Source: Candidatus Krumholzibacteriota bacterium (GTDB lineage Bacteria; Krumholzibacteriota; Krumholzibacteriia; JAJRXK01). Taken from it: 64,000 nucleotides of DNA. The stretch is taken from contig CAVXTH010000009.1 in assembly GCA_963764625.1 (NCBI GenBank), positions 288,001-352,000 on the forward strand, read 5' to 3'. The translations under genes and the position numbers were made by a program. The notes beneath the pieces are model-generated. The model searched no databases. It was not told where the DNA came from and worked only from the letters and a program-made list of their open reading frames with translations. How positions within the stretch are numbered: the stretch's first letter is position 1; the number at the start of each line of letters is the position of its first letter. This document shows positions 1 through 64,000 of this stretch, in pieces.

Positions 1-645
1 ATCCAGCAGCCAGGAAGCGCTGAGCCCCAGTCCCCAATTGGAAAATCCGCGGCGCTGTCGAACGATCTCCGTGCCGCGTCGATGAGAGGTGTCGAGCGCG
101 AAGGTCCAGTATCCCAGTTGGGCACTCAGAGCCATCGTCCCGAAGAACTCGCGCCGGAGCGCGGCGCTGAAGCCCCCGGTCCATTCGTCGATGGGTGCGA
201 AATCGACCTCAACCGGGTCGCTTCCATCCGGTGGGGAAAGAAGCAAGCGTTGCGGAGAATAGCGCATCATCAATTTCCCTCCCTGGACTTGCGCCCAGAG
301 CTGCACGCTCTGCCACTGCAAGATCCGGTAGGCTGCCCGCAGTTCGACGCTGTTCAAACTCACCTGGGGCGAGGTCGGCGCGCTCGCGAGACCGCTTGCC
401 TGTGAGGTCGAGGTGGTGCGCAGGATCAGACCCCCCTCCCACCGCCCGTGCAGAGCGAGGGCGTGCGCGGTCAGCGCGGAATGAGGCCGCACGTCCCAGC
501 GGAAATCGGCCAGCGCATCGTCGTAGACCATGGCGGTGACTCCGGCGCCGAGATCCATGCGCCAGCCCTCGGCCGCCGCGGCGCGAGCGGAACAAAGAGT
601 GAGCGCCATCACAGCTACACTCAGGCTAAGCCCGGTTCCTCTCAT
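1..645 (-). CDS. Putative small outer-membrane beta-barrel protein (runs off the window edge)
   Basis: Not in the ORF track because no stop falls in the window. ATG at 645 overlaps the stop of 642..1277 (ATGA). Translation MRGTGLSLSVAVMALTLCSARAAAAEGWRMDLGAGVT...NWGLGLSASWLLD shows a signal peptide and alternating amphipathic beta strands. Confidence 0.65.
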   Translation of the reverse strand, partial: MRGTGLSLSVAVMALTLCSARAAAAEGWRMDLGAGVTAMVYDDALADFRWDVRPHSALTAHALALHGRWEGGLILRTTSTSQASGLASAPTSPQVSLNSVELRAAYRILQWQSVQLWAQVQGGKLMMRYSPQRLLLSPPDGSDPVEVDFAPIDEWTGGFSAALRREFFGTMALSAQLGYWTFALDTSHRRGTEIVRQRRGFSNWGLGLSASWLLD

Positions 646-1277
646 GGCGTCGCCGCTCCGGGCGCTATGACTTGAAGCTCCAAGCCGCAGCCCAAAATCT
701 CATGATCGCGTGACAGATAGGGAGTCACGATGAGCGTGTCTCTTCCCGTGGGGAGTTCGATTTCGTCCCCTTCCGCCATGTAGAGCAGGAGGAAGAGGCC
801 TCCCATCATTCCCGAATCTGGATACGAAGCGGTCATCGCGTCAGGGACCGAGCCCTGGAAGTCCAGGTCGAAGTCCTGCATCAAATGGTCGAAGCCGGTG
901 ACCGCGCGTGTCGCGCGGCCCGCGGTGACGGAGTTCTCCAGTACGAGGTCGACCTGCTGCGCCTGATCCAGGTCGTGGACGGTGGGGTCCAGGGCGACTG
1001 TTTCCGGCGAAACGTTGCGGCTATAGCGCAACTCGGCGACCAGATAGCCGGTTTGAATCGCGCGATAGGTGATGCGCCCTTTTACGTGCACCGCGATGCC
1101 TGCATCCGATGAGACCGATGCCTGCGATTGCGGCTCGCTTTCGAGCATCTCGAGAAGTGTCCACCGCTTGTCGATCTGTGGTTCTCCGAGACATCCCGAC
1201 ATCGCGGCGAGAATCGCGGCGGCCAAGACCACCGCCCCCGGCTTCCACTTCGCCCTGTTTACGGTCCAAGTCCTCAT
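642..1277 (-). CDS. Hypothetical lipoprotein
   Basis: Basic N-terminus, hydrophobic stretch and lipobox (AAMSGC). AGGAG lies upstream of ATG 1277. Tightly packed in the operon. Confidence 0.7.
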   Translation of the reverse strand: MRTWTVNRAKWKPGAVVLAAAILAAMSGCLGEPQIDKRWTLLEMLESEPQSQASVSSDAGIAVHVKGRITYRAIQTGYLVAELRYSRNVSPETVALDPTVHDLDQAQQVDLVLENSVTAGRATRAVTGFDHLMQDFDLDFQGSVPDAMTASYPDSGMMGGLFLLLYMAEGDEIELPTGRDTLIVTPYLSRDHEILGCGLELQVIAPGAATP

Positions 1278-1286
1278 GATCAACTC

Positions 1287-2936
1287 CTACTTCACCAGGA
1301 CCATCTTGGAGACCAGGGTTTCGTTCCCGAGCTCGAGACGGTAGAGATAGACTCCCGACCCGACCGGGCGACCCTCGTCGTCCTTTCCGTCGAAGATGAC
1401 TTCGTGAATCCCGGTCGAGGCCTGCCCGCTGTGAAGCTGCCGCACCCTGCGCCCGGATGCGTCGTAGACCGTGATGCGATAGAACAGCGCGGGACCGCTC
1501 GGCACCACGAAGCGGATGGCAGTCGAGGGGTTGAAAGGATTGGGAGAGTTCCCCAAGAGGGCGGGTTTGAGCGGAAGACTGGGTCCGCCCGTGCCGCTCA
1601 TCGCGAAGTCGAGCTGCGACTGCGCGGTGATCGATTCGTCATAGCTCGACTGAGCCGTAAGGCGCAGCTGGTAGTCGCCGCTGCTCCACGACGCCACAAA
1701 AGCGTCCTGAGCGAACTCGAGCTCGTGCCGTCCCGCGTCCAATTCGACGGAAGCTAGACTCGCAACGACTCGATCGGTCTTCGGATCGACGATCGTGGCC
1801 TGAACCCGCGCGTGATCGCTCATGGTGAACGAGAAGCTCGGCTGACTGGCGGGAATCAGCGCGGTCTCGCTGATCTCGATGCCAAGGGTCATGAGACGTA
1901 AGCCGCTGTCCGCACCCCATTGTTCCACGACCAGCGCCGAACCCTGACCCGCACCGTACACCGCGCCGGTACGGTGGTCGGTGACCCGCACGTAGGGAAC
2001 GTGAATGCTGCGTGGACGGTGCAGTCCCGCCGTCAACTGGGCCACGGGAAGCATGGTAGGGGTGTACTTGACGACCATGCCCTCCTGCGGTGACGCGGCG
2101 TAGACGTCACCCCACTCGTCGGTGTCGAGCGAGCTGATCATTCCCAGGTTCTGGGGAAGGCTGCCCTCCCAGCTCAGATTGCCGCCCTCATCGCTCAAGT
2201 GCACGATGCGACGATTGTGAGCGTCGGCGACGTATACGTCCTTGGTGCTCGTTCCGGCCTTTCTTCCCACCGTGATAGCCATCGGACCGGCGAAGAATCC
2301 ATTGCCTGAGCCAAGGCTGCCGATGCGCGAAACGGGCTGGGCGTGATCCTTTAGAATGCGATAGGAGACGACTTCGTTACGGCCAGAATTGGCCACATAG
2401 AGCAGGTCGTCGTCCTCTTGCATCGGAGTGCCTCCGTCGGAAAACGCGACGTCGTAGGGAGCGTTCAGACCATCCAGCTCGAAGAGAGGCCTCAGGTTCA
2501 TCTGATCGAACTCGCTGTCTACCGCGAATGCGAGGACGCGATCGTTGCCGGTGTCGGCCACGAAGACGCGCGAGTAGCCATCGGTACTCATGCCATGGGG
2601 CGCACTGAGATGACCGAAGGATCCATCCGTGCCGTCGGTAGCGGAAAGGCCCTGTCCGGACTCACCGTAGAGCAGGCGATTCCATTTGGGGTCGGACACG
2701 ATCTGAAACCACCGGGATTCCAGGTAGGGAAAGCCCTCGTAGATATCGACGTTGCCGACGACCACGGTGGCGTAGGGATCCCCGAAGAGTTGACGTTGAA
2801 CCAGTTCGTTCGCCGTTTGACGGGTCAGCACGTCCACGCCCTGCTGGGCGAGGTACGGAGCAGGCTCAAAAGTAGCGGCCTGTGTGGCGGTGGTCGAAAG
2901 AACCAGCAGGATGAGTATCAAAGCTGTCCGGCTCAT
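1287..2936 (-). CDS. Secreted NHL-repeat beta-propeller protein with C-terminal FlgD-Ig/T9SS-CTD-like domain
   Basis: Signal peptide; NHL motifs (PHGMSTD..RVFVADTGNDRV, YVANSGRNEV, YVADAHNRRI); C-terminus NSPNPFNPSTAIRF...SGVYLYRL...KMVLVK; AAAGGAG before ATG 2936. Confidence 0.8.
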   Translation of the reverse strand: MSRTALILILLVLSTTATQAATFEPAPYLAQQGVDVLTRQTANELVQRQLFGDPYATVVVGNVDIYEGFPYLESRWFQIVSDPKWNRLLYGESGQGLSATDGTDGSFGHLSAPHGMSTDGYSRVFVADTGNDRVLAFAVDSEFDQMNLRPLFELDGLNAPYDVAFSDGGTPMQEDDDLLYVANSGRNEVVSYRILKDHAQPVSRIGSLGSGNGFFAGPMAITVGRKAGTSTKDVYVADAHNRRIVHLSDEGGNLSWEGSLPQNLGMISSLDTDEWGDVYAASPQEGMVVKYTPTMLPVAQLTAGLHRPRSIHVPYVRVTDHRTGAVYGAGQGSALVVEQWGADSGLRLMTLGIEISETALIPASQPSFSFTMSDHARVQATIVDPKTDRVVASLASVELDAGRHELEFAQDAFVASWSSGDYQLRLTAQSSYDESITAQSQLDFAMSGTGGPSLPLKPALLGNSPNPFNPSTAIRFVVPSGPALFYRITVYDASGRRVRQLHSGQASTGIHEVIFDGKDDEGRPVGSGVYLYRLELGNETLVSKMVLVK

Positions 2937-2959
2937 GTCCGGCTCCTTTCTCGGGTCCA

Positions 2960-4108
2960 TCAGAACGACATCTCGAGACCAGTCTCGAAGATGTTCGCGG
3001 TGAAGTTGTTGCTATTGAAGTAGCGTTCGTAGCCCAAGGTGAGGTCGAGATGATCGACGAAGTCGAAACGAGCGAGAAGACGATCGAGGTTCCAGAATAC
3101 TTTTCCCCCGAACAGATGGGCGGTGAACGAGCCGAGTCGGTAGTCGCCCGTCAGATAGCCGTCGATTCCAGAAACGTTTGTATATTCATCGCGATAGAAA
3201 TACGCCGCCTGTTGGTCGTAGAAGCGATAGCGATAGCGGACGATGAACTTGTCGGTGACGTACTGGGTGAGTTTTGCCCCCGCGGTGTGAGAGCGCACTC
3301 CCCAGTCGTCGGAGTAGTAGCGGTAATCGACCTTCAGACTCGAGCGGTTCTTGAGGTACTGACTCAGGTCCACGAAATAGTCGTCGCGTCCACGCTCGGA
3401 AGGATGTCTCTCCGCGACCTTGGTTCCCCCGGCGTAGACGTTCCGGTAGGGGTTGTGCTGGAGGCCTTCCACCGAACTGCGCTCGATGCCGGCGCGGAGG
3501 ACGGTGGTGGGCGTCAGGACTTGCGTGGCGACGAAGCTCCAGTAGAAAGTGTTGCGTTCGCCGGCGATCCCGGCGGTATCCTCGTCACTCAGAGGATGTA
3601 TGCGGTCCCAGGCGTAGTTGAGCCCCACCGCGAGATTCAAGTTCTTGTCGAAGAAATCACGGTTGTAGTTCGTCCAGACCATCTGAGCGTAGTAATCGCT
3701 CTCGTTGGAGACGTAGTAGCCGGCTTGGGCGTGCTTGTAGTCGAGATTGCCCTGAATTTCGTTTCTCACCTTTACGAAGTCGGTGAAGGCGTCTTGCAGG
3801 CTCGAAATGGGACGGCTCGCGGTCGTGATGGCGTCGACGGCTTCCGGACTTCCGACCGGAGCATCCACCGCAGGTACCACGACCGTCTCGTGGTTGAGCT
3901 GCACCACTCCTTCCAGTGAATTGTCCATCTGCAGGTCGTAGCGAAGGTAGTGCGACGACACCGAGACACGATCCACATCGCTGAAAAAGTGGAAAGTGTA
4001 GCTGGCGAGCTGATGCTCGATGCCCGCGCAAGCGCTACCGTACCCCGAGCTCAGAAGCAAGAGGCTCAACGCGGTGCCGACGATGGCGGGGGTCGATCGA
4101 AAGCTCAC
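2960..4108 (-). CDS. DUF3570-family outer-membrane beta-barrel protein
   Basis: Motifs SNESDY, NPYR, ERHPSER, YRYYSDDWGVRSHT, YRFYDQQAAYFY, TGDYRL and a terminal Phe. GTG start overlaps the DUF4266 stop; the ORF-track start at 4327 is over-extended. Confidence 0.8.
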   Translation of the reverse strand: MSFRSTPAIVGTALSLLLLSSGYGSACAGIEHQLASYTFHFFSDVDRVSVSSHYLRYDLQMDNSLEGVVQLNHETVVVPAVDAPVGSPEAVDAITTASRPISSLQDAFTDFVKVRNEIQGNLDYKHAQAGYYVSNESDYYAQMVWTNYNRDFFDKNLNLAVGLNYAWDRIHPLSDEDTAGIAGERNTFYWSFVATQVLTPTTVLRAGIERSSVEGLQHNPYRNVYAGGTKVAERHPSERGRDDYFVDLSQYLKNRSSLKVDYRYYSDDWGVRSHTAGAKLTQYVTDKFIVRYRYRFYDQQAAYFYRDEYTNVSGIDGYLTGDYRLGSFTAHLFGGKVFWNLDRLLARFDFVDHLDLTLGYERYFNSNNFTANIFETGLEMSF

Positions 4109-4320
4109 TTGCACGCGCAGCCCCCACCGGCGCCACCGATGCCCCCCGAGGAACCTTCGCGGGCCTCGAGCCACTTCAGCTCGCGCATTCCTTCGCGGGC
4201 ATCGTAGCTGGAAACCATGATCTGATCGGTCAAGTACTCCTTCTGATACGCCTTCACCGAAGCACAGCCGGTGATGGCGGGCAGAAGCAGTAGGATCGCG
4301 AGCATGAGTCTGCGTCTCAT
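4105..4320 (-). CDS. DUF4266-family small lipoprotein
   Basis: Lipobox ITGC, VKAYQKEYL..M, and C-terminal REGSSGGIGGAGGGCACK. Sits between TlpA and DUF3570, the usual order. Confidence 0.88.
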   Translation of the reverse strand: MRRRLMLAILLLLPAITGCASVKAYQKEYLTDQIMVSSYDAREGMRELKWLEAREGSSGGIGGAGGGCACK

Positions 4321-4910
4321 CGAGCACCTCCGCTCAGGGGCGTGGTTCGTGCCGTGGCCGAAGAAGCCGACGACACCAATCGTTCCACGGTTTTCTCTAC
4401 CGCGTTCAGGGCTTCGTCTCCGCTCTTGCCGGTGACTAACGCGAGCTCACCCGACTGATCCAACACGTAGGTGCAGGGCAGAGAAGGCAGGTTGAGCCTC
4501 TTGGCCAATCCGTCGGGACCGTCGTGATAGACCTCGAGCCCGAGCTTGGCCTTCGTCACGAAGCGGCGTGCGTTGTCCGCTTCGTGATCGATGGAAATCG
4601 CCACGACGCGGGCCCCTTTGTCGAGCCAACGGGCGTTCCACGCGTCGAGTGCGGGCATTTCCTGCTGGCACGGGGCACACCAACTGGCCCAGAAGTTCAC
4701 CACGACCACCTCTCCGCGGTATTCGGAAAGCGAGTGCGTGTCTCCGTTCAAGTCGCGCAAGGAGTACTCACGCAACTCACGAGCCACGTCTTTGGCGTCG
4801 TTCGCAGCGCCGCCGGCCCGCGCGACGGACGAGAGTGGAGGGAGCGTCGAGCTCATCACCAATACGGTCACGAGCAACGCCAGGCGCAGGCTTCTTCCCC
4901 GGTGCATCAC
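4317..4910 (-). CDS. TlpA/ResA-like thiol:disulfide oxidoreductase
   Basis: Signal or TM anchor; [18 protein letters not shown]; cis-Pro loop LPCTYVLD. Confidence 0.92.
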
Positions 4911-4920
4911 GGCCGCGCTC

Positions 4921-6951
4921 CTATTTGTACTGAGCGCCCAGGAGCACCCAGTAGTTGAAGAGTTCGATTTCGGCCGGTGTCAGGGCCTGGGCTCCATCGG
5001 GATGGCTCGGCATTCCGTCGCGTGATCCGGCCCCCATCACGTAGTCGATGAGCAAGGAGTGACGCGGAAACGCGGGGACCACGACCTGATGGTCCATGAG
5101 ATCTGATTCGCCCGAGAGGTTGACGTAGGCCCGGGGAAAGATCTGCATCTCACGCATCAGAGTGTCCGGCGTGGCGCTGAGATCGAGAGCTCCCGGTGGG
5201 GGAATCGTGTCGGTTACTGCCACGATGCTACCGTCGGGCTGCGACTGATCGTAGGTATTGTAGGTCTCGACGTGACAGCTGACGCACTTGGCGGCGACGA
5301 TGGGAGCGATGTCCTTCTCGTAATCGATGATCGTGCGCTGGGCCTCGGGGATGTTGAGGTCGGTGGGCTCCATGGTAGCTGCGATCGGAGTGGGATTGGT
5401 GATGGAGGCAGGTCCCCCCCCACGATCCTCATGACAGCCATGGCAAGTGTCGAAGGTCTCGCCGGGGCGGACTGCGAGCCAGGTCCGTTTCACCACGAAT
5501 CCCCGCCGGCGATCGTCGAGTGTGGCGAAACTGATGGGAGTATCGGCCGGCACCTTGATGGCAAACGAACCATCGCTGTACACCGGGGCGAAGCCGAGAA
5601 GCGAACGCTTCTCGAACTCGTTGGCCGAGAAATCGCTTCTCTCACCGCTCATGGTGGGGCGGGCGGCGTAAACCGCGATTTCCGTGATCGGATCCGATCC
5701 CCGGACCGGCCGCTCCTGTCCGTCCATGGTGCCGCGGTTGAACACATCCTGCGCGATGAAGACTCCGTAGTCCTTGCTGTGATCCACCGTCGACGGCACG
5801 ACCGGGGGCTTGTCATGCGCAGCCAGAAGCTGCGCGTCGTATTCGTTGGTGGTGGGATCGTTGTAGAGGAAGGTCAGGTCGTTTATCGAGATCGTCGCGG
5901 GATCCTCCGTCGTGCCCGAGCCGGTCTGATCCAGAGTGAAGGTGTACAGACCGTAGTCGACGTCGACTTCGTCGGCCGCGGGAAGAGTGTACGAGACCAC
6001 GTAGCGGTTCCCTCCCAACGGGAAGGGATACTTGAACGCGCCAAAGGCCCACGGTGGACCATCGGTGTTCACCTGCGGCGTCAGGACATCCCAGTGAAGC
6101 TCGGTTCCGCCCACCACCGGATCGGCGGGTCCCTGCTCGGGCTTCAGCAGCGCCACGCTTCCCGCGTCTTCGTTCACACGGGTGCTCTCGATGGCGATCA
6201 TGCGACCGTCGGGAGTCGCTTGCGGATGGAAGAAATTGCGATTGTGGGGACCAAAATCGTGGAAGATTCCGGTGCCGTCTGGATTGGCGACGAAGAGGGG
6301 AAAGCGGTTGAAAGTCCCGAAGTGCTCCCACCGCGTATAGAGAATCCGGCCGTTGGGCAGAAGGGTGGGGTCGAAGTCGTCGCTCTGGTTGAAACTCACC
6401 CGCTCCATGTTGTTGCCATCGGCATCGGCGGTATACAGATGCTCGGCCAGCGAGTGGTTGTATTCGTCCATCTCTCCGTCGCGGCTGCTGGTGAACATGA
6501 TTCGTCCGTCGGGGAGATAGAGTGGGTCGTAATCGTGCCCACCTCCGCGCGTGACTTGCCTTAGTCCGGTGCCATCTGCATTGATCTCGAAGATGTTACG
6601 GTCACTGGCTCCGGGCGGGCGCATCGAGAAGAGAATCCTCTGGCCATCGAAGCTCACGCAGGGGTCACTGATGCTGGCTCCGGTGAAGTCGGTCAGATTG
6701 GTGACCTGTCCGTCCGGAGCGATCGGCGACAGCTTGTACAAATTGGAGGAAGCCCAGCTTCGGTTGAGGGTTTCCTCGGCCTCCGTTTTCACGAAGACGA
6801 TGGCTTCGGTGCTCTCCTCCTGGACGAACACGTCCTCGGGCGCGCTCTGCTTGCAACCAGTGGGAAGTATTAGGGCGGCCAAGAAAAGGACGGGCCAGAG
6901 CCTAGAGAGGCCAGTGCAGAAGCGGTCGATACAGTGGGCTTGCGATCTCAT
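4921..6951 (-). CDS. Hydrazine-synthase-alpha-like (HzsA-related) lipoprotein: PD40 propeller plus two c-type hemes
   Basis: Lipobox PTGC; PD40/TolB repeats ([47 protein letters not shown]); HZS-alpha middle-domain signature [13 protein letters not shown]...[15 protein letters not shown]; second heme CVSCH. Confidence 0.8.
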
Positions 6952-7019
6952 GCTGCTCTCCTTCTCGCATACATTGGCATGCCGTCATCGGTCACCCCGA
7001 GTACGCAAGGATTTTCGTT

Positions 7020-7688
7020 CTATCGGCCCAGACTCCGGTAGAACGAGAAACCGATGGTGAATTGGCGATAGGTGTAACTGGCACTGCCGGGCCCCAGGGG
7101 ATCCCGGCCGATCACGGAAGTTCCGAGATACTCGCCCCGGATCGCGACATCGTCGCGCAAGTAGAGTTCGAGTCCTCCACCGTAGGTGAAGACATTCTTG
7201 GTGACGGGATCGGCATTGATGGTCCGTCCCGGATAGACCGTCAACATGCCGTAACCCAGGTTGGCGTAAGGCTGGATTCGAAACGCCACGGGGTAGCGCA
7301 ACACCGCGCTGAGATTGTGCAAGAGTCCATGCACGCTATGGGCGGGATTGTGTCCCAAACCGATTTCGTAGCCGAGCCAACGATTCGGGCTGTAGGCGAA
7401 GCGGAACGCGAAGTAGGTCTGCTCTCCCAACTTCCCGTAGGCAGGGCTGAAACTGACCCGGTGAAGAAAGGGCCGCGGTCCGGGGCTGAGTTTCGTGCTC
7501 GCGCCCTCGAGGGCGGGCACGAGATAAGTGCGCTCTTCGTGGCGTGACGAGGAGGTGTCGGTTCCGGCCGCGACGGATGCGTTGCGACTGGACGCGGAGG
7601 CCGCAGGTGTCGCCGCTGCGGCACCGGCCACATCGAAGGCGCTCGCATGGCAGAGCGCGAGGAGCAGAATGCAAGCGCACGCGCTCAT
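7020..7688 (-). CDS. Outer-membrane beta-barrel protein (OmpA/OmpW-like transmembrane domain)
   Basis: ATG 7688 overlaps the stop of 7685..8140. Signal peptide; strands IQPYANLGYG, FTYGGGLELYL, QFTIGFSFY. Confidence 0.75.
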   Translation of the reverse strand: MSACACILLLALCHASAFDVAGAAAATPAASASSRNASVAAGTDTSSSRHEERTYLVPALEGASTKLSPGPRPFLHRVSFSPAYGKLGEQTYFAFRFAYSPNRWLGYEIGLGHNPAHSVHGLLHNLSAVLRYPVAFRIQPYANLGYGMLTVYPGRTINADPVTKNVFTYGGGLELYLRDDVAIRGEYLGTSVIGRDPLGPGSASYTYRQFTIGFSFYRSLGR

Positions 7689-8140
7689 TGCAACTCCCCC
7701 GCGAGAATCCAGGACAAGATGGTTTGATAATCCGTATCCGAAACCGAGGTGAAAGTACTGAGCGCCGAGTCCCCCGCGTGCGCCTCGCCTCCCGCCTCCA
7801 CCGCGAGCGGTTTGAGCAGGAGGGCGCTCGCCTCGCGCTGGCCGAGGTCGACCTGCAGCGAAGCCTGCGCGAAATCGAAGCTCAAATCCTTGGCATCGGC
7901 CGGAGAGAGCTGGAAGGTTCCGCGGATTCCACCCCCATGGCAGCTGGGATTGTCGCATCCGCGGCGGGTGAAGATCTCGTCGACCTGGGTCGAAAACTGG
8001 TTGAAGTCGAGCACGAGCTTTTGCCCTCCCCCGGGAAGCTCTGGGGAAGTGACGGATGCTTCCTTGCACGCGGCGCAGCTCAAGCCAAGCACGCAGCCGA
8101 AGGCCAGGAACTCTCGTCTCAGAATCGAAGGCAAAAACAT
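7685..8140 (-). CDS. Lipoprotein with atypical CX4CH heme-binding motif (planctomycete cytochrome-c-like fold)
   Basis: Lipobox CAAC; GCDNPSCHGGG; SALLLKPLA..H; DYQTILSWILAG. Confidence 0.7.
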   Translation of the reverse strand: MFLPSILRREFLAFGCVLGLSCAACKEASVTSPELPGGGQKLVLDFNQFSTQVDEIFTRRGCDNPSCHGGGIRGTFQLSPADAKDLSFDFAQASLQVDLGQREASALLLKPLAVEAGGEAHAGDSALSTFTSVSDTDYQTILSWILAGELQ

Positions 8141-8198
8141 CCGTTACTCCGCGGTTTGGGCCCCGAAGGAAGCCTCCGGGTCACGCTTACCACCACGG

Positions 8199-8214
8199 TG
8201 CAAATGCCGAACCA
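8199..8214 (-). promoter_or_regulatory. Putative sigma-54 (-24/-12) promoter for the redox operon
   Basis: Minus strand TGGTTCGGCATTTGCA against consensus TGGCACG-N4-TTGCW (GG-N10-GC intact), about 60 nt before ATG 8140. Confidence 0.5.
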
Positions 8215-8240
8215 GCCGCTGTCGGACGCATGGGGGAGGA

Positions 8241-9359
8241 TCAGAACCAGTGCAGAGTCACGCTCTTCGTCGAGTCGGGATGTGGCGTGTAGATGGATCG
8301 TAACGATTTCTCGATCCACACGACGAGGTTTTGGCCTTGATCACGCTGCACGAGGATGCACGAGAGATCATCTCTCCTACTGGCGATAAGGCGCGCGCGC
8401 TCCGTTCCCAGCACGAAGAACGCGGTGGCCCAGGCGTCGGCCAGCATGGCGTTCGGGGCGAGCACGGTGACCGAGGCCATCCCTTCCACCGGCCAGCCGG
8501 TGCGAGGATCAAGGATGTGTCCGTAGCGTTTCCCGTTCGCGCTCACGAATTGTTCGTAGTCGCCAGAGGTCGCCAGGGCGGCATCGCGTACGCTGAGGGT
8601 TCCAAGATTGGGCAACTCGTCGCGCGGATCACGCACTCCGATGCGCCAGGCCACGCGGCCGGGGGGCGCGCCTCGCGCCAGGATGTTGCCCGAGAGATTC
8701 AGGAGATAGTTCTTTGCCCCGAGGGTATCCAGAAGAGCCGCGCTTCGGTCGACCCCGAAGCCCTTGGCGATGCCTCCGAGGTCGAGACGGACGCCCGTGC
8801 CGTCGAAGCGGATCCGCGATTCTTCCTCCTGCAGCTGCACGTGCTGCCACCCGACCCATTGCCGCGCGCTCTCGATTTCGCTTTCGGGCGGCAGGTGGGG
8901 GGTTCCCCCCAGGAAACCCCAGCAACGCACGAGCGGCTCGATGCTGGGATCGAACGCGCCTTCGCTCTGTTGGCTCACCGTCTGTGCCGTGCTGAGGATG
9001 GTCAAGAGCTGTGGCTCCAAGTGGGCCCAGCCGGATCCGGCCTCGCGATTCACCCGAGCGATCTCGCTGTCCTTTGTCCAGTTACTCAGAAGCGAGTCGG
9101 CCTCGTGGAGTCTGAGCAACGCGGGATAGGCGAGATCCGCCGCCACCATTGAATCGGGGCCGGCCAGGTTCAGAGTGGCAAAGGTGCCCATGGTCGAAGT
9201 CGAGAAGGACCAAACCGAGGAATCTGGATGCGCCTCCAGATCGTGCTGCGCGTTCGCGCAGGCGGGCGCGAGAGAAAGGCCGGCGAGGAACCCCGTGACC
9301 AGGAGCACGCGGTTGAGGATTGACTGATTCCGGGCGCTGTCGAAACCGCAGGTGAACAT
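8241..9359 (-). CDS. apbE: FAD:protein FMN transferase (flavin transferase)
   Basis: TMGT, SEIARVN, GAFDPSI.PL, LDLGGIAKGFGVD, ATSGDYEQ, YGHILDPRTG, ADAWATA; GAGGA before ATG 9359. Confidence 0.95.
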   Translation of the reverse strand: MFTCGFDSARNQSILNRVLLVTGFLAGLSLAPACANAQHDLEAHPDSSVWSFSTSTMGTFATLNLAGPDSMVAADLAYPALLRLHEADSLLSNWTKDSEIARVNREAGSGWAHLEPQLLTILSTAQTVSQQSEGAFDPSIEPLVRCWGFLGGTPHLPPESEIESARQWVGWQHVQLQEEESRIRFDGTGVRLDLGGIAKGFGVDRSAALLDTLGAKNYLLNLSGNILARGAPPGRVAWRIGVRDPRDELPNLGTLSVRDAALATSGDYEQFVSANGKRYGHILDPRTGWPVEGMASVTVLAPNAMLADAWATAFFVLGTERARLIASRRDDLSCILVQRDQGQNLVVWIEKSLRSIYTPHPDSTKSVTLHWF

Positions 9360-9589
9360 CGGAGTCCTCGAGGAAGAGGTGTACCGGATCCTAGATGCTC
9401 GGTCGTTTTCCCGCAATCATGGGATGGGTGCCCAGCCGACCCGGCTGCTTCCCTCCGCGCGAGATCTGGCGTACTCTCTTTTCTTACGCGCCTAGCGCTC
9501 GGACTCGCTCGCGCTTTCATTGTATTTCTGATTTATGCAAGGAACCGGCGTCTGGATTCGACTCACACCGTCGATAAGGAACAAACTCA

Positions 9590-11797
9590 ATGATCGGTCA
9601 GAGGGTCTCACACTACCTCATCACGGCCAAATTGGGCAGTGGGGGCATGGGCGTCGTTTACGAAGCAAAGGACGAGCAACTCGGACGCCAGGTGGCTCTG
9701 AAGTTCTTGCCCAATGAACTGGCCAAGGACGAGTCCACCCTCCAGCGTTTCCAGAGGGAGGCACGCGCGGCCTCTGCCCTCAACCACCCTGGAATCTGTA
9801 CCGTCTATGCCATCGAGCAACACGAGGGCGAACAGTTCATCGTGATGGAACTGCTGGAGGGAGAGACGCTCGCCGATCGCATTCGCAAAGAGAGAATCGC
9901 GATCGAGAAGCTCCTGCAGCTGTCCATCGAAATCACCGATGCGTTGGAGTCGGCTCATGCCAAGGGAATCGTGCATCGCGATTTGAAGCCGGCCAACATA
10001 TTCATCAGCTCCCGTGACCAGGCCAAGATTCTCGACTTCGGTCTGGCAAAGATCGACCACTTGCGCGGTGCTCCAGAAGGATCGGCCGCGGCCACCGTCG
10101 TACGCTCGGATGAGCTCACGATGGCGGGAGCCACTTTGGGGACGGTAGCCTACATGTCTCCCGAGCAGGCGCGCGGACAACTCACCGACGCTCGCACCGA
10201 TCTGTTTTCTCTGGGGGCGGTGATGTACGAAATGGCCTCCGGGAAATTGCCGTTTCAGGGAGACACCTCCGCCATGATCTACGATGCCATCCTGAATCGG
10301 GAGCCCGAAGAACTGGACCAGGTGAATTCGGGGATGCCGGTAGAACTCAGCCGTATCATCGGCAAAGCCCTGGAAAAAGATCGAAATCTGCGCTACCAGA
10401 CCGCCACCGATCTGAAGACCGATCTGCGCCGGCTCAAGCGCGACATCGAATCTGGGACACGATCCGCTTCCAAGATTGGAGACTCCAGCACCGGCATGGC
10501 ACTCGAGCGCGCGAGCAAATCCGTTGCGGTTCTGTACTTCGAAAATTTGAGCGGAATCAAAGAGGACGAGTATTTTCGCGACGGCGTCACCGAGGACATC
10601 GTGACCGAACTCTCCAAGATCAAGGGACTGAAGATCTTCTCCCGGGCCACGGTACTCGCCTATCGCGACAAGCAGATCACTCCGGCTCAAATCGGGCAGC
10701 AACTCAGCGCGGCCTATGTTCTGATGGGTAGCGTTCGTCGCGCCGGCACGCGCCTTCGCATCAACACCCAGTTGGTGGATACCCAGACCGATTTTCCGCT
10801 GTGGTCCGAGCGCTACGATCGCGAGATGAAGGATGTCTTCGAGGTCCAGGACGAAATCGCGCGCAAGATCGCGGAAGCTCTGCGCGTGACCCTGTCTCCA
10901 CAAGAACAGAAGGCGCTCGCGGCAAAGCCCACCGATGACCTGCAGGCCTACGATTTGTATTTACGCGGCCGGACTTTCGCGCGTCGGCTCTCCCGGCAGG
11001 ATCTGGAATTTGCATTACAAATGTTCGAGAATGCGGTCACGCTCGATCCCCATTTCGCTTTGGCCCATGCCGCCATCGCGAACGTGTGCGCCCAGTACCA
11101 CTACCATTTCGACCGGGCGCAGTCTTGGGTCCAACGGGCCATTGCTGCCACTGACCGGGCAAGCACTTATGGTAAGGATGTCCCCGAGATTCTCGTGGCC
11201 CAGGCATGGGTTGCGTATGTGGGAAAGAATTACGACGAAGCGGTGATGCGGGTTCGTAGGGCAATCGAGTTGAAGCCCGATTGCGAAGGAGCCTACTATC
11301 TTCAGGGTCGTATTCTATTTGCGGCGGGCCGTTACCAAGAACTCGTCGATATGGCGGAGGTGGCAATCGCACACTCCGGTGAGAATTACAACGTCTACGT
11401 TCCCATCCGCAATGCACTCGGTGCGCTCGGCAAGAATGACGCGCTCCAGAATCACGTACAGAGGGAAGTCCAGGTCTACGAAGCGCATTTGAAGACAGCG
11501 CCCGAAGATGCGAGGGTGCGCACCCTGCTGGCGGGAGATTATGCAGATCTCCAAAGACCGGAAGACGCCGAGCGCGAGGCCAGTCTCGCGATGGCCCTGC
11601 GCCCCGATGACGCGATGGTTCTCTATAATGTCAGTTGCGTGTTCTCGATTCTCGGGAACAAAGCGAGCGCACTGCAAGCGCTTCGTAAGGCTACGGATGC
11701 CGGGTTCAACGATCCAGTTTGGGCTCGGCACGACCCGGAGCTGAATCTGCTTCACGGAGAACCCGAGTTCGAGGAGATGTTCCCAACCGTCGACTGA
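9590..11797 (+). CDS. Hanks-type Ser/Thr protein kinase with TolB-N-like and TPR domains
   Basis: LGSGGMGVVY, VALK, HRDLKPAN, DFG, GTVAYMSPEQ; SVAVLYFENLS..EYF.DGVTEDI; C-terminal TPRs; no TM segment. Confidence 0.93.
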   Translation: MIGQRVSHYLITAKLGSGGMGVVYEAKDEQLGRQVALKFLPNELAKDESTLQRFQREARAASALNHPGICTVYAIEQHEGEQFIVMELLEGETLADRIRKERIAIEKLLQLSIEITDALESAHAKGIVHRDLKPANIFISSRDQAKILDFGLAKIDHLRGAPEGSAAATVVRSDELTMAGATLGTVAYMSPEQARGQLTDARTDLFSLGAVMYEMASGKLPFQGDTSAMIYDAILNREPEELDQVNSGMPVELSRIIGKALEKDRNLRYQTATDLKTDLRRLKRDIESGTRSASKIGDSSTGMALERASKSVAVLYFENLSGIKEDEYFRDGVTEDIVTELSKIKGLKIFSRATVLAYRDKQITPAQIGQQLSAAYVLMGSVRRAGTRLRINTQLVDTQTDFPLWSERYDREMKDVFEVQDEIARKIAEALRVTLSPQEQKALAAKPTDDLQAYDLYLRGRTFARRLSRQDLEFALQMFENAVTLDPHFALAHAAIANVCAQYHYHFDRAQSWVQRAIAATDRASTYGKDVPEILVAQAWVAYVGKNYDEAVMRVRRAIELKPDCEGAYYLQGRILFAAGRYQELVDMAEVAIAHSGENYNVYVPIRNALGALGKNDALQNHVQREVQVYEAHLKTAPEDARVRTLLAGDYADLQRPEDAEREASLAMALRPDDAMVLYNVSCVFSILGNKASALQALRKATDAGFNDPVWARHDPELNLLHGEPEFEEMFPTVD

Positions 11798-11811
11798 AGC
11801 AGGTGGGGCCT

Positions 11812-13254
11812 TTGAGTACGGTGTTCGACATCATCAATCCGGCTACGGGAGAGACGGTCGGCCAATTTGAGGAGATGTCTCCGGGCACCCTTCGAGACAC
11901 ACTGAGAGCCTGCACCCAGGCTCAGAGTTCTTGGGCCAGGGTTTCCTGCTCTGAACGCGCCATTGGCATGCGCGCGGTGGCCGGGCTCCTACGGTCGCGC
12001 CAAGACGATCTCTCCGAGTTGATGACCCGAGAAATGGGCAAACCCCGCGGGCAAGCGGTGGCCGAGGTGCAGAAGTGTGCCTGGGTCTGCGAGTACTTCG
12101 CGGAGCACGCCGAGGAGTTCCTCGCTCCAGACGAGGTGGAAACCGGCGCGCGGCACAGCTTCGTCTCCTACCAAGCTCTGGGCTTGATCCTCGCCATCAT
12201 GCCCTGGAACTATCCACTGTGGCAGGTGTTCCGTTGCGCGGCTCCGGCGCTGATGGCGGGCAACGGCGTCTTGCTGAAGCACGCTCCCAGTGTCTTTGGC
12301 TGCTCGCTCGCGATCGAGGAGATCGTCCGAGAAGCGGGGATTCCGGAGAATCTGTTTCGCTCTCTCATCCTCGACATCCCACTGGCGACCGCGCTCATTC
12401 ACGATACCCAGATCGCGGCCGTCAGCGTCACCGCCAGCGTCAGGGCCGGCCGCGCCATCGCGGCCGAGGCGGGACGGGCGCTGAAGAAGTGTGTTCTGGA
12501 GCTGGGAGGCTCCGACCCCTTCATCGTCTTGGATGACGCGGAGATCGACAGGGCAGTCGAGGTGGGGATCGCGAGTCGCTTCCAGAACAACGCACAGAGT
12601 TGCATCGCCGCCAAACGCTTCATCATCGTCGAGAATGTGTACGAGGAATTCACCACGAAGTTCGTGAGAGCGGCAAAGGCCTTGAGGATGGGAGACCCTC
12701 TGCGGGACGAGGTCTCGATCGGGCCGATGGCGCGTTTGGATCTGCGCGATACTCTCCACGAGCAGGTGGAACAAAGTGTCGCGGCCGGGGCCCGCCTGCT
12801 TTTAGGCGGCGTCATTCCCGCGGGTCCCGGAGCCTTCTATCCCGCTACGGTTCTGGCCGAAGTTCAGAAGGAGATGCCGGTGTGGCGGGAAGAGACTTTC
12901 GGACCGGTGGCGGCGCTGATTCGGGCCCGCGATGAGCGACAGGCGATCGAGTTCGCCAACCACAGCGAGTTCGGTCTGAGCGGATCGGTGTGGACGCGCG
13001 ACCTGGAGCGCGGAGAACGAATCGCCAACGAGGAGTTGCACTCGGGGGCCGCTTTCGTCAACGAGATGTCCAAGTCGGATCCCCGGATACCGTTCGGCGG
13101 GGTACGCTCTTCCGGCTACGGACGTGAACTGTCGATCCATGGAATCCGCGAGTTCGTGAACGTGCATTCCGTATGGGTGAACGACGTCGAAGTGAAAGAG
13201 GGTGGAAGCCATGACGAGGAATCCGAGGGGGAAGAGAGTCGCGCCTCGATCTAG
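11812..13254 (+). CDS. NAD(P)-dependent succinate-semialdehyde dehydrogenase-like aldehyde dehydrogenase
   Basis: INPATGE, IMPWNYP, LELGGSDP, QSCIAAKR, EETFGPV, PFGGVRSSGYGRE. TTG start after AGGTGG. Confidence 0.9.
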   Translation: MSTVFDIINPATGETVGQFEEMSPGTLRDTLRACTQAQSSWARVSCSERAIGMRAVAGLLRSRQDDLSELMTREMGKPRGQAVAEVQKCAWVCEYFAEHAEEFLAPDEVETGARHSFVSYQALGLILAIMPWNYPLWQVFRCAAPALMAGNGVLLKHAPSVFGCSLAIEEIVREAGIPENLFRSLILDIPLATALIHDTQIAAVSVTASVRAGRAIAAEAGRALKKCVLELGGSDPFIVLDDAEIDRAVEVGIASRFQNNAQSCIAAKRFIIVENVYEEFTTKFVRAAKALRMGDPLRDEVSIGPMARLDLRDTLHEQVEQSVAAGARLLLGGVIPAGPGAFYPATVLAEVQKEMPVWREETFGPVAALIRARDERQAIEFANHSEFGLSGSVWTRDLERGERIANEELHSGAAFVNEMSKSDPRIPFGGVRSSGYGRELSIHGIREFVNVHSVWVNDVEVKEGGSHDEESEGEESRASI

Positions 13255-14251
13255 CGTGGTCGTATTTCTCATCTTGTTCTGCTTCTGCGCCTGCGCGAAA
13301 TCACCGGCGCGACCCGACTACGCATTGGTGCTCCACGGCGGCGCGGGCACGATTCTCAAGAAGAACATGGATGCCGCGACGGAGAAAGCTTACCGCGACA
13401 AACTCACCGAAGCGCTACGGACCGGAGAGGGCGTCTTGAAGAACGGTGGCTCGAGCCTGGACGCGGTCGAGGCAGTCATCGAACTCCTGGAGGATTCCCC
13501 GCTCTTCAACGCGGGGCGCGGCGCCGTATTCACTGCCGAGGGAAAGAACGAGATGGACGCCTCGATCATGGATGGCAGCAATCGAAATGCGGGGGCAGTG
13601 GCCGGGGTGACGACGATCAAGCATCCCATCGCGGCCGCGCGGGCGGTGATGACCCAGTCCAAACACGTCATGCTCTCAGGCAGAGGAGCCGAGAGCTTCG
13701 CGGCCGCCCACGGTCTGGAGATCGTGCCCCCCGAGTACTTCTGGACCCAGAGGCGCTGGGACGCCTATCAGAAGATGAAGGAGCAGGCCGAGTCAACCGG
13801 TGGCCCGAGCGAGCACGGTACCGTGGGCTGCGTGGCCCTTGATAGGAAGGGGAACATCGCGGCCGGCACTTCGACGGGCGGTTTGACGATGAAACTCTGG
13901 GGTCGCATTGGAGATTCGCCCATCATCGGAGCCGGCACCTACGCGAGCAACGAGACCTGCGGAGTCTCCTGCACCGGCCAGGGAGAGTACTTCATTCGCA
14001 ACGTGGTGGCGTACGACATCGCGGCGCTCATGAAGTACCGCGGTATGAGTCTGCAGAGCGCGGCCAAGAGCGTGATCCACGGTGAGCTCGTGGCGCAACA
14101 CGCCGAAGGTGGGCTGGTCGCGTTGGACAAGAACGGGAACATCGCCATGGAGTTCAACACGCCCGGGATGTACCGGGGTTTCGTGAAGTCCAGCGGGGAG
14201 TTTGGCGTGTTCTTCTACGGAGACGAAGGCGCGAACACCGAGACTCCATGA
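13211..14251 (+). CDS. iaaA: Isoaspartyl peptidase/L-asparaginase (Ntn hydrolase), probably exported
   Basis: LHGGAG, FNAGRG, EMDASIMDG, nucleophile GTVGCVA, TSTGG, GRIGDSP; hydrophobic N-terminus with Cys. Confidence 0.9.
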   Translation: MTRNPRGKRVAPRSSVVVFLILFCFCACAKSPARPDYALVLHGGAGTILKKNMDAATEKAYRDKLTEALRTGEGVLKNGGSSLDAVEAVIELLEDSPLFNAGRGAVFTAEGKNEMDASIMDGSNRNAGAVAGVTTIKHPIAAARAVMTQSKHVMLSGRGAESFAAAHGLEIVPPEYFWTQRRWDAYQKMKEQAESTGGPSEHGTVGCVALDRKGNIAAGTSTGGLTMKLWGRIGDSPIIGAGTYASNETCGVSCTGQGEYFIRNVVAYDIAALMKYRGMSLQSAAKSVIHGELVAQHAEGGLVALDKNGNIAMEFNTPGMYRGFVKSSGEFGVFFYGDEGANTETP

Positions 14252-14296
14252 ACGGCGTCCGCACCGCCTCGTCGCCCTCCCGCATTCCCATGCGTA

Positions 14297-16195
14297 TCAG
14301 AAGTTCCAGAGTTTGAAGCGTCCCAGGTTCTCCGTAGCCGGCGTCGTAGGCGGAATTCCCAATTCTTTCAGTACGCCCGGGAGACGCGCCGCGCTCTTGG
14401 GAGTTTCGAAGTACACCAGGGTGCGGGGCGCGCCCGCGATCTGCGCGCGCGCGAGCGGCACTCTCGAGGAGTCGGGTTTGCGCAGGTAGTTGGAGAAGTC
14501 TCTGCCGGCCAGGTACCAGGGATATACTCCGTGAACCACTAGCTCGCGGTGCGAGAGCTTAAGATTCAGGCTGTCCCATTCCTTCAAATCCTCGGGTGAG
14601 CACCCGGTGAGCTCGCGCAGTCTCGCCCGCCGGGAATCCTCCCGTGCGGCTTGGAGCGCAGGATGCAACGCCACTGTGATGCTGAGAGTGGCCAGCAGCA
14701 GTCCGGTCGCCAAGGAAGACATCACGCCGCCGTACCGGCTCCGAGGCCTGTGTTCCAAGGTGGAAGCGAAGGCCCGATGACCCGCGAGTTTCTCCACCAG
14801 CAGATCGAGGCCGAGCGCCACGAACACCACCAGCAGGCCGAAGGGCACCAGGCCGAAGCGGGCCAGAGAATATCCTTCGAGGAGCCAGTCCGGAGTTTGG
14901 CCAGCGGGGTCCTTTAGATAGGCTGGAATCGTCCAGAGGATTCCGAGAGTGGCCAGGATACACAACCCGAGGGCCCACTGAACGCGGAGTCTCCGGCGCG
15001 AGAGCACGGCCACCGGGAACAGCGCCGTTCCCAGGAGCGGGAGAACTCCCAGATGGTCCCGGATCGCGTGCAGGTAGAGCCAACGGGCGTGCCCCGAAGC
15101 GCGCAGGTAGGGCCACACCGAGGTGAAGTCGTCGATTCCGTAAAGGGTGCTGTGGGTCGACGCCCCGAAAAGCGTGACACCGAAGATCGCGACGCGACCC
15201 GGGTAGAATGGATTGCCGGTGAGGAACCAGTTCCGCAGGAAAGGAACCGCGCCCACGGCCAGAGCGAGCCCGGCCACTGGCGCGAAGCGGTGCACGACGG
15301 AGGGTCCGTCTGCCTCTTGTTTCAGCTGAGTTAGGAGCGCGCAGCCAAGCACGATGACCACGAAGACCGGGCCCAGGTGCTTGCAGCCCATCGCCAGGCC
15401 CAGAGCGAGCCCGGCCATGATTCTCTCCCGTCGGTGCGTGAGGGGCCCCAGACACCACGCGAATCCCGCGAGGACCAGAGCCGCCAGCCACAGGTCGGTT
15501 TCCTGGGTGGTGGACTGTCTCTGAATCGCGCGCGCAGTCTCGAAGAAGAGCCCCACGCTGAGCCATGCGATGCCGCCGCGAATCTCGAGCCGCTGGCAGA
15601 TTCGCACCAAAGCGCCTGCGAGGAGGAGGTAGGCCAGCGGATTCTGCAGCGCCATGAGTGCGTCGTGCCATCTCTCGTTCCACCACCAACCTCCCGCCAG
15701 TTCCGCGTAGGGGGGACTGTGGCCGAAAGGTGGGGCCAGGCTGAAGATGTGACCTCTTAAGTAGGTATCCAGGAGGAGCGGGAGGTGGTAGAGCAGGCTA
15801 TCGCCATCCCAGGGCGCCCGAGCCAGGGATCGAGCCAGCTCCTGGCCGAGCGGAACCAGCAAAAGGGCCGCCCCGAGCAGACAAAGGCCCCATTCTCCCC
15901 GCCAACGCGACTGCAGTGGATCCTGAGCTTCGTCCAGGCGAGGCCTGCCGCGCGAGAGCCAAAAGAACAGCAGCGCCGAGAGCAGCGTCACCAGAGCGTG
16001 CTCGGTCAGGGAGTTCAATGCGCCAAGGGCCGAAAGCGCGAGCTGCGGAATCACGATCAAGGCGACCCACGTCACGCTACCCGCGCAGAGGGCGGCGGCG
16101 GCGCCGTGCTCCAGGGATCGGCGCGCCCACGAGATGGAGACCGCCACCGAGAGAATCGTGCCGAGAAAGAAGAGCAGGGGATCCAGGAGCGACAT
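14297..16195 (-). CDS. Polytopic membrane protein, GT-C-type glycosyltransferase-like
   Basis: More than 12 hydrophobic segments; DSLLYHLP, ETDLW, GLAMGCK, RNWFLTGNPFYP motifs typical of ArnT/PMT-like proteins. Confidence 0.65.
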   Translation of the reverse strand: MSLLDPLLFFLGTILSVAVSISWARRSLEHGAAAALCAGSVTWVALIVIPQLALSALGALNSLTEHALVTLLSALLFFWLSRGRPRLDEAQDPLQSRWRGEWGLCLLGAALLLVPLGQELARSLARAPWDGDSLLYHLPLLLDTYLRGHIFSLAPPFGHSPPYAELAGGWWWNERWHDALMALQNPLAYLLLAGALVRICQRLEIRGGIAWLSVGLFFETARAIQRQSTTQETDLWLAALVLAGFAWCLGPLTHRRERIMAGLALGLAMGCKHLGPVFVVIVLGCALLTQLKQEADGPSVVHRFAPVAGLALAVGAVPFLRNWFLTGNPFYPGRVAIFGVTLFGASTHSTLYGIDDFTSVWPYLRASGHARWLYLHAIRDHLGVLPLLGTALFPVAVLSRRRLRVQWALGLCILATLGILWTIPAYLKDPAGQTPDWLLEGYSLARFGLVPFGLLVVFVALGLDLLVEKLAGHRAFASTLEHRPRSRYGGVMSSLATGLLLATLSITVALHPALQAAREDSRRARLRELTGCSPEDLKEWDSLNLKLSHRELVVHGVYPWYLAGRDFSNYLRKPDSSRVPLARAQIAGAPRTLVYFETPKSAARLPGVLKELGIPPTTPATENLGRFKLWNF

Positions 16196-16569
16196 GGTCA
16201 CCTGTTTCAAGATTCAACTCGCATGCAGTTCGGTCTCGACGGGAACCTCGCGGTCGACGACCAGAGTTCCACGCACGTCGATTTTCTCTCCTGAGTTCTC
16301 AGGGTGCAATCCTTCCATCGTTCGTACTCCTTCCTTTTCTGGCGCGGGTTGGCCCTCGAGAACCGACGAACCTGTCCAACTTAGGGGGAGGTGAGAACCT
16401 CGCCACGAATGCGCGGCTGCCCGCGGCAGCGGCTTTCTGCCCCATTGGCGCCGAGAGGAGACAATCTGTCCGCTTTCGGTCCTCCAATGCGTTGACTTCA
16501 GTAGAGGCGGATTCCGATCCCCTCACCACTTGGAAACGCCGTCTGTCCCCTTCAGCCCGAGAGAAACCA

Positions 16570-17220
16570 ATGCAACGCCACGCCCTCAGTTCGATTCTCG
16601 CTCTGGCTCTGCTCGTCAGTGGCGCCTGTGGAAAGTCCCCCTCCGAGCCCAGCGAGCCCCCGCCGCCGGTTTCCGCACTCGCCTGCGAGAATCCGGCCCT
16701 GGCAGCCACTACGGCGCAGCCCTTCGATAAGGTGGAAGTCACCGGAATCTCCGGGATCGGAGATGAGACCTGGGTCGAGTACGAGACGGCCGCGGGCACC
16801 AAGGGGCTCACCGCGGTCGTCGTCGATGGAGAGGGCAAGGCTCAGATCGTGGTTCCGGCCAATCCGGATTCCCTGATGAAGAGCGCGAGCTTGAGCTGCG
16901 ACAGCTATCAGTCTCCCAATCTCCCGCCGATCAAGGACACGGTGAGTGTCGTGATCCTTCGCGTCGAGCCCGACGGAACCATTCTTCCACCGACGCCATC
17001 CACGATTCCGATCCAGGTCACATGCGGACCAGATAGTCCCAATGTAGACATCGATCGTCTGATGATCTTTGATGCTCCCGCGCAGCCGGAGCAAAAAGAC
17101 CACGTAATGGTCTTGTTCCAGGCCAGCAATGCCAGCTACGGGGCTCTTGCCGATGCCGAAGGGGAGGCCAACCATACGGGCTACTTGAGGGGCTACGTCA
17201 GTGTGAAGAACGAGAACTGA
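16570..17220 (+). CDS. Hypothetical lipoprotein
   Basis: MQRHALSSILALALLVSGAC lipobox followed by a Pro-rich linker; the ORF-track start at 15916 is over-extended. Confidence 0.6.
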   Translation: MQRHALSSILALALLVSGACGKSPSEPSEPPPPVSALACENPALAATTAQPFDKVEVTGISGIGDETWVEYETAAGTKGLTAVVVDGEGKAQIVVPANPDSLMKSASLSCDSYQSPNLPPIKDTVSVVILRVEPDGTILPPTPSTIPIQVTCGPDSPNVDIDRLMIFDAPAQPEQKDHVMVLFQASNASYGALADAEGEANHTGYLRGYVSVKNEN

Positions 17221-17388
17221 GTCGCACCGACCGGTGCGGACGAAAACGCTCGTCGACGCCCTTGACGCCGAAGGGCCGCTGTGTGCTAGCATCACGTGGC
17301 GCCCTTCCCCACAAGAACTGAGTCTTGCTTCTTGCTATGGGTGCACACCTCTACGAGGTTCCCATCTGATTTGTGGGAGGTTTCAAGT

Positions 17389-18222
17389 ATGCGAATGATT
17401 GCGAAACGGTTCGCTCTGCTGAGTGCCGCTCTGCTACTGCTGACGGTACTTGCTTCCCCTTCCTCTGCGGAGATCTCGCTCACGAGCATCTCCTGGTCGA
17501 CCGTGCAGGACAACGTCCAGTTCTCCCTGCACTTCCACAACGATGACCTTACAAATCCCTCGAGTACGGCGGATGTCACTCTGAGCGCCCAGCCATTCGG
17601 GATGTTCGTGGAGAGCTTGAGTCCACCGATTGGCACGTTCCAGGTGCCTATCCTTGCGCCCGACAGTTTCTTCGACATCACCTACGAGGTAGCGCTGGCT
17701 GCTCTTCCTCCGAGCGCTGAGGTCATCACGCCTCCTGGCGGCGGCGGAGCGACCAAGGCACCTCCGGTGGCTTGTCAGACCGACAGGTCCTGGGCCGGCA
17801 ACGTCGACGTCTTCTGGACCGGCGCCGACGGCAGCGGGCAGTCATTCTGGCATGCGGGAGCGATCGAGACTTGCCCTCAGGGGGGCAACTCCTACATCCA
17901 CGTGGTGATGGACTGTCAGGATCCTGCCGGTGTGAGCTGGTCGTTCAGTGGGCTGTGTCCCGGCTGGAGTGCTTCGCTCGTCGTCAATGCGGGGGGGATT
18001 CCCGGCGGAGCGGCCCCGAATCCCATTCCGACCGGGCCTTTCGACGGTTGGATTTGCGTTTCCGCGGATGGGACGGTCAACGACGGAGACATCTGCAACT
18101 TCAATCTGGATGCATCCTGTGGCGCCTCACCCGCGACCATCGCGATGACCGGCATCGCCTGCGTCTGTGGCGCGGTGCCCTCGGACGAATCCTCATGGGG
18201 CCGGGTGAAATCGCGCTACTAG
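17389..18222 (+). CDS. Secreted Cys-rich protein with C-terminal SWGRVKSRY motif
   Basis: GGGAGG RBS; signal peptide ..ASPSSA; 9 Cys in the C-terminal half; ends AVPSDESSWGRVKSRY. Confidence 0.8.
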   Translation: MRMIAKRFALLSAALLLLTVLASPSSAEISLTSISWSTVQDNVQFSLHFHNDDLTNPSSTADVTLSAQPFGMFVESLSPPIGTFQVPILAPDSFFDITYEVALAALPPSAEVITPPGGGGATKAPPVACQTDRSWAGNVDVFWTGADGSGQSFWHAGAIETCPQGGNSYIHVVMDCQDPAGVSWSFSGLCPGWSASLVVNAGGIPGGAAPNPIPTGPFDGWICVSADGTVNDGDICNFNLDASCGASPATIAMTGIACVCGAVPSDESSWGRVKSRY

Positions 18223-18258
18223 AGGCGTGGACACCTGGCGATTCAGATCACCGAAATG

Positions 18259-18298
18259 AAAGGAACGAGGAGTCCAAGCGGGCTCCTCGTTTCCTTTT
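18259..18298 (+). terminator. Rho-independent terminator
   Basis: Hairpin AAAGGAACGAGGAGTCC-AAGC-GGGCTCCTCGTTTCCTTTT just after stop 18222. Confidence 0.75.
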
Positions 18299-18530
18299 GT
18301 CCGCGATCTTCTCACGAGCGGGCAAATCAAGGTGTCTTTCGCAACTCGCTTGCTCGAGCGGGAAGAAGAGCTCGCACTCATGGGGAACGCGCAATCACAA
18401 CTGGATCGAATGAGTTCCATTCGTGTCGAAATCGACGGTACCAGCTACCATCAGACCACCCACACCTCCGTAGACCTCCATCGGTAGCCACGATCCCTCG
18501 AGAATCCGCTTCTTGCTACGCCGTGAGGAA

Positions 18531-18546
18531 TGGCACGCAATCTTCT
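18531..18546 (+). promoter_or_regulatory. Possible sigma-54-like promoter for the PorV/TonB operon
   Basis: TGGCACGCAATCTTCT: perfect -24 element and variant -12 (CTTC), about 110 nt before GTG 18656. Confidence 0.35.
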
Positions 18547-18655
18547 TGTGGGCCCTGCGATCCTGGATCCCTCCGACCAGAGCACAAGTCCCGTTCCTGT
18601 CTGGTCGTTCCCAGCTCGGGAGGATTGTCCCGCGCGCAGAGGAGAGGCGATTGAC

Positions 18656-21600
18656 GTGTCGAAGCATCCGAAAATCCGACTCCTTTCGGCGATCGTGACG
18701 ATCGCGGCAGGGCTCTTTCTCGGACAGTTCAGCGTCTCCGACGCATTCGCGCAGAGCTACGCTCAACTTCAAATCCTTCTTCCGGGCGAGACGCCCGCTC
18801 CCGGAACTCTAGGTGGCAAGTCCGGTCAACCCGATACGCAGACGGTGGGAGTTCCATTCTCCATTCGAGTGAGGGCTTGTGATAATTCGTGGAATGCACA
18901 GACTTCCATCACGAGCCAAATCGCGATTAGCAGTAGTGACGAAACGGCCACGCTTCCTTCCAGCGCCCAGATGAGTGCGGGAGAAGTGCAATTTATGGTC
19001 ACGCTCAACGCCGACGGTCAATTCGACTTTCAGGCGAGTGATCTGACCGACACCACGATTCCCGACGCCACTTCGAGTCAGGTGACCACCGTATTACTCC
19101 AGGGTTTCGAATTCGCCCGGATCAACCAGAAAAACCAATACGCCGGGCAGGCGATGTCGATCTCGATGTGGGCGGTGGATTCCAACGGCCAGCCGCTGAA
19201 CAACTACGATGGGCCGGTTCGACTTCGCGAGTTGACCAGCTACGGAGAGGGCCGGATCACCCCTTCCACCGTCGACCTGGTGAACGGGCATTGGTCGGGA
19301 CAGATCACGATGTACCGGGCGGATGAGACTTCCATCAACCGGGGCAACGTGAACATCTACGCTCTTTTGGACAACGATCCCACCCGCAACGGAACGAGCG
19401 ATCCGTTCTCGGTGCACCCGGGCACATTTTCACGCGTGCAGATCGTGGTGCCGGGACAGACGGCGGATCCGGGAAGTGCCGCTGGTCTTTTTGGAAGCGC
19501 GGCGACCCAGGGAGCGGGTCAGGCCTTCACCGTCGAGGTCTACGCCACCGACGACTACTGGAATCCTCTTCCCAGCGGTGACACGGTCCGCATCATCTCC
19601 AACGATCCCCTCGCAAGTACTCCGGTGAGTGGCGCGCTGAGTAACGGCTTTCGGCAGTTCACCCTATCCCTGGGAACGGTGGGTTCGCAAACTCTGACCG
19701 TTTCCGATCAATCGTCGGGTGGAATTACGGGGATGACCAGCATGGGCATCCCGGTCATTCCCAATGCCATCAACGGCTTCGCGGTTGATACTTTCGCCAC
19801 TCCGGTCCAGGCGGGGGATTCGGTCTCGGTGACGATCCGAGCCGTGGACAACTCGGGGAACACGGTGCCCGGCTACTTCGGCGAAGCCAACCTGGCCGCC
19901 AATACCGGCCCGGGCAGTATTTCGCCGGACCGCATCAGCTTCGATTCGGGGGTCTGGACGGGGAAGATGGTTTTCCGTGGCGCCGGGGGAGCAGTTTCCT
20001 TTACCTGCTCCGATTTTGCTGCGCCGCCCCACTTTGGTTCGAGCTCCAATTTCCAGGTGTTACCGGGCCCATTCGAGAAGCTGCAGGTTCGTCTGCCGGG
20101 TGAGACCGCGCAGGGAGGAACCGTGACTGGAGTCTCGGGCTCGCCCACCGATCAGAATGCGGGAACGAGCTTTACCCTCACTATTCGTGCCGTCGACGCG
20201 TACTGGAACCGGGTTCCGGGAATCAACGACGCGGTGACTCTCTCTTCCAGCGACGCATTTGCCAGTTTCCCAGCCAGCGTATCGCTGCTCAATGGGGAAG
20301 TAACGGTTCCCGCGACGCTCTATAAGGCCGGATACCAGACGGTGGGCGCCAGCGATGCCGATTCGTCGCAGATCACCGCACACACTTCGAGTCAGGTCGA
20401 CATTCTTCCCGGCACCTATTCCCGCGTTTTGATTCTGGCGCCAGGTGAGTTCGCGGCGCCGGGTACGGAAGAGGGCCGCACGGGAATGGCAACCGATCAA
20501 TCGATCAACTACGCATTCACGGTGACGGTGTACGCGACCGACCAGTGGTGGAATCCGACGACGGGAATCACCGACGTGGTTCGTCTCAGCTCTTCGGACG
20601 TTCTGGCAGAACTTCCGGGCGACACCGCACTGCAAGACGGAGTGGCTCAGCTGAGCATGCGACTTTCCACCGGTGGCTATCAGCAGATCACCGTGCAGAA
20701 CGTCACGCAACCCGGCATGCCCACGAGCACCACGCAGGTGCGCGCCATCTCCAGCGGATTCCATTTGGAAGCCGAAGTGGACAGCACACACGTGATGGCG
20801 GGACAGACCTTCCACTTGACGGTCAAAGTCACCAATGACGCGGGAAGCGTCATCCAGGAGATCAATACCGGAGTGAATCTGACGGTTCGCAACGCCTCTT
20901 CGGGTCAGCCAGGGGCGGGAGATCTGCGCACGACGCAGTTCCAGCTCTTGCAAGGTCAGAGGACGGTGGAGATGTCCTACACCCATGCCGAGGACATCCA
21001 GATTACCGCCACCGACGACCTGGGCCACGATCCCGCCGTTACCGAGGTGATCGCGGTAGTGCCGGGTACTCCCGATCACATCGCGCTGCGCAGCGATCCC
21101 GATTGGTTGAACGGAAACAAGCACTCCACGATCTACGCTCAAGTTCTCGACGAGTTCGAGAACGGAGTGCCGGCGCAGGCAATGGACTTCACCCTCACGC
21201 AGGGGACGGGAATTCTCACTCCCACCGACCTCCAAACCGATGACTTTGGAGTCGCGCGAGCGGACTTCTTGAGCCCCCGCGAACCCGAGATCGATGTGGT
21301 TCGGGCCAGCTCGGGTAGCCTGATGCAGGACTTGCAGGTCGAGACGGCGCTTGTCGATCCCAATGCGCCCGGGGGAACGATCGCTAGCTATCCCAATCCC
21401 TTCCACCCCAACGAGAGTCCCACCACGATCGCCTACAAGTTGGCGGACAACGCCTCGGTTCGGATGAGGATCTACACCCTGAGCGGAAATCTCGTATTCG
21501 AGCAGGACTTTGCTCCGGGAAGCGTGGGCGGGACCGTCGGGCTGAACGAGATCGTCTGGGACGGTCGCAATGGGGACAACGAATTCGTGGCCAGCGGCGG

Positions 21601-21679
21601 TTATATCGTCGAGGTCCGTGCGGAAGGCAACGGCCAGACTCTCCATGTGATGCGTCGCAAAGTCGGCGTCGTCCGATAG
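18656..21679 (+). CDS. Large secreted Ig-like repeat protein with C-terminal FlgD-Ig/T9SS-CTD-like domain
   Basis: Signal peptide ..DAFA/QSY; four repeats LQILLPGET..PG...Q.AG..F.V.V.A.D.YWN; invasin/Big-like segment (VLDEFENGVP..TDDFGVA); C-terminus SYPNPFHP...WDGRN...SGGY...RKVGVVR. Confidence 0.85.
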   Translation: MSKHPKIRLLSAIVTIAAGLFLGQFSVSDAFAQSYAQLQILLPGETPAPGTLGGKSGQPDTQTVGVPFSIRVRACDNSWNAQTSITSQIAISSSDETATLPSSAQMSAGEVQFMVTLNADGQFDFQASDLTDTTIPDATSSQVTTVLLQGFEFARINQKNQYAGQAMSISMWAVDSNGQPLNNYDGPVRLRELTSYGEGRITPSTVDLVNGHWSGQITMYRADETSINRGNVNIYALLDNDPTRNGTSDPFSVHPGTFSRVQIVVPGQTADPGSAAGLFGSAATQGAGQAFTVEVYATDDYWNPLPSGDTVRIISNDPLASTPVSGALSNGFRQFTLSLGTVGSQTLTVSDQSSGGITGMTSMGIPVIPNAINGFAVDTFATPVQAGDSVSVTIRAVDNSGNTVPGYFGEANLAANTGPGSISPDRISFDSGVWTGKMVFRGAGGAVSFTCSDFAAPPHFGSSSNFQVLPGPFEKLQVRLPGETAQGGTVTGVSGSPTDQNAGTSFTLTIRAVDAYWNRVPGINDAVTLSSSDAFASFPASVSLLNGEVTVPATLYKAGYQTVGASDADSSQITAHTSSQVDILPGTYSRVLILAPGEFAAPGTEEGRTGMATDQSINYAFTVTVYATDQWWNPTTGITDVVRLSSSDVLAELPGDTALQDGVAQLSMRLSTGGYQQITVQNVTQPGMPTSTTQVRAISSGFHLEAEVDSTHVMAGQTFHLTVKVTNDAGSVIQEINTGVNLTVRNASSGQPGAGDLRTTQFQLLQGQRTVEMSYTHAEDIQITATDDLGHDPAVTEVIAVVPGTPDHIALRSDPDWLNGNKHSTIYAQVLDEFENGVPAQAMDFTLTQGTGILTPTDLQTDDFGVARADFLSPREPEIDVVRASSGSLMQDLQVETALVDPNAPGGTIASYPNPFHPNESPTTIAYKLADNASVRMRIYTLSGNLVFEQDFAPGSVGGTVGLNEIVWDGRNGDNEFVASGGYIVEVRAEGNGQTLHVMRRKVGVVR

Positions 21680-21692
21680 GGGAGGAAGCAGG

Positions 21693-22949
21693 ATGAAATC
21701 CATGAAATCTTCAAATGCTGTTCTTCTAAGTTGTGTCCTGCTGATCGTGCTCGGGTCCGCTTGCGTCGCGTTCGCGCAGGATCCCGTCTACGGTCAATCA
21801 GGCGATTGGCTCACCAGTTATCAAACCGCGCGGACCGCGGGCATGGGCGGGGCCTTTGTTGCCGACGCCGATGGCGCGCTGGGAGTTCTCTGGAATCCCG
21901 CCGGCCTGAGCCGGCTTCTGCAGAATCAAACTCAATTCGAGACGGTCGACCTCTTTGGTGAGTCACGTATGAACGCGTTCAGCTTCGCGTTGCCGGGACA
22001 GACTTTCCCCAGCGTGGGAATCAGTTTCGTGACCCTCAACTCGGGCAACTTCGAACGCACCAACGAGCTGAACGACCATCTCGGAACCTTCAAGGACGGA
22101 AATCTCGGCGTCTATCTCACCGCGGCCAAGAAAGTGTCCGATCGGGTGCATCTGGGCGCCAACTTCAAGATGGTCCGACAATCGTTGGAGGACTTCAGCG
22201 GTGGTGGGGTGGGCCTCGATCTGGGTCTCATGGTGAATCTGGCTCCTCAGTGGAGGATCGGTGCCAGCGCGCTCAACCTCGGTGGACCGAGCGTGACGAT
22301 GAGGGAGACCACCGAGAAATACCCGATGAACTTCCGCGGCGGACTGGCGTGGCACGGTCTGAAGGGCCGCGCGCTCGTCGCGGCGCAAGTGGACGCGCAG
22401 GATGGTCCCGGGGCCCAGTTCTCGACCGGGGCCGAGGTCTGGGTGCATCGCGTGCTGGCGCTGCGCGCGGGATATCGCGAGCAGCGAGTGGGTGGCGGGC
22501 TCAGCGTTCGGGTCTCCCAAAACCTCCGCCTGGATTACAGCGCGCAAGACAACGAACTTGGAGTTCTACACCGGGTGGGCGTGGTCTACGATTTCGGAGG
22601 ATTCCATGCCACTTCGCAGGCCACTCCAGAGATCTTCTCACCTAGCGGTGAGAACGCCGTCACCACTTTCCACCTGAAAACCCGCACCCGCGGAGAAGCG
22701 GTCGAGTGGTCCCTGGATATCATCGACAAGGACGACCAGTTGGTGCGCCGGTTCGGGGGTAAGGGGAATCCTCCCGCCCTCGTGTTGTGGGACGGCACGG
22801 ACGAGTCTGGAATGCAGTTGCCCGACGGCAGCTATCGTTACCGCTTCTCGATCACTGACGACGAAGGCGTGGAGATTTCCGCCAAGGAGCAGGTGGTAGA
22901 GATCTCTACCTCGGGTCCCCAGGGCAAAATCCCGGTGGAAGTCAATTGA
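21693..22949 (+). CDS. PorV/PorQ (FadL-superfamily) beta-barrel fused to a C-terminal FlgD-Ig domain
   Basis: ARTAGMGGAFVA..LWNPAGL, GVGLDLG, LALRAGY, LDYS..ELGVLHRVGVVYDFG; then PEIFSPSGE..WDGTDESG..LPDGSYRY. Confidence 0.8.
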   Translation: MKSMKSSNAVLLSCVLLIVLGSACVAFAQDPVYGQSGDWLTSYQTARTAGMGGAFVADADGALGVLWNPAGLSRLLQNQTQFETVDLFGESRMNAFSFALPGQTFPSVGISFVTLNSGNFERTNELNDHLGTFKDGNLGVYLTAAKKVSDRVHLGANFKMVRQSLEDFSGGGVGLDLGLMVNLAPQWRIGASALNLGGPSVTMRETTEKYPMNFRGGLAWHGLKGRALVAAQVDAQDGPGAQFSTGAEVWVHRVLALRAGYREQRVGGGLSVRVSQNLRLDYSAQDNELGVLHRVGVVYDFGGFHATSQATPEIFSPSGENAVTTFHLKTRTRGEAVEWSLDIIDKDDQLVRRFGGKGNPPALVLWDGTDESGMQLPDGSYRYRFSITDDEGVEISAKEQVVEISTSGPQGKIPVEVN

Positions 22950-22972
22950 CGCGAGTCAGGAGCAGAATTCGC

Positions 22973-25900
22973 ATGAAAAACTGGACGCGAATACTCACAA
23001 CGGAGCTGCTCACAGCCATCCTTCTCGTGCTTCTCTTCCCGGGAACGTCACGGGCCGAGGATGAGCCGAGTGACTCCAGCCAAACCAACGATCAGAGCGT
23101 ACAGACTCCGACGACGCTTACCGGATTGGGAATTCGCTTCGAATTGGCGAAAGCCTTGACGGGCGCCGCGCGTACCGAGGCCATCCAGTCGCTGGAGGAT
23201 CCTCTTCGCGCCGTTCTCGACTCGAATCTCGATGATGGTGAGAAAGCGGGCGTGAACTTCCTCCTGGCGGAGATGGAAAAGGAGCTGGGCCGGCCTTCTC
23301 GTGCGCGTGAGCTCTTCGAGGAGTCGGCGAAAAAGGACAAAAATGGTCCTTTCGTGGATGACGCGGAGTTCGCCGCAATCCGCGCGCTGGAAGCGGCGGG
23401 CAAAGACGAGGAAGCGCAAAAGCAGTGGGAGAAATGGCAGAAAGACCATCCCCACAGCCCTCTTCTCGCGCAGGCGTGGGTCGCGCGGGTTTGGAACGAT
23501 CTGCGTCAAGCGAAGTGGACTGAGGCCGACGCGGGGCTGAAGCACCTGGAGACCCTAGCGCCCTACACCCAGCAGACCCAGCGGGTGGTCCTGGCTCGTG
23601 CGACTCTGCGCTATGCGCAAGGCAAGCCACAGGAGTGCTTGCAGGAACTGGCAAAGGTGCCCACCCACTCGGCGGCCGAGATCTACCTGAAGGCGCTTTG
23701 CTTCGATGAACAGGGTGAGGTACTGCACGCCGCAGCGGCCTACCAGGAAGTCTACGAGCGCTACTCGGATTCCCCCTTACGCTTTCTCGCTCTCTATGCC
23801 AAGGCCAACGCCTTTCTGAATGGCGGCGCGTACCAAAGCGCAGCCGAAGGGTTCGCTGCGGTGGCAAAGGGGAGCAGCGACGAGGAGCTGCAAGCCGAGG
23901 CGCTTCTGCGCCAAGGGGTCGCACTCTTCCAAGAGGGAAGCATGGAGGAGGCGACTCCGATTCTGAAGGGTCTGGTGAGCCGCTTTCCCAAGGCGGATGC
24001 ATCGGCTCGGGGACAGTTTCTGCTGGGTGAAATCAGCGCGGCGCAAAACGATCCGCAAGCCGCGATCGTCGAGTACAACCTGGTGCTGCGGAATTACTTC
24101 GAACATCAGGTCGCAGCGAGCGCCCAGTATCGCATCGGACGCTGCTACGAGACCCTCGGCCGCGGGGCCGAGGCGGTGGGAGCCTATGAAACCGTGGTGC
24201 GCGGGTATCCGCTCGAGGCCGAGGCGCCTCCCGCGGCCTATCTCGCTGGGGTCGGACTGTTGGAATCGGGCCGACCGCTCGCGGCCGCACCTTACTTTCA
24301 GCTGGTCCTCGATCGATACGCCGGAAAAAAGGGCAGCGAGGGAGCGCTGGTCTTCAAGAACGACAAGCAGAAGGAAGTCGTCGAGGCCGCTCTGTGTCTC
24401 CTCCTGCTCTCGTACCATCAGGCTGGCGATCTGGGTCAGCTCAGTGGCGCCCCCCACCTGATGCTTCTGGCCATGCCCGAAAGCAACTCGAACTGGCGAG
24501 GTTATGCCCTTCTCATCGACGCGGATGCCCTGGCCTCGCAGGGGCGCTATCAAGACGCACAGGCTTCACTTCAGAATCTTCTGGGCGAGTTCAAGGAGCA
24601 CGATGTGGCGCTTCCCGCCACTCAGCTTCTGGCCTGGACCTACGCGCAGCAGGGCATGGACGATTTGGCCATTGCCACCGAGAAGAAAATGCTCCAGCGC
24701 TTCACGCCCGACGAATCAAGCGATGCGGTGAGATCCGCTTACCTGCGCATGGCCCATGTGAATTTCAATCAGAAACATTACGCGAAGGCGGTCGAGATCT
24801 ACGAGGACTACCGCCATCGCTTCGGTGATTCCCTGCAGTACGCGCTGGCCACCTACCAGGCGGGGGTTTGTTACGCGCGTCTGGATCGCACCGGCGACGC
24901 GGTGGACCGCTGGGAAGAGCTGGTCGCGCGCCAGCCCGATGTTCCCATTGCAGAGAAGGCTTGGGCCCGCGCCGGCGATCTGTACTTCCAATCCGGCCAC
25001 TACGAGGATGCCAAGCGTTGCTACCAAGGTCTTTTGAACAACTTCGCGAGCAGCAGCGCGGGAGCCACCGGGCTGCTCCGCATGGCACAGTGCGACTACA
25101 ATGCGGGACGAGACGCGGAGGCCCTGCAAGGCTATTCGGCCGTTATCTCGCAGTACCCGCACACCACGAGCGCCAAGGAGGCCAAGCGGGGGATGGAGCT
25201 GGCTCTCTACCGGCTCGGCCAAGAGGACTCGGGAAGCGAGGTCTTGGCGGAACTGATCGAGAAATATCCCGAAAGCAGTTTCGCGGCCGACGCTCAGTTC
25301 CAAATCGCCAGTGGTCTCTACGAGAAGGAAAAGTACGCGGAAGCGGCCGAAGCCTTCCGTCAGGTCGTCAGTCGCTTTCCCAGCTATGACGAAGTCGATC
25401 GAGCTCAGTTCTTGAGCGGGGAGGCCTGGGCCAAGGCAGGGCAGACCGAGCACTCGATCCAAGCCTACCAGCAGTTCCTCCTCTTCTTCCCCGAGAGCGA
25501 GTTGCGCTCGACCGTCCAGTTCAGGTTGGGGCTACAGCTCTACCAGAAGCAGGACTACATGGAAGCCGCGGTGAAATTCACCGCAGTGGTGGATCAGACG
25601 AAAGACAAGGAACTCCAGCGTGCGGGTCTCTTCAATCTGGCGATGGCGCAGCAGCTCCTGGGCAAATTGACAGATGCCAGGGCGAGCCTAGAGCGCTACC
25701 GGAGCGAGTATCCGAAGGATGAGCGGAGTGTCGAAGTCGCTCTCCAGCTGGGAAAGCTCCACGAGTCCGCCGGTGAATGGGAAGCGGCCGCGAAAGAGTA
25801 CGAAACCGCGTTGAATACCGGAGTGGGCAAGGACTCGATCACGGAGGTCCTCTATCGGCTGGGCCAATGCCGTGAAAAATTGACTGAGCCCGACAAGGCC

Positions 25901-26113
25901 CTGGCGGCTTACAAGCGCTCGATGAAAACCGGCGGAGCCAAAGACTCCTATCGTCTGTCGGCGATCGCCCGCTGCGCCGAGATCTACGAAGACCGCCAGG
26001 ACTACTCGAGCGCGGTCGCCGCCTATCGAGATCTCATTCAGAACGCGGACGATCCGGAGTTGGTTGCCGTGGCGCAGAGCCGCGTCAAGGAGCTCAAATC
26101 TGTCATTCACTAG
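22973..26113 (+). CDS. Large periplasmic TPR-repeat protein (BamD/CpoB-like repeats)
   Basis: Signal peptide; about 1050 aa of tandem TPRs with YP.S-type turns (YPLEAEA, YPHTTSA, YPESSFA, FPESEL). Confidence 0.88.
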   Translation: MKNWTRILTTELLTAILLVLLFPGTSRAEDEPSDSSQTNDQSVQTPTTLTGLGIRFELAKALTGAARTEAIQSLEDPLRAVLDSNLDDGEKAGVNFLLAEMEKELGRPSRARELFEESAKKDKNGPFVDDAEFAAIRALEAAGKDEEAQKQWEKWQKDHPHSPLLAQAWVARVWNDLRQAKWTEADAGLKHLETLAPYTQQTQRVVLARATLRYAQGKPQECLQELAKVPTHSAAEIYLKALCFDEQGEVLHAAAAYQEVYERYSDSPLRFLALYAKANAFLNGGAYQSAAEGFAAVAKGSSDEELQAEALLRQGVALFQEGSMEEATPILKGLVSRFPKADASARGQFLLGEISAAQNDPQAAIVEYNLVLRNYFEHQVAASAQYRIGRCYETLGRGAEAVGAYETVVRGYPLEAEAPPAAYLAGVGLLESGRPLAAAPYFQLVLDRYAGKKGSEGALVFKNDKQKEVVEAALCLLLLSYHQAGDLGQLSGAPHLMLLAMPESNSNWRGYALLIDADALASQGRYQDAQASLQNLLGEFKEHDVALPATQLLAWTYAQQGMDDLAIATEKKMLQRFTPDESSDAVRSAYLRMAHVNFNQKHYAKAVEIYEDYRHRFGDSLQYALATYQAGVCYARLDRTGDAVDRWEELVARQPDVPIAEKAWARAGDLYFQSGHYEDAKRCYQGLLNNFASSSAGATGLLRMAQCDYNAGRDAEALQGYSAVISQYPHTTSAKEAKRGMELALYRLGQEDSGSEVLAELIEKYPESSFAADAQFQIASGLYEKEKYAEAAEAFRQVVSRFPSYDEVDRAQFLSGEAWAKAGQTEHSIQAYQQFLLFFPESELRSTVQFRLGLQLYQKQDYMEAAVKFTAVVDQTKDKELQRAGLFNLAMAQQLLGKLTDARASLERYRSEYPKDERSVEVALQLGKLHESAGEWEAAAKEYETALNTGVGKDSITEVLYRLGQCREKLTEPDKALAAYKRSMKTGGAKDSYRLSAIARCAEIYEDRQDYSSAVAAYRDLIQNADDPELVAVAQSRVKELKSVIH

Positions 26114-26149
26114 TTCACGAGGCATTCCCGAAGCAAAGGAGAACTCTCG

Positions 26150-26863
26150 ATGTTTGCCGAATTCGACTGGGTAGGAGCCACACGCTCGAGCCCGATCATG
26201 CTTCTGCTGCTCGTTCTCAGCATCGTCACTCTGGCCGTGACCATAGAACGGTTTCTCTATTACCGGAGGCGATCGGGAGATCCCGAGCAGACCCTACACA
26301 AGGCACTCGAGTGCCTCCGCAGGGGGAAGGCCTCCGAAGCTCTGCATCAGTGCGAGAGCTGTAGCCATCCGATGGGTCGAGTCGCGGCCCAGGTGTTGTC
26401 GAGCTCCAAGGAGCTTCCGGCGGAATTCGAAGAGCGTCTGCAAGTCGCTCTGAGCCTCCAGAAGTTGCTCCTGGAGAAGAACCTTTCGGTGCTGGGCAGC
26501 ATGGCCGCGGTGGCGCCTTTGATCGGACTTTTCGGAACGGTCTGGGGCATCATGCGGGCCTTCCACGACATGGCGCAGGTGGGCTCCGCCGCACCTTCGG
26601 TGGTGGCGGCTGGAGTCGCGGAAGCTCTGTTGACCACCGCGGCAGGTCTGATCATCGCGGTTCCCGCGGTCCTTCTCTACAACCACTTCTCGCGCCGAAT
26701 GTCGGTCATGCTGACCATTGCGGAAAACCACACACGTTCGCTTCGCGCGTCCTTCGGTGAACGGCCCAATGCCGCGAACGAGGACTTGGGTCCTACCGTG
26801 GATCGCATCCGTTCGGTCATCTCCGAACCGTCGACCGAGCCGGTGGCCAGCACGCATCCATAG
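26150..26863 (+). CDS. exbB: MotA/TolQ/ExbB proton channel subunit
   Basis: APLIGLFGTVWGIMRAF and GVAEALLTTAAGLIIAVPA; three TM segments. Confidence 0.95.
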   Translation: MFAEFDWVGATRSSPIMLLLLVLSIVTLAVTIERFLYYRRRSGDPEQTLHKALECLRRGKASEALHQCESCSHPMGRVAAQVLSSSKELPAEFEERLQVALSLQKLLLEKNLSVLGSMAAVAPLIGLFGTVWGIMRAFHDMAQVGSAAPSVVAAGVAEALLTTAAGLIIAVPAVLLYNHFSRRMSVMLTIAENHTRSLRASFGERPNAANEDLGPTVDRIRSVISEPSTEPVASTHP

Positions 26864-26875
26864 GAGACTGAGCTC

Positions 26876-27283
26876 ATGCGGAATTCCGAGCATCGACCCG
26901 GTGGAGGCGGGAGTCACGAAATCAACGTGACTCCGCTCATCGACGTTTCCTTGGTTCTGGTGGTCATCCTGCTGCTGGCGACACCTCTGGCGTTCGAGTC
27001 GAGCATCTCGATGCGCCAAGCGGAAGCCAGCGCCAGAAGGGCCAGCGAGGAGACCAAACAGGAGAGAGTCGAGATCCAGATCCTCAGCGATGAGGCTCTC
27101 GAGGTGAATCGCAAGCACATCGACCAGGAGTCGTTGGAGGAAGTTCTGACGCCTTTGCTGGCGAATGCCGGAAAGATCGAAGTCGTCGTGGAGTGCGCGG
27201 ATGCGGTCAGTCACGGTCGATTCGTGAACATCCTGGACCGCACAAAGCTCTGCGGGGCTCAGAAGATCGCGGTGAAGGAGTAG
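26876..27283 (+). CDS. exbD: ExbD/TolR family protein (copy 1)
   Basis: EINVTPLIDVSLVLVVILL with the conserved TM Asp. Confidence 0.93.
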   Translation: MRNSEHRPGGGGSHEINVTPLIDVSLVLVVILLLATPLAFESSISMRQAEASARRASEETKQERVEIQILSDEALEVNRKHIDQESLEEVLTPLLANAGKIEVVVECADAVSHGRFVNILDRTKLCGAQKIAVKE

Positions 27284-27286
27284 AAC

Positions 27287-27712
27287 ATGAAAAAGCCGCT
27301 TTTCGATGAGCTTCCGTGCTTCGTGAAGATCAACGTCACGCCGATCATCGACGTGGCCTTGGTGCTGGTGATCATACTATTGGTCACCGCTCCGATGATC
27401 AGCGTTGCCGATCTCGACATCAAGCTGCCGACGGCCCACACCCGAGGCGCCGAAGACGAGCACCGCATCAGCGTGAGCTACAGCTCGGACGGACAGCTCG
27501 CCGTCGATGACCAGATGGTGAGTCTCTCTTCGCTGGCCGGAATCGTTCGAAGTCGTCTCGGGAGCGGCAGCGGAGATCAAACTCTCGTGGTCGTGCGTGC
27601 CGACGCTCGAGCCACCCACGGGGAAATTCGGGCCATCATGCGCGAAATCAAGAGTTCCGGGGCAAGCCGGGTCGCGGTGGCCACGAACCAGAGCGGAAGC
27701 GAGCGACCGTGA
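27287..27712 (+). CDS. exbD: ExbD/TolR family protein (copy 2)
   Basis: KINVTPIIDVALVLVIILLVTAP, IKLP.A, VVVRAD. Confidence 0.93.
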   Translation: MKKPLFDELPCFVKINVTPIIDVALVLVIILLVTAPMISVADLDIKLPTAHTRGAEDEHRISVSYSSDGQLAVDDQMVSLSSLAGIVRSRLGSGSGDQTLVVVRADARATHGEIRAIMREIKSSGASRVAVATNQSGSERP

Positions 27713-28656
27713 ATGCCATGGCCTACGCGCAGACTCTCGAGCTCCGTGAGGAACACGAGCTGAGGCAAAAAGGATGGATCGGAAGTCTGATCATCCATGC
27801 CCTCCTCTTGTCGCTCTTGGTCCTCTATCCGCGCATCTCGCCGCCCCCCGCTGCGTTGACGGAATTCACCTGGCTCGAGAATTCCGGAACCACCAAGGAC
27901 CCCGTCGAGGTGGCGGCTCCTCCGATGCAGGCAGCGACCGAAAAACCGAGAGTGAAGGACAAGCCCTCGCCTCAACCGACGACGCAGGCCCGGTTCGAGC
28001 GGGCGGAGAACGAGAAGGCCGAGGTGGAACCAAAACCTCAGAGTCTCACCGCGCGCGACGATCGGCTCAGCGAGCGTCTGGCGTCACTTCGTGAGAGTCG
28101 CCCCACCCTCGCGGTGGAGACCCCCCATAGTTCGTCGCTCTTGAAGGCGCCCGCGACCGAAGTATCCAAGTCGGGGGCCATCGACCAGAAGAAACTCATT
28201 CGTGAGTCGGGCATTCCCACCGCCGCGCCGGCGAAATTGCGGCGGGAGACGAGCTTGAGCCGCACCCCTTCGCTGGCCACCGTGAAGCCCACCGAAATTG
28301 TTACCGCACCGAGCGCGATCATTCCCAAGAACGCTGATCTCACGGTGCGGCGGACCCTGTCGGGCGCGTCGCTCGCGGGACCGGCCGCCGACCGTCCCAT
28401 CCGCAAGTACATGATGCCGGAGTATCCCGAATGGGCGAAGAAAGAGGGCGTCGAGGGAACGGTCTCGCTCGGCTTCGTGGTGCTTCCTGACGGAAGAGTC
28501 AAGGCCAACGTCATGGTGCACCGCACCTCGGGTTACCAGGATTTCGATCTTCGGGCGCAAAAGGCCCTGCGGATGTGGCAGTTTCAGCCCTTACCCGCGG
28601 GCTCGACCCAAGAACAATGGGGCAGCATCACTATCCACTTCAGGCTGACCAGCTAG
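27709..28656 (+). CDS. tonB: TonB family energy transducer
   Basis: N-terminal TM SLIIHALLL (S..H motif); Pro/Lys/Glu-rich linker; TonB_C YPEWAKKEGVEGTV..DGRV..SGY..FD..A..W.F.P. Confidence 0.92.
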   Translation: MNAMAYAQTLELREEHELRQKGWIGSLIIHALLLSLLVLYPRISPPPAALTEFTWLENSGTTKDPVEVAAPPMQAATEKPRVKDKPSPQPTTQARFERAENEKAEVEPKPQSLTARDDRLSERLASLRESRPTLAVETPHSSSLLKAPATEVSKSGAIDQKKLIRESGIPTAAPAKLRRETSLSRTPSLATVKPTEIVTAPSAIIPKNADLTVRRTLSGASLAGPAADRPIRKYMMPEYPEWAKKEGVEGTVSLGFVVLPDGRVKANVMVHRTSGYQDFDLRAQKALRMWQFQPLPAGSTQEQWGSITIHFRLTS

Positions 28657-28673
28657 TGGGAGGATTCTTCATC

Positions 28674-29684
28674 ATGAAAGCCGGAACCACCCGAATCACG
28701 GGTAACCTCGGTCTCGTTCACGCCACCGCTTTGTTGGCGCTTATCCTTCTGTCCCCACCCGTGGCGGCGCGCGGAGCGGAGCCGTCGAAGCCGGCGCCGG
28801 TGTCGAAGTCCGCCAAGCCAGCTGCGAGTCAAGCGGCGTCGGATTCGATGACCCTGAAGGGAGACGAAAAGACCACCGTCTTGCGCAGTCTAACCGTCGA
28901 GGGAGAAGACAAGGTCAAGATCGAATTCGATCGTCCCGAACTCGATCTCAAAATCGACAGCTACGACATCGAGGGTCTCAGCTGGGGAAGCGCTCTGGAT
29001 GTGGTGCAACGACGCGAGGTGGATCTGCTGTCTCCCGTGGTGCAATGCTCCAACGCGGAACGCGCCAGTGCCCTGGGACGCCCGTGGCTCCGTGCATTTC
29101 GAGATGGCTCGGTGGCTCGCTTTCATCCCGCCCTGGAAGGGGTGGCCAGCTGGCGGCTGACGATCGCGGATTCCAAGGGCGATACGGTTCGAGTCTTCAC
29201 CGGCAAGGGGTCTCTCCCCAAGGAGATCGCGTGGAACGGAGTGTACGACTCCGGGGAATTGGCGCTGCCGGGTTTGGTGTATTCGTACGTCCTTCAAGCC
29301 AAGGACAAGGCGGGGAATCGGCGCAATTTCGTGGGCGAGGGTTTCGAGGTTTCACCCTACCGGATCGAGGCAGACCATGCCTTCCATCTGGTCCTCTCGG
29401 GGAAGACCCTCCTGGGACCCGACGCGGCCCAGAGGCCCGAAGGAGTGGACGATCCCTGGCTGGTGGAAGCGGCGTCGTGGTTGAATCAACACGCGACCGC
29501 GGACCAGGCGATCGAAATCCACGTCTTCGCGCGCACTCACGAGATCGCGGAAGCCATGGGGGCGATCGTAGAAGAGCAGCTGGCACGACACTTGGCCGGC
29601 CCACCCTTGCGCCTCAAGATCATGACCCAAGCCCGCAGCGAGGCGCCGGTTCAAGGCGCGGTGACGATCGGGGTCAAGAGCTGA
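28674..29684 (+). CDS. Secreted protein with FlgD-Ig-like domain and degenerate OmpA-like C-terminus
   Basis: Signal peptide, P/A/K linker, LRSLTVEG..IEFDRP, and WRLTIADSKG..F.GKG..WNG..YSYVLQAKDKAGN. Last gene of the operon. Confidence 0.65.
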   Translation: MKAGTTRITGNLGLVHATALLALILLSPPVAARGAEPSKPAPVSKSAKPAASQAASDSMTLKGDEKTTVLRSLTVEGEDKVKIEFDRPELDLKIDSYDIEGLSWGSALDVVQRREVDLLSPVVQCSNAERASALGRPWLRAFRDGSVARFHPALEGVASWRLTIADSKGDTVRVFTGKGSLPKEIAWNGVYDSGELALPGLVYSYVLQAKDKAGNRRNFVGEGFEVSPYRIEADHAFHLVLSGKTLLGPDAAQRPEGVDDPWLVEAASWLNQHATADQAIEIHVFARTHEIAEAMGAIVEEQLARHLAGPPLRLKIMTQARSEAPVQGAVTIGVKS

Positions 29685-29803
29685 GACACGCTTTGTCTTT
29701 GGGCTTGTCCTGAAAGCGGGTATCATCCGAGCCATTCTCGACGTGGCGGCGCTGGCCAGGGCCGGGTCGTCCCCTTCCGCCACGAACGGTTCGGAGACAC
29801 GCG

Positions 29804-32437
29804 ATGATCGGCAGAAAGCTCGGCCCCTACGAGATCGAGGCCAAGGTCGGCAGCGGGGGGATGGGGGAGGTGTACCGGGCGCGCGACACCCGCCTCGGGC
29901 GTACGGTGGCCATCAAGGTCCTCCCTGCACACTTCGCCGCGGATCGCGACCGTCTGGCGCGCTTCGAACGAGAGGCGCGCCTTCTCGCTTCGCTCAATCA
30001 CCCTCACATCGCCACCCTTTACGACTTCGCCCACCACGAGGGCGAGTACTTTCTGGCCATGGAGCTGGTCGAGGGGGAGGATCTCTCGACCCGGCTCGCC
30101 CGTGGGCCCATGTCGATCGACGAGGCGGCGCGGGTGGCGGCCCAGGTGGCCGAGGCGCTAGAAGTTGCGCACGAGAGCGGCATGGTGCACCGCGACCTCA
30201 AGCCGTCCAACATTCGTTTCGGAGCCGACGGCCAGGTGAAGGTGCTCGACTTTGGCCTGGCCAAGGCGATCGAAGGCTCCGACGACGACATCAACAAATC
30301 GCCCACCATCATCGAGGTGACTTCGGCCGGGGTGATCCTGGGCACTGCCGCGTACATGAGCCCGGAGCAGGCTCGAGGCAAGATGGTGGACAAACGGTCC
30401 GACATCTGGGCGTTCGGCTGCGTGCTCTTCGAGATGCTCACGGCTCACCAGTTGTTTCAGGCCGAAACGGTATCGGACACCATCGCGAAGATCCTCGAGC
30501 GAGAACCATCCTGGGAGCTGCTTCCCGCCAACACTCCACCGCGAGTGAAGCGCCTCCTCGAGCGCTGCCTGGAAAAGGACGTGAAACGGCGTCTGCGCGA
30601 TATCGGTGACGCGCGCATCGAGCTCGAGGACGTGGTGGTAGATTCCAAAGTGATGGCGGCCCCTCTGCTTCCCGGGCCCCGCCGGCAGCGCTGGTTCCTC
30701 TGGCTCGGACTGGGACTCGTTCTGGGCGCTCTGCTGGCCTTCGTCGGGCTGCGGCTGGGCGGTCGCCAGGAGACCGTCTCTCTAGAGCAGACGAGACTCT
30801 CGATCAAGCCGGACGCGAATGTCATTCTTCAGGAAGTTCCACCGGCCCTCTCGCGGGATGGGCGCGCCCTTGCCTACATCGCGAGTACCTCGGACGGAGC
30901 GCGTTTGTTCCTACGCCGACTCGATTCGTGGGACTCGCGCATGCTCACCGACGTCAACGCCGGTAGTCCTTGTTTTTCGCCGGATGGCAGCTGGGTGGCC
31001 TTCAGGAGCCGGGGGGAGTCCGGGTTCCGTCTCCTGCGCGTCTCCGTCGACGGCGGCACGCCCCTGCTCATCGCAAAGAACGTGGGTGGGCCCGATGGAA
31101 ATGCCTGGACGAAAGACGGCCAGCTCATCTATCCGGCCAGCCTCAGCTCGGGACTCGTCTCCACTCCGGCCAGGGGTGGGGCTCCGACCGCACTCACTCA
31201 CCCCGACAGCAGCCAGGGTGAGCTCGGCCACTGGCAACCCTGTGTTCTTCCCGACGACGATCATGTCTTGTTCACCGCCTGGCGCACCCGCATGGATGAC
31301 GCGCGGATCGAGGTGGTGAGTCGCTCCAGCAAAGAAGTACGGGTTGTGGTGGAGAATGGGGTTTGTCCGATGTACATGGATCCCGGATATCTGCTGTACG
31401 TCCAGGGCGCCACGCTCATGTGCGTAGCCTTCGATCCGGGGCGCGCAGTGGTGACCGGGGACCCGGTTCCCCTCATCGATCCGGTGAATGTGCACATTTC
31501 GGATGGATCTACGGACCTCGCCGCGGGAGGGACGAATCTGTGCTATCTGCCCGATTCCGGCTCTCACGCACGCCTCGTGCGGGCCGATCCGCACGGAAAA
31601 GTCGAAGCGATCGTACCGGAAGAACGCAACTACAATCGGGTATCCATCGCACCGGATGGAAAGCACTTGGCCCTCTGTGTCGAACAAGCCGGCAAGAGCG
31701 ATCTCTGGGTGTTGGATTCGGCTCGCCACTCCTTTACACAACTCACCGTCGATGGCACCAACGCAGAGCCGATCTATTCTCCGGATGGGCGGACCCTCAC
31801 CTTTCAGAGCATGCGCCGTGGCCCGTTCGAACTCTACTCGATCAGCGCCAGCGGTGGTTCGGCCCCTCAGCTTTTGTTTCCCAGTGCGATCGATCTGCGT
31901 CCATTGAGCTGGACTCCGGATGGCAAGACTCTTTTGTTCGGGCAATCCAGCAAGGGAACGGGAACTGACGTCATGCGTTTCTCACCCGCGGATGGGAAGA
32001 TGAGTCCTTTCATCCAGTCGCCGTTCAACGAATTCGGTGCCGTGGTTTCTCCCGACGGTAACTGGGTTGCCTACAGCGCCACGAGTTCCGATCGGAGCGA
32101 AGTCTACGTTTCGAAGATGGATGGGGGGGATCGCTCTCAGGTCTCCGTCGACGGCGGGACCGGAGCCCGCTGGGCAGGTGACGGGCGAACTCTCTATTTT
32201 GCCGGTACTCAAGGTGAGGCTCTGTATCGAGTCGGTGTGACCCTCACTCCGGAATTTCGCGCGAGCCGGCCCGAGATGATTCTCTCCCACGAACAGCTCG
32301 GCGGATATGTCGAGAGCTACGATGTGTACCCTGAGAGCGAGCGTCTGGCCATCGTGCTCAACCGCGATACACAGGGACAGAGTGCGTTCCGCATCCTGAT
32401 GAACGTCCCGGCGGAACTCGAGAGGCGCATGAGATGA
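29804..32437 (+). CDS. Membrane Ser/Thr protein kinase with extracytoplasmic PD40/TolB beta-propellers
   Basis: GSGGMGEVY, VAIK, HRDLKPSN, DFG, GTAAYMSPEQ; TM WFLWLGLGLVLGALLAFVGL; repeated SPDG motifs. Confidence 0.93.
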   Translation: MIGRKLGPYEIEAKVGSGGMGEVYRARDTRLGRTVAIKVLPAHFAADRDRLARFEREARLLASLNHPHIATLYDFAHHEGEYFLAMELVEGEDLSTRLARGPMSIDEAARVAAQVAEALEVAHESGMVHRDLKPSNIRFGADGQVKVLDFGLAKAIEGSDDDINKSPTIIEVTSAGVILGTAAYMSPEQARGKMVDKRSDIWAFGCVLFEMLTAHQLFQAETVSDTIAKILEREPSWELLPANTPPRVKRLLERCLEKDVKRRLRDIGDARIELEDVVVDSKVMAAPLLPGPRRQRWFLWLGLGLVLGALLAFVGLRLGGRQETVSLEQTRLSIKPDANVILQEVPPALSRDGRALAYIASTSDGARLFLRRLDSWDSRMLTDVNAGSPCFSPDGSWVAFRSRGESGFRLLRVSVDGGTPLLIAKNVGGPDGNAWTKDGQLIYPASLSSGLVSTPARGGAPTALTHPDSSQGELGHWQPCVLPDDDHVLFTAWRTRMDDARIEVVSRSSKEVRVVVENGVCPMYMDPGYLLYVQGATLMCVAFDPGRAVVTGDPVPLIDPVNVHISDGSTDLAAGGTNLCYLPDSGSHARLVRADPHGKVEAIVPEERNYNRVSIAPDGKHLALCVEQAGKSDLWVLDSARHSFTQLTVDGTNAEPIYSPDGRTLTFQSMRRGPFELYSISASGGSAPQLLFPSAIDLRPLSWTPDGKTLLFGQSSKGTGTDVMRFSPADGKMSPFIQSPFNEFGAVVSPDGNWVAYSATSSDRSEVYVSKMDGGDRSQVSVDGGTGARWAGDGRTLYFAGTQGEALYRVGVTLTPEFRASRPEMILSHEQLGGYVESYDVYPESERLAIVLNRDTQGQSAFRILMNVPAELERRMR

Positions 32438-33282
32438 ACATTTTCAAGACAAATTTGCTCTGCCTTCGTGCGGGTGCATCCTTGGTTCTGTTGATGGCAA
32501 CGCGAGCCGGTGCCCAGAACATCATGAGTTTCGAGGACTATCAGGCACTGGATCACGTCGAACCCTATGTCTATCAGCTTGACACGGAGAAGGGATCTCT
32601 TCTCTATTTTGGATCCCGTCATTCCTTCTTGCCCTCGGACCCACAAATGGAAGCCCTTTCCAGGGCTTGGACCTCCTTTCGACCCCAGATGGCTTTCACT
32701 GAAGGCGGAGAGCTTTCCATTGATTCGCTCACGAAGGAGCAAATCATTCAACGTTACGGCGAATTCGGGATGACCTGGTGGTTGGCTCGAAGAGACAGTG
32801 TACAGGTTCGTTCCTTGGACCCGGATCGAAAGGCCGAAGTGGCCCATTTGCAGGGCAGGGGGTGGACGGGGGAGCAGCTCATGCTGTTCTTTACCCTCCG
32901 CAAAGTGGCTCAGAGTCAGGAACAACTCGTGAATGTCGATCTCGCGGAGGTACTCCCCCAATACCTACAATCGATGGTTCATCGCTTCGGTTTGAAGGGA
33001 CCGACGAATATCAAAGAGTTCGAGAAGGCGGTGAAGCGGCTGCTGCCGAGCCTGGAGAACTGGAGGACGATTTCGATGTCCTATTTCTATCCTGGTCCAC
33101 AAGATCCATCCTATTTCACCAACCAAATAGCCACCGATTCCAATCACTTTCGGGACCAATATCAGGTTAAGCTCCTGCTCGAGGCGGTCGACGGAGGGAA
33201 GCGCGTCTTCGCGATCGCGGGCTCGGCACATGCTGTCATGCAAGAGCCGGCGCTCAGAGCGGCCCTGAAGTCCCAAGAATGA
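32434..33282 (+). CDS. Secreted hypothetical protein, possibly TraB/TIKI/ChaN-like fold
   Basis: Signal peptide ..AGA/Q; motifs GSRH, TEGG, RDQY, AGSAH; ATGA-coupled to the kinase. Confidence 0.55.
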   Translation: MNIFKTNLLCLRAGASLVLLMATRAGAQNIMSFEDYQALDHVEPYVYQLDTEKGSLLYFGSRHSFLPSDPQMEALSRAWTSFRPQMAFTEGGELSIDSLTKEQIIQRYGEFGMTWWLARRDSVQVRSLDPDRKAEVAHLQGRGWTGEQLMLFFTLRKVAQSQEQLVNVDLAEVLPQYLQSMVHRFGLKGPTNIKEFEKAVKRLLPSLENWRTISMSYFYPGPQDPSYFTNQIATDSNHFRDQYQVKLLLEAVDGGKRVFAIAGSAHAVMQEPALRAALKSQE

Positions 33283-34175
33283 AGACGACATTGCAGCGTC
33301 AGTCTCTACCCGAACCCCAAGCGAAGGACGAGCGGGAGGAGTCTCCGCGCCGAAGGAGGGTGGCGCTCGTCAGCGGTGCGAGTTCGGGGATCGGCCGCCT
33401 GGTGGCGCGCGATCTGGCCTTGCGGAATTTCCGGGTCGTGCTCCTGGTTCGCGATGAGGCCCGCGGTCGCAGCGCCCAGAATTGGATTCGCGCCACCACC
33501 GAGAGTGACGCGACGGAACTCCTGCTTTGCGACTTGGGCGATCTCGAGCAGGTCCACCGCGCAATCGCGGTCATGGGCGAGCGGCACGAGATTCTCGATC
33601 TGCTGGTGAACAACGCCGGGCTCATCTCGCGCCAGCATCGACTCAGTCCGCAGGGCCACGAGTGGACGCTGGCGGTGAATCACCTCGGCCCCTTCCTACT
33701 CACGAACCAGCTCCTGAGTCTCTTGCCCAGCGGGGCCCGGATCGTCAACCTTGCTTCGGTCGCGCACACGCGGGGGAGAATCGACTTCGACAATATGGAG
33801 CTTTCCTCGCACTACTCCTTCTGGGAGGCCTACGCCAGGTCGAAGCTGGCCAACATCCTGTTCACCTACGCCCTGGCACGACGGCTAAAAGAACGCCGTA
33901 TCGCGGTGAATTGTCTGCACCCGGGAACGCTTCCCACCGGGATCGCCATGGGTTACTCCAGACTCGTCGGCTGGCTCTGGCGCGCGGGCGCGCCTTTCTT
34001 CAAGAAAGTCAGCGAGGGAAGCGACGCGGTGATCTACTTGGCCACCGCACCCCAGCTCGAGGGCGTCAGCGGCGCCTACTTCCATCTGAAGAAGCAGGCG
34101 GAATCTTCGCCACTGAGTCGAGACGAGAGCTTGCAGGAGGAGTTCTGGCGCTGGTCTTTGGCCGCGATTCAGTAG
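33279..34175 (+). CDS. Short-chain dehydrogenase/reductase (retinol-DH-like)
   Basis: SGASSGIG, NNAG, VNHLGPFLLT, YARSKLAN, LHPG. Confidence 0.92.
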   Translation: MKTTLQRQSLPEPQAKDEREESPRRRRVALVSGASSGIGRLVARDLALRNFRVVLLVRDEARGRSAQNWIRATTESDATELLLCDLGDLEQVHRAIAVMGERHEILDLLVNNAGLISRQHRLSPQGHEWTLAVNHLGPFLLTNQLLSLLPSGARIVNLASVAHTRGRIDFDNMELSSHYSFWEAYARSKLANILFTYALARRLKERRIAVNCLHPGTLPTGIAMGYSRLVGWLWRAGAPFFKKVSEGSDAVIYLATAPQLEGVSGAYFHLKKQAESSPLSRDESLQEEFWRWSLAAIQ

Positions 34176-35158
34176 CGTGGCGGGGCCGGCGGCTTGTTGT
34201 CCAGGATCTTCTCGATGCGCTCCATCACTGGCTCGTCCAATTTGGGGACGAGATCGATGGCCTTCAGATTCTCGCGCAGTTGATCGACGTGCGAAGCGCC
34301 TAGAATGACGGTGCTCACCCGATCGTTCTTCAGACACCAGGCAATCGCGAGCCGGGTCAGACTGACTCCGAGTTCCTTGGCCACCGGTTCCAGCTGGGCT
34401 GCCTTGCCGATCTTGACCTTTCCCTCCGGTGAGAAGATGAGTTCCTTGAGCCACTCGTAGCCGGGCAGACTCAAGCGCGAGCCTTCGGGGACGCCGTCCT
34501 TGTACTTTCCGGTCAGGATTCCCGATGCGAGGGGGGACCAAATCGTCGTGCCCAGGCCCACGGTCTCGTAGAGGTGGTGGTACTCCGCTTCGACGCGCTG
34601 TCGGGAGAGCATGTTGTACTGGGGCTGCTCCATCACCGGAGGGGTCAGGCCCCACTCGCGCGCTACTTTGTGTGCCTCCATGATCTCCACCGCGCTCCAC
34701 TCGCTGGTTCCCCAGTAGAGGACTTTTCCCTGGCGAATGAGGTTGTCCATCGCACGCACCGTCTCCGCAATGGGTGTGTCCAGGTCGGGGCGATGGCAGA
34801 AAAAGAGGTCGAGGTAATCCAGTTGGAAGCGGCGTAGAGCCGCGTGGCAGGCGTCATGCACGTGTTTGGCGGAGAGCCCGCGTTGGCTGGGCTTCTCACC
34901 GCCCCAGTAGACCTTCGAAGACACGCAGTAAGTATCGCGGTTCCAACCCACCTGCTTGAGCACGCGCCCCATGATCTCCTCGGAATGACCCGCCGCGTAC
35001 GCTTCGGCGTTGTCGAAGAAATTGACTCCCGCCTCGTACGCCACCTCCATGCACTCGCGGGCCGTCTTGTCGCCGAGTTGGAGGTCGAAGGTCACCCAGG
35101 AACCGAAGGAGAGGGCGGAGATCTGGAGGCCGCTGCGGCCCAATCTGCGGTACTGCAT
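34169..35158 (-). CDS. Aldo/keto reductase (Kv-beta-like)
   Basis: MQYRRLGRSGL..FGSWVTF, FFDNAEAY, YWGTSEW, EQPQYN, WSPLASGILTGKY, VILGAS. Confidence 0.93.
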   Translation of the reverse strand: MQYRRLGRSGLQISALSFGSWVTFDLQLGDKTARECMEVAYEAGVNFFDNAEAYAAGHSEEIMGRVLKQVGWNRDTYCVSSKVYWGGEKPSQRGLSAKHVHDACHAALRRFQLDYLDLFFCHRPDLDTPIAETVRAMDNLIRQGKVLYWGTSEWSAVEIMEAHKVAREWGLTPPVMEQPQYNMLSRQRVEAEYHHLYETVGLGTTIWSPLASGILTGKYKDGVPEGSRLSLPGYEWLKELIFSPEGKVKIGKAAQLEPVAKELGVSLTRLAIAWCLKNDRVSTVILGASHVDQLRENLKAIDLVPKLDEPVMERIEKILDNKPPAPPRY

Positions 35159-35277
35159 GTGTTTGTTGGCCTTTCCGGCAGGGGGATTGTCAGGCTCACT
35201 CGTTTCTGGGTACACTAACACCGATGGGGGCAGTCTGTCTCGCGCGCATCTTTTCTCTTCCCAAGGTAAACACGATC

Positions 35278-38200
35278 ATGCGACCGACTCGACGCATCCA
35301 GGGGCTCGTAGGGCTCGCCCTCGTTGGTCTCCTTCTCATCTTTCTTCCCAAGGGGAAGCCGGATCATTACCAGCAGCAGTTGGCGCAACTGAAACTCCAG
35401 CGGCAGCACGTTCAGGATGGTTCGCCGGCCGCCTACCACATCGATTCCAAGATCGAGGAAATCCAGAGCGTGCAGCAGGACACTCCCGCGAGCGATCACC
35501 CCGATCTCTTCTTGAAGATCCTCCACGACATGAAGATTCCCGCCGACCGAAGCGAGGATGAGTACCAGAAGGGATACCGTACGCTCGAATTGAAGAGGGC
35601 AAGGGCGAGTTCGAAAACCGCGAGTACCCCGCTGCCATGGACGGAGCGAGGCCCCGCCAACGTCGCGGGTCGCGTGCGCGGACTCCTGGTCGATCCCTCG
35701 GATACCACTGGAAATACCTGGTTTGTCGGGTCCGCCGGGGGCGGCGTCTGGAAGACGGCCGACGCTGGAGCAAATTGGGCGCGGGTTACCCAAGACCCGC
35801 AGAGCTACGCGACTTCGACCCTCGCCCAGTGCGCGAGCCAACCCGACGTCATCTATACGGGCACAGGCGAGAGCTTCTTCAACATCGATACCATGAATGG
35901 CAACGGGATGATCAAGTCCATCAACCATGGTGTGACGTGGACTCCGCTCGCCAGCACACTCGACGACCCTCTCTTCAACAACATCTCGCGCATCCTGGTC
36001 GATCCCAACGATCCCGACGTCGTGATCGTCGCCGCCACCACCGGTCGTTACAAACTCGACTACAACATCAGCACGAATATCTTCAAGTCCACCAACGGCG
36101 GCGCCAGCTGGACGACGGTCTTCACCCAAGTCCGATGTGGGCAAAGACGTACAGGACCTGATTGCCACGCCGGGCCATTTCGACGTGCTCTACGCGGGAG
36201 TGCGGCCAAGAAGGCGTGCTGAAGTCCACCGACTCCGGGGACAGCTGGTCCTACACGAATGCCGGGATCAACGACTTCACCGGCCGCTTCGAGCTCGCCA
36301 TCTCCCCCGTGAATACGAACCGCGTCTTCGCGGCGGCGCAAGGCGCGTCGGGGACCTCGGTGACTGTGGCATTCGTCGGACGCGGGCGGCTATTGGACCA
36401 AGACGGCCGAGTTGGGCAGCTGAACCCAATTGGCTCGGCGCCCAGGGTTGGTACGACAACACCATACTGTGTGATCCCACCAATGCGGACGTCTTGTACG
36501 TGGGCGGAATCCAACTTTGGAAGATCACCATGCTCAACGAGGGTCAAGGTCAGAGTACCCTGCTCGATCAGAGCGGAGTGCACGTCGATCATCATAATCT
36601 CGCGCTCTTGCCGGGGAATCTCAGCACGCCGTGGCGTCTTCTTGATGCGAACGACGGCGGGGTGGCCGTCTCTGCCGACATGGATACCGGGTGGAGCATG
36701 CCGATCCTGGGTTTGAACACGACGCAGTTTTACGGGGTCGACAAGAAGCCGGGCGCCAGCGCGTACATCGGCGGCATGCAGGACAATGGCACCTGGCGAT
36801 CGCCCGAGGATCCCGGCTCCCTCACGCCCTGGATTTACCAGATCGGCGGCGATGGCTACGAGACTTCGTGGAGTTTCGCGGATCCGCTCAAGATCGCCGG
36901 CGGGTACCAATACAATGGGATCCTGCGCTCGCTCGATGGCGGAACGACCTGGAACCCGGGGACCAATGGGCTGGGAGACACGGGGAGCAGCTCGGCTCCG
37001 TTCATCACCAAGATCGGCAAATCCGACGACGCGCCCGATCTGCTCTTCGCGGTGGGGGCGTCCGGTGTTTGGCGCAGCGACGACTTCGCGGCCAATTGGA
37101 GCCTCGCCAGCATGAATACCGCCGATTGGCAGTTCTCCAGCTTCCTGGACGTCAAGATCTCCCGGGCCAATCCCGACGTGGTCTGGGCGGGCGCGAGCAT
37201 GGATGCCGGCGGCTCCATCTACCTCTCGACCGACGGAGGTCTGAGTTTCGCACCGGTCCCGAACTACACCACCGTGACCCTGGGCGGAATCTCGGGGTTG
37301 GCCACTCATCCCACCGACGACCAGACGGCCTACGCACTCTTCTCCTTCGCGGGCCGGCCGAAGATCCTGCGCACTCAAGATCAGGGCCAGAGCTGGCAGG
37401 ACATCACCGGATTTCAGTCCGGCGCCCCCAGCAGCAACGGTTTTCCCGACGTGGCGGTCTACGACCTCCTGGTTCTGCCGGACCAGCCGACCACGCTGTG
37501 GGCGGGGACCGAGATCGGTCTCTTCGAGTCGACGGACGACGGGGCATCGTGGCACCTGGCCGACAACGGTCTGCCGAACGTGGGAATCTGGGCCCTGAGC
37601 GCGGTCGAGGATGAAGTGGTGGTGGCGACTCACGGTCTGGGCATCTGGTCGGTCAAGCGGCCCAGCATGGTGGCGGGAAAGACCTTCACCCCACTCATCG
37701 AAAATCTGTACCAAAACCCCTTGGGCGAATTGATCGTCGAGACGACTCTTCGTTCGGCCTACGATTCCACCGAGGTCCGCATGAACGGATCACCCGCGAC
37801 GGTGCTTCCCGCCAACGCGGCCGGCGATCGGCCCCAGGTTCAGTTGGCGGTGCTGCTCACCGGCACGGCGCAAATCCAGTTGGTCTCTCACCTGGGCGCC
37901 TCGACCTATGCCTCTCCGGTGAAGTCTCTCTCGGTCTACGCGCTGGGCTCGCCCGTCTTCAGCTATTCGACCGATTTCAACGGGGGGAATCCGGATTTTG
38001 CCGGAGTAGGAATGAACATCTCTCTAGAGCCCGATTTCAGCGACGAGGCCATCCACTCCGCGCATGACTACGCGGACAACTCGACTTCGACCTCGACTCT
38101 CACCGTTCCCATTTTAGTGGCTCAGTCCGACGCGACCATGGAGTACGACGAAGTGGTTCTGGTGGAACCAGGTGAGACGGGCACCGTCTTCGGCGATTTC

Positions 38201-38782
38201 GGATTCTGGGACTACGTGATCGTGGAGGGAACCAAGGACGGCATCACCTGGTTGCCACTCCTGGACGGATACGACAGTCGCTACGACCAGGATTGGCTCA
38301 ATGCCTATAACAACTCCGAATCTGGACGCCAATCTCTCTATCGCCATCACAGCCTGGATCTGTTGAACACTTTCGATTGGGGAGACACCATTATGGTGCG
38401 ATTCCGCCTCCACGCTGACGCGGGAGTCCATGCCTGGGGCTGGGCGATCGACAATCTCTCCATCCAGCTGGGCAGCCCGACCGGGGTGGAGAATACGCCG
38501 GCGCCTCGCTTCGCTCTGGACCAGAATTTTCCCAACCCCTTCAACCCCCAGACTTCGATCCGCTACACCGTTCCCTCCAGCGGCCACGTGAGTTTGAGAG
38601 TCTACGATCAAAGGGGGCGGCTCGTGAGGACTCTGGTGGATGGCGCGCAGAAAGAGGGGGAGAGGGTGGTGGTCTGGGACGGCCGCGCCGACGATGGGGC
38701 GAGAGTGTCCAGCGGAATCTACCTGTATCAGCTGAAAGCCGGGGAACTCGTCGAGCAGCACAAGATGACGCTGGTGAAATGA
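35278..38782 (+). CDS. BNR/VPS10-type beta-propeller glycoside-hydrolase-like secreted protein with FlgD-Ig/CTD; four apparent +1 frameshifts at 36130-36425
   Basis: WTERGPANVAGR, Asp-box repeats (S.D.G.TW), HVDHH, GGMQDNG, GGDG; C-terminus QNFPNPFNP..SGIYLY..KMTLVK. Coherent protein continues through frames 1-2-0-1-2 across ORFs 35224, 36137 and 36162. Confidence 0.8.
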
Positions 38783-38790
38783 GGGGCAGC

Positions 38791-41199
38791 TCAGCCCCGG
38801 CCCTTCACGGCCTTGGGCTCCGGCGCCTGTGGCGTGCTGACGGCTCTCTCCCAGAACTCCAGGGCTTTCTGCATCGCCTCGTAGAGAACGCTTCCTTTAG
38901 GATACCGCCCCTTCGCGTTTCGCTTGCCGGCCGGCATGCCGGTGAAGATGTGCAAGGCCTCGTGCACCGTGCCCACCGCCCACACTGCGAACTGCCCTTT
39001 GGCGCAGGCCTTCACGACGTCCTCTCGAAGTTGTAGATCGTTCGCGTTGGCGCTAGGGATGATGACCCCTTGGGTACCGCTCAAGCCCTGGTCGGCGCAA
39101 GTGTCGAAGAACCCTTCGATCTTCTCGTTCACCGCGCCGATGGCCATGATGTTGCCCATCTGATCGATGGCGCCGGTCATGGCGATGTCTTGGCGAAGCG
39201 AGATGTCGGTGAGCGCGCTCAAGAGGCAACAGGTCTCCGCGCCCGAAGCGGAATCGCCGTCGATACCGCCATAGCTCTGTTCGAACGCGACGCTCGCGTC
39301 GAACGCCAGCGGATGCTCGGTGCGGAGCAAGTGCCTCAAGAGTCCTCCGAGGATGTAGAAACCCTTGGTGTGAATTGCGCCCGAGAGAGCCGATTCGCGT
39401 TCGATGTTGATCACGCCCGCGGTCCCAGGACCGATGGTCGCGGTGATGCGCGCGGGGAATCCGTAGGTCATGTTGCCAGCGGAAATGACCGCCAGTCCAT
39501 TGACCTGACCCACTTGACTGCCGGAGGTGGAGACGCGGATGGTGCCCTCGGCGATTTGACGGCGAAAGCGGCGCGAGGGATGGTCGGCGCGTGACTTGCG
39601 CCGATGGATCGCTTCCTTCACGTGGGTATCCTTCACCAGATTCGTATTCTCCCGTGAAGCCAGCCAAGCGGACTCTCGCACCAGGTCTGCCATGCGTCCG
39701 AACCGGGCCGTGATGCGTCTCCCGTCCGCCGCGACTCTCACGCCATGCTCGATGAGCGCCGCGACCCCCTCGCGGGAGAAATGGGGAAGACTCTCTTCGC
39801 GAACGAAGCGCGCGACCCAGCGCGCATAGTCACGCGCCCCGGCCCTGTCGTTGGGAATCGTCACCTCGAAATCAGCCAGGACCTTGAAGAGGTCGCGGAA
39901 ATTCGAGTCGATCTCGTCGAGGAGGTAGAAGATCTGCGTGTCGCCGAGCAGAACGACCTTCACCTCGATGTCGATCGACTCTGGCTTGAGGCCGGGGCCG
40001 GGCCAGGGCCCCATGGCTTCCGGTGGTTGGACTTCGAGTTTTCCCGTGCGCAGGGTGCGCACCAAATACTTCCAGGCCTCGGGATCGGAGAGGAGATCGT
40101 GGGCTTCCAGAATGAGGTACCCGCCATCCGCGGCCAGGAGTGATCCCGCACAAATTCCCATGTGACTCGCGCGAGGCTCCTGGTCAGGCGTGTACTCCAG
40201 GTTGATGGTGCCGACCAAATTGGAAAGCGTCGGGGTTCCCTCGACGACCACCGGGCAGGAGGTCTGACCCGAGCGATCGACCACCACGTTCACCCGATAG
40301 AAGCTGGTGAACGAGGTATCTTTTCCGAGCTGTGGGAGCCGCTGCTCCATGAGATCTTTGAGAAGTTCATCGAGCCACTTCTGCACCGCTAGCTCGGGGA
40401 AGGCCCGTCGCACTAGCTGCAGACGGCGGTGCAAGGCTTGCTCCACCGTGGTGCGAAAGAGCTTCTCCACTTGCTCGGAGTACGACTCGCGAATTTCCCC
40501 CGCCTTTTCGTGGATCTCCTCGAGCTCCTTCTCGTAATGGCGCCGGCTCTCGCTCACGCGCTGATACGCGGCATCGTCGATCGTCCCCTCGGCGTGGAGC
40601 CGGTCGTATTCCTCCGGGACCACGGCCTCTCCCTTGACCAGGGGAAAGATCGCCTTTTCCGACATGGCCTGGGTCTGCACGGTGACCAGACCGAGCCCGG
40701 CCGCGGTGAGCGATTTCTCGAAGGGCTGAATCACCGATTGCAGTGTCTGCTCGGCGGCCCTTTCCAGGGCCTGGCGACGGGCCGAGACCGTGTCGGAGCT
40801 GAGGATCTCCCTGAGCCCGGTCTGTACGAACGCAGCCAGATGCCGCATGTGGCGGCGAAAGATGGCTCCCTGGCCGGCCGCGAGAGTGAGGAGACGGGGT
40901 TGATCGGGTTGCGCGAAATTGTGCAGATAGCAGCGATCGCGCAGAGGAGGGCTCTCGACCCGAAGTTCCTCCAGGAGTTTCTTCACCAGAGTGGAGCGGC
41001 CGGTGCCACTCAATCCGCGCACGAAGACGTGATGCTCCTTGATCTTGCTGCTCAACCCGAATTGAAGCGCGTCGAGGGCATCACCCTGGCCGATGATCTT
41101 GCGGAGCGGTTGGAGCCGTGCGGTCGATTCGAAATCGAGCCGGTTCAAGGGACAGCTCCAGCGGAGCTTCTTGGCGGAGAGAGGTCGAGGTGTCGGCAT
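38791..41199 (-). CDS. Lon-like protease (LonB/LonC-type, S16 domain)
   Basis: IIGQ..A; degenerate Walker A GLSGTGRST; GQVNGL; FEQSYGGIDGDSAS (catalytic Ser); EKIEGFF (catalytic Lys). Confidence 0.9.
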   Translation of the reverse strand: MPTPRPLSAKKLRWSCPLNRLDFESTARLQPLRKIIGQGDALDALQFGLSSKIKEHHVFVRGLSGTGRSTLVKKLLEELRVESPPLRDRCYLHNFAQPDQPRLLTLAAGQGAIFRRHMRHLAAFVQTGLREILSSDTVSARRQALERAAEQTLQSVIQPFEKSLTAAGLGLVTVQTQAMSEKAIFPLVKGEAVVPEEYDRLHAEGTIDDAAYQRVSESRRHYEKELEEIHEKAGEIRESYSEQVEKLFRTTVEQALHRRLQLVRRAFPELAVQKWLDELLKDLMEQRLPQLGKDTSFTSFYRVNVVVDRSGQTSCPVVVEGTPTLSNLVGTINLEYTPDQEPRASHMGICAGSLLAADGGYLILEAHDLLSDPEAWKYLVRTLRTGKLEVQPPEAMGPWPGPGLKPESIDIEVKVVLLGDTQIFYLLDEIDSNFRDLFKVLADFEVTIPNDRAGARDYARWVARFVREESLPHFSREGVAALIEHGVRVAADGRRITARFGRMADLVRESAWLASRENTNLVKDTHVKEAIHRRKSRADHPSRRFRRQIAEGTIRVSTSGSQVGQVNGLAVISAGNMTYGFPARITATIGPGTAGVINIERESALSGAIHTKGFYILGGLLRHLLRTEHPLAFDASVAFEQSYGGIDGDSASGAETCCLLSALTDISLRQDIAMTGAIDQMGNIMAIGAVNEKIEGFFDTCADQGLSGTQGVIIPSANANDLQLREDVVKACAKGQFAVWAVGTVHEALHIFTGMPAGKRNAKGRYPKGSVLYEAMQKALEFWERAVSTPQAPEPKAVKGRG

Positions 41200-41333
41200 C
41201 GTGTCCTCCTGGCTTCCATCACGCTAGGCCTCGCCGCGAGGCAGGTCAATAATGGCTTGCGTTCGCCTTTACGGGACGACTACCGTGTCGGGGGTTCACG
41301 TAAATCCAATCACTCGATTCCGGCCATCGTGTC

Positions 41334-42419
41334 ATGCCACCAGACAAGAGCCGCGCTGACTCTCCAGCTGCGAGCTTCGCCAAGCGCCGCCGTTTCAGAA
41401 GGGTCTGCTGGGCCACCTTGATCGCGGTCTATGGTCTGATCGTGATCGGGGGAGTAGTGCGTAGCACTGGAGCTGGGATGGGCTGCCCGGACTGGCCCAC
41501 GTGTTTCGGACGTCTGATTCCTCCCACCTCTGAGTCGCAGCTCCCCGCCGACTACAAGGAGATCTACCTGGCCAAGCGCCAGGCCAAGAACGAGAAACTG
41601 GCCCGGATGCTCAGCGCGCTGGGATTCTCAGGCCTGGCGAGTGACCTGCGGCACGAACAGACGGTCGGGCAGGAGAGCGAGTTCAACGCGGCCAAGACCT
41701 GGACCGAGTATCTCAACCGCCTGGCGGGAGTGAGCGTGGGGTTCCTCTTCATTGCCACTTTCGTGTTCGCGCTGGCCTACCGCCGTTCGCGGCCCCTGGT
41801 GGTCTGGCTGAGTGCCCTGGCGCTGGTTACCGTCGGCTTCAACGGCTGGGCCGGATCCATCGTCGTCTCCACGAATCTCCTGCCGTGGATGGTGACCGTA
41901 CACATGCTCCTGGCGCTTCTTCTGGTGGCGTTGCTCGTGGTGCTTCTTCATCTCACGCGGTCGGCCGAAGAAGAGAGTACCGTTTTCGAACGGGGTCCGC
42001 TCAACGCGGTCCTTCTTGCGGCCGTCGGGTGCATGGTCATCCAGGTGGCGCTGGGAACCCAGGTCCGTGAAAACGTGGACACGGTCGCCCACATGATGGA
42101 CAACACCCTCAGAGAGACCTGGATTCAGAACCTGGGATTGATCTTCTACGTGCATCGCAGCTTCTCGATTCTTCTGGTGCTGCTCGCCGGCGCTCTGCTC
42201 TGGCTCGCGCGCCGGCGAGTTTCGTCTGGATCTCCCCTCCTCAAATGGTGCAGGGTGCTCTTCTTCGCCACGCTCTTCGAGGTGGCCGCGGGAGCCGTGT
42301 TGGCCTACCTGGCGCTGCCGCCTCTGGTACAGCCTCTGCATCTGGTGATGGCGGCGATCATCTTTGGTCTTCAGCTGCAGATCCTCTTGCGTCTGAACGG
42401 GAGACCTTCTCCGGCGTGA
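41334..42419 (+). CDS. ctaA: Heme A synthase (COX15/CtaA family)
   Basis: GGVVRSTGAGMGCPDWPTCFG, EYLNR, VTVH, VHRS, LHL; eight TM segments. Confidence 0.85.
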   Translation: MPPDKSRADSPAASFAKRRRFRRVCWATLIAVYGLIVIGGVVRSTGAGMGCPDWPTCFGRLIPPTSESQLPADYKEIYLAKRQAKNEKLARMLSALGFSGLASDLRHEQTVGQESEFNAAKTWTEYLNRLAGVSVGFLFIATFVFALAYRRSRPLVVWLSALALVTVGFNGWAGSIVVSTNLLPWMVTVHMLLALLLVALLVVLLHLTRSAEEESTVFERGPLNAVLLAAVGCMVIQVALGTQVRENVDTVAHMMDNTLRETWIQNLGLIFYVHRSFSILLVLLAGALLWLARRRVSSGSPLLKWCRVLFFATLFEVAAGAVLAYLALPPLVQPLHLVMAAIIFGLQLQILLRLNGRPSPA

Positions 42420-43036
42420 GTCAGTACTTTCATATCCACCCCGAGACGCCGCAGCTGCGCCTGTTGCGTCAGACCGTTTCCATACTGGAAGACGGTGGGG
42501 TCATCGTCTATCCCACCGATTCCACCTACGCCTTCGGCTGCGCCATCGGCGACAAGGCCGCCCTCGAGAGGATCTGCCGCATCCGTCACATCGATCAACG
42601 GCACAACTTCACCCTGTGTTGCCGCGATCTCTCCGAGTCCGGCACCTACGCGACGTTCAGTACACCGGTCTACCGGCTCCTGAAGGCGAATACTCCCGGG
42701 GGCTACACCTTCATTCTGCGCGCAAGCCATGAAGTACCACGACGGCTCATGCATCCCAAGCGAAAGACCATTGGGCTGAGGGTTCCCGATCACCCCGTCA
42801 CCCAGGCTCTGCTCCAGGAACTGGGCGCTCCCCTGATGACCACCTCGCTGATCCTCGCCGGGGAGACGGTGCCTTTCACCGACCCGCAGGTCATCCGGGA
42901 GAAACTCGAGAGTCAGGTCGACCTGATCGTGGATGGCGGCTTTGGTGGACTCACGCCCACCACTGTCGTCGACCTCACCGACGACTTTCCCCGGGTGATT
43001 CGCGAGGGGTGTGGCGACCCGACGCCCTTCGTCTGA
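42416..43036 (+). CDS. yciO: Sua5/YciO/YrdC family protein
   Basis: SQYFHIHPETPQ, YPTDSTYAFGC, PGGYTFIL, KRKTIGLRVP, PTTVVDL; GTGA overlap with ctaA. Confidence 0.88.
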   Translation: MSQYFHIHPETPQLRLLRQTVSILEDGGVIVYPTDSTYAFGCAIGDKAALERICRIRHIDQRHNFTLCCRDLSESGTYATFSTPVYRLLKANTPGGYTFILRASHEVPRRLMHPKRKTIGLRVPDHPVTQALLQELGAPLMTTSLILAGETVPFTDPQVIREKLESQVDLIVDGGFGGLTPTTVVDLTDDFPRVIREGCGDPTPFV

Positions 43037-43181
43037 ACCGGATCTGAAGTCCGCGATTCATTGAAACTATCCGCACCTCACTCGGTCAGCTTGATTTGCG
43101 AGAGCGGCCGGGTTAGCCTTCTGCGAGAAGGATCGAAGAACCGGTAAATCCCCCCCAAAAAAGGCTTCATCACAAACCGCC

Positions 43182-44915
43182 ATGGATCTCCCTCGCCTGC
43201 AATTCAGCTATCTGCGCGAACAGATCGTGGGAGTCGACTGCTCCTTCGACACGCCTTTCGGGCAGAGAATGCTCGTCTACTGCGATTACACCGCCAGCGG
43301 CCGATGCCTTCGTTTCGTCGAGGAATATCTCATGGGTTTGCAGCGCCACTATGCCAACACCCACACCGAGGACGACGTGACGGGCCGCAGCATGACTCAG
43401 CTCTTGCACGAGGCCGAGAGCGCAATCAAGAACGCGGTTCACGCCGGACAAAATGGACGGCTCATCGCGGTGGGAACGGGCGCCACCTCCGCCATCGACA
43501 AACTGCAACAGATCGTGGGTGTGGCGATTCCTCCCGCCACGCGACAGCTTCTCACCCTCCTCATGGAAGAGCATCTGGGCGCCGCTTCCCACGAGTCCTA
43601 CGCCCGCTTCTTGCGCGAGCACGAGCCGGTCGTCTTCGTGGGGCCCTACGAGCACCACTCGAACGAGATCTCCTGGCGGGAAGGTCTGGCCCAGGTTCTG
43701 GAAGTCGAATTGAGCCCAGATGGAGGAGTGAATCTCGAGCACTTGGAGCATCTCCTGAAGGATCCGCGCTACCAGGGACGGCTGCGCATCGGCACCTTCA
43801 GCGCTGCCTCCAATGTCACCGGACGTCTGACTCCGGTTCACGAGATCGCTCGACTTCTCCACGCGCACGATGCCATCGCCTGTTTCGACTACGCGGCCAG
43901 CGCCCCCTACGTGGAAATCGACATGAGCCCCGCTCCGGGACCCGAAGGAGGCGACCCTTCGCTGGATGCCATCTTTCTCTCACCACACAAGTTTCTGGGA
44001 GGTCCGGGAGCATCGGGAGTTCTGGTGTTCAACCAACGCATCTATCACCGCGAATTGCCCCCCACGGTGAGTGGCGGGGGAACGGTCGATTACGTCGGTC
44101 CCGACTGCCACGACTACACGCCGCAAATCGAAATGCGCGAAAAAGCCGGAACCCCCGGCGTGTTGCAGACTCTCAAGGCCGGGCTGGCATTCCTGGTGAA
44201 AGAAGCGGTGGGACCCAAGCGTATCCAAGAGCGGGAGCGGGCGCTCCTGGAAAGGGCGCTGCAACGCTGGGGCGAACATCCCGCGATCGAAATTCTGGGA
44301 AATCCCGATCCATCCAAGCGGGTCGCGATCATCTCTTTCAATCTCAGGGACCCCTCGGGAAGCTATCTGCATCCGAAATTCGTCACTCGGATCGCCAATG
44401 ATCTATTCGGAATTCAATCGCGTGCGGGTTGTTCCTGCGCCGGACCCTACGGGCACCGCCTCTTGAACATCGATGCTCCCACCAGCCAACATTACCGGGA
44501 CTGGATCCAGAAGGGGTATCACGGGCTGAAACCCGGTTGGTGCCGAATCGGGTTCCACTACATCATGGACGACGAGGAAGCGGGTTTCGTGATCGACGCG
44601 GTTCTGTTCCTCGCCGAGCATGGGCACCGATTCCTTTCCCTCTACGATTTCGACCTGAGCACCGGTGCGTGGGTTCACCGGGAAGAAAAGGCCGCGGGAA
44701 GGGCGTTCAGTCTGCAAGCCGCTCTCTGCTCGGCCGCCAGCGGCCCGACTGCTTTGAAGCTCGATGAGCGGAAGAAACGCTATCGCGAGTACCTCCATTC
44801 GGCGATGGAGTTGGCCGCAAGTCTTCAGGACGACGCGGGCGCGGGGAAGCTCCAGGGTGAAGCGGGAGAGCTCCAGTACTTCCGTCTCCCCGCCGGCGCG
44901 GACGGAATCGATTGA
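43182..44915 (+). CDS. Class V PLP-dependent aminotransferase / cysteine desulfurase-like
   Basis: DYTASGR, YANTHT, EHHSN, SAASNVTG, SPHKFLGGPG (PLP Lys), RAGCSCAGPY. Confidence 0.88.
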   Translation: MDLPRLQFSYLREQIVGVDCSFDTPFGQRMLVYCDYTASGRCLRFVEEYLMGLQRHYANTHTEDDVTGRSMTQLLHEAESAIKNAVHAGQNGRLIAVGTGATSAIDKLQQIVGVAIPPATRQLLTLLMEEHLGAASHESYARFLREHEPVVFVGPYEHHSNEISWREGLAQVLEVELSPDGGVNLEHLEHLLKDPRYQGRLRIGTFSAASNVTGRLTPVHEIARLLHAHDAIACFDYAASAPYVEIDMSPAPGPEGGDPSLDAIFLSPHKFLGGPGASGVLVFNQRIYHRELPPTVSGGGTVDYVGPDCHDYTPQIEMREKAGTPGVLQTLKAGLAFLVKEAVGPKRIQERERALLERALQRWGEHPAIEILGNPDPSKRVAIISFNLRDPSGSYLHPKFVTRIANDLFGIQSRAGCSCAGPYGHRLLNIDAPTSQHYRDWIQKGYHGLKPGWCRIGFHYIMDDEEAGFVIDAVLFLAEHGHRFLSLYDFDLSTGAWVHREEKAAGRAFSLQAALCSAASGPTALKLDERKKRYREYLHSAMELAASLQDDAGAGKLQGEAGELQYFRLPAGADGID

Positions 44916-44961
44916 GTGGTTTCGAATTTCGTCGAGCCTGAGCGCACGAGGGAGGGACGAG

Positions 44962-45801
44962 GTGCCCGAATTGCCCGAAGTAGAACGCGGGCGGCGCATG
45001 GCCGCCACGGCGGCCGAAGGGCGCCGGATCCGCCAGGTGGTTTGCAAGCGCGATCCGATCGTCTTCGACGGGGCCTCGCCTCGACGGTGGAAGAGCGCTC
45101 TGGAGGGAAAGAAGGTCCAGAGGGTTTCGAGGATCGGCAAACAAATCTGGTTCGAGCTCGACTCCCCTCCTCATCCTCTGTTTCATTTCGGCATGACCGG
45201 CGCCTTTCGGGTGCCGGGACGGCGCGACCTTCCTCTGGCCGCGCGGCCCACTCCCGACCCGAACGAGGCCTGGCCGCCGCGCTTCACCAAGATCCAGCTG
45301 TTCTTCGAGGGAGGAGCAGAGCTTGCGATGACGAATGCGCGGCGCCTGGGGCGAATTCTGCTGCGCGAGGACCCGCTGCACGAGCCGCCGATCTCCCGAC
45401 TCGGCTTCGATCCTCTCCTCGGTCCCCTCTCCAGAGCGGAATTCTACCGGCGCGCCAGCCGGCGCAAGACGTCCATTAAGAGTCTGCTGCTCGATCAGAG
45501 TTTCTGCGCTGGGGTGGGAAATTGGATCGCAGACGAAGTCCTTTATCAGGCCGGGATCGATCCACGACGCAGCGCCGACCAGCTGACTCCCGAAGAACTC
45601 GAGAGAGTCCGTCGCCGGCTCGGCGCGGTGGTGAAACTGGCCGTGAGGGTGGATGCGGACAAGTCCCGATTTCCCGTGAACTGGCTGTTCCACGTCCGTT
45701 GGGGAAAGAAAAAGGACGCACGCACCGCAGAAGGGAACAGAGTGGTGTTCGCAAGTATCGGCGGCCGAACCACGGCGTGGGTTCCACAGCGACAAAAGTA
45801 A
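44962..45801 (+). CDS. mutM: Fpg/Nei DNA glycosylase lacking the C-terminal zinc finger
   Basis: N-terminal PELPEVE, HFGMTG, H2TH LLDQS..AGVGNWIADEVLY; ends GGRTTAWVPQRQK with no CxxC pairs. Confidence 0.88.
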   Translation: MPELPEVERGRRMAATAAEGRRIRQVVCKRDPIVFDGASPRRWKSALEGKKVQRVSRIGKQIWFELDSPPHPLFHFGMTGAFRVPGRRDLPLAARPTPDPNEAWPPRFTKIQLFFEGGAELAMTNARRLGRILLREDPLHEPPISRLGFDPLLGPLSRAEFYRRASRRKTSIKSLLLDQSFCAGVGNWIADEVLYQAGIDPRRSADQLTPEELERVRRRLGAVVKLAVRVDADKSRFPVNWLFHVRWGKKKDARTAEGNRVVFASIGGRTTAWVPQRQK

Positions 45802-46086
45802 TCCCCTCGAAGAAATCGATCTGATACAATCAAGAGGTAGGGGGGACGGGCCCCGAGATCAGGAGTCCGCCATGACCGCCGACGTCGAAACTCTCGCCTC
45901 GCAGTCCACGCCCGCGGCCGCCACCTGGCCGTTCCTTCAGAAAGGCATCGCGCGCTGCAAGCGCATGCAGTCGGCACCCGTTCGACGTTTCATGCAGAGC
46001 GCGCTTTTGAAACTGGCTCTCGCCTGGCTCTCGTTCGCAATCGCACTGGCGGCGTGGAAGGCTTTGGCCGGATTCACCGTTCGGCG

Positions 46087-47397
46087 CTATTTCAAGAACT
46101 TCTCCATGTAGCGGCAGTGCGGGCTAAACTCGCCTCTCCATAGGATCACCGCGCGCCGTAGAGGTCCCGGCAAGTCGGCGTCCGCGAAACTCACGTGTAA
46201 ATCCACTTTGGCCAGAGCGGGAAGATAGGGACGAAGCGAATGCCCGAAGCTGGTGGAAGCTTCGACCGGAAGCTCGCTCGGCAGATTTCCTACTGCCAAG
46301 ACCTGAAGGCCTTCGCCTCGAAACCCCGAGGGAGCGCGGGCGGTCTGAGGATCGTAGACGTACACCGGGTCTCCCGGTTCGGTTTCGCGCACCGTGCAGG
46401 CCAGAGAGCCGTCGATGTCACAGGTGATGTCACCGACCGCGATCAACTTCGGCGTGGTCTTTCCCGAATACAACCGCCGCAGGGTGTCGGCATCGGCAAA
46501 GCGCGGATAGCGTTCTTCCCAGTAGGTTGCGTTCACGAGCAGAGACAGGTTTCGAAGATGCGGTTCGAAGATCGAGCGATAGCCCTCGGGATGCTGGTAG
46601 TAATCCTCGAGCTCGAAGCTCCGTTCTTCCTGTTGGGGCTGCACCAGGTGCTCCTCTTTGAAGACTACCTTGCCCAACTGCGTGCGGGTTCCTTCGTTCG
46701 ACCGGACCCACCCCTCCAGTTCATCCGGAGAGATCTCGGTGTGCGGCAAGAGCTCCAGGATCTCCTGCGCTCCTGAGGAAACGCGACCGTATCCCAGGAT
46801 CCCCACGGTCAGCGGACAGACCTCGCGGGGAAGTCCCTGCGCGGCGATCTCTTCTCCGACCTCTTTCACGGCCTGCTTCAACGCCGAAAGGTCGGCATAG
46901 GCATGGGAGGGTGAGAGCCGAAGAAACGGGGTTGCATGTCCCAGGACCTCGAGGCGTCGTCCCAGCATCCAGAGGCTGTCGGTCATTCCCACCAGGCCCG
47001 CGTGGTGCGAAAAGAAGATCAGACGGCGGCCTTCTTCGTCGGTGACGAGCTCGTAGTCGAGCAGAGTGCAGTGAAGCTCCTTGAGCTTGGCCAGAAGAGG
47101 CATGTTGTAGGACTGGCCCTTGATGGTGTGGGAGAAGAACATGTAGGCGCCGTTTTCACGGAAGAACGGAAGAGGCATTTCCTTGACGCCCAAGACGATG
47201 TCGCATTCGCGTACCGACTCGACTACGCGGGCGCCCACCTCTTGATAGCTCTCGTCGGAGAAAGCCCGCCGGGGGAACGACTCGACTTCGATCGAAATCC
47301 CTTCGGCGAGAAGGTTCCGGACATCCTCGGGCGTGAGCACGACACGCCGTTCCCATTCGTTCTTGTCTTCTTTTCGCAGGCCCAAACGATGGCTCAT
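46087..47397 (-). CDS. Lysine-ketoglutarate reductase / saccharopine dehydrogenase-like (AlaDH/PNT fold)
   Basis: RKEDKNEWERR, GVKE, FFSHTIKGQSYNM, LDYE, GYGRVSSGA, DITCD, NLPSELP. Confidence 0.82.
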   Translation of the reverse strand: MSHRLGLRKEDKNEWERRVVLTPEDVRNLLAEGISIEVESFPRRAFSDESYQEVGARVVESVRECDIVLGVKEMPLPFFRENGAYMFFSHTIKGQSYNMPLLAKLKELHCTLLDYELVTDEEGRRLIFFSHHAGLVGMTDSLWMLGRRLEVLGHATPFLRLSPSHAYADLSALKQAVKEVGEEIAAQGLPREVCPLTVGILGYGRVSSGAQEILELLPHTEISPDELEGWVRSNEGTRTQLGKVVFKEEHLVQPQQEERSFELEDYYQHPEGYRSIFEPHLRNLSLLVNATYWEERYPRFADADTLRRLYSGKTTPKLIAVGDITCDIDGSLACTVRETEPGDPVYVYDPQTARAPSGFRGEGLQVLAVGNLPSELPVEASTSFGHSLRPYLPALAKVDLHVSFADADLPGPLRRAVILWRGEFSPHCRYMEKFLK

Positions 47398-47507
47398 ACT
47401 GACTCTCCACCAGTTCGCTTCGATCGAACCGAAAATCGTGATCGTGGCAGTCCACTATCTTGCCGGAAAGCGCCCAGGAAGACAAGCCGGGGGGTTCGAG
47501 AGCTTTC

Positions 47508-48614
47508 TTAGCGCCCCGGATGGGTGGAGAGGCCGGTGTCGATCTGCTCGATTCCGCTCAGGTACTCATGATCGGTCAATTGATTCTTCCACAGTCCCGC
47601 GCTCCTGGCTCCCAAATAGCCCAGGAGGAAAACGAGGAGCACCGCGAACGCGAAGGCCCTGATCGAAAGGCGCCGCTTGCCGGCCCGCATGCTCAAGGCT
47701 TCGTCCACCGGACACACCGCCACGCAGTCCATGCATCCCGTGCATTCCGGATCGAGAACCTGTCCGCTGCGCGAGACCGGCAATCGGGCCATACAGACTC
47801 GATCGCAGAGCCCGCAGTCGATACACGCATCACGGTCGCGGACCACGCGTGTAGGCGAGAGCCACGAAAAGATTCCCAAGAGAGCGCCGTAGGGACAGAG
47901 GTAACGGCACCAGAATCCCTCGACCAGGATCGAGCCCACCACTAGACCGGCCAGGACCAGAGTGGCAATGAGAGATAGACTCGCGAAGAAGAGTCCCATG
48001 TGCACGTCGGCCATGCGGTTGTACGGCTCATCGAGGAAAGCGTGCACGCCCAGGGCGCCCATTGCCACGATGCTCTGCAAGAAGAAGAGCAAGAGGAGAT
48101 ACTTCACTCCGCGCAAGAGGACGTCCGCCAGGCGCCAGAGCCTGAAATTCCGGCCGAAGAGACGGCGTCCCACCCTCGCCAGGAGCTCACTCAAAAAACC
48201 GATGGGACAGATCCAGGCGCAGAAACTCTTGCGTAGGAAGGTTGCAAGAAGCAGGGCGATGAGCACGAGGATCGTGGCGGCGGGATGCACATGATTCAGC
48301 GTTCCCTGATAGACCCAGTCGAAGAGTCCGATCACCCCGCCGATGGGAAGAAAGCCCTCCACTCCTGGCGGACGCGCAGGAAGTGGGAGTGTCCCCGCGT
48401 GGGCGGCGCGGTAGAAGCGCGCGAACGCGAAGCCGATCCAGATGCAAGTGGCTGCGATCGAGGTCTGGACGAGCAGACGCGCGCGAAAGGTCCGGCGCGT
48501 CTTGGATCCCCTCGTATCGCCGAGCCAGTGCCATGCCCGGCGTGTTCTTGCTTGCAGGGAAGAAGGGTCCACGGAGTTGAGGGGAGGCGGAAATGGGGGA
48601 AGGACATCCGGCAA
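47508..48614 (-). CDS. Membrane 4Fe-4S protein (YccM/NapH/NosR-like)
   Basis: GVEGFLPI, FCAWICPIG, WCRYLCPYG, CIDCGLCDRVC, CTGCMDCVAVCP. Confidence 0.88.
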   Translation of the reverse strand: MPDVLPPFPPPLNSVDPSSLQARTRRAWHWLGDTRGSKTRRTFRARLLVQTSIAATCIWIGFAFARFYRAAHAGTLPLPARPPGVEGFLPIGGVIGLFDWVYQGTLNHVHPAATILVLIALLLATFLRKSFCAWICPIGFLSELLARVGRRLFGRNFRLWRLADVLLRGVKYLLLLFFLQSIVAMGALGVHAFLDEPYNRMADVHMGLFFASLSLIATLVLAGLVVGSILVEGFWCRYLCPYGALLGIFSWLSPTRVVRDRDACIDCGLCDRVCMARLPVSRSGQVLDPECTGCMDCVAVCPVDEALSMRAGKRRLSIRAFAFAVLLVFLLGYLGARSAGLWKNQLTDHEYLSGIEQIDTGLSTHPGR

Positions 48615-48722
48615 CGGGCCGGTCGAATTTGCGTCCCGCTGTCAATATGGTCTTCCGTGCCGCCGGATCCAAGGAATCGCGGCTCCCGGGTCCGGGCGCT
48701 TCGCTCGTAGATCTCTGGCGCC

Positions 48723-49198
48723 TCAGTCCACCGCGCCGATGTCGCGTCCCAGCAAGCGGGTGAGAAGCTCCGATTCGCAGTCCTCGTGGTTTCTCAACAG
48801 AGTCAAGATCTCCTCGAGGCGTCTCCGCAGACGCGGATTCGCCGGCTCCTCGCCCTGGGAGTAACTGAGGCTGGAGTGGACCAACTCCCTGACATCCATC
48901 AGCAGACGGGGGTGCTGCAGTTGGAGTTCCTGCAGCGGTTTGGCTCCTCGCGGGTGAACCTTTACCAATTCGTCGAAAACACCGCTGGAGGTTTCGAAAC
49001 GAAAATGGCGAAAGAGCTTGTCATGAAGCTCGACCAGGCTCTTGGACAGCGCGGCGGCCCAGCGATGAAATCCATCGTTGCCGATCTCTGGCCGGGGCTG
49101 CTGGGTGAAGCCTCGAGGTGGTCCAGAAGAATACGCAACTCGCGGTGCTCCGCGAGAACTTGATCGGTCTGGCTCAGCGGTTGAGGCGAAATTGACAT
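48723..49198 (-). CDS. Hemerythrin/HHE domain protein with one apparent single-base deletion near 49108
   Basis: Joining frames gives MSISPQ..AEHRELR..LE/FTQQPRPE..LVELHDKLFRHFRFET..QHPRLL..RNHEDCE, with His/Glu spacing like hemerythrin. Confidence 0.7.
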
Positions 49199-49266
49199 GG
49201 ATCCCCTCCTTGCGGAGAAGTTGGACTTCCCCTCTGCGATACGCGGCATGATCCTCCTGGAATGGA

Positions 49267-49298
49267 ATTACAGATAATCAGAGTTACTACTCTGTAAT
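49267..49298. promoter_or_regulatory. AT-rich nested inverted repeat (putative operator) in a divergent promoter region
   Basis: ATTACAGA-N16-TCTGTAAT overlapping CAGAGT-TACT-ACTCTG. Confidence 0.5.
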
Positions 49299-49433
49299 AT
49301 ACCAAATTTCGTGCTTTACTGACAAGGACGGAGTCGAGGCAGCGCCCCATTTTACGCTGGAACAAGAACTTGGCTGGGGCGACACTGCGCGGGTTGCCCG
49401 CTTGTCCTGCCTTTCGCACGGAGGAGGCCCACA

Positions 49434-50978
49434 TTGAATTACCCGGTCTGGGACCCGGGCTTCGCGCACGGAGTCCTCATCGCGGCGGTCGCGATCCTTC
49501 ACGTCTACATCAGTCACTTCGCAATCGGTGGGGGACTCTTCCTCGTGGTCACCGAGACCCTGGCGCGGCGCCGCAATGACGCGGGGCTTCTGGACTACCT
49601 GCATCTGCACTCCCGTTTCTTCATTCTTTTGACTCTGGTCTTCGGCGCCATCACCGGGGTGGGAATCTGGTTCACCATCGGACTCATCAATCCGGCAGGA
49701 ACGGACAACCTCATTCACGCCTTCGTCTGGGGATGGGCGATCGAGTGGGTCTTCTTTCTGGTCGAGATCATCTCCGCCCTCATCTACTACTACGGGTGGA
49801 AGACCATGCGCGCGCGCGATCACTTGATCGTGGGTTGGATCTACTTCGCCGCTGCGTGGCTTTCGCTCGCGGTGATCAACGGGATCCTGAGCTTTCAGCT
49901 CACCCCGGGAAAGTGGATTCAGACGCATGGCTTCTGGGATGGGATTCTCAATCCAAGCTATTTCTCCAGTTTGGTCGGACGCAGCGCCTTCGCGATCGCC
50001 CTGGCGGGGCTCTTCTGCCTGTGGACCGCGACACGACTTCAGTGGGGTCCCCTGCGCCGTTGGCTCACCCGCTATGCGGGACTGTGGGCCGCGGTGGGAC
50101 TGGCGGGAGCCTTTCTGAGCGCCATCTGGTGGTGGGATGGACTGCCGGCGGCGGTGCGGCAATTGGCGGCGGGGAACATGCCCATCGCAATGGAGGCCTT
50201 CAAGGTGGCGGTGTGGACGATCCGGGGGCTGGTCCTGCTTGTGGTGGTGCTGGCCATCGTCTTTCCCCGCGGGATCAATCCGGCGACGAGCGCCCTCATT
50301 CTGCTGTTCGGGCTGGTAGTGATCGGCTCGGGAGAGTGGCTGCGCGAGGCGATTCGCAAACCCTGGGTGATCCAGAATTACCTCTACTCCAACGGCTTGA
50401 GAGCGGATGAAGTGAAGACCATCAGGAGCGCGGGGATCGTGGCGTCCGATCCGTGGATCGACACTTCGAAGGCGGGCAATCCTTTGGGCATGGGCGAGGA
50501 GATCTTTCGCGCCGCGTGCAAGAACTGTCACTCGCGCAACGGCTACAACGGTCTCGCGGCCCGAGTGCGAGGGTGGGACGAGGAGTTCACGGCCGGCTTC
50601 ATCCAGCGCCTGGAATATAGCCTGCGCCCCATGCCGCCCTGGGTGGGGACGCAGCAAGAGGCCCACGAACTCGCCCAGTATCTCCTGAGCTTGCCCAAAG
50701 CCAAAGCGAGCGAGACTCGAGAACTCGATGGCCGGGAGGTGTACCAGAAACGCTGTTCGTCTTGTCATACTCTGTACGAAGAGCGTTCGCTGGCCGAGCG
50801 TCTGGAGGGCTCCAACGCCCAGGACATCGACGAATTCCTCCAAGATATGGAGTCCGACGAGATGCCGGCCTTTACCGCGGGTGAAGCGCAGCGCCATGCC
50901 CTCGCGCGATACCTGGAGAAGGCGGTCGGTGAGGGTGCGCCGAAAGATCAGACCCAAGCCGAAGGGAGTGCACGATGA
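49434..50978 (+). CDS. Cytochrome bd subunit I (CydA)-like membrane protein fused to two c-type cytochrome domains
   Basis: HVYISHFAIGG, FGAITGVGIWF, WAIEWVFF, EWLREAIRKPW; CKNCH..MPP and CSSCH..MPAF. TTG start after GGAGG. Confidence 0.8.
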   Translation: MNYPVWDPGFAHGVLIAAVAILHVYISHFAIGGGLFLVVTETLARRRNDAGLLDYLHLHSRFFILLTLVFGAITGVGIWFTIGLINPAGTDNLIHAFVWGWAIEWVFFLVEIISALIYYYGWKTMRARDHLIVGWIYFAAAWLSLAVINGILSFQLTPGKWIQTHGFWDGILNPSYFSSLVGRSAFAIALAGLFCLWTATRLQWGPLRRWLTRYAGLWAAVGLAGAFLSAIWWWDGLPAAVRQLAAGNMPIAMEAFKVAVWTIRGLVLLVVVLAIVFPRGINPATSALILLFGLVVIGSGEWLREAIRKPWVIQNYLYSNGLRADEVKTIRSAGIVASDPWIDTSKAGNPLGMGEEIFRAACKNCHSRNGYNGLAARVRGWDEEFTAGFIQRLEYSLRPMPPWVGTQQEAHELAQYLLSLPKAKASETRELDGREVYQKRCSSCHTLYEERSLAERLEGSNAQDIDEFLQDMESDEMPAFTAGEAQRHALARYLEKAVGEGAPKDQTQAEGSAR

Positions 50979-52078
50979 ACCCGGTGGTACCTGCCCCTGA
51001 CATTCTCCCCCTGCCGGGACCGGTATGGTTGTTCAAGACCTTACTGCACCTCACCTTCGTCATTCATCTTCTCTTCATGAATTTCACCCTGGGAGGAGCC
51101 GTACTCGCAGCGGTGTCGCGGTTGAGACGACACGATGAGGGGAAGCGCCTGGCGCGCTGGATCGAAACCAAGTTGCCCACGGCATTGGCGATGACGGTGG
51201 TATTCGGCGTGGCGCCCCTTCTTTTCGTTCAAGTCCTCTACGGCAACCTTCTCTACACTTCGAGTATCTTGATCGCCTGGCCCTGGTGGTTGGTCATTCC
51301 CGTTCTCATCGTGGCCTACTACGCCGCCTACGCGCTCGCGTTCAGGGGCGATCGCTTCAGCTGGGCATTTCATGCCCTGGGTTGGCTCGTGCTTCTGGGC
51401 CTGCTCTACATTTCCCACGTCTTCGTACACAACATGAGTCTCGTGCTGAGGCCCGAGAGCTGGTCTGCCATCTATCACGCCGATCCCTCAGGCATGAACT
51501 CCAATTACAGTGATCCAAGCCTGTGGCCGCGGTACCTACACTTCTTGCTGGCTGCCATTGCCGTGTGCGGACTGATGATCGCGTGGGAAGGGGCGCAGAG
51601 GGTGAAGCGGGACAAGGCCGACGGTCGCTACCGGCTGCGATTCGGCGCCATGTGGTTCCTCATTCCCACTGGCCTGCAGTACCTGGTGGGAACCTGGTTC
51701 CTGCTTTCGCTTCCCCGGGACGTCATCATGACTTTCATGGGCCAGAGCATCGGCGGCACCGTGGCGTTCATCGCCTCGATCATTCTTCCCCTCGGGGCGC
51801 TCATGACTGTGGCCATGGCGATTCGTCATCCTCAACCGCAGAGGCTCATGAACGTCGCGGCGGCGCATCTTCTGGGCACCCTCGTGGCCATGGTCATCGT
51901 GCGCGATACCGTGCGCGACCGCCTTCTCGCGCCGGTCTTCAAGCTCTCCGATCTCAAAGTGGAGTCTCAAACCGGGGTTCTTCTGCTCTTCATCGTGCTA
52001 CTGCTCGTGGGGCTGGGTACGGTCGCCTGGATGTTGCGGCTCTACTCCACCCGGTCGAGTTCCTCGTCAGCCCCATGA
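50975..52078 (+). CDS. Partner membrane subunit (divergent CydA-like) of the cytochrome complex
   Basis: ATGA-coupled; LTFVIHLLFMN, GVAPLLFVQVLY, PRYLHF; about 9 TM segments. Confidence 0.65.
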   Translation: MNPVVPAPDILPLPGPVWLFKTLLHLTFVIHLLFMNFTLGGAVLAAVSRLRRHDEGKRLARWIETKLPTALAMTVVFGVAPLLFVQVLYGNLLYTSSILIAWPWWLVIPVLIVAYYAAYALAFRGDRFSWAFHALGWLVLLGLLYISHVFVHNMSLVLRPESWSAIYHADPSGMNSNYSDPSLWPRYLHFLLAAIAVCGLMIAWEGAQRVKRDKADGRYRLRFGAMWFLIPTGLQYLVGTWFLLSLPRDVIMTFMGQSIGGTVAFIASIILPLGALMTVAMAIRHPQPQRLMNVAAAHLLGTLVAMVIVRDTVRDRLLAPVFKLSDLKVESQTGVLLLFIVLLLVGLGTVAWMLRLYSTRSSSSSAP

Positions 52079-52098
52079 TGTGAAGAGAAGTCGGGAGA

Positions 52099-52127
52099 AT
52101 TCACGCCGCCTTCACGTGTTCTTCATG
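52099..52127 (+). promoter_or_regulatory. Putative Pho box
   Basis: TTCAC/TTCAC/TTCAT direct repeats at 52100, 52111 and 52122 (exact 11-bp period), upstream of the phosphate porin and phoU. Confidence 0.7.
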
Positions 52128-52185
52128 ATCTGTCCCTAGCTTTTGCGGCGGTCTTTCCGATCACCACTTCGAAGGGATAAAGAAG

Positions 52186-53382
52186 ATGTCGGGTAGCAAG
52201 GGGACAAGCCGGGTTTCATTCGCCATTTTCGCGGTCTTGGCCTTGACGATCGCGAGCACGAGTATGGCTATGGCCAAGGAGATGACCGTCGAGTGGAAGG
52301 ACGGCCTGAACTTCAAGAGTCCGGAGGATGGAGTTTCGATGAAACTCGGCGGACGCATCCTCAACGACTGGGCCTGGTTTTCCGAGAGAAAGGATGCCCA
52401 GGTCTCCACCGCGGATGCCACGGAATTCCGTCGTGCGCGCATGTACATGTCGGGCAAGCTCGGAGGAGGTCTCATCTTCAAGAGCCAGATCGACTTCTCC
52501 AGCGGTGAAGTCGCCTTCAAGGACATGTACATGGGAATCGAAGGTCTGCCGGTTGTGGGAGAGCTCACCGTGGGCCAGCAGCACGAGCCGTTCAGCCTCG
52601 AGGAGCTCACCAGCAGCAACTACATCACTTTCATGGAGCGCTCCCCCGCCGCGGTCTTTGACGTGGAGCGCAACACGGGCATCATGGTCAAGAACGGTTG
52701 GGCGAAGGAGCGAGTGCTTGCCTCCTTCGGGATCTTCCGCGACACCGGTGAGACCGGCAAGGGAAGCGGCGATGCCAAGTACAACTACTCGGCTCGTCTG
52801 AGCGGTCTGCCCTACGAGGACACTGAGCATCATCGCTTGATTCATGTGGGAGTCGCCGGGAGTTTTCGCAAGACTCAAGAGGGCATTTATCAGGTTTCAG
52901 TCAAACCATCCTCACACTTGACGAGCTCGATTCTGAAGAGCGACGAGCTGGCGGCCAACGAATATTTGCTCGCCGGCTTCGAGGCCGCCACCGTATGGGG
53001 CCCGTTCTCGCTGGACGCCGAGTACAAGCTCGCGGACATCAACGTCGCGATGGGAGACAATCCGAAACTGAGCGGCTTCTACCTTTCCGGAAGCTGGTTT
53101 CTGACCGGGGAGAGCCGACCCTACAAGCACTCCGAAGGCGCCTTCGGTCACGTGAAACCGAGCAAGCCTTTGGGCACCGGCGCGGGAGCCTGGGAAGTGG
53201 CGGCTCGGGTCGCGCACGTCGATCTGGCTGACGCCAACGGTGGCCAGCTGGACGATTACACCTTGGGAATCAACTGGTACGCCAACAACAATGCCCGGGT
53301 GATGCTCAACTACGTCTACTCCGACGCGAACGAGTACGGTCGGTTCAGCGGGTTGCAGACTCGATTCATGGTATATTTCTAG
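52186..53382 (+). CDS. Phosphate-selective porin (OprO/OprP family)
   Basis: Signal peptide; FRRAR, GQQHEPFSLEELTSS..TFMERS, WFLTGESRPY, GAWEVAAR, LGINWY; terminal Phe. Confidence 0.9.
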   Translation: MSGSKGTSRVSFAIFAVLALTIASTSMAMAKEMTVEWKDGLNFKSPEDGVSMKLGGRILNDWAWFSERKDAQVSTADATEFRRARMYMSGKLGGGLIFKSQIDFSSGEVAFKDMYMGIEGLPVVGELTVGQQHEPFSLEELTSSNYITFMERSPAAVFDVERNTGIMVKNGWAKERVLASFGIFRDTGETGKGSGDAKYNYSARLSGLPYEDTEHHRLIHVGVAGSFRKTQEGIYQVSVKPSSHLTSSILKSDELAANEYLLAGFEAATVWGPFSLDAEYKLADINVAMGDNPKLSGFYLSGSWFLTGESRPYKHSEGAFGHVKPSKPLGTGAGAWEVAARVAHVDLADANGGQLDDYTLGINWYANNNARVMLNYVYSDANEYGRFSGLQTRFMVYF

Positions 53383-53396
53383 GGCATCTCCATCCG

Positions 53397-53433
53397 CCGG
53401 CGCAGAGTTCGGTACGCAGGGGCTCTGCGTCGG
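53397..53433 (+). other. Intergenic RNA hairpin between the porin and phoU
   Basis: Stem CCGGCGCAGAGTTC...GGGCTCTGCGTCGG with no U tail. Confidence 0.45.
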
Positions 53434-53463
53434 ACCTTCCCCGAGATCGTCGAGGAGACCGGA

Positions 53464-54120
53464 ATGAAACACCTCGATCGCGCTCTCGACCATCTCAGCG
53501 TCGACATTCTCGCGGTGGGCAAGAGAGTCGACGACGCCCTCAGCACCGCTGCACAGGCGTATCTGGGACAGGACATGGTGGCGGCGCGCACCGTCATCGA
53601 GGGCGACAGGGAGATCGACGCTCTCGAGGTGGAAGTCGAGGAGGAATGTCTGAAGATCCTGGCACTGCACCAGCCGGTCGCGGCTGACCTGCGCTACGTG
53701 GTTACTGCTCTCAAGGTCAATAACGACCTCGAGCGCATCGGCGATCTTTCGGCCAACATCGGTCACCGTACCGTGAGTCTGGCCGCACTGGGAGAGATGC
53801 ACGCGCCGACCACGCTATCGGTGATGAGCCGTATTTCCCTGGAAATGGTGAGAAAGAGCCTCGAGGCGCTCGTCAACCGCGACACCGCTTCCGCGCGTGA
53901 GGTGCTCGAGGAGGACAACCGGCTGGACGAGTTGCATCGCCGCACGATTTCGGAATTGATGGCTCTGATGGCCCAAGACTCTTCCACCGTCACCGAGGCG
54001 ACGCAGCACCTCTCCGTCTCGCGATGTTTCGAACGCATCGGAGACCTGGCCACCAACATCGCCGAAGACGTGATCTTTCTCGTCGACGGCGATGTGGTGC
54101 GGCACGGGGGCTCTATTTAG
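53464..54120 (+). CDS. phoU: Phosphate signalling complex protein PhoU
   Basis: D.EID..E, QPVAADLR, DLERIGD, ERIGDLATNIAE. Confidence 0.95.
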   Translation: MKHLDRALDHLSVDILAVGKRVDDALSTAAQAYLGQDMVAARTVIEGDREIDALEVEVEEECLKILALHQPVAADLRYVVTALKVNNDLERIGDLSANIGHRTVSLAALGEMHAPTTLSVMSRISLEMVRKSLEALVNRDTASAREVLEEDNRLDELHRRTISELMALMAQDSSTVTEATQHLSVSRCFERIGDLATNIAEDVIFLVDGDVVRHGGSI

Positions 54121-54130
54121 GTCGTACTCC

Positions 54131-54586
54131 TCAACTCAGCGAGGTAGTACAAAACGCGCACCGGGTCGCCTTGATGGGAATGGTGGAAAGGCACTGGGGG
54201 CATTCCCTGGTCGTGGGCTCGGCCGGCGCGGGAGCTGGCTCTTCTCTCTTGAGCCGGTTGATCGACCGGACGACAAAAAAGACCGCGAATGCCACGATGA
54301 GGAAGCTGATTACGGTGTTGATGAAGACGCCCAGGTTGAGCGTTACCGCGCCTGCCTCTTGAGCCGCGAGCAGGGTATCATAGGGACCCGCGATTTCCGC
54401 GCCGTGCTTGAGTACCACGAAAAGGTTGCTGAAGTCGACTCCGCCGAGCAGCAGGCCGATGGGCGGCATGATGATGTCGGCAACTAGGGACTTTACGATG
54501 GTGGAGAAGGCGGCGCCGATGATGATCCCGACCGCCATGTCCACCACGTTGCCTTTGACCGCGAATTCCTTGAATTCCTTGAGCAT
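54131..54586 (-). CDS. mscL: Large-conductance mechanosensitive channel with C-terminal Zn-ribbon
   Basis: [24 protein letters not shown]; C-terminal CPQC..RCAFC. Confidence 0.95.
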
Positions 54587-54709
54587 CTCATCCTCCAGTG
54601 CTCCTGAGAGCGGGGCCGAACGAGCTGGGAGCCCTCCAGCAGACGCTTGCTTGGAAAAAATGTCGGAGATCCGTCCCAGCGTGTCTAGCTCAATCTGACG
54701 GGGCGAGAC

Positions 54710-55419
54710 TCACAGGGGGCGGTAGGTGCGGAAGATGAAATCCCACAGCGGAGTGGAAATCCCGAAGCGATCGTGCCGCGGATCGAAATGGTGCTGGAGA
54801 TGGTATTGGCGCAACCACTTTCCGATCCCCCGCGTGGGATGGAAGTGGTGCGTGTAGTAGTGAATCCAGTCGTAGGCCAGATATCCCAGGAAAGTGCCCG
54901 CGAAGACCTGGGCCCACAGCGCAGAGCCGAAGATCAGGTAGTACAGAAAGCCCGTGACGGTTCCCAAGAGTCCGATCATCAAAGGAGGAGCGACGAGCCG
55001 CATCTTGTCGTCGGGGAACTCGTGGTGATACCCGTGCGCCATGAACATCCACATCTTCCCCCCCACCCCGGGGGCTGGTAGTGGAAGACCCAGCGATGGA
55101 GGATGTACTCGAGCAGAGTCCAGAGAAGAAAGCCCACCGCCATCAGGCCCAAAGTACCCGGGAAGGTCGAGTGGCCGAGCACGATTCCCCGGTAAAACCC
55201 CAAGGCGAGGAAGGGCAGGGTGTAGAAGAGCGGCGTAACCGGGTGAGCCTTGCTCAAGAACCTCTCGACCTTGTCATGGCGAAAGATCCGAATGCCCTCC
55301 TTACGCCTGCGGTTCTCGGGCATGGGAGGATTTTCGATGCTCTGCCAGTGATCCACGACCTCGAGGAGTTCATCGGACCAGACAGCTTGTCCTCGGCGAT
55401 AGGCGACCGATTCTGTCAT
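54710..55419 (-). CDS. Fatty acid hydroxylase / sterol desaturase (FA2H/Scs7-like), frameshifted in G/C runs at 55058-55074
   Basis: His boxes EYILHRWVFH (ORF 54979) and HGYHH, HYYTHH, HLQHH (ORF 54710); one extra base joins them. Confidence 0.8.
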
Positions 55420-55580
55420 GAGGACTCTCGCAGTTGGAGAAGGGACCAAACGACACGGCTTCAATGGCAAAAGTGTAGACGGCCCGCCCACCCTCAGCCA
55501 GGACAAACTGGTTTCGAGCTGTGCTTTCGTGTAATGATACGCACTGCAAGCAGTTGCCCGTTCGCCTGGGGAGGGGAACC

Positions 55581-56342
55581 ATGACATCTCCGGTTTCGTC
55601 GTGGCGCATTCTGGTGGCGGGCGCGGCCGGTGCGATCGGCAGCGGCATCGTCACCGAGCTCGTCGGCAGCGGCGCGCGGGTTGTGGCGGTGGACCGGGAC
55701 GAGACGGGATTGCGCCGTTTGAAGCAGCAGCTCTCTTCGACGCCGTTGAGCCGCTTGAGCACGGAGGGCTGTGATCTCGCCCACGCCGACCGGGTCGCGG
55801 AGCTGGCTCGACACATTCTTTCCACCGGAGAAGGGCTGGATGCGCTCGTGTGCTGTCTGGGCCTCTGGTGGGAAGCGGGTAGGCTTCGCGAAGTGGAGAT
55901 TCTGGAGGAATGGGAGCGAGTTGAGAGGAGCACGATCGTGCCCCAGTTGCTCCTCACCCGCGCGTTTGTGCCGGTCCTGGCGCGGAATGACGAAGCTCGT
56001 TGTCTGTGGATCAACGGCGGAACCGCCGAGACACCGCAACCAGGAGCGGGGCTTTCCAACCTCGCCTCGGCGGCGCAGCTGATGCTCGCGCGCGTACTGA
56101 GCGCCGAAGAGGAACGCCTGCACACCGTCACCCTTCTGCTCGAAGGTCCGGTGCGTTCGCGCAAGATGTCCAGCGGTGAACCGGATTGGATGGACGACCG
56201 CGGGGTGGGAGCGGCCTGCGTGCGCATCTTGGGCGCGAAGAATCTTCCCCGAGGTGCTATTCTCCGCGCCGGAAACCGTGCGGAATTGAACGACGTCCCT
56301 GCGGACATCCGCGAAAATCGACCTCCACCCGTCGAGGAGTGA
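55581..56342 (+). CDS. SDR-family oxidoreductase (atypical)
   Basis: VAGAAGAIG Rossmann motif, GLDALV; canonical YxxxK is absent. Confidence 0.7.
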
Positions 56343-56347
56343 CGACG

Positions 56348-56851
56348 ATGAAGGATTGCCCCTGCCATTCGGGATGGGACTACGAGAAGTGCTGCGGGCC
56401 CGTGCTCCGCGGCGAAGAGAACGCCGCGACGGCGGAAGACCTGATGCGCGCTCGGTACTGCGCCTACGTGGAAGGAGAGATCGACTTCATCGTCGACTCC
56501 ACCTGGCCGCAAAAACGCGAGGAACTCGACCTGGAGCACATCAGGGAGTGGTCAGAAAGCTCGAAGTGGCAGGACCTCGAGATCTTCGAAGGTTCAAAGG
56601 ACCAAGAGGACCGCGACGAACAGGTGGTGGAGTTCAAGGCCTATTACGTCGACGCACAAGGGGAGGAAGTGGTCCATCACGAGCGAAGCCTCTTCCGGCG
56701 CGAAGAGGGCCGTTGGTATTTCGTCGACGGAACCCCCGGTCGGCAGGAACCGGTGCGGAGAGAGAACCCCAAAGTGGGTCGGAATGATCCCTGCCCCTGC
56801 GGCAGCGGCAAGAAATTCAAGAAATGCTGTGAGCTCAAAGCGAGAGCATGA
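56348..56851 (+). CDS. ychJ: YchJ family protein with SEC-C motifs
   Basis: [40 protein letters not shown]. Confidence 0.92.
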
Positions 56852-57741
56852 ACTACCTGGGAGAGATCTTCGCTCTCGCGGCACCCCTCAGCTGGTCCAT
56901 CGCGGTCATCCTCTTCCACAAAACGGGAAGAGTGGTGCCGCCGCTCGCACTGAACCTCTTCAAGAACTCGGTGGCGTTCGTCCTGTTCCTGTTGACCATG
57001 TTCCTGGTACGTGAGCCCATCGTTCGATCGCATCCGGTTTCCCTCTATTTCTTGCTGCTGACGAGTGGGGTGATCGGCATCGGGATCTCCGATACCCTCT
57101 TCTTCATGACCCTCAATCGAGTGGGCGCTGGAACGCAGGCGATCATCAACACCAGTTACAGCCCCTCGATCATCCTGCTCAGCTTTTTCTTTCTCGGTGA
57201 GCGCTTGAGTCCACTCCAACTCCTCGGCGTCGCCTTCATTCTCCTCGCGGTGTTGTCCCTGGCCTGGCCGACCAAAGGTCCCAAGCACCTTTCCCGGCGT
57301 ACGATCGTGGTGGGGATTCTGCTCGGTTTGGCCACGACGCTCACCCAGGCGGTCTCCATCGTGATGGTCAAACCGGTGTTGGCGGAGATTCCGCTTCTGT
57401 GGGCCAATCTCTGGCGATTGGCTGGGGGGCTTCTCACCTCGATTCTCCTCATCGGGTTCTTGCCCGGTCTGAGCATCGGGCTCAAGAGCCTGAAGAACGT
57501 CGCGATCTGGCCCTCCATGATCCCGGGCGCGGTGATGGGCACCTACGTGTCGCTACTCTTCTGGCTGGGGGGCATGAAGTACACCTTGGCCTCCACCGCG
57601 GCCGCTCTGAATCAGACCGCGACCCTCTGGACCTTCGTTCTGGCGGTTCTCGTGCTGCACGAGCCCCTGACGAGAGGCCGCTTGCTCGGACTCTGCGGAG
57701 GACTGGCGGGAGTCGCGCTCGTCACCTTCGGCCAGTCCTAG
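56848..57741 (+). CDS. DMT/EamA family transporter
   Basis: Ten TM segments in two repeats; FLGERL and LHEPL motifs. Confidence 0.88.
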
Positions 57742-57742
57742 T

Positions 57743-57758
57743 TGGCACGAATCCTTCC
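57743..57758 (+). promoter_or_regulatory. Possible sigma-54-like promoter
   Basis: TGGCACGAATCCTTCC, the same TGGCACG-N4-CTTC pattern as 18531. Confidence 0.35.
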
Positions 57759-57853
57759 TGCATGAACCAGAGTGTCGTTTAAAAGCCCCAGAATGGGGTG
57801 GCCTTAGTGCGTTTTGCACGATTGTGCCCTTCATGAGCGAGGGCAGCAGGAGG

Positions 57854-58852
57854 ATGACCATGATTGGGAGTTTGAAAGCCCGGGCCCTGCTTCTCTTGGT
57901 GCCGATCTCCATTCTGGCGATCTCAGCCTGCAAGGATGGTAGTGGCGGACTCGATCCGATCGTTCCCGCAGCGGGTACGAACATCGCCGCGAACGAGTTC
58001 GTGACCGCAATCGCCCAAGAAAGCCAGCCGGGAGTCTATACGGACGCCCTGATGCCCCGGGGATCCACCGAGGGGCCGATGCTCTTGGGTCCGCGCGAGT
58101 ACGTGCAGGGTTCTTCGGCGCTGGTGCAAGTGATCACCGATTCCTCGGCCACCGAACTCGTCGTCAGTGTGGCCAATACCTCTTCGGGTTACTGGACTAT
58201 TCCCCTGACCACCTCCGCCAAGGCGGCGGTGAGGGATGGCGCGGACTTCCTGCCGGGGACGGAGGCGACCCTCACCAAGATCGCGGTGAGCGAGGGATCT
58301 CGAGCCGCCGCGGTCGCGTCCTCGAATGCTTGGATCTTGACCATCACCCCCACCGGAACTCCGGGGCGCACCTCCTTCAGACTGCTCGTGGCGCAGCGCA
58401 CGCCGGAAGGTCTGAGTCTCGCGAGCTCGCACACGGTCTATCAGAACGCCACCGCAGTTGGATCGGATGCCCTGCAGGTGAGTCTGAACTGGCTCGATCC
58501 CGTCGACATGGATCTCCACGTGGAGACTCCCGATGGAGGAGACATCCATTGGGGCGCCCCGAGCGGAGCCCAAGGTGGTGTGCTCGATCTGGACTCCAAC
58601 CCGGCGTGCAGCATCGATGGCACGAACAACGAGAACATCACCTGGCTGAGCACGACGCCGGTCGCGGGCACCTATACGGTGCGGCTCGACCTGTGGTCGG
58701 CCTGCGCGCAATCGGGTCCCTTCCCCTACATCATCACGATCACCGTGAACGGGGAGACCTCGCTCTACCAGGGTGAGCTTCTGGCGACAGATGCCGATGC
58801 GGGCGGCGCTCATTCCGGCCAGATCATCCATACCCTGACCGTAGGCGGCTGA
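57854..58852 (+). CDS. Lipoprotein with YfaP/DUF2135-like domain
   Basis: Lipobox ISAC; LQVSLNW..DMDLHVETPDG, LDLDSN, ENITW, GTYTV. Confidence 0.78.
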   Translation: MTMIGSLKARALLLLVPISILAISACKDGSGGLDPIVPAAGTNIAANEFVTAIAQESQPGVYTDALMPRGSTEGPMLLGPREYVQGSSALVQVITDSSATELVVSVANTSSGYWTIPLTTSAKAAVRDGADFLPGTEATLTKIAVSEGSRAAAVASSNAWILTITPTGTPGRTSFRLLVAQRTPEGLSLASSHTVYQNATAVGSDALQVSLNWLDPVDMDLHVETPDGGDIHWGAPSGAQGGVLDLDSNPACSIDGTNNENITWLSTTPVAGTYTVRLDLWSACAQSGPFPYIITITVNGETSLYQGELLATDADAGGAHSGQIIHTLTVGG

Positions 58853-58905
58853 TTCGAGTCGCCTTGGTGCCTCGTCTGTCGTACAGAGGTGTGCGAAGAT
58901 GGGTT

Positions 58906-58931
58906 GGGGCCGCTCCCTCGGGGGCGGCCCC
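58906..58931. terminator. GC-rich hairpin between convergent genes
   Basis: GGGGCCGCTCC-CTCG-GGGGCGGCCCC. Confidence 0.55.
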
Positions 58932-58939
58932 GTCTTGGA

Positions 58940-59359
58940 TCAGCTCTCGACGATCTCGAAACTGGTGCTCACACTCGCGGGCCGGGCGACGGTCTGACTC
59001 ACCACGCAGTATTTCTCCCCGGACAGTTCGATGGCTTTTTTCAGACGCTTCTCGCTGATTCCCTTGCCCTTGGCGACGAAGTGGATGCGAACCGTGTGGA
59101 ATGGTTTGGGATAGTCTTCGTTCTGCTCGGCCTTCACCGTGATCTTCAAACTGTCCAGGGGCTGACGCGCCTTCCTCATGATGCGCACCACGTCGACACC
59201 GGTGCATGAAGCGATTCCGAAGAGGAGCAATTCGGTGGGCTTGGGGCCACTCTCGTCTCCGCCCACTCGGCGCGCAGTATCCGTGCGGACGGTATGACCG
59301 AAGACACTGGTTCCTTCGAAGGCGTCTCCGTTGGCCCAGTTCATGGTGATTTCTTCCAA
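58940..59359 (-). CDS. OsmC/YhfA family protein
   Basis: GPKPTELLL..ASCTGVDV, ELSGEKYCVV; TTG start after GGGAGG. Confidence 0.88.
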   Translation of the reverse strand: MEEITMNWANGDAFEGTSVFGHTVRTDTARRVGGDESGPKPTELLLFGIASCTGVDVVRIMRKARQPLDSLKITVKAEQNEDYPKPFHTVRIHFVAKGKGISEKRLKKAIELSGEKYCVVSQTVARPASVSTSFEIVES

Positions 59360-59642
59360 GACCCACCTCCCTCTCTTGCCATCCTGCCAAGCAGAGAATA
59401 CGAAGGGGAGAGTAAGCCAATTCCGGTGATCTTCCCATCCCCTTTCCGATGAATGCGGCCGCGATTCGTGAGTGTTGCGCGGGTGCTCGGCCGATGCGCG
59501 AAGATCTGCTCGCACGCGAGACGCCTCTCGGGGTAGAATGCCCACCTTGCGCATTGGTCGGTTTGACCTTAGTCGTCCAGACTCGATCTTCTAGAGCGCA
59601 AGTCCGCGACCTTCAGCAGTACTCGGATCAGGGAGTGAAGCC

Positions 59643-60305
59643 ATGAAGACCCTCAGATACACGCTGATTCTCGCTCTCCTCCTGAGCGCGTTAGGCTGTG
59701 CGAGCATGAGCCGCACCCAGAAGGGCGCCGCGGTGGGCACGGCGTCGGGCGCTGCGGTCGGAGCGATCGTGGGCCACGCCGCGGGAAACACCCTCTTGGG
59801 CGCTATCATCGGTGGAGCAGTGGGGGGAGCCGCGGGCACCTACATTGGCCACTACATGGACAAGCAGGCGGAAGAGTTGCAGCGAGACTTGAAGGGAGCG
59901 AAAATCGAGCGCGTGGGTGAGGGAATCAAGATCACCTTTGCTTCGGGCATCCTCTTCGACACCGACAAGGCGGAACTCAGACCAGTGGCCAAGGACAATC
60001 TGAGCGAGCTGGCGACGATCCTGAACAAATACTCTGACACCAACATTCTGGTGGAAGGCCACACCGATGCGACCGGAACCGAAGAGCACAACCTGAACCT
60101 CTCGGTCGCGCGCGCGCAAGCCACAGCCAACTATGTGACCGGGCTTCAGGTCGATCCGACCCGGTTCACGATCATGGGCTACGGAGAGTCCCAGCCGATC
60201 GCGGACAACAACACGGTCGAGGGCCGGCAGGCGAACCGCCGGGTAGAGATCGCGATCATGGCGAACGACAAGCTCAAGAAGGCGGCCAAGGAAGGCCAGG
60301 GCTAA
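59643..60305 (+). CDS. OmpA-family lipoprotein with glycine zipper (YiaD-like)
   Basis: Lipobox ALGC; Gly zipper; LFDTDK, EGHTD, NLNLS..RA, GYGE, NRRVEI. Confidence 0.93.
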   Translation: MKTLRYTLILALLLSALGCASMSRTQKGAAVGTASGAAVGAIVGHAAGNTLLGAIIGGAVGGAAGTYIGHYMDKQAEELQRDLKGAKIERVGEGIKITFASGILFDTDKAELRPVAKDNLSELATILNKYSDTNILVEGHTDATGTEEHNLNLSVARAQATANYVTGLQVDPTRFTIMGYGESQPIADNNTVEGRQANRRVEIAIMANDKLKKAAKEGQG

Positions 60306-60357
60306 GCGCCCGGGGCTGCTGCCCGGTCCCGATTCCCAAGTCCAGCTGAGGACGGCG

Positions 60358-62319
60358 ATGGCGAAGGAGCACTCGGAGAAATCCAAGGCCGAGGAGGCGA
60401 AGAAGGCCTCAGAGGAAGCGGGTGAGTCCGCCGAGACCGGCTCCGAAGCGCCCATGTCGAGCCCGCGACTATGGGTCTTGGCTCTGATGGCCCTGGGCGT
60501 GGTGTTCGGAGACATCGGGACGAGCCCGCTCTACGCGATCCGCGTCTGCTTCAAAGGTGAATACGGAGTGCCCGTGAGCGGTGAGAATGTGCTCGGGGTA
60601 CTCTCCCTGATTTTCTGGTCGCTCATCTGGGTGATCTCGGTCAAGTACCTGGTGTTCATCATGCGCGCCGACAATGACGGGGAGGGCGGGATCATCGCCC
60701 TCATCGCCATCCTGTTGCCCAAGGGGAACGAGAAGAGAAGGACCCACTGGCTTCTGGTGTTTCTGGGTCTCTTCGGCGGCGCGCTGCTGTTCGGGGACGG
60801 CATGATCACGCCGGCCATCTCGGTGCTCAGCGCGGTGGAGGGGCTGGAAATCGCGGCGCCGGTGTTCTCCTCCTACGTGGTACCCACCACCATCGTGCTC
60901 TTGGCCGGTCTCTTTCTCTTGCAACGAAAGGGGACCGCGAGCGTGGGGTCGCTCTTTGGTCCGGTGGTCCTGCTCTGGTTTTTCGTGCTCATCGTGCTCG
61001 GACTGCACGGGATTTCTCGGGCCCCGCAGGTCCTGACCAGTTTGAATCCTCTCCACGCGGTTCACTTCTTCGTGGCGAACAGGGTTCGAGGTCTGCTCAC
61101 CCTCGGCGTCGTCTTCTTGGTCGTGACGGGAGGTGAGGCTCTCTACGCGGACATGGGGCACTTCGGGAGGCGTCCCATCCGACTTGCCTGGTTCGTCCTC
61201 GTTCTGCCCGGCCTGCTCATCAACTATCTCGGTCAGGGCGGACTCCTCCTCGCCAACCCACAGGCGGTGCGCAGTCCGTTCTTTTTGCTGGCCCCCTCTT
61301 GGGCCCTGGTTCCCCTGGTGATTCTTTCGACGGCCGCAACCATCATCGCGTCTCAGGCCGTCATCTCCGGCTCGTTTTCGATGGCGGGGCAGCTGGTGCA
61401 CCTCGGCTTCAGTCCCCGGGTGGAGATTCGTCACACCTCCGAGGAAGAGGCCGGTCAGATCTACGTACCGTCGGTGAACTGGATGCTGATGCTGGCTACC
61501 ATCGGTCTCGTGTTGGGCTTCGGATCTTCGGACAACCTGGCCGCGGCCTACGGAGTGGCGGTGACCACCACCATGGTGATCACCTCGATCATCTTCTACT
61601 TCGTGTGTCGAGAGAAGTGGCATTGGCCTCTTTGGAGTTCCCTGCTCCTTACGGGATCGTTCCTGGTGGCGGACCTGGCATTCTTCGGGGCCAACATCAT
61701 CAAGGTCGAACACGGGGGTTGGTTCCCGTTGTTGGTCGGAGCGATCATCTTCACCACCATGTCCACCTGGAAACGCGGGCGCGAGATCTTGGCCACCCGC
61801 TTGAGCGAAGGGGTGAATCCACTCGAGGACTTCCTGAAACAGATCAAGAAGGATCCTCCGCAACGGGTACCGGGAACCGCGGTCTTCATGACGAGCCAGC
61901 CGCAGATCGCCCCCCATGCCCTGATGCACAACCTCGAGCACAACCACGTGTTGCACGAGCGGGTGATTTTGCTCACCATTCGGATCGAGGACACGCCGAA
62001 GGTGCCCGCCACAGGAAGGCTTGATCTGGAGGAGCTTGGCAACGGGATCTACCAGGTGATCGGGCACTACGGGTTCATGGACACGGTCAACGTTCCCCGC
62101 CTGCTCACCACGGCCAAAGGGCGCGGTTTCGACTATGCTCTGGCCGAGACGACCTTCTTCTTGGGCCGGGAAACCCTCGTGCCCTCAAAGAGGCGCGGTA
62201 TGGCGCTCTGGCGGGAGTGGATCTTCACCCTCATGTCCCGCAACGCGCAAACCGCGGCTTCGTATTTCAAAATCCCGGCGGGCCGGGTTCTGGAAATCGG
62301 AGTCGAGGTCCAGCTCTGA
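60358..62319 (+). CDS. kup: Potassium uptake permease Kup
   Basis: GVVFGDIGTSPLY, ADNDGEGG, ITPAISVLSAVEG, EALYADMGHFG, GQIYVP. Confidence 0.96.
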   Translation: MAKEHSEKSKAEEAKKASEEAGESAETGSEAPMSSPRLWVLALMALGVVFGDIGTSPLYAIRVCFKGEYGVPVSGENVLGVLSLIFWSLIWVISVKYLVFIMRADNDGEGGIIALIAILLPKGNEKRRTHWLLVFLGLFGGALLFGDGMITPAISVLSAVEGLEIAAPVFSSYVVPTTIVLLAGLFLLQRKGTASVGSLFGPVVLLWFFVLIVLGLHGISRAPQVLTSLNPLHAVHFFVANRVRGLLTLGVVFLVVTGGEALYADMGHFGRRPIRLAWFVLVLPGLLINYLGQGGLLLANPQAVRSPFFLLAPSWALVPLVILSTAATIIASQAVISGSFSMAGQLVHLGFSPRVEIRHTSEEEAGQIYVPSVNWMLMLATIGLVLGFGSSDNLAAAYGVAVTTTMVITSIIFYFVCREKWHWPLWSSLLLTGSFLVADLAFFGANIIKVEHGGWFPLLVGAIIFTTMSTWKRGREILATRLSEGVNPLEDFLKQIKKDPPQRVPGTAVFMTSQPQIAPHALMHNLEHNHVLHERVILLTIRIEDTPKVPATGRLDLEELGNGIYQVIGHYGFMDTVNVPRLLTTAKGRGFDYALAETTFFLGRETLVPSKRRGMALWREWIFTLMSRNAQTAASYFKIPAGRVLEIGVEVQL

Positions 62320-62373
62320 GCGAGTCGAACGTTCAACTCAACTCGTCATTTTCCAAGGCGGTGCAGCGTACTC

Positions 62374-63549
62374 ATGCAGACCCTCTCATTGGATGAACTG
62401 GTCGTCATCGAAGACCTCCTGAGCGACGAAGAGCGTCTCGTTCGCGAGTCGATCCGGCGTTTCGTCGGGGAGAGCTACTCGCCACGCGCCGCCGAACTGT
62501 ACGAAAAGGCGGAATTCCCCATGGATCTGATCCCGGCCATGGGGGAGTTGGGGCTCTTGGGCACGAACCTCAGCGGCTACGGCTGCGCGGGTCTGAACAA
62601 CGTGGCCTACGGCCTGGCCATGCAGGAGTTGGAATACGGCGACAGTGGGCTGCGGAGCTTCGCGTCGGTGCAAGGCTCTCTCTGCATGTATCCCATTCAT
62701 CGCTTCGGTTCAGAGAAACAGAAGGAAAAGTATCTGCCCAAGATGGCGAGCGGGGAACTCGTGGGTTGCTTCGGGCTCACCGAGCCGAACGCGGGCAGCG
62801 ATCCGGGAGCCATGACCACGCACGCGGTGAGCGATGGCAATTCCTATGTTCTCAGCGGAAACAAGATGTGGATCACCAACTCTCCCATCGCCGACCTCGC
62901 CATCGTATGGGCGAAACTCGACGGCGACGATTCGGCGAACATCCGCGGGTTCGTGGTCGAGGCCGGCTCCAAGGGCTATTCCGCTCCCGAGCAGCACCAC
63001 AAGATGTCGCTTCGGGCCTCTCGCACCGGGGAAATCGTCCTGGAGGAGGTGCGTGTGCCCAAGGATGCGCTCTTGCCCAAGTCGAAGGGACTGGGGAGTC
63101 CGTTGAGCTGTCTCAATCAGGCCCGCTTCGGAATCGCCTTCGGAGCGGTAGGCGCGGCGCGCGCCTGCTTCGACGAGGCACTGGAGTATGCCCTGCAGCG
63201 AAAGGCATTCGGGGGGCCCATCGCGGAGAAGCAGCTCATTCAGCAACAACTGGTGGATACGGCGGAGAACATCGCGCTGAGCCAGTTGGCGGTCATCCAC
63301 TACGCGAGGATCAAGGATGAGGGAAAGCTGGTTCCGGCCATGGTCTCGCTCGTGAAGCGCAACTGCGTGCGCATGGCGCTGCAGGCGGCTCGCACCTGCC
63401 GGTCCATTCTGGGGGCGAACGGGATCACTCTCGATTACGCTTCCATCCGCCACGCGATGAACCTGGAGTCTGTTTATACTTACGAGGGAACTCACGAAGT
63501 CCACACCCTCATTCTGGGCAGAGGGCTCACGGGAAGGGACGCCTTCTAG
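62374..63549 (+). CDS. gcdH: Glutaryl-CoA dehydrogenase-like acyl-CoA dehydrogenase
   Basis: DSGLRSFASVQGSL, GCFGLTEPNAGSDP, KMWITN, CLNQARFGI, YTYEGTHEVH. Confidence 0.85.
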   Translation: MQTLSLDELVVIEDLLSDEERLVRESIRRFVGESYSPRAAELYEKAEFPMDLIPAMGELGLLGTNLSGYGCAGLNNVAYGLAMQELEYGDSGLRSFASVQGSLCMYPIHRFGSEKQKEKYLPKMASGELVGCFGLTEPNAGSDPGAMTTHAVSDGNSYVLSGNKMWITNSPIADLAIVWAKLDGDDSANIRGFVVEAGSKGYSAPEQHHKMSLRASRTGEIVLEEVRVPKDALLPKSKGLGSPLSCLNQARFGIAFGAVGAARACFDEALEYALQRKAFGGPIAEKQLIQQQLVDTAENIALSQLAVIHYARIKDEGKLVPAMVSLVKRNCVRMALQAARTCRSILGANGITLDYASIRHAMNLESVYTYEGTHEVHTLILGRGLTGRDAF

Positions 63550-64000
63550 ATGTTGCGGTCGAGAGCATTCTCATTGCTTTTCACCATCGCCCTCCTCGTT
63601 TCCAAGAGTACTTACGCTCAGGTCGCCGCCGGCGACTCTACTTTCATCCCCGTTCTCACCGATTCGACACACATCGCAACCCAGGCGGGCGAAGCTACCG
63701 TCTCCTCGAGTCATGCCTCCGCGGATTCCAGCATCGTAGTTCCCGACTGGCGTGGCGGACACGTCCTGCTTCCCGTACGCGAAGTGCGCGGCTCGATCAT
63801 CCGCCCACGCAATCAATCGGAGCGGGAGGAACTCAGCGAGACCCAGCTTCAGGCGCGCGATCCGCTCACGCTGGCTGATTTCGTGCCTCTGGTGCCGGAC
63901 GCGCGCGCTTCGACCAATTCGCGCGGGGAGACAGTGTTGATGCTCCGCGGGGCTCCCGAGCGGCAAATCGTGATCGAGCAGGACGGCATTCCGCTCACTC
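63550..64000 (+). CDS. TonB-dependent receptor, N-terminal plug (partial)
   Basis: Not in the ORF track because the frame stays open to the window end. MLRSRAFSLL..STYA signal; plug motif TNSRGETVLMLRGAPERQIVIEQDGIPL. Confidence 0.8.
   Translation, partial: MLRSRAFSLLFTIALLVSKSTYAQVAAGDSTFIPVLTDSTHIATQAGEATVSSSHASADSSIVVPDWRGGHVLLPVREVRGSIIRPRNQSEREELSETQLQARDPLTLADFVPLVPDARASTNSRGETVLMLRGAPERQIVIEQDGIPLT

Follow-up and report, generated by a model that had tools for sequence, protein, structure and literature searches.

An operon of eight genes, P1 to P8, encodes a complete Ton-type motor together with a secreted, C-terminally tagged Ig-repeat protein and a PorV-family outer-membrane barrel, and these eight genes form one conserved unit. 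The reading we favour, at a little under even confidence, is that the motor is coupled to a surface protein, which is retained by a barrel of its own. We found no description of such an eight-gene machine in the literature. The host is an uncultured bacterium from sediment or soil, and the sequence analysed (hereafter the window) is a 64 000 nt stretch of contig CAVXTH010000009.1 (assembly GCA_963764625.1). The operon spans positions 18656–29684, with all eight ORFs co-directional on the + strand. The features of the region are as follows.

18262..18293, + strand: terminator-like hairpin (14 pairs, then CTTTTGT), which ends the upstream + strand ORF
18531..18545, + strand: sigma-54-type -24/-12 element, TGGCACGCAATCTTC, with 2 mismatches to TGGCAC-N5-TTGC
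18656..21679, + strand: P1, secreted Ig-repeat protein with C-terminal FlgD_ig-type tag (1007 aa; GTG start, longest ORF from 18530)
21693..22949, + strand: P2, PorV/PorQ-family outer-membrane barrel with C-terminal Ig domain (418 aa)
22946..26113, + strand: P3, exported TPR protein with CpoB/YbgF-type and BamD-type repeats (1055 aa)
26150..26863, + strand: P4, ExbB/TolQ-type proton channel subunit (family profile match)
26876..27283, + strand: P5, first ExbD/TolR paralogue, with membrane Asp (profile match and sequence)
27287..27712, + strand: P6, second ExbD/TolR paralogue, with membrane Asp (profile match and sequence)
27709..28656, + strand: P7, TonB-type transducer (TonB_C profile match)
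28674..29684, + strand: P8, exported protein with Ig and OmpA/MotB-like domains (336 aa; ATG start, longest ORF from 28575)

According to the ORF calls, the spacings from P1 to P8 are 13, -4, 36, 12, 3, -4 and 17 nt, in agreement with the initial annotation of eight co-directional genes with gaps under 40 nt: the largest is 36 nt and two are overlaps of 4 nt. The hairpin delimits the operon region on its 5' side. The sigma-54-type element is located 125 nt upstream of the P1 start; as the window contained 47 such matches against 53.6 expected, the lone element is not above chance. In orthologous loci, a match with no more than 2 mismatches was present at -170 to -70 in 16/19, compared with 37/950 control windows.

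Three refuting tests had been set beforehand, on gene order, on the PorV-like nature of the barrel and on co-occurrence of the motor with a receptor; all three favoured the initial proposal, and the order is conserved. All eight genes kept their order and strand in 20/20 A-type loci from the phylum of the window, and likewise in 39/39 loci found via P8 (only those retaining 8.5 kb or more of upstream DNA; eight coincide with the earlier A-type places) and in the 13/13 loci with enough DNA in a second GTDB phylum. The operon thus occurs in two phyla of GTDB, which carry the labels Krumholzibacteriota and Eisenbacteria, and has two versions, A-type and B-type, which diverged anciently. B-type proteins displayed 22–49 % identity to those of the window (28–35 % for P2), and P1, P2, P3, P4, P7 and P8 were in order in 20/20 B-type loci. 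Eight genes were counted in 8 of these, seven in 11 and six in 1, the genes missing from the count being only short ExbD genes under the tblastn threshold. Because every testable related locus has all eight genes in this order, the arrangement is far beyond chance. The flanks shared no ORF family common to more than 4/20 A-type or more than 7/20 B-type loci. Within the phylum the operon is accessory and patchy: a tally of 200 genomes, with P2 as the query and assignment by best E-value, comprised 77 with the A-type, 51 with the B-type only and 72 with neither, the last including all three genomes of the same genus.

P1 carries a signal peptide and matched Big_1 (38.8 bits) and, at its C-terminus, FlgD_ig (36.2 bits), both above cut-off. 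Four repeats of a D..WN/PGET motif, spaced 223, 215 and 115 residues apart, together with the one Big_1 domain, suggest about eight to nine Ig-like modules. The initial annotation had proposed a T9SS-CTD-like tail on this Ig-repeat protein of ~1000 aa; the tag is of the FlgD_ig type, and TIGR04183, the model of the T9SS type A tail, scored 18.8, below its cut-off of 23. Among the 89 FlgD_ig matches in the genome, 86 were C-terminal, ending within 40 residues of the stop codon, and about 86 proteins of the genome carry the tag seen on P1. P1 is the best conserved of the non-motor proteins and is present in the unit at every testable locus. Its median pairwise identity was 55.7 %, versus 56.3 % for ExbB (32–33 operons), and because this level equals that of ExbB, a structural part fits better than a free adhesin.

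The barrel was assigned to P2 by a curated HMM (NCBIfam PorV_fam, 107.1 bits, cut-off 90), a profile match to solved PorV (6h3i_F, E 1.3e-13) and the fold of its structure model (pLDDT 86), for which PorV structures 8gl6_F and 6h3i_F were the best Foldseek matches; all three agree with the PorV-like barrel of the initial annotation. A C-terminal Ig domain occupies approximately residues 305–404, with a FlgD_ig match at 326–388. With the PorV, PorQ and PorV2 equivalogs P2 scored 19, 85 and 47 bits, below cut-off in each case. As the PorV cut-off is 250 bits and the PorU-linked PorV_fam gene is a separate one, identification of P2 as PorV itself was rejected. Roughly 12 PorV_fam genes were found in the genome, four of them directly after a gene with a FlgD_ig tail.

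The next-best fold matches of P2 after PorV were the channels FadL, TodX and TbuX, and in its model a short helical segment precedes the barrel at the N-terminus. Barrels are normally opened by TonB systems, and another cluster in the genome unites a PorV_fam gene, a Ton motor, a TonB-dependent-receptor-like gene and TolC. These observations would suit TonB-energised transport, in which the motor opens the lumen or N-terminal plug of P2 as a FadL/PorV-type channel and P1 is a surface substrate-binding protein, serving nutrient import or the export of cargo other than P1 in the manner of a receptor-free utilisome. We regard this as unlikely, though less so than the other alternatives: a by-eye reading of the alignment revealed nothing like a TonB-box strand at the N-terminus of P2, profile searches found no recognisable binding or catalytic domain in P1 beyond its Ig modules, and flank comparison found no inner-membrane transporter or catabolic gene conserved beside the operon.

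The predicted TPR protein of ~1050 aa and full Exb/TonB motor with intact Asp and S..H motifs were both borne out. P3, of 1055 aa, matched TPR_6 (179 bits) and tol_pal_ybgF (234 bits over seven stretches), carries a signal peptide without a lipobox Cys, and fell below the PorE (64 of 600) and PorW/SprE (133 of 250) cut-offs. Profiles and sequence identified ExbB, two ExbD and TonB: P4 matched MotA_ExbB (115 bits), P5 and P6 matched ExbD (72 and 80 bits), each with an Asp inside an ...IDV... membrane segment, and P7 matched TonB_C (63.5 bits) at residues 237–313, after a long low-complexity linker. TolQ and TolR were the best NCBIfam matches of P4–P6. In the N-terminal helix of P7, S26 and H30 were invariant in 21/21 aligned sequences. 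The membrane Asp and S...H helix motif are shared with Ton systems, from which the operon differs in having a PorV/FadL-type barrel that lacks a receptor-kind plug domain. No TonB-dependent receptor, TolB or Pal was found inside the cluster, as initially annotated; all are encoded elsewhere in the genome. The genome has five receptor matches, the nearest ~35 kb downstream of P8 and just beyond the window, and in 8/8 genomes no PF00593 match lay closer to the operon than 50 kb, so that the motor genes are not associated with a receptor.

Two more TPR-ExbB-ExbD-ExbD-TonB cassettes occur elsewhere in the genome without barrel or cargo; the motor half alone is therefore generic. These cassettes, and TPR accessory proteins such as those described as required by the Vibrio vulnificus TonB2 system (PMC6957404), would also accord with an ordinary Ton system that serves receptors encoded elsewhere and is a mere neighbour of a T9SS cargo–barrel pair. 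This we consider very improbable, since the linkage of the motor to P1, P2 and P8 is kept at every testable locus in two phyla and two versions, with flanks all differing, and the five receptors have other Ton cassettes available.

The secreted protein annotated as closing the cluster is P8, which has a signal peptide, an Ig domain at approximately 140–233 and an OmpA/MotB-like domain at 236–336. No family was found over cut-off and PF00691 was unmatched. The C-terminal domain shares the OmpA/MotB fold (Z 10.5, 10.3 and 9.7; Pal itself Z 7.2) without its usual sequence signature, and a by-eye reading of the alignment did not reveal the usual peptidoglycan-binding loop. The Ig domains of P8 and P2 are paralogous (hhalign probability 98.4, E 4.7e-15). 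Residues 59–135 of P8 are conserved, with pLDDT of 50–58 and no confident fold alone. This N-terminal segment probably folds only on a partner, which we take to recall the TolA box of TolB, and its motif (S-L-T-V-E-G-E-D in A-type, E-M-V-V-E-A-E-N in B-type) presumably resembles a TonB box. Proteins from Elusimicrobiota and Spirochaetota that look like P8 in their features have true OmpA domains; given scores of 0.86–0.88, these are leads only.

The operon is similar to Tol-Pal in its proton-driven TolQ/R-type motor, extended transducer, CpoB-type TPR protein and OmpA-fold protein, but differs in lacking TolB and a lipoprotein Pal, in its two ExbD/TolR paralogues, in the TonB_C-type C-terminus of the transducer, and in the added barrel and surface protein. 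A second Tol-Pal-like tether, whereby the motor, P3 and P8 control how the outer membrane is linked to the cell wall, P2 being the anchor and P1 a minor passenger, would be consistent with the seven YbgF/CpoB matches of P3, the TolQ and TolR matches of P4–P6, the resemblance of P8 to Pal and, as leads, its look-alikes. We give it little credence, as a complete canonical TolQ-TolR-TolA-TolB-Pal-CpoB cluster is present elsewhere in the genome (TolB-like at C6:618170, 304 bits; OmpA domain at C6:619737), the operon has no TolB and is patchily distributed, and its best conserved non-motor protein, P1, is never lost from the unit.

SprA, which the initial annotation had proposed to look for, is encoded in the genome, and a PorU-like gene was found directly upstream of a PorV_fam gene other than P2, at C6:504603. 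GldM was not matched by two queries in this 96 %-complete genome, with controls silent or signalling only below cut-off. Since Tol-Pal, SprA, a PorU–PorV pair and other Ton cassettes are separately encoded in the genome, the operon is an extra, specialised system. The unmatched GldM, alongside SprA, PorU-like and PorV-family genes, might instead suggest dedicated secretion or assembly of P1, with the motor, TPR protein and barrel replacing GldLM/PorLM or bypassing SprA. We judge this improbable: a folded Ig-repeat protein of 1000 aa would not fit through a PorV/FadL-type barrel, which has about 14 strands, and because the tag is found on about 86 proteins yet about one in three of the phylum's genomes lacks the operon, the operon cannot serve as the general motor. 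A precedent for such secretion is the TonB-dependent Oar/PopC route described in Myxococcus (PMC6434023).

Under the favoured reading of a motor coupled to a barrel-held surface protein, P1–P8 would form one envelope-spanning module. In the inner membrane, ExbB and two different ExbD proteins would constitute a proton channel driving the TonB-type transducer (P4–P7), with P3 and P8 in the periplasm and P2 in the outer membrane. P1 would cross the inner membrane via Sec and the outer membrane via the genome's SprA translocon, and would then be held on the cell surface by P2, as PorZ is by PorQ and as SprB depends on SprF. Acting from the periplasm by way of TonB, P8 and P3, which would jointly supply the domain types fused in PorE, the motor may pull on the P2 barrel complex, such that proton-motive force could move, tension, reposition or release P1. 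Counting against this reading are the P1 tail score under the TIGR04183 cut-off, the unmatched GldM, the unmatched PF00691 and unseen usual peptidoglycan-binding loop of P8, the accessory distribution of the operon and the generic nature of the motor half.

Known systems offer partial parallels to this arrangement. In the T9SS pairs of Bacteroidota (PorZ–PorQ, PorU–PorV, SprB–SprF and PG_1035–PorP–PorE), the gene for a tagged secreted protein likewise directly precedes that for a PorV-family barrel, and the periplasmic TPR, Ig-like and OmpA-like domains of the operon are of the types fused in PorE (PMC10202324, PMC12204202). Cognate PorV-like barrels are described as encoded beside their cargo for PorQ–PorZ and for PorP/SprF with type B cargo, one such cargo additionally needing peptidoglycan-binding PorE (PMC10202324). 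SprA and a PorU–PorV pair are a further likeness of the genome to T9SS. In contrast to these pairs, the operon includes a complete ExbB-ExbD-ExbD-TonB motor, its barrel has a C-terminal Ig domain, it has no beta-propeller, its hosts are not Bacteroidota, and GldM was unmatched by the two queries of the window's genome.

The Agl-Glt 'core complex' is described as aglR, aglQ, aglS, gltC, gltD, gltE, gltG and one extra gene, a cluster of unknown function with a patchy spread involving gene transfer, which Myxococcus elaborates by adding outer-membrane barrels as well as a surface adhesin (Luciano et al. 2011, PMC3169522). Both systems unite in one cluster a single TolQ-like protein, two proteins of the TolR kind, a TonB-like transducer and TPR proteins that are exported, whereas the core as described there includes neither a PorV-family barrel nor a T9SS-tagged protein (PMC3169522). 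The initial proposal of a T9SS/Agl-Glt hybrid is partly supported, as a parallel in composition with T9SS cargo–barrel pairs and the Agl-Glt core; 'hybrid' itself is an analogy, P7 having a canonical TonB_C domain but reaching just 23 bits, below the cut-off of 40, with the model of the AgmX/PglI C-terminal domain. The nearest studied relative may be FSU_2396-2403 of Fibrobacter succinogenes (OmpA, TPR, TPR, ExbB, ExbD, ExbD, TonB), which is described as raised on cellulose (PMC6851124).

ORF calling and searches with Pfam and NCBIfam confirmed the cluster of eight co-directional genes proposed in the initial annotation. All lie on the + strand between positions 18656 and 29684 of the window, with spacings of 13, 36, 12, 3 and 17 nt and otherwise 4-nt overlaps. 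The host genome comprises 3.57 Mb in 9 contigs (labelled here C4, C6, C9 and so on; the window is C9:288001-352000) and is estimated to be 96% complete.

The operon and its surroundings: window coordinates, strand and description. Percentages for P1 to P8 are medians of pairwise identity across 30-33 operons of the A-type, the version found in the window.
16552-17295, -: ORF with low coding score and no Pfam or NCBIfam match
17296-18222, +: ORF with low coding score and no Pfam or NCBIfam match, followed by the hairpin
18262-18293: strong terminator-like hairpin upstream of the operon, also 3' of the + strand ORF 17296-18222
18656-21679, +: P1, Ig-repeat protein with C-terminal FlgD_ig tag; 55.7%
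21693-22949, +: P2, PorV/PorQ-family barrel with Ig domain; 51.3%
22946-26113, +: P3, TPR protein; 49.1%
26150-26863, +: P4, ExbB; 56.3%
26876-27283, +: P5, ExbD; 51.7%
27287-27712, +: P6, ExbD; 49.3%
27709-28656, +: P7, TonB; 38.8%
28674-29684, +: P8, exported protein with predicted Ig and OmpA/MotB-like domains; 43.9%
29804-32437, +: P9, fusion of a Ser/Thr protein kinase with PD40 (TolB-type) beta-propeller repeats, starting 119 nt past P8

Gene order in relatives, which the initial annotation had named as a test of its proposal, was kept in the A-type, P8-found and second-phylum loci alike. P2 was used to query 200 genomes from the GTDB phylum of the window, and classes were tallied by best E-value. 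A full-length P2 orthologue with 39-52% identity (A-type) was present in 77 genomes, a full-length relative with 28-35% identity was the only one in 51 (B-type, a diverged version of the same operon), and the remaining 72, including all three of the same genus, displayed generic PorV-family matches only or none. Presence of the operon varied even inside genera. All eight genes occurred in the same order and on the same strand in 20/20 A-type loci fetched. The 20 B-type loci fetched all contained P1, P2, P3, P4, P7 and P8 in order, with a P1 of more than 1600 aa, and in 12 loci one or both short ExbD genes scored too low for the tblastn threshold. In some B-type genomes, very long open frames across P2 gave the appearance of a P1-P2 fusion; these were rejected as shadow frames, P1 having its own stop.

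A scan of species genomes with a 10-sequence A-type alignment of P8 turned up 108 relatives, and 80 of them were retained. Where 8.5 kb or more of upstream sequence was available, all eight genes stood in order (39/39 loci, 8 of them at places already fetched), and the other 41 were cut by contig ends. Krumholzibacteriota was the label of the best match (P8 82%, other proteins 81-92%), and Eisenbacteria that of most others. Such labels are unreliable, as several genomes named 'Latescibacterota' or 'Fibrobacteraceae' belong to the window's GTDB phylum. The distinctness of a second phylum rests on sampling the phylum of one Eisenbacteria-labelled chromosome, which gave only genomes not encountered in the phylum of the window. 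Of the 81 genomes sampled there, 30 had P8, a figure that covers one unpublished genome (G219), and all eight genes were present in 13/13 loci with enough DNA, three cut loci being left out.

Flanking ORF families were common to at most 4/20 A loci and 7/20 B loci, and P9 lies outside the unit because it is retained beside the operon in the closest relative only (71% identity, locus L058); the conserved unit is therefore exactly P1-P8. Selection acts on the eight genes jointly, so a joint function of their products is most likely. A quick, unrooted IQ-TREE analysis of concatenated P1-P4 (41 rows) split A from B with 100% support. Own-phylum rows clustered mostly by family, with the window's row alone, and 11 of 13 second-phylum rows formed one clade nested among them. 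The second-phylum row L142 fell inside an own-phylum clade with 99% support. This topology points to inheritance that was mainly vertical, accompanied by losses and some transfer.

Upstream of P1, the sequence TGGCAC-N5-TTGC was found with up to 2 mismatches at a distance of 70-170 nt in 16/19 A-type loci compared to 37/950 control windows, and with at most 1 mismatch in 8/19 compared to 4/380. This enrichment makes a sigma-54-type promoter before P1 likely; the window's own candidate site (18531-18545) has 2 mismatches and alone would not stand out. A scan for sigma-70-type promoters returned nothing exceeding chance, and no Rfam family matched within 15500-30500. The two ORFs preceding the hairpin abut, within 16210-18222.

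P1 comprises a signal peptide and Ig-like modules, with Big_1 exceeding its Pfam cut-off. Comparison of its sequence with solved structures gave no match, and self-BLAST gave no off-diagonal repeats at E 1e-3, so the module count rests on motif spacing. As for the T9SS-CTD-like tail initially ascribed to P1, the C-terminus matched FlgD_ig in Pfam (36.2 bits, cut-off 27), whereas the T9SS type A tail model TIGR04183 scored 18.8, below its cut-off of 23. Since 86 of the 89 FlgD_ig matches in the genome have a stop codon no more than 40 residues past their end, FlgD_ig is a general C-terminal tag of this organism. Four PorV-family genes of the genome stand directly after a tagged gene.

The PorV-like barrel proposed for P2 was supported by sequence and predicted structure. 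P2 exceeded the cut-off of the PorV/PorQ family model NF033709 (107.1 bits, cut-off 90; 103.8 bits in a six-frame genome search) but not the equivalog cut-offs for PorV (NF033710, 19.3 versus 250), PorQ (NF033711, 85 versus 220) or PorV2 (47 versus 325). An AlphaFold2 model from 25 orthologues (pLDDT 86) predicted a barrel followed by an Ig domain, and a FlgD_ig-like domain was located at residues 326-388. The best solved matches of the P2 model in Foldseek were Flavobacterium johnsoniae PorV (8gl6_F, E 3.1e-10, TM 0.62; 6h3i_F, TM 0.65), followed by FadL, TodX and TbuX, and a profile of P2 orthologues matched PorV 6h3i_F with an E-value of 1.3e-13.

P2 is not paired with PorU, as the PorU-like C25 peptidase gene of the genome (C6:500978-504381, best piece 277.9 bits) directly precedes a different PorV_fam gene (C6:504603-505505, 179.7 bits); C6:500978-505505 is likely the canonical porU-porV pair. 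A genome check for sprA, proposed in the initial annotation, was positive (C9:993505-1000012, pieces of 236.8 and 223.6 bits, cut-off 200). Together, the approximately 12 PorV/PorQ-family genes and the 89 FlgD_ig matches suggest a T9SS-like export system outside Bacteroidota. The GldM models TIGR03517 and PF12081 had no match in this 96%-complete genome, a result made uninformative by controls that stayed silent or scored only below the cut-off. FGE-sulfatase (GldK-type domain) matches numbered three, and around the one scanned (C9:431732) no porKLMN-like cluster was present.

The remaining genes encode the full Exb/TonB motor described initially, with its Asp and S..H motifs intact: P4 is an ExbB/TolQ protein, P5 and P6 are ExbD/TolR proteins that both carry the membrane Asp, and P7 is a TonB_C protein in which S26 and H30 were invariant in 21/21 aligned sequences. 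The score of P7 against NF033768 (23, cut-off 40) speaks against a GltG-type C-terminal domain. P3, a 1055-aa TPR protein, has seven stretches that match the YbgF/CpoB model (234 bits) and scores 64 against the PorE model NF052230 (cut-off 600). The reported lack of a TonB-dependent receptor also held on the evidence of gene position: none is encoded within the operon, the nearest in its own genome is approximately 35 kb away, and no receptor barrel (PF00593, E 1e-8 or better) was found within 50 kb of the operon in 8/8 other operon-bearing genomes. A functional link to more distant receptors may nevertheless exist. Nor does the operon encode TolB or a Pal lipoprotein: P8 lacks a lipobox and was not matched by PF00691 at an E-value of 0.01 or better. 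The canonical Tol-Pal cluster of the genome is a separate one at C6:616-620 kb.

P8 exceeded no family cut-off in Pfam or NCBIfam, and in a structural model computed from 24 sequences confidence is reached only at residue 140 and beyond. Residues 144-228 form a predicted Ig domain that resembles FlgD and the PorU C-terminal domain (Z 8.5 and 9.1), and the Ig domains of P8 and P2 are homologous (hhalign probability 98.4, E 4.7e-15). Residues 236-336 form a predicted OmpA/MotB-type domain, for which the matches were the TssL1 anchor 4b62_A (Z 10.5, rmsd 3.2 over 111 residues), Dot T4SS subunit 6x62 (Z 10.3), MotB 3s03 (Z 9.7) and Pal 4g4v (Z 7.2), with a Foldseek probability of 1.0 and TM 0.5-0.6. 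According to the model, the C-terminus of P8 is thus of the OmpA/MotB peptidoglycan-binding fold; by eye, the usual binding loop of OmpA-like domains was not apparent in the alignment. Residues 59-135 are conserved, yet have no confident fold alone, and contain a motif (S-L-T-V-E-G-E-D in A-type, E-M-V-V-E-A-E-N in B-type) that we take to resemble a TonB box. Complex prediction for P7 TonB_C (215-315) with P8 (55-336) scored 0.19 against a mark of 0.32, with controls not folded, and so speaks neither for nor against binding.

At a threshold of E 1e-30 a P8 profile matched 315 representative proteins, and at 1e-10 it matched 1065. Among the best 150 matches approximately 65 were full-length P8-like proteins, and the remainder were long proteins with many Ig copies. 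Many of the latter, including P0015, P0024 and P0029, comprised 1000-4000 aa and 8-24 tandem P8-type Ig copies, some terminating in an Ig plus OmpA-like module. In the ESM Atlas, proteins resembling P8 in their features, which serve as a lead only, fell into clusters whose commonest phyla are Krumholzibacteriota, Eiseniibacteriota and Elusimicrobiota (scores 0.96-0.98); the Atlas also suggests Spirochaetota relatives with true OmpA domains.

The operon is a variant on known kinds, namely Ton/Tol/Agl-type motors and T9SS cargo-barrel pairs. T9SS cargo encoded with its own PorV-like barrel is known in Bacteroidota (PorZ-PorQ, SprB-SprF), and one such cargo also requires PorE, a protein that has TPR, Ig-like and OmpA domains and binds peptidoglycan (PMC10202324). 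P1 and P2 resemble a pair of this type. PorE is one lipoprotein comprising TPR, beta-propeller, Ig-like and OmpA_C domains, whereas here such domains are divided between P3 and P8 and the beta-propeller is absent from the operon. A 2025 study proposes force coupling between PorE and a TolA/TonB-like protein (PMC12204202). The Agl-Glt core complex likewise combines a motor with TPR proteins, and its function outside Myxococcus is given as unknown (PMC3169522); the operon resembles it in holding a TolQ-like, two TolR-like, a TonB-like and a TPR protein in one cluster, a likeness of composition only. The same limit applies to a Fibrobacter cluster (OmpA, TPR, TPR, ExbB, ExbD, ExbD, TonB) that was raised on cellulose (PMC6851124). 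Full-text literature searches yielded no description of a PorV-family barrel, tagged cargo and ExbB-ExbD-TonB in one operon.

Because P3 and P8 carry the domain types of PorE and a complete Ton-type motor is co-encoded, we favour the reading that the motor acts on the P2-P1 barrel-cargo complex, with P8 and P3 as the putative couplers. The force may then move, tension, reposition or release P1. Alternatively, it may open P2 for transport. The hybrid PorV and Ton/Agl-type machine originally envisaged is partly supported: the functional linkage is strong, and the mechanism is a proposal only. Taking the motor to act on P1, a bolder and rather improbable proposal would place the operon beside Bacteroidota GldLM-SprB and Myxococcus Agl-Glt as a third type of surface-protein machine powered by protons. 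Here the Ton-type motor would grip P8 by its TonB-box-like strand and, via the matching P2 Ig domain, move or tension a T9SS-delivered Ig-repeat fibre (P1) on the cell surface, giving adhesion or gliding to FCB-group phyla without detectable GldM.

Should a PorV-family barrel with its cargo indeed be what the motor acts on, force transduction of the TonB type would reach surface-protein handling, beyond nutrient receptors and Tol-Pal. The operon would then offer a compact natural test case for force coupling of PorE-like TPR/Ig/OmpA T9SS modules, an idea taken from PMC12204202, and for a surface-protein function of the 'core complex' ancestral to Myxococcus gliding. Its hosts are uncultured, yet at 11 kb the operon is small, self-contained and strictly conserved, and is therefore suited to heterologous expression and structural work.

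Seven MotA/ExbB loci were identified in the host genome.

MotA/ExbB loci of the host genome.
Locus 1, C6:616-620 kb: canonical TolQ-TolR-TolA-TolB-Pal-CpoB
Loci 2 and 3: two TPR-ExbB-ExbD-ExbD-TonB cassettes without a barrel
Locus 4: ExbB-ExbD pair
Locus 5: operon P1-P8
Locus 6 (L012), C4:46394-59648: B-type operon copy, sharing 41-68% identity with the one in a same-family relative
Locus 7 (L011), C9:1049300-1062300: third PorV-family and Ton motor cluster

In the B-type copy, P1, P2, P3 and P8 are each broken into several reading frames, so this copy is probably decaying; apart from this, gene density on contig C4 is unremarkable (63 calls over 76.9 kb). The third cluster encodes, in order, a receptor-like protein of 1005 aa, a 774-aa protein, PorV_fam (186.6 bits), GWxTD, ExbB, a small protein, TonB and a TolC-family protein. 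At C9:276800-285700 on the - strand (L016), 2-11 kb ahead of the window, a 1617-aa protein is encoded with TPR, ExbB, ExbD, ExbD and TonB. A search of sequencing runs matched no RNA run and 18 DNA runs, with shares of up to 0.35, labelled as salt-marsh, soil and wetland metagenomes.
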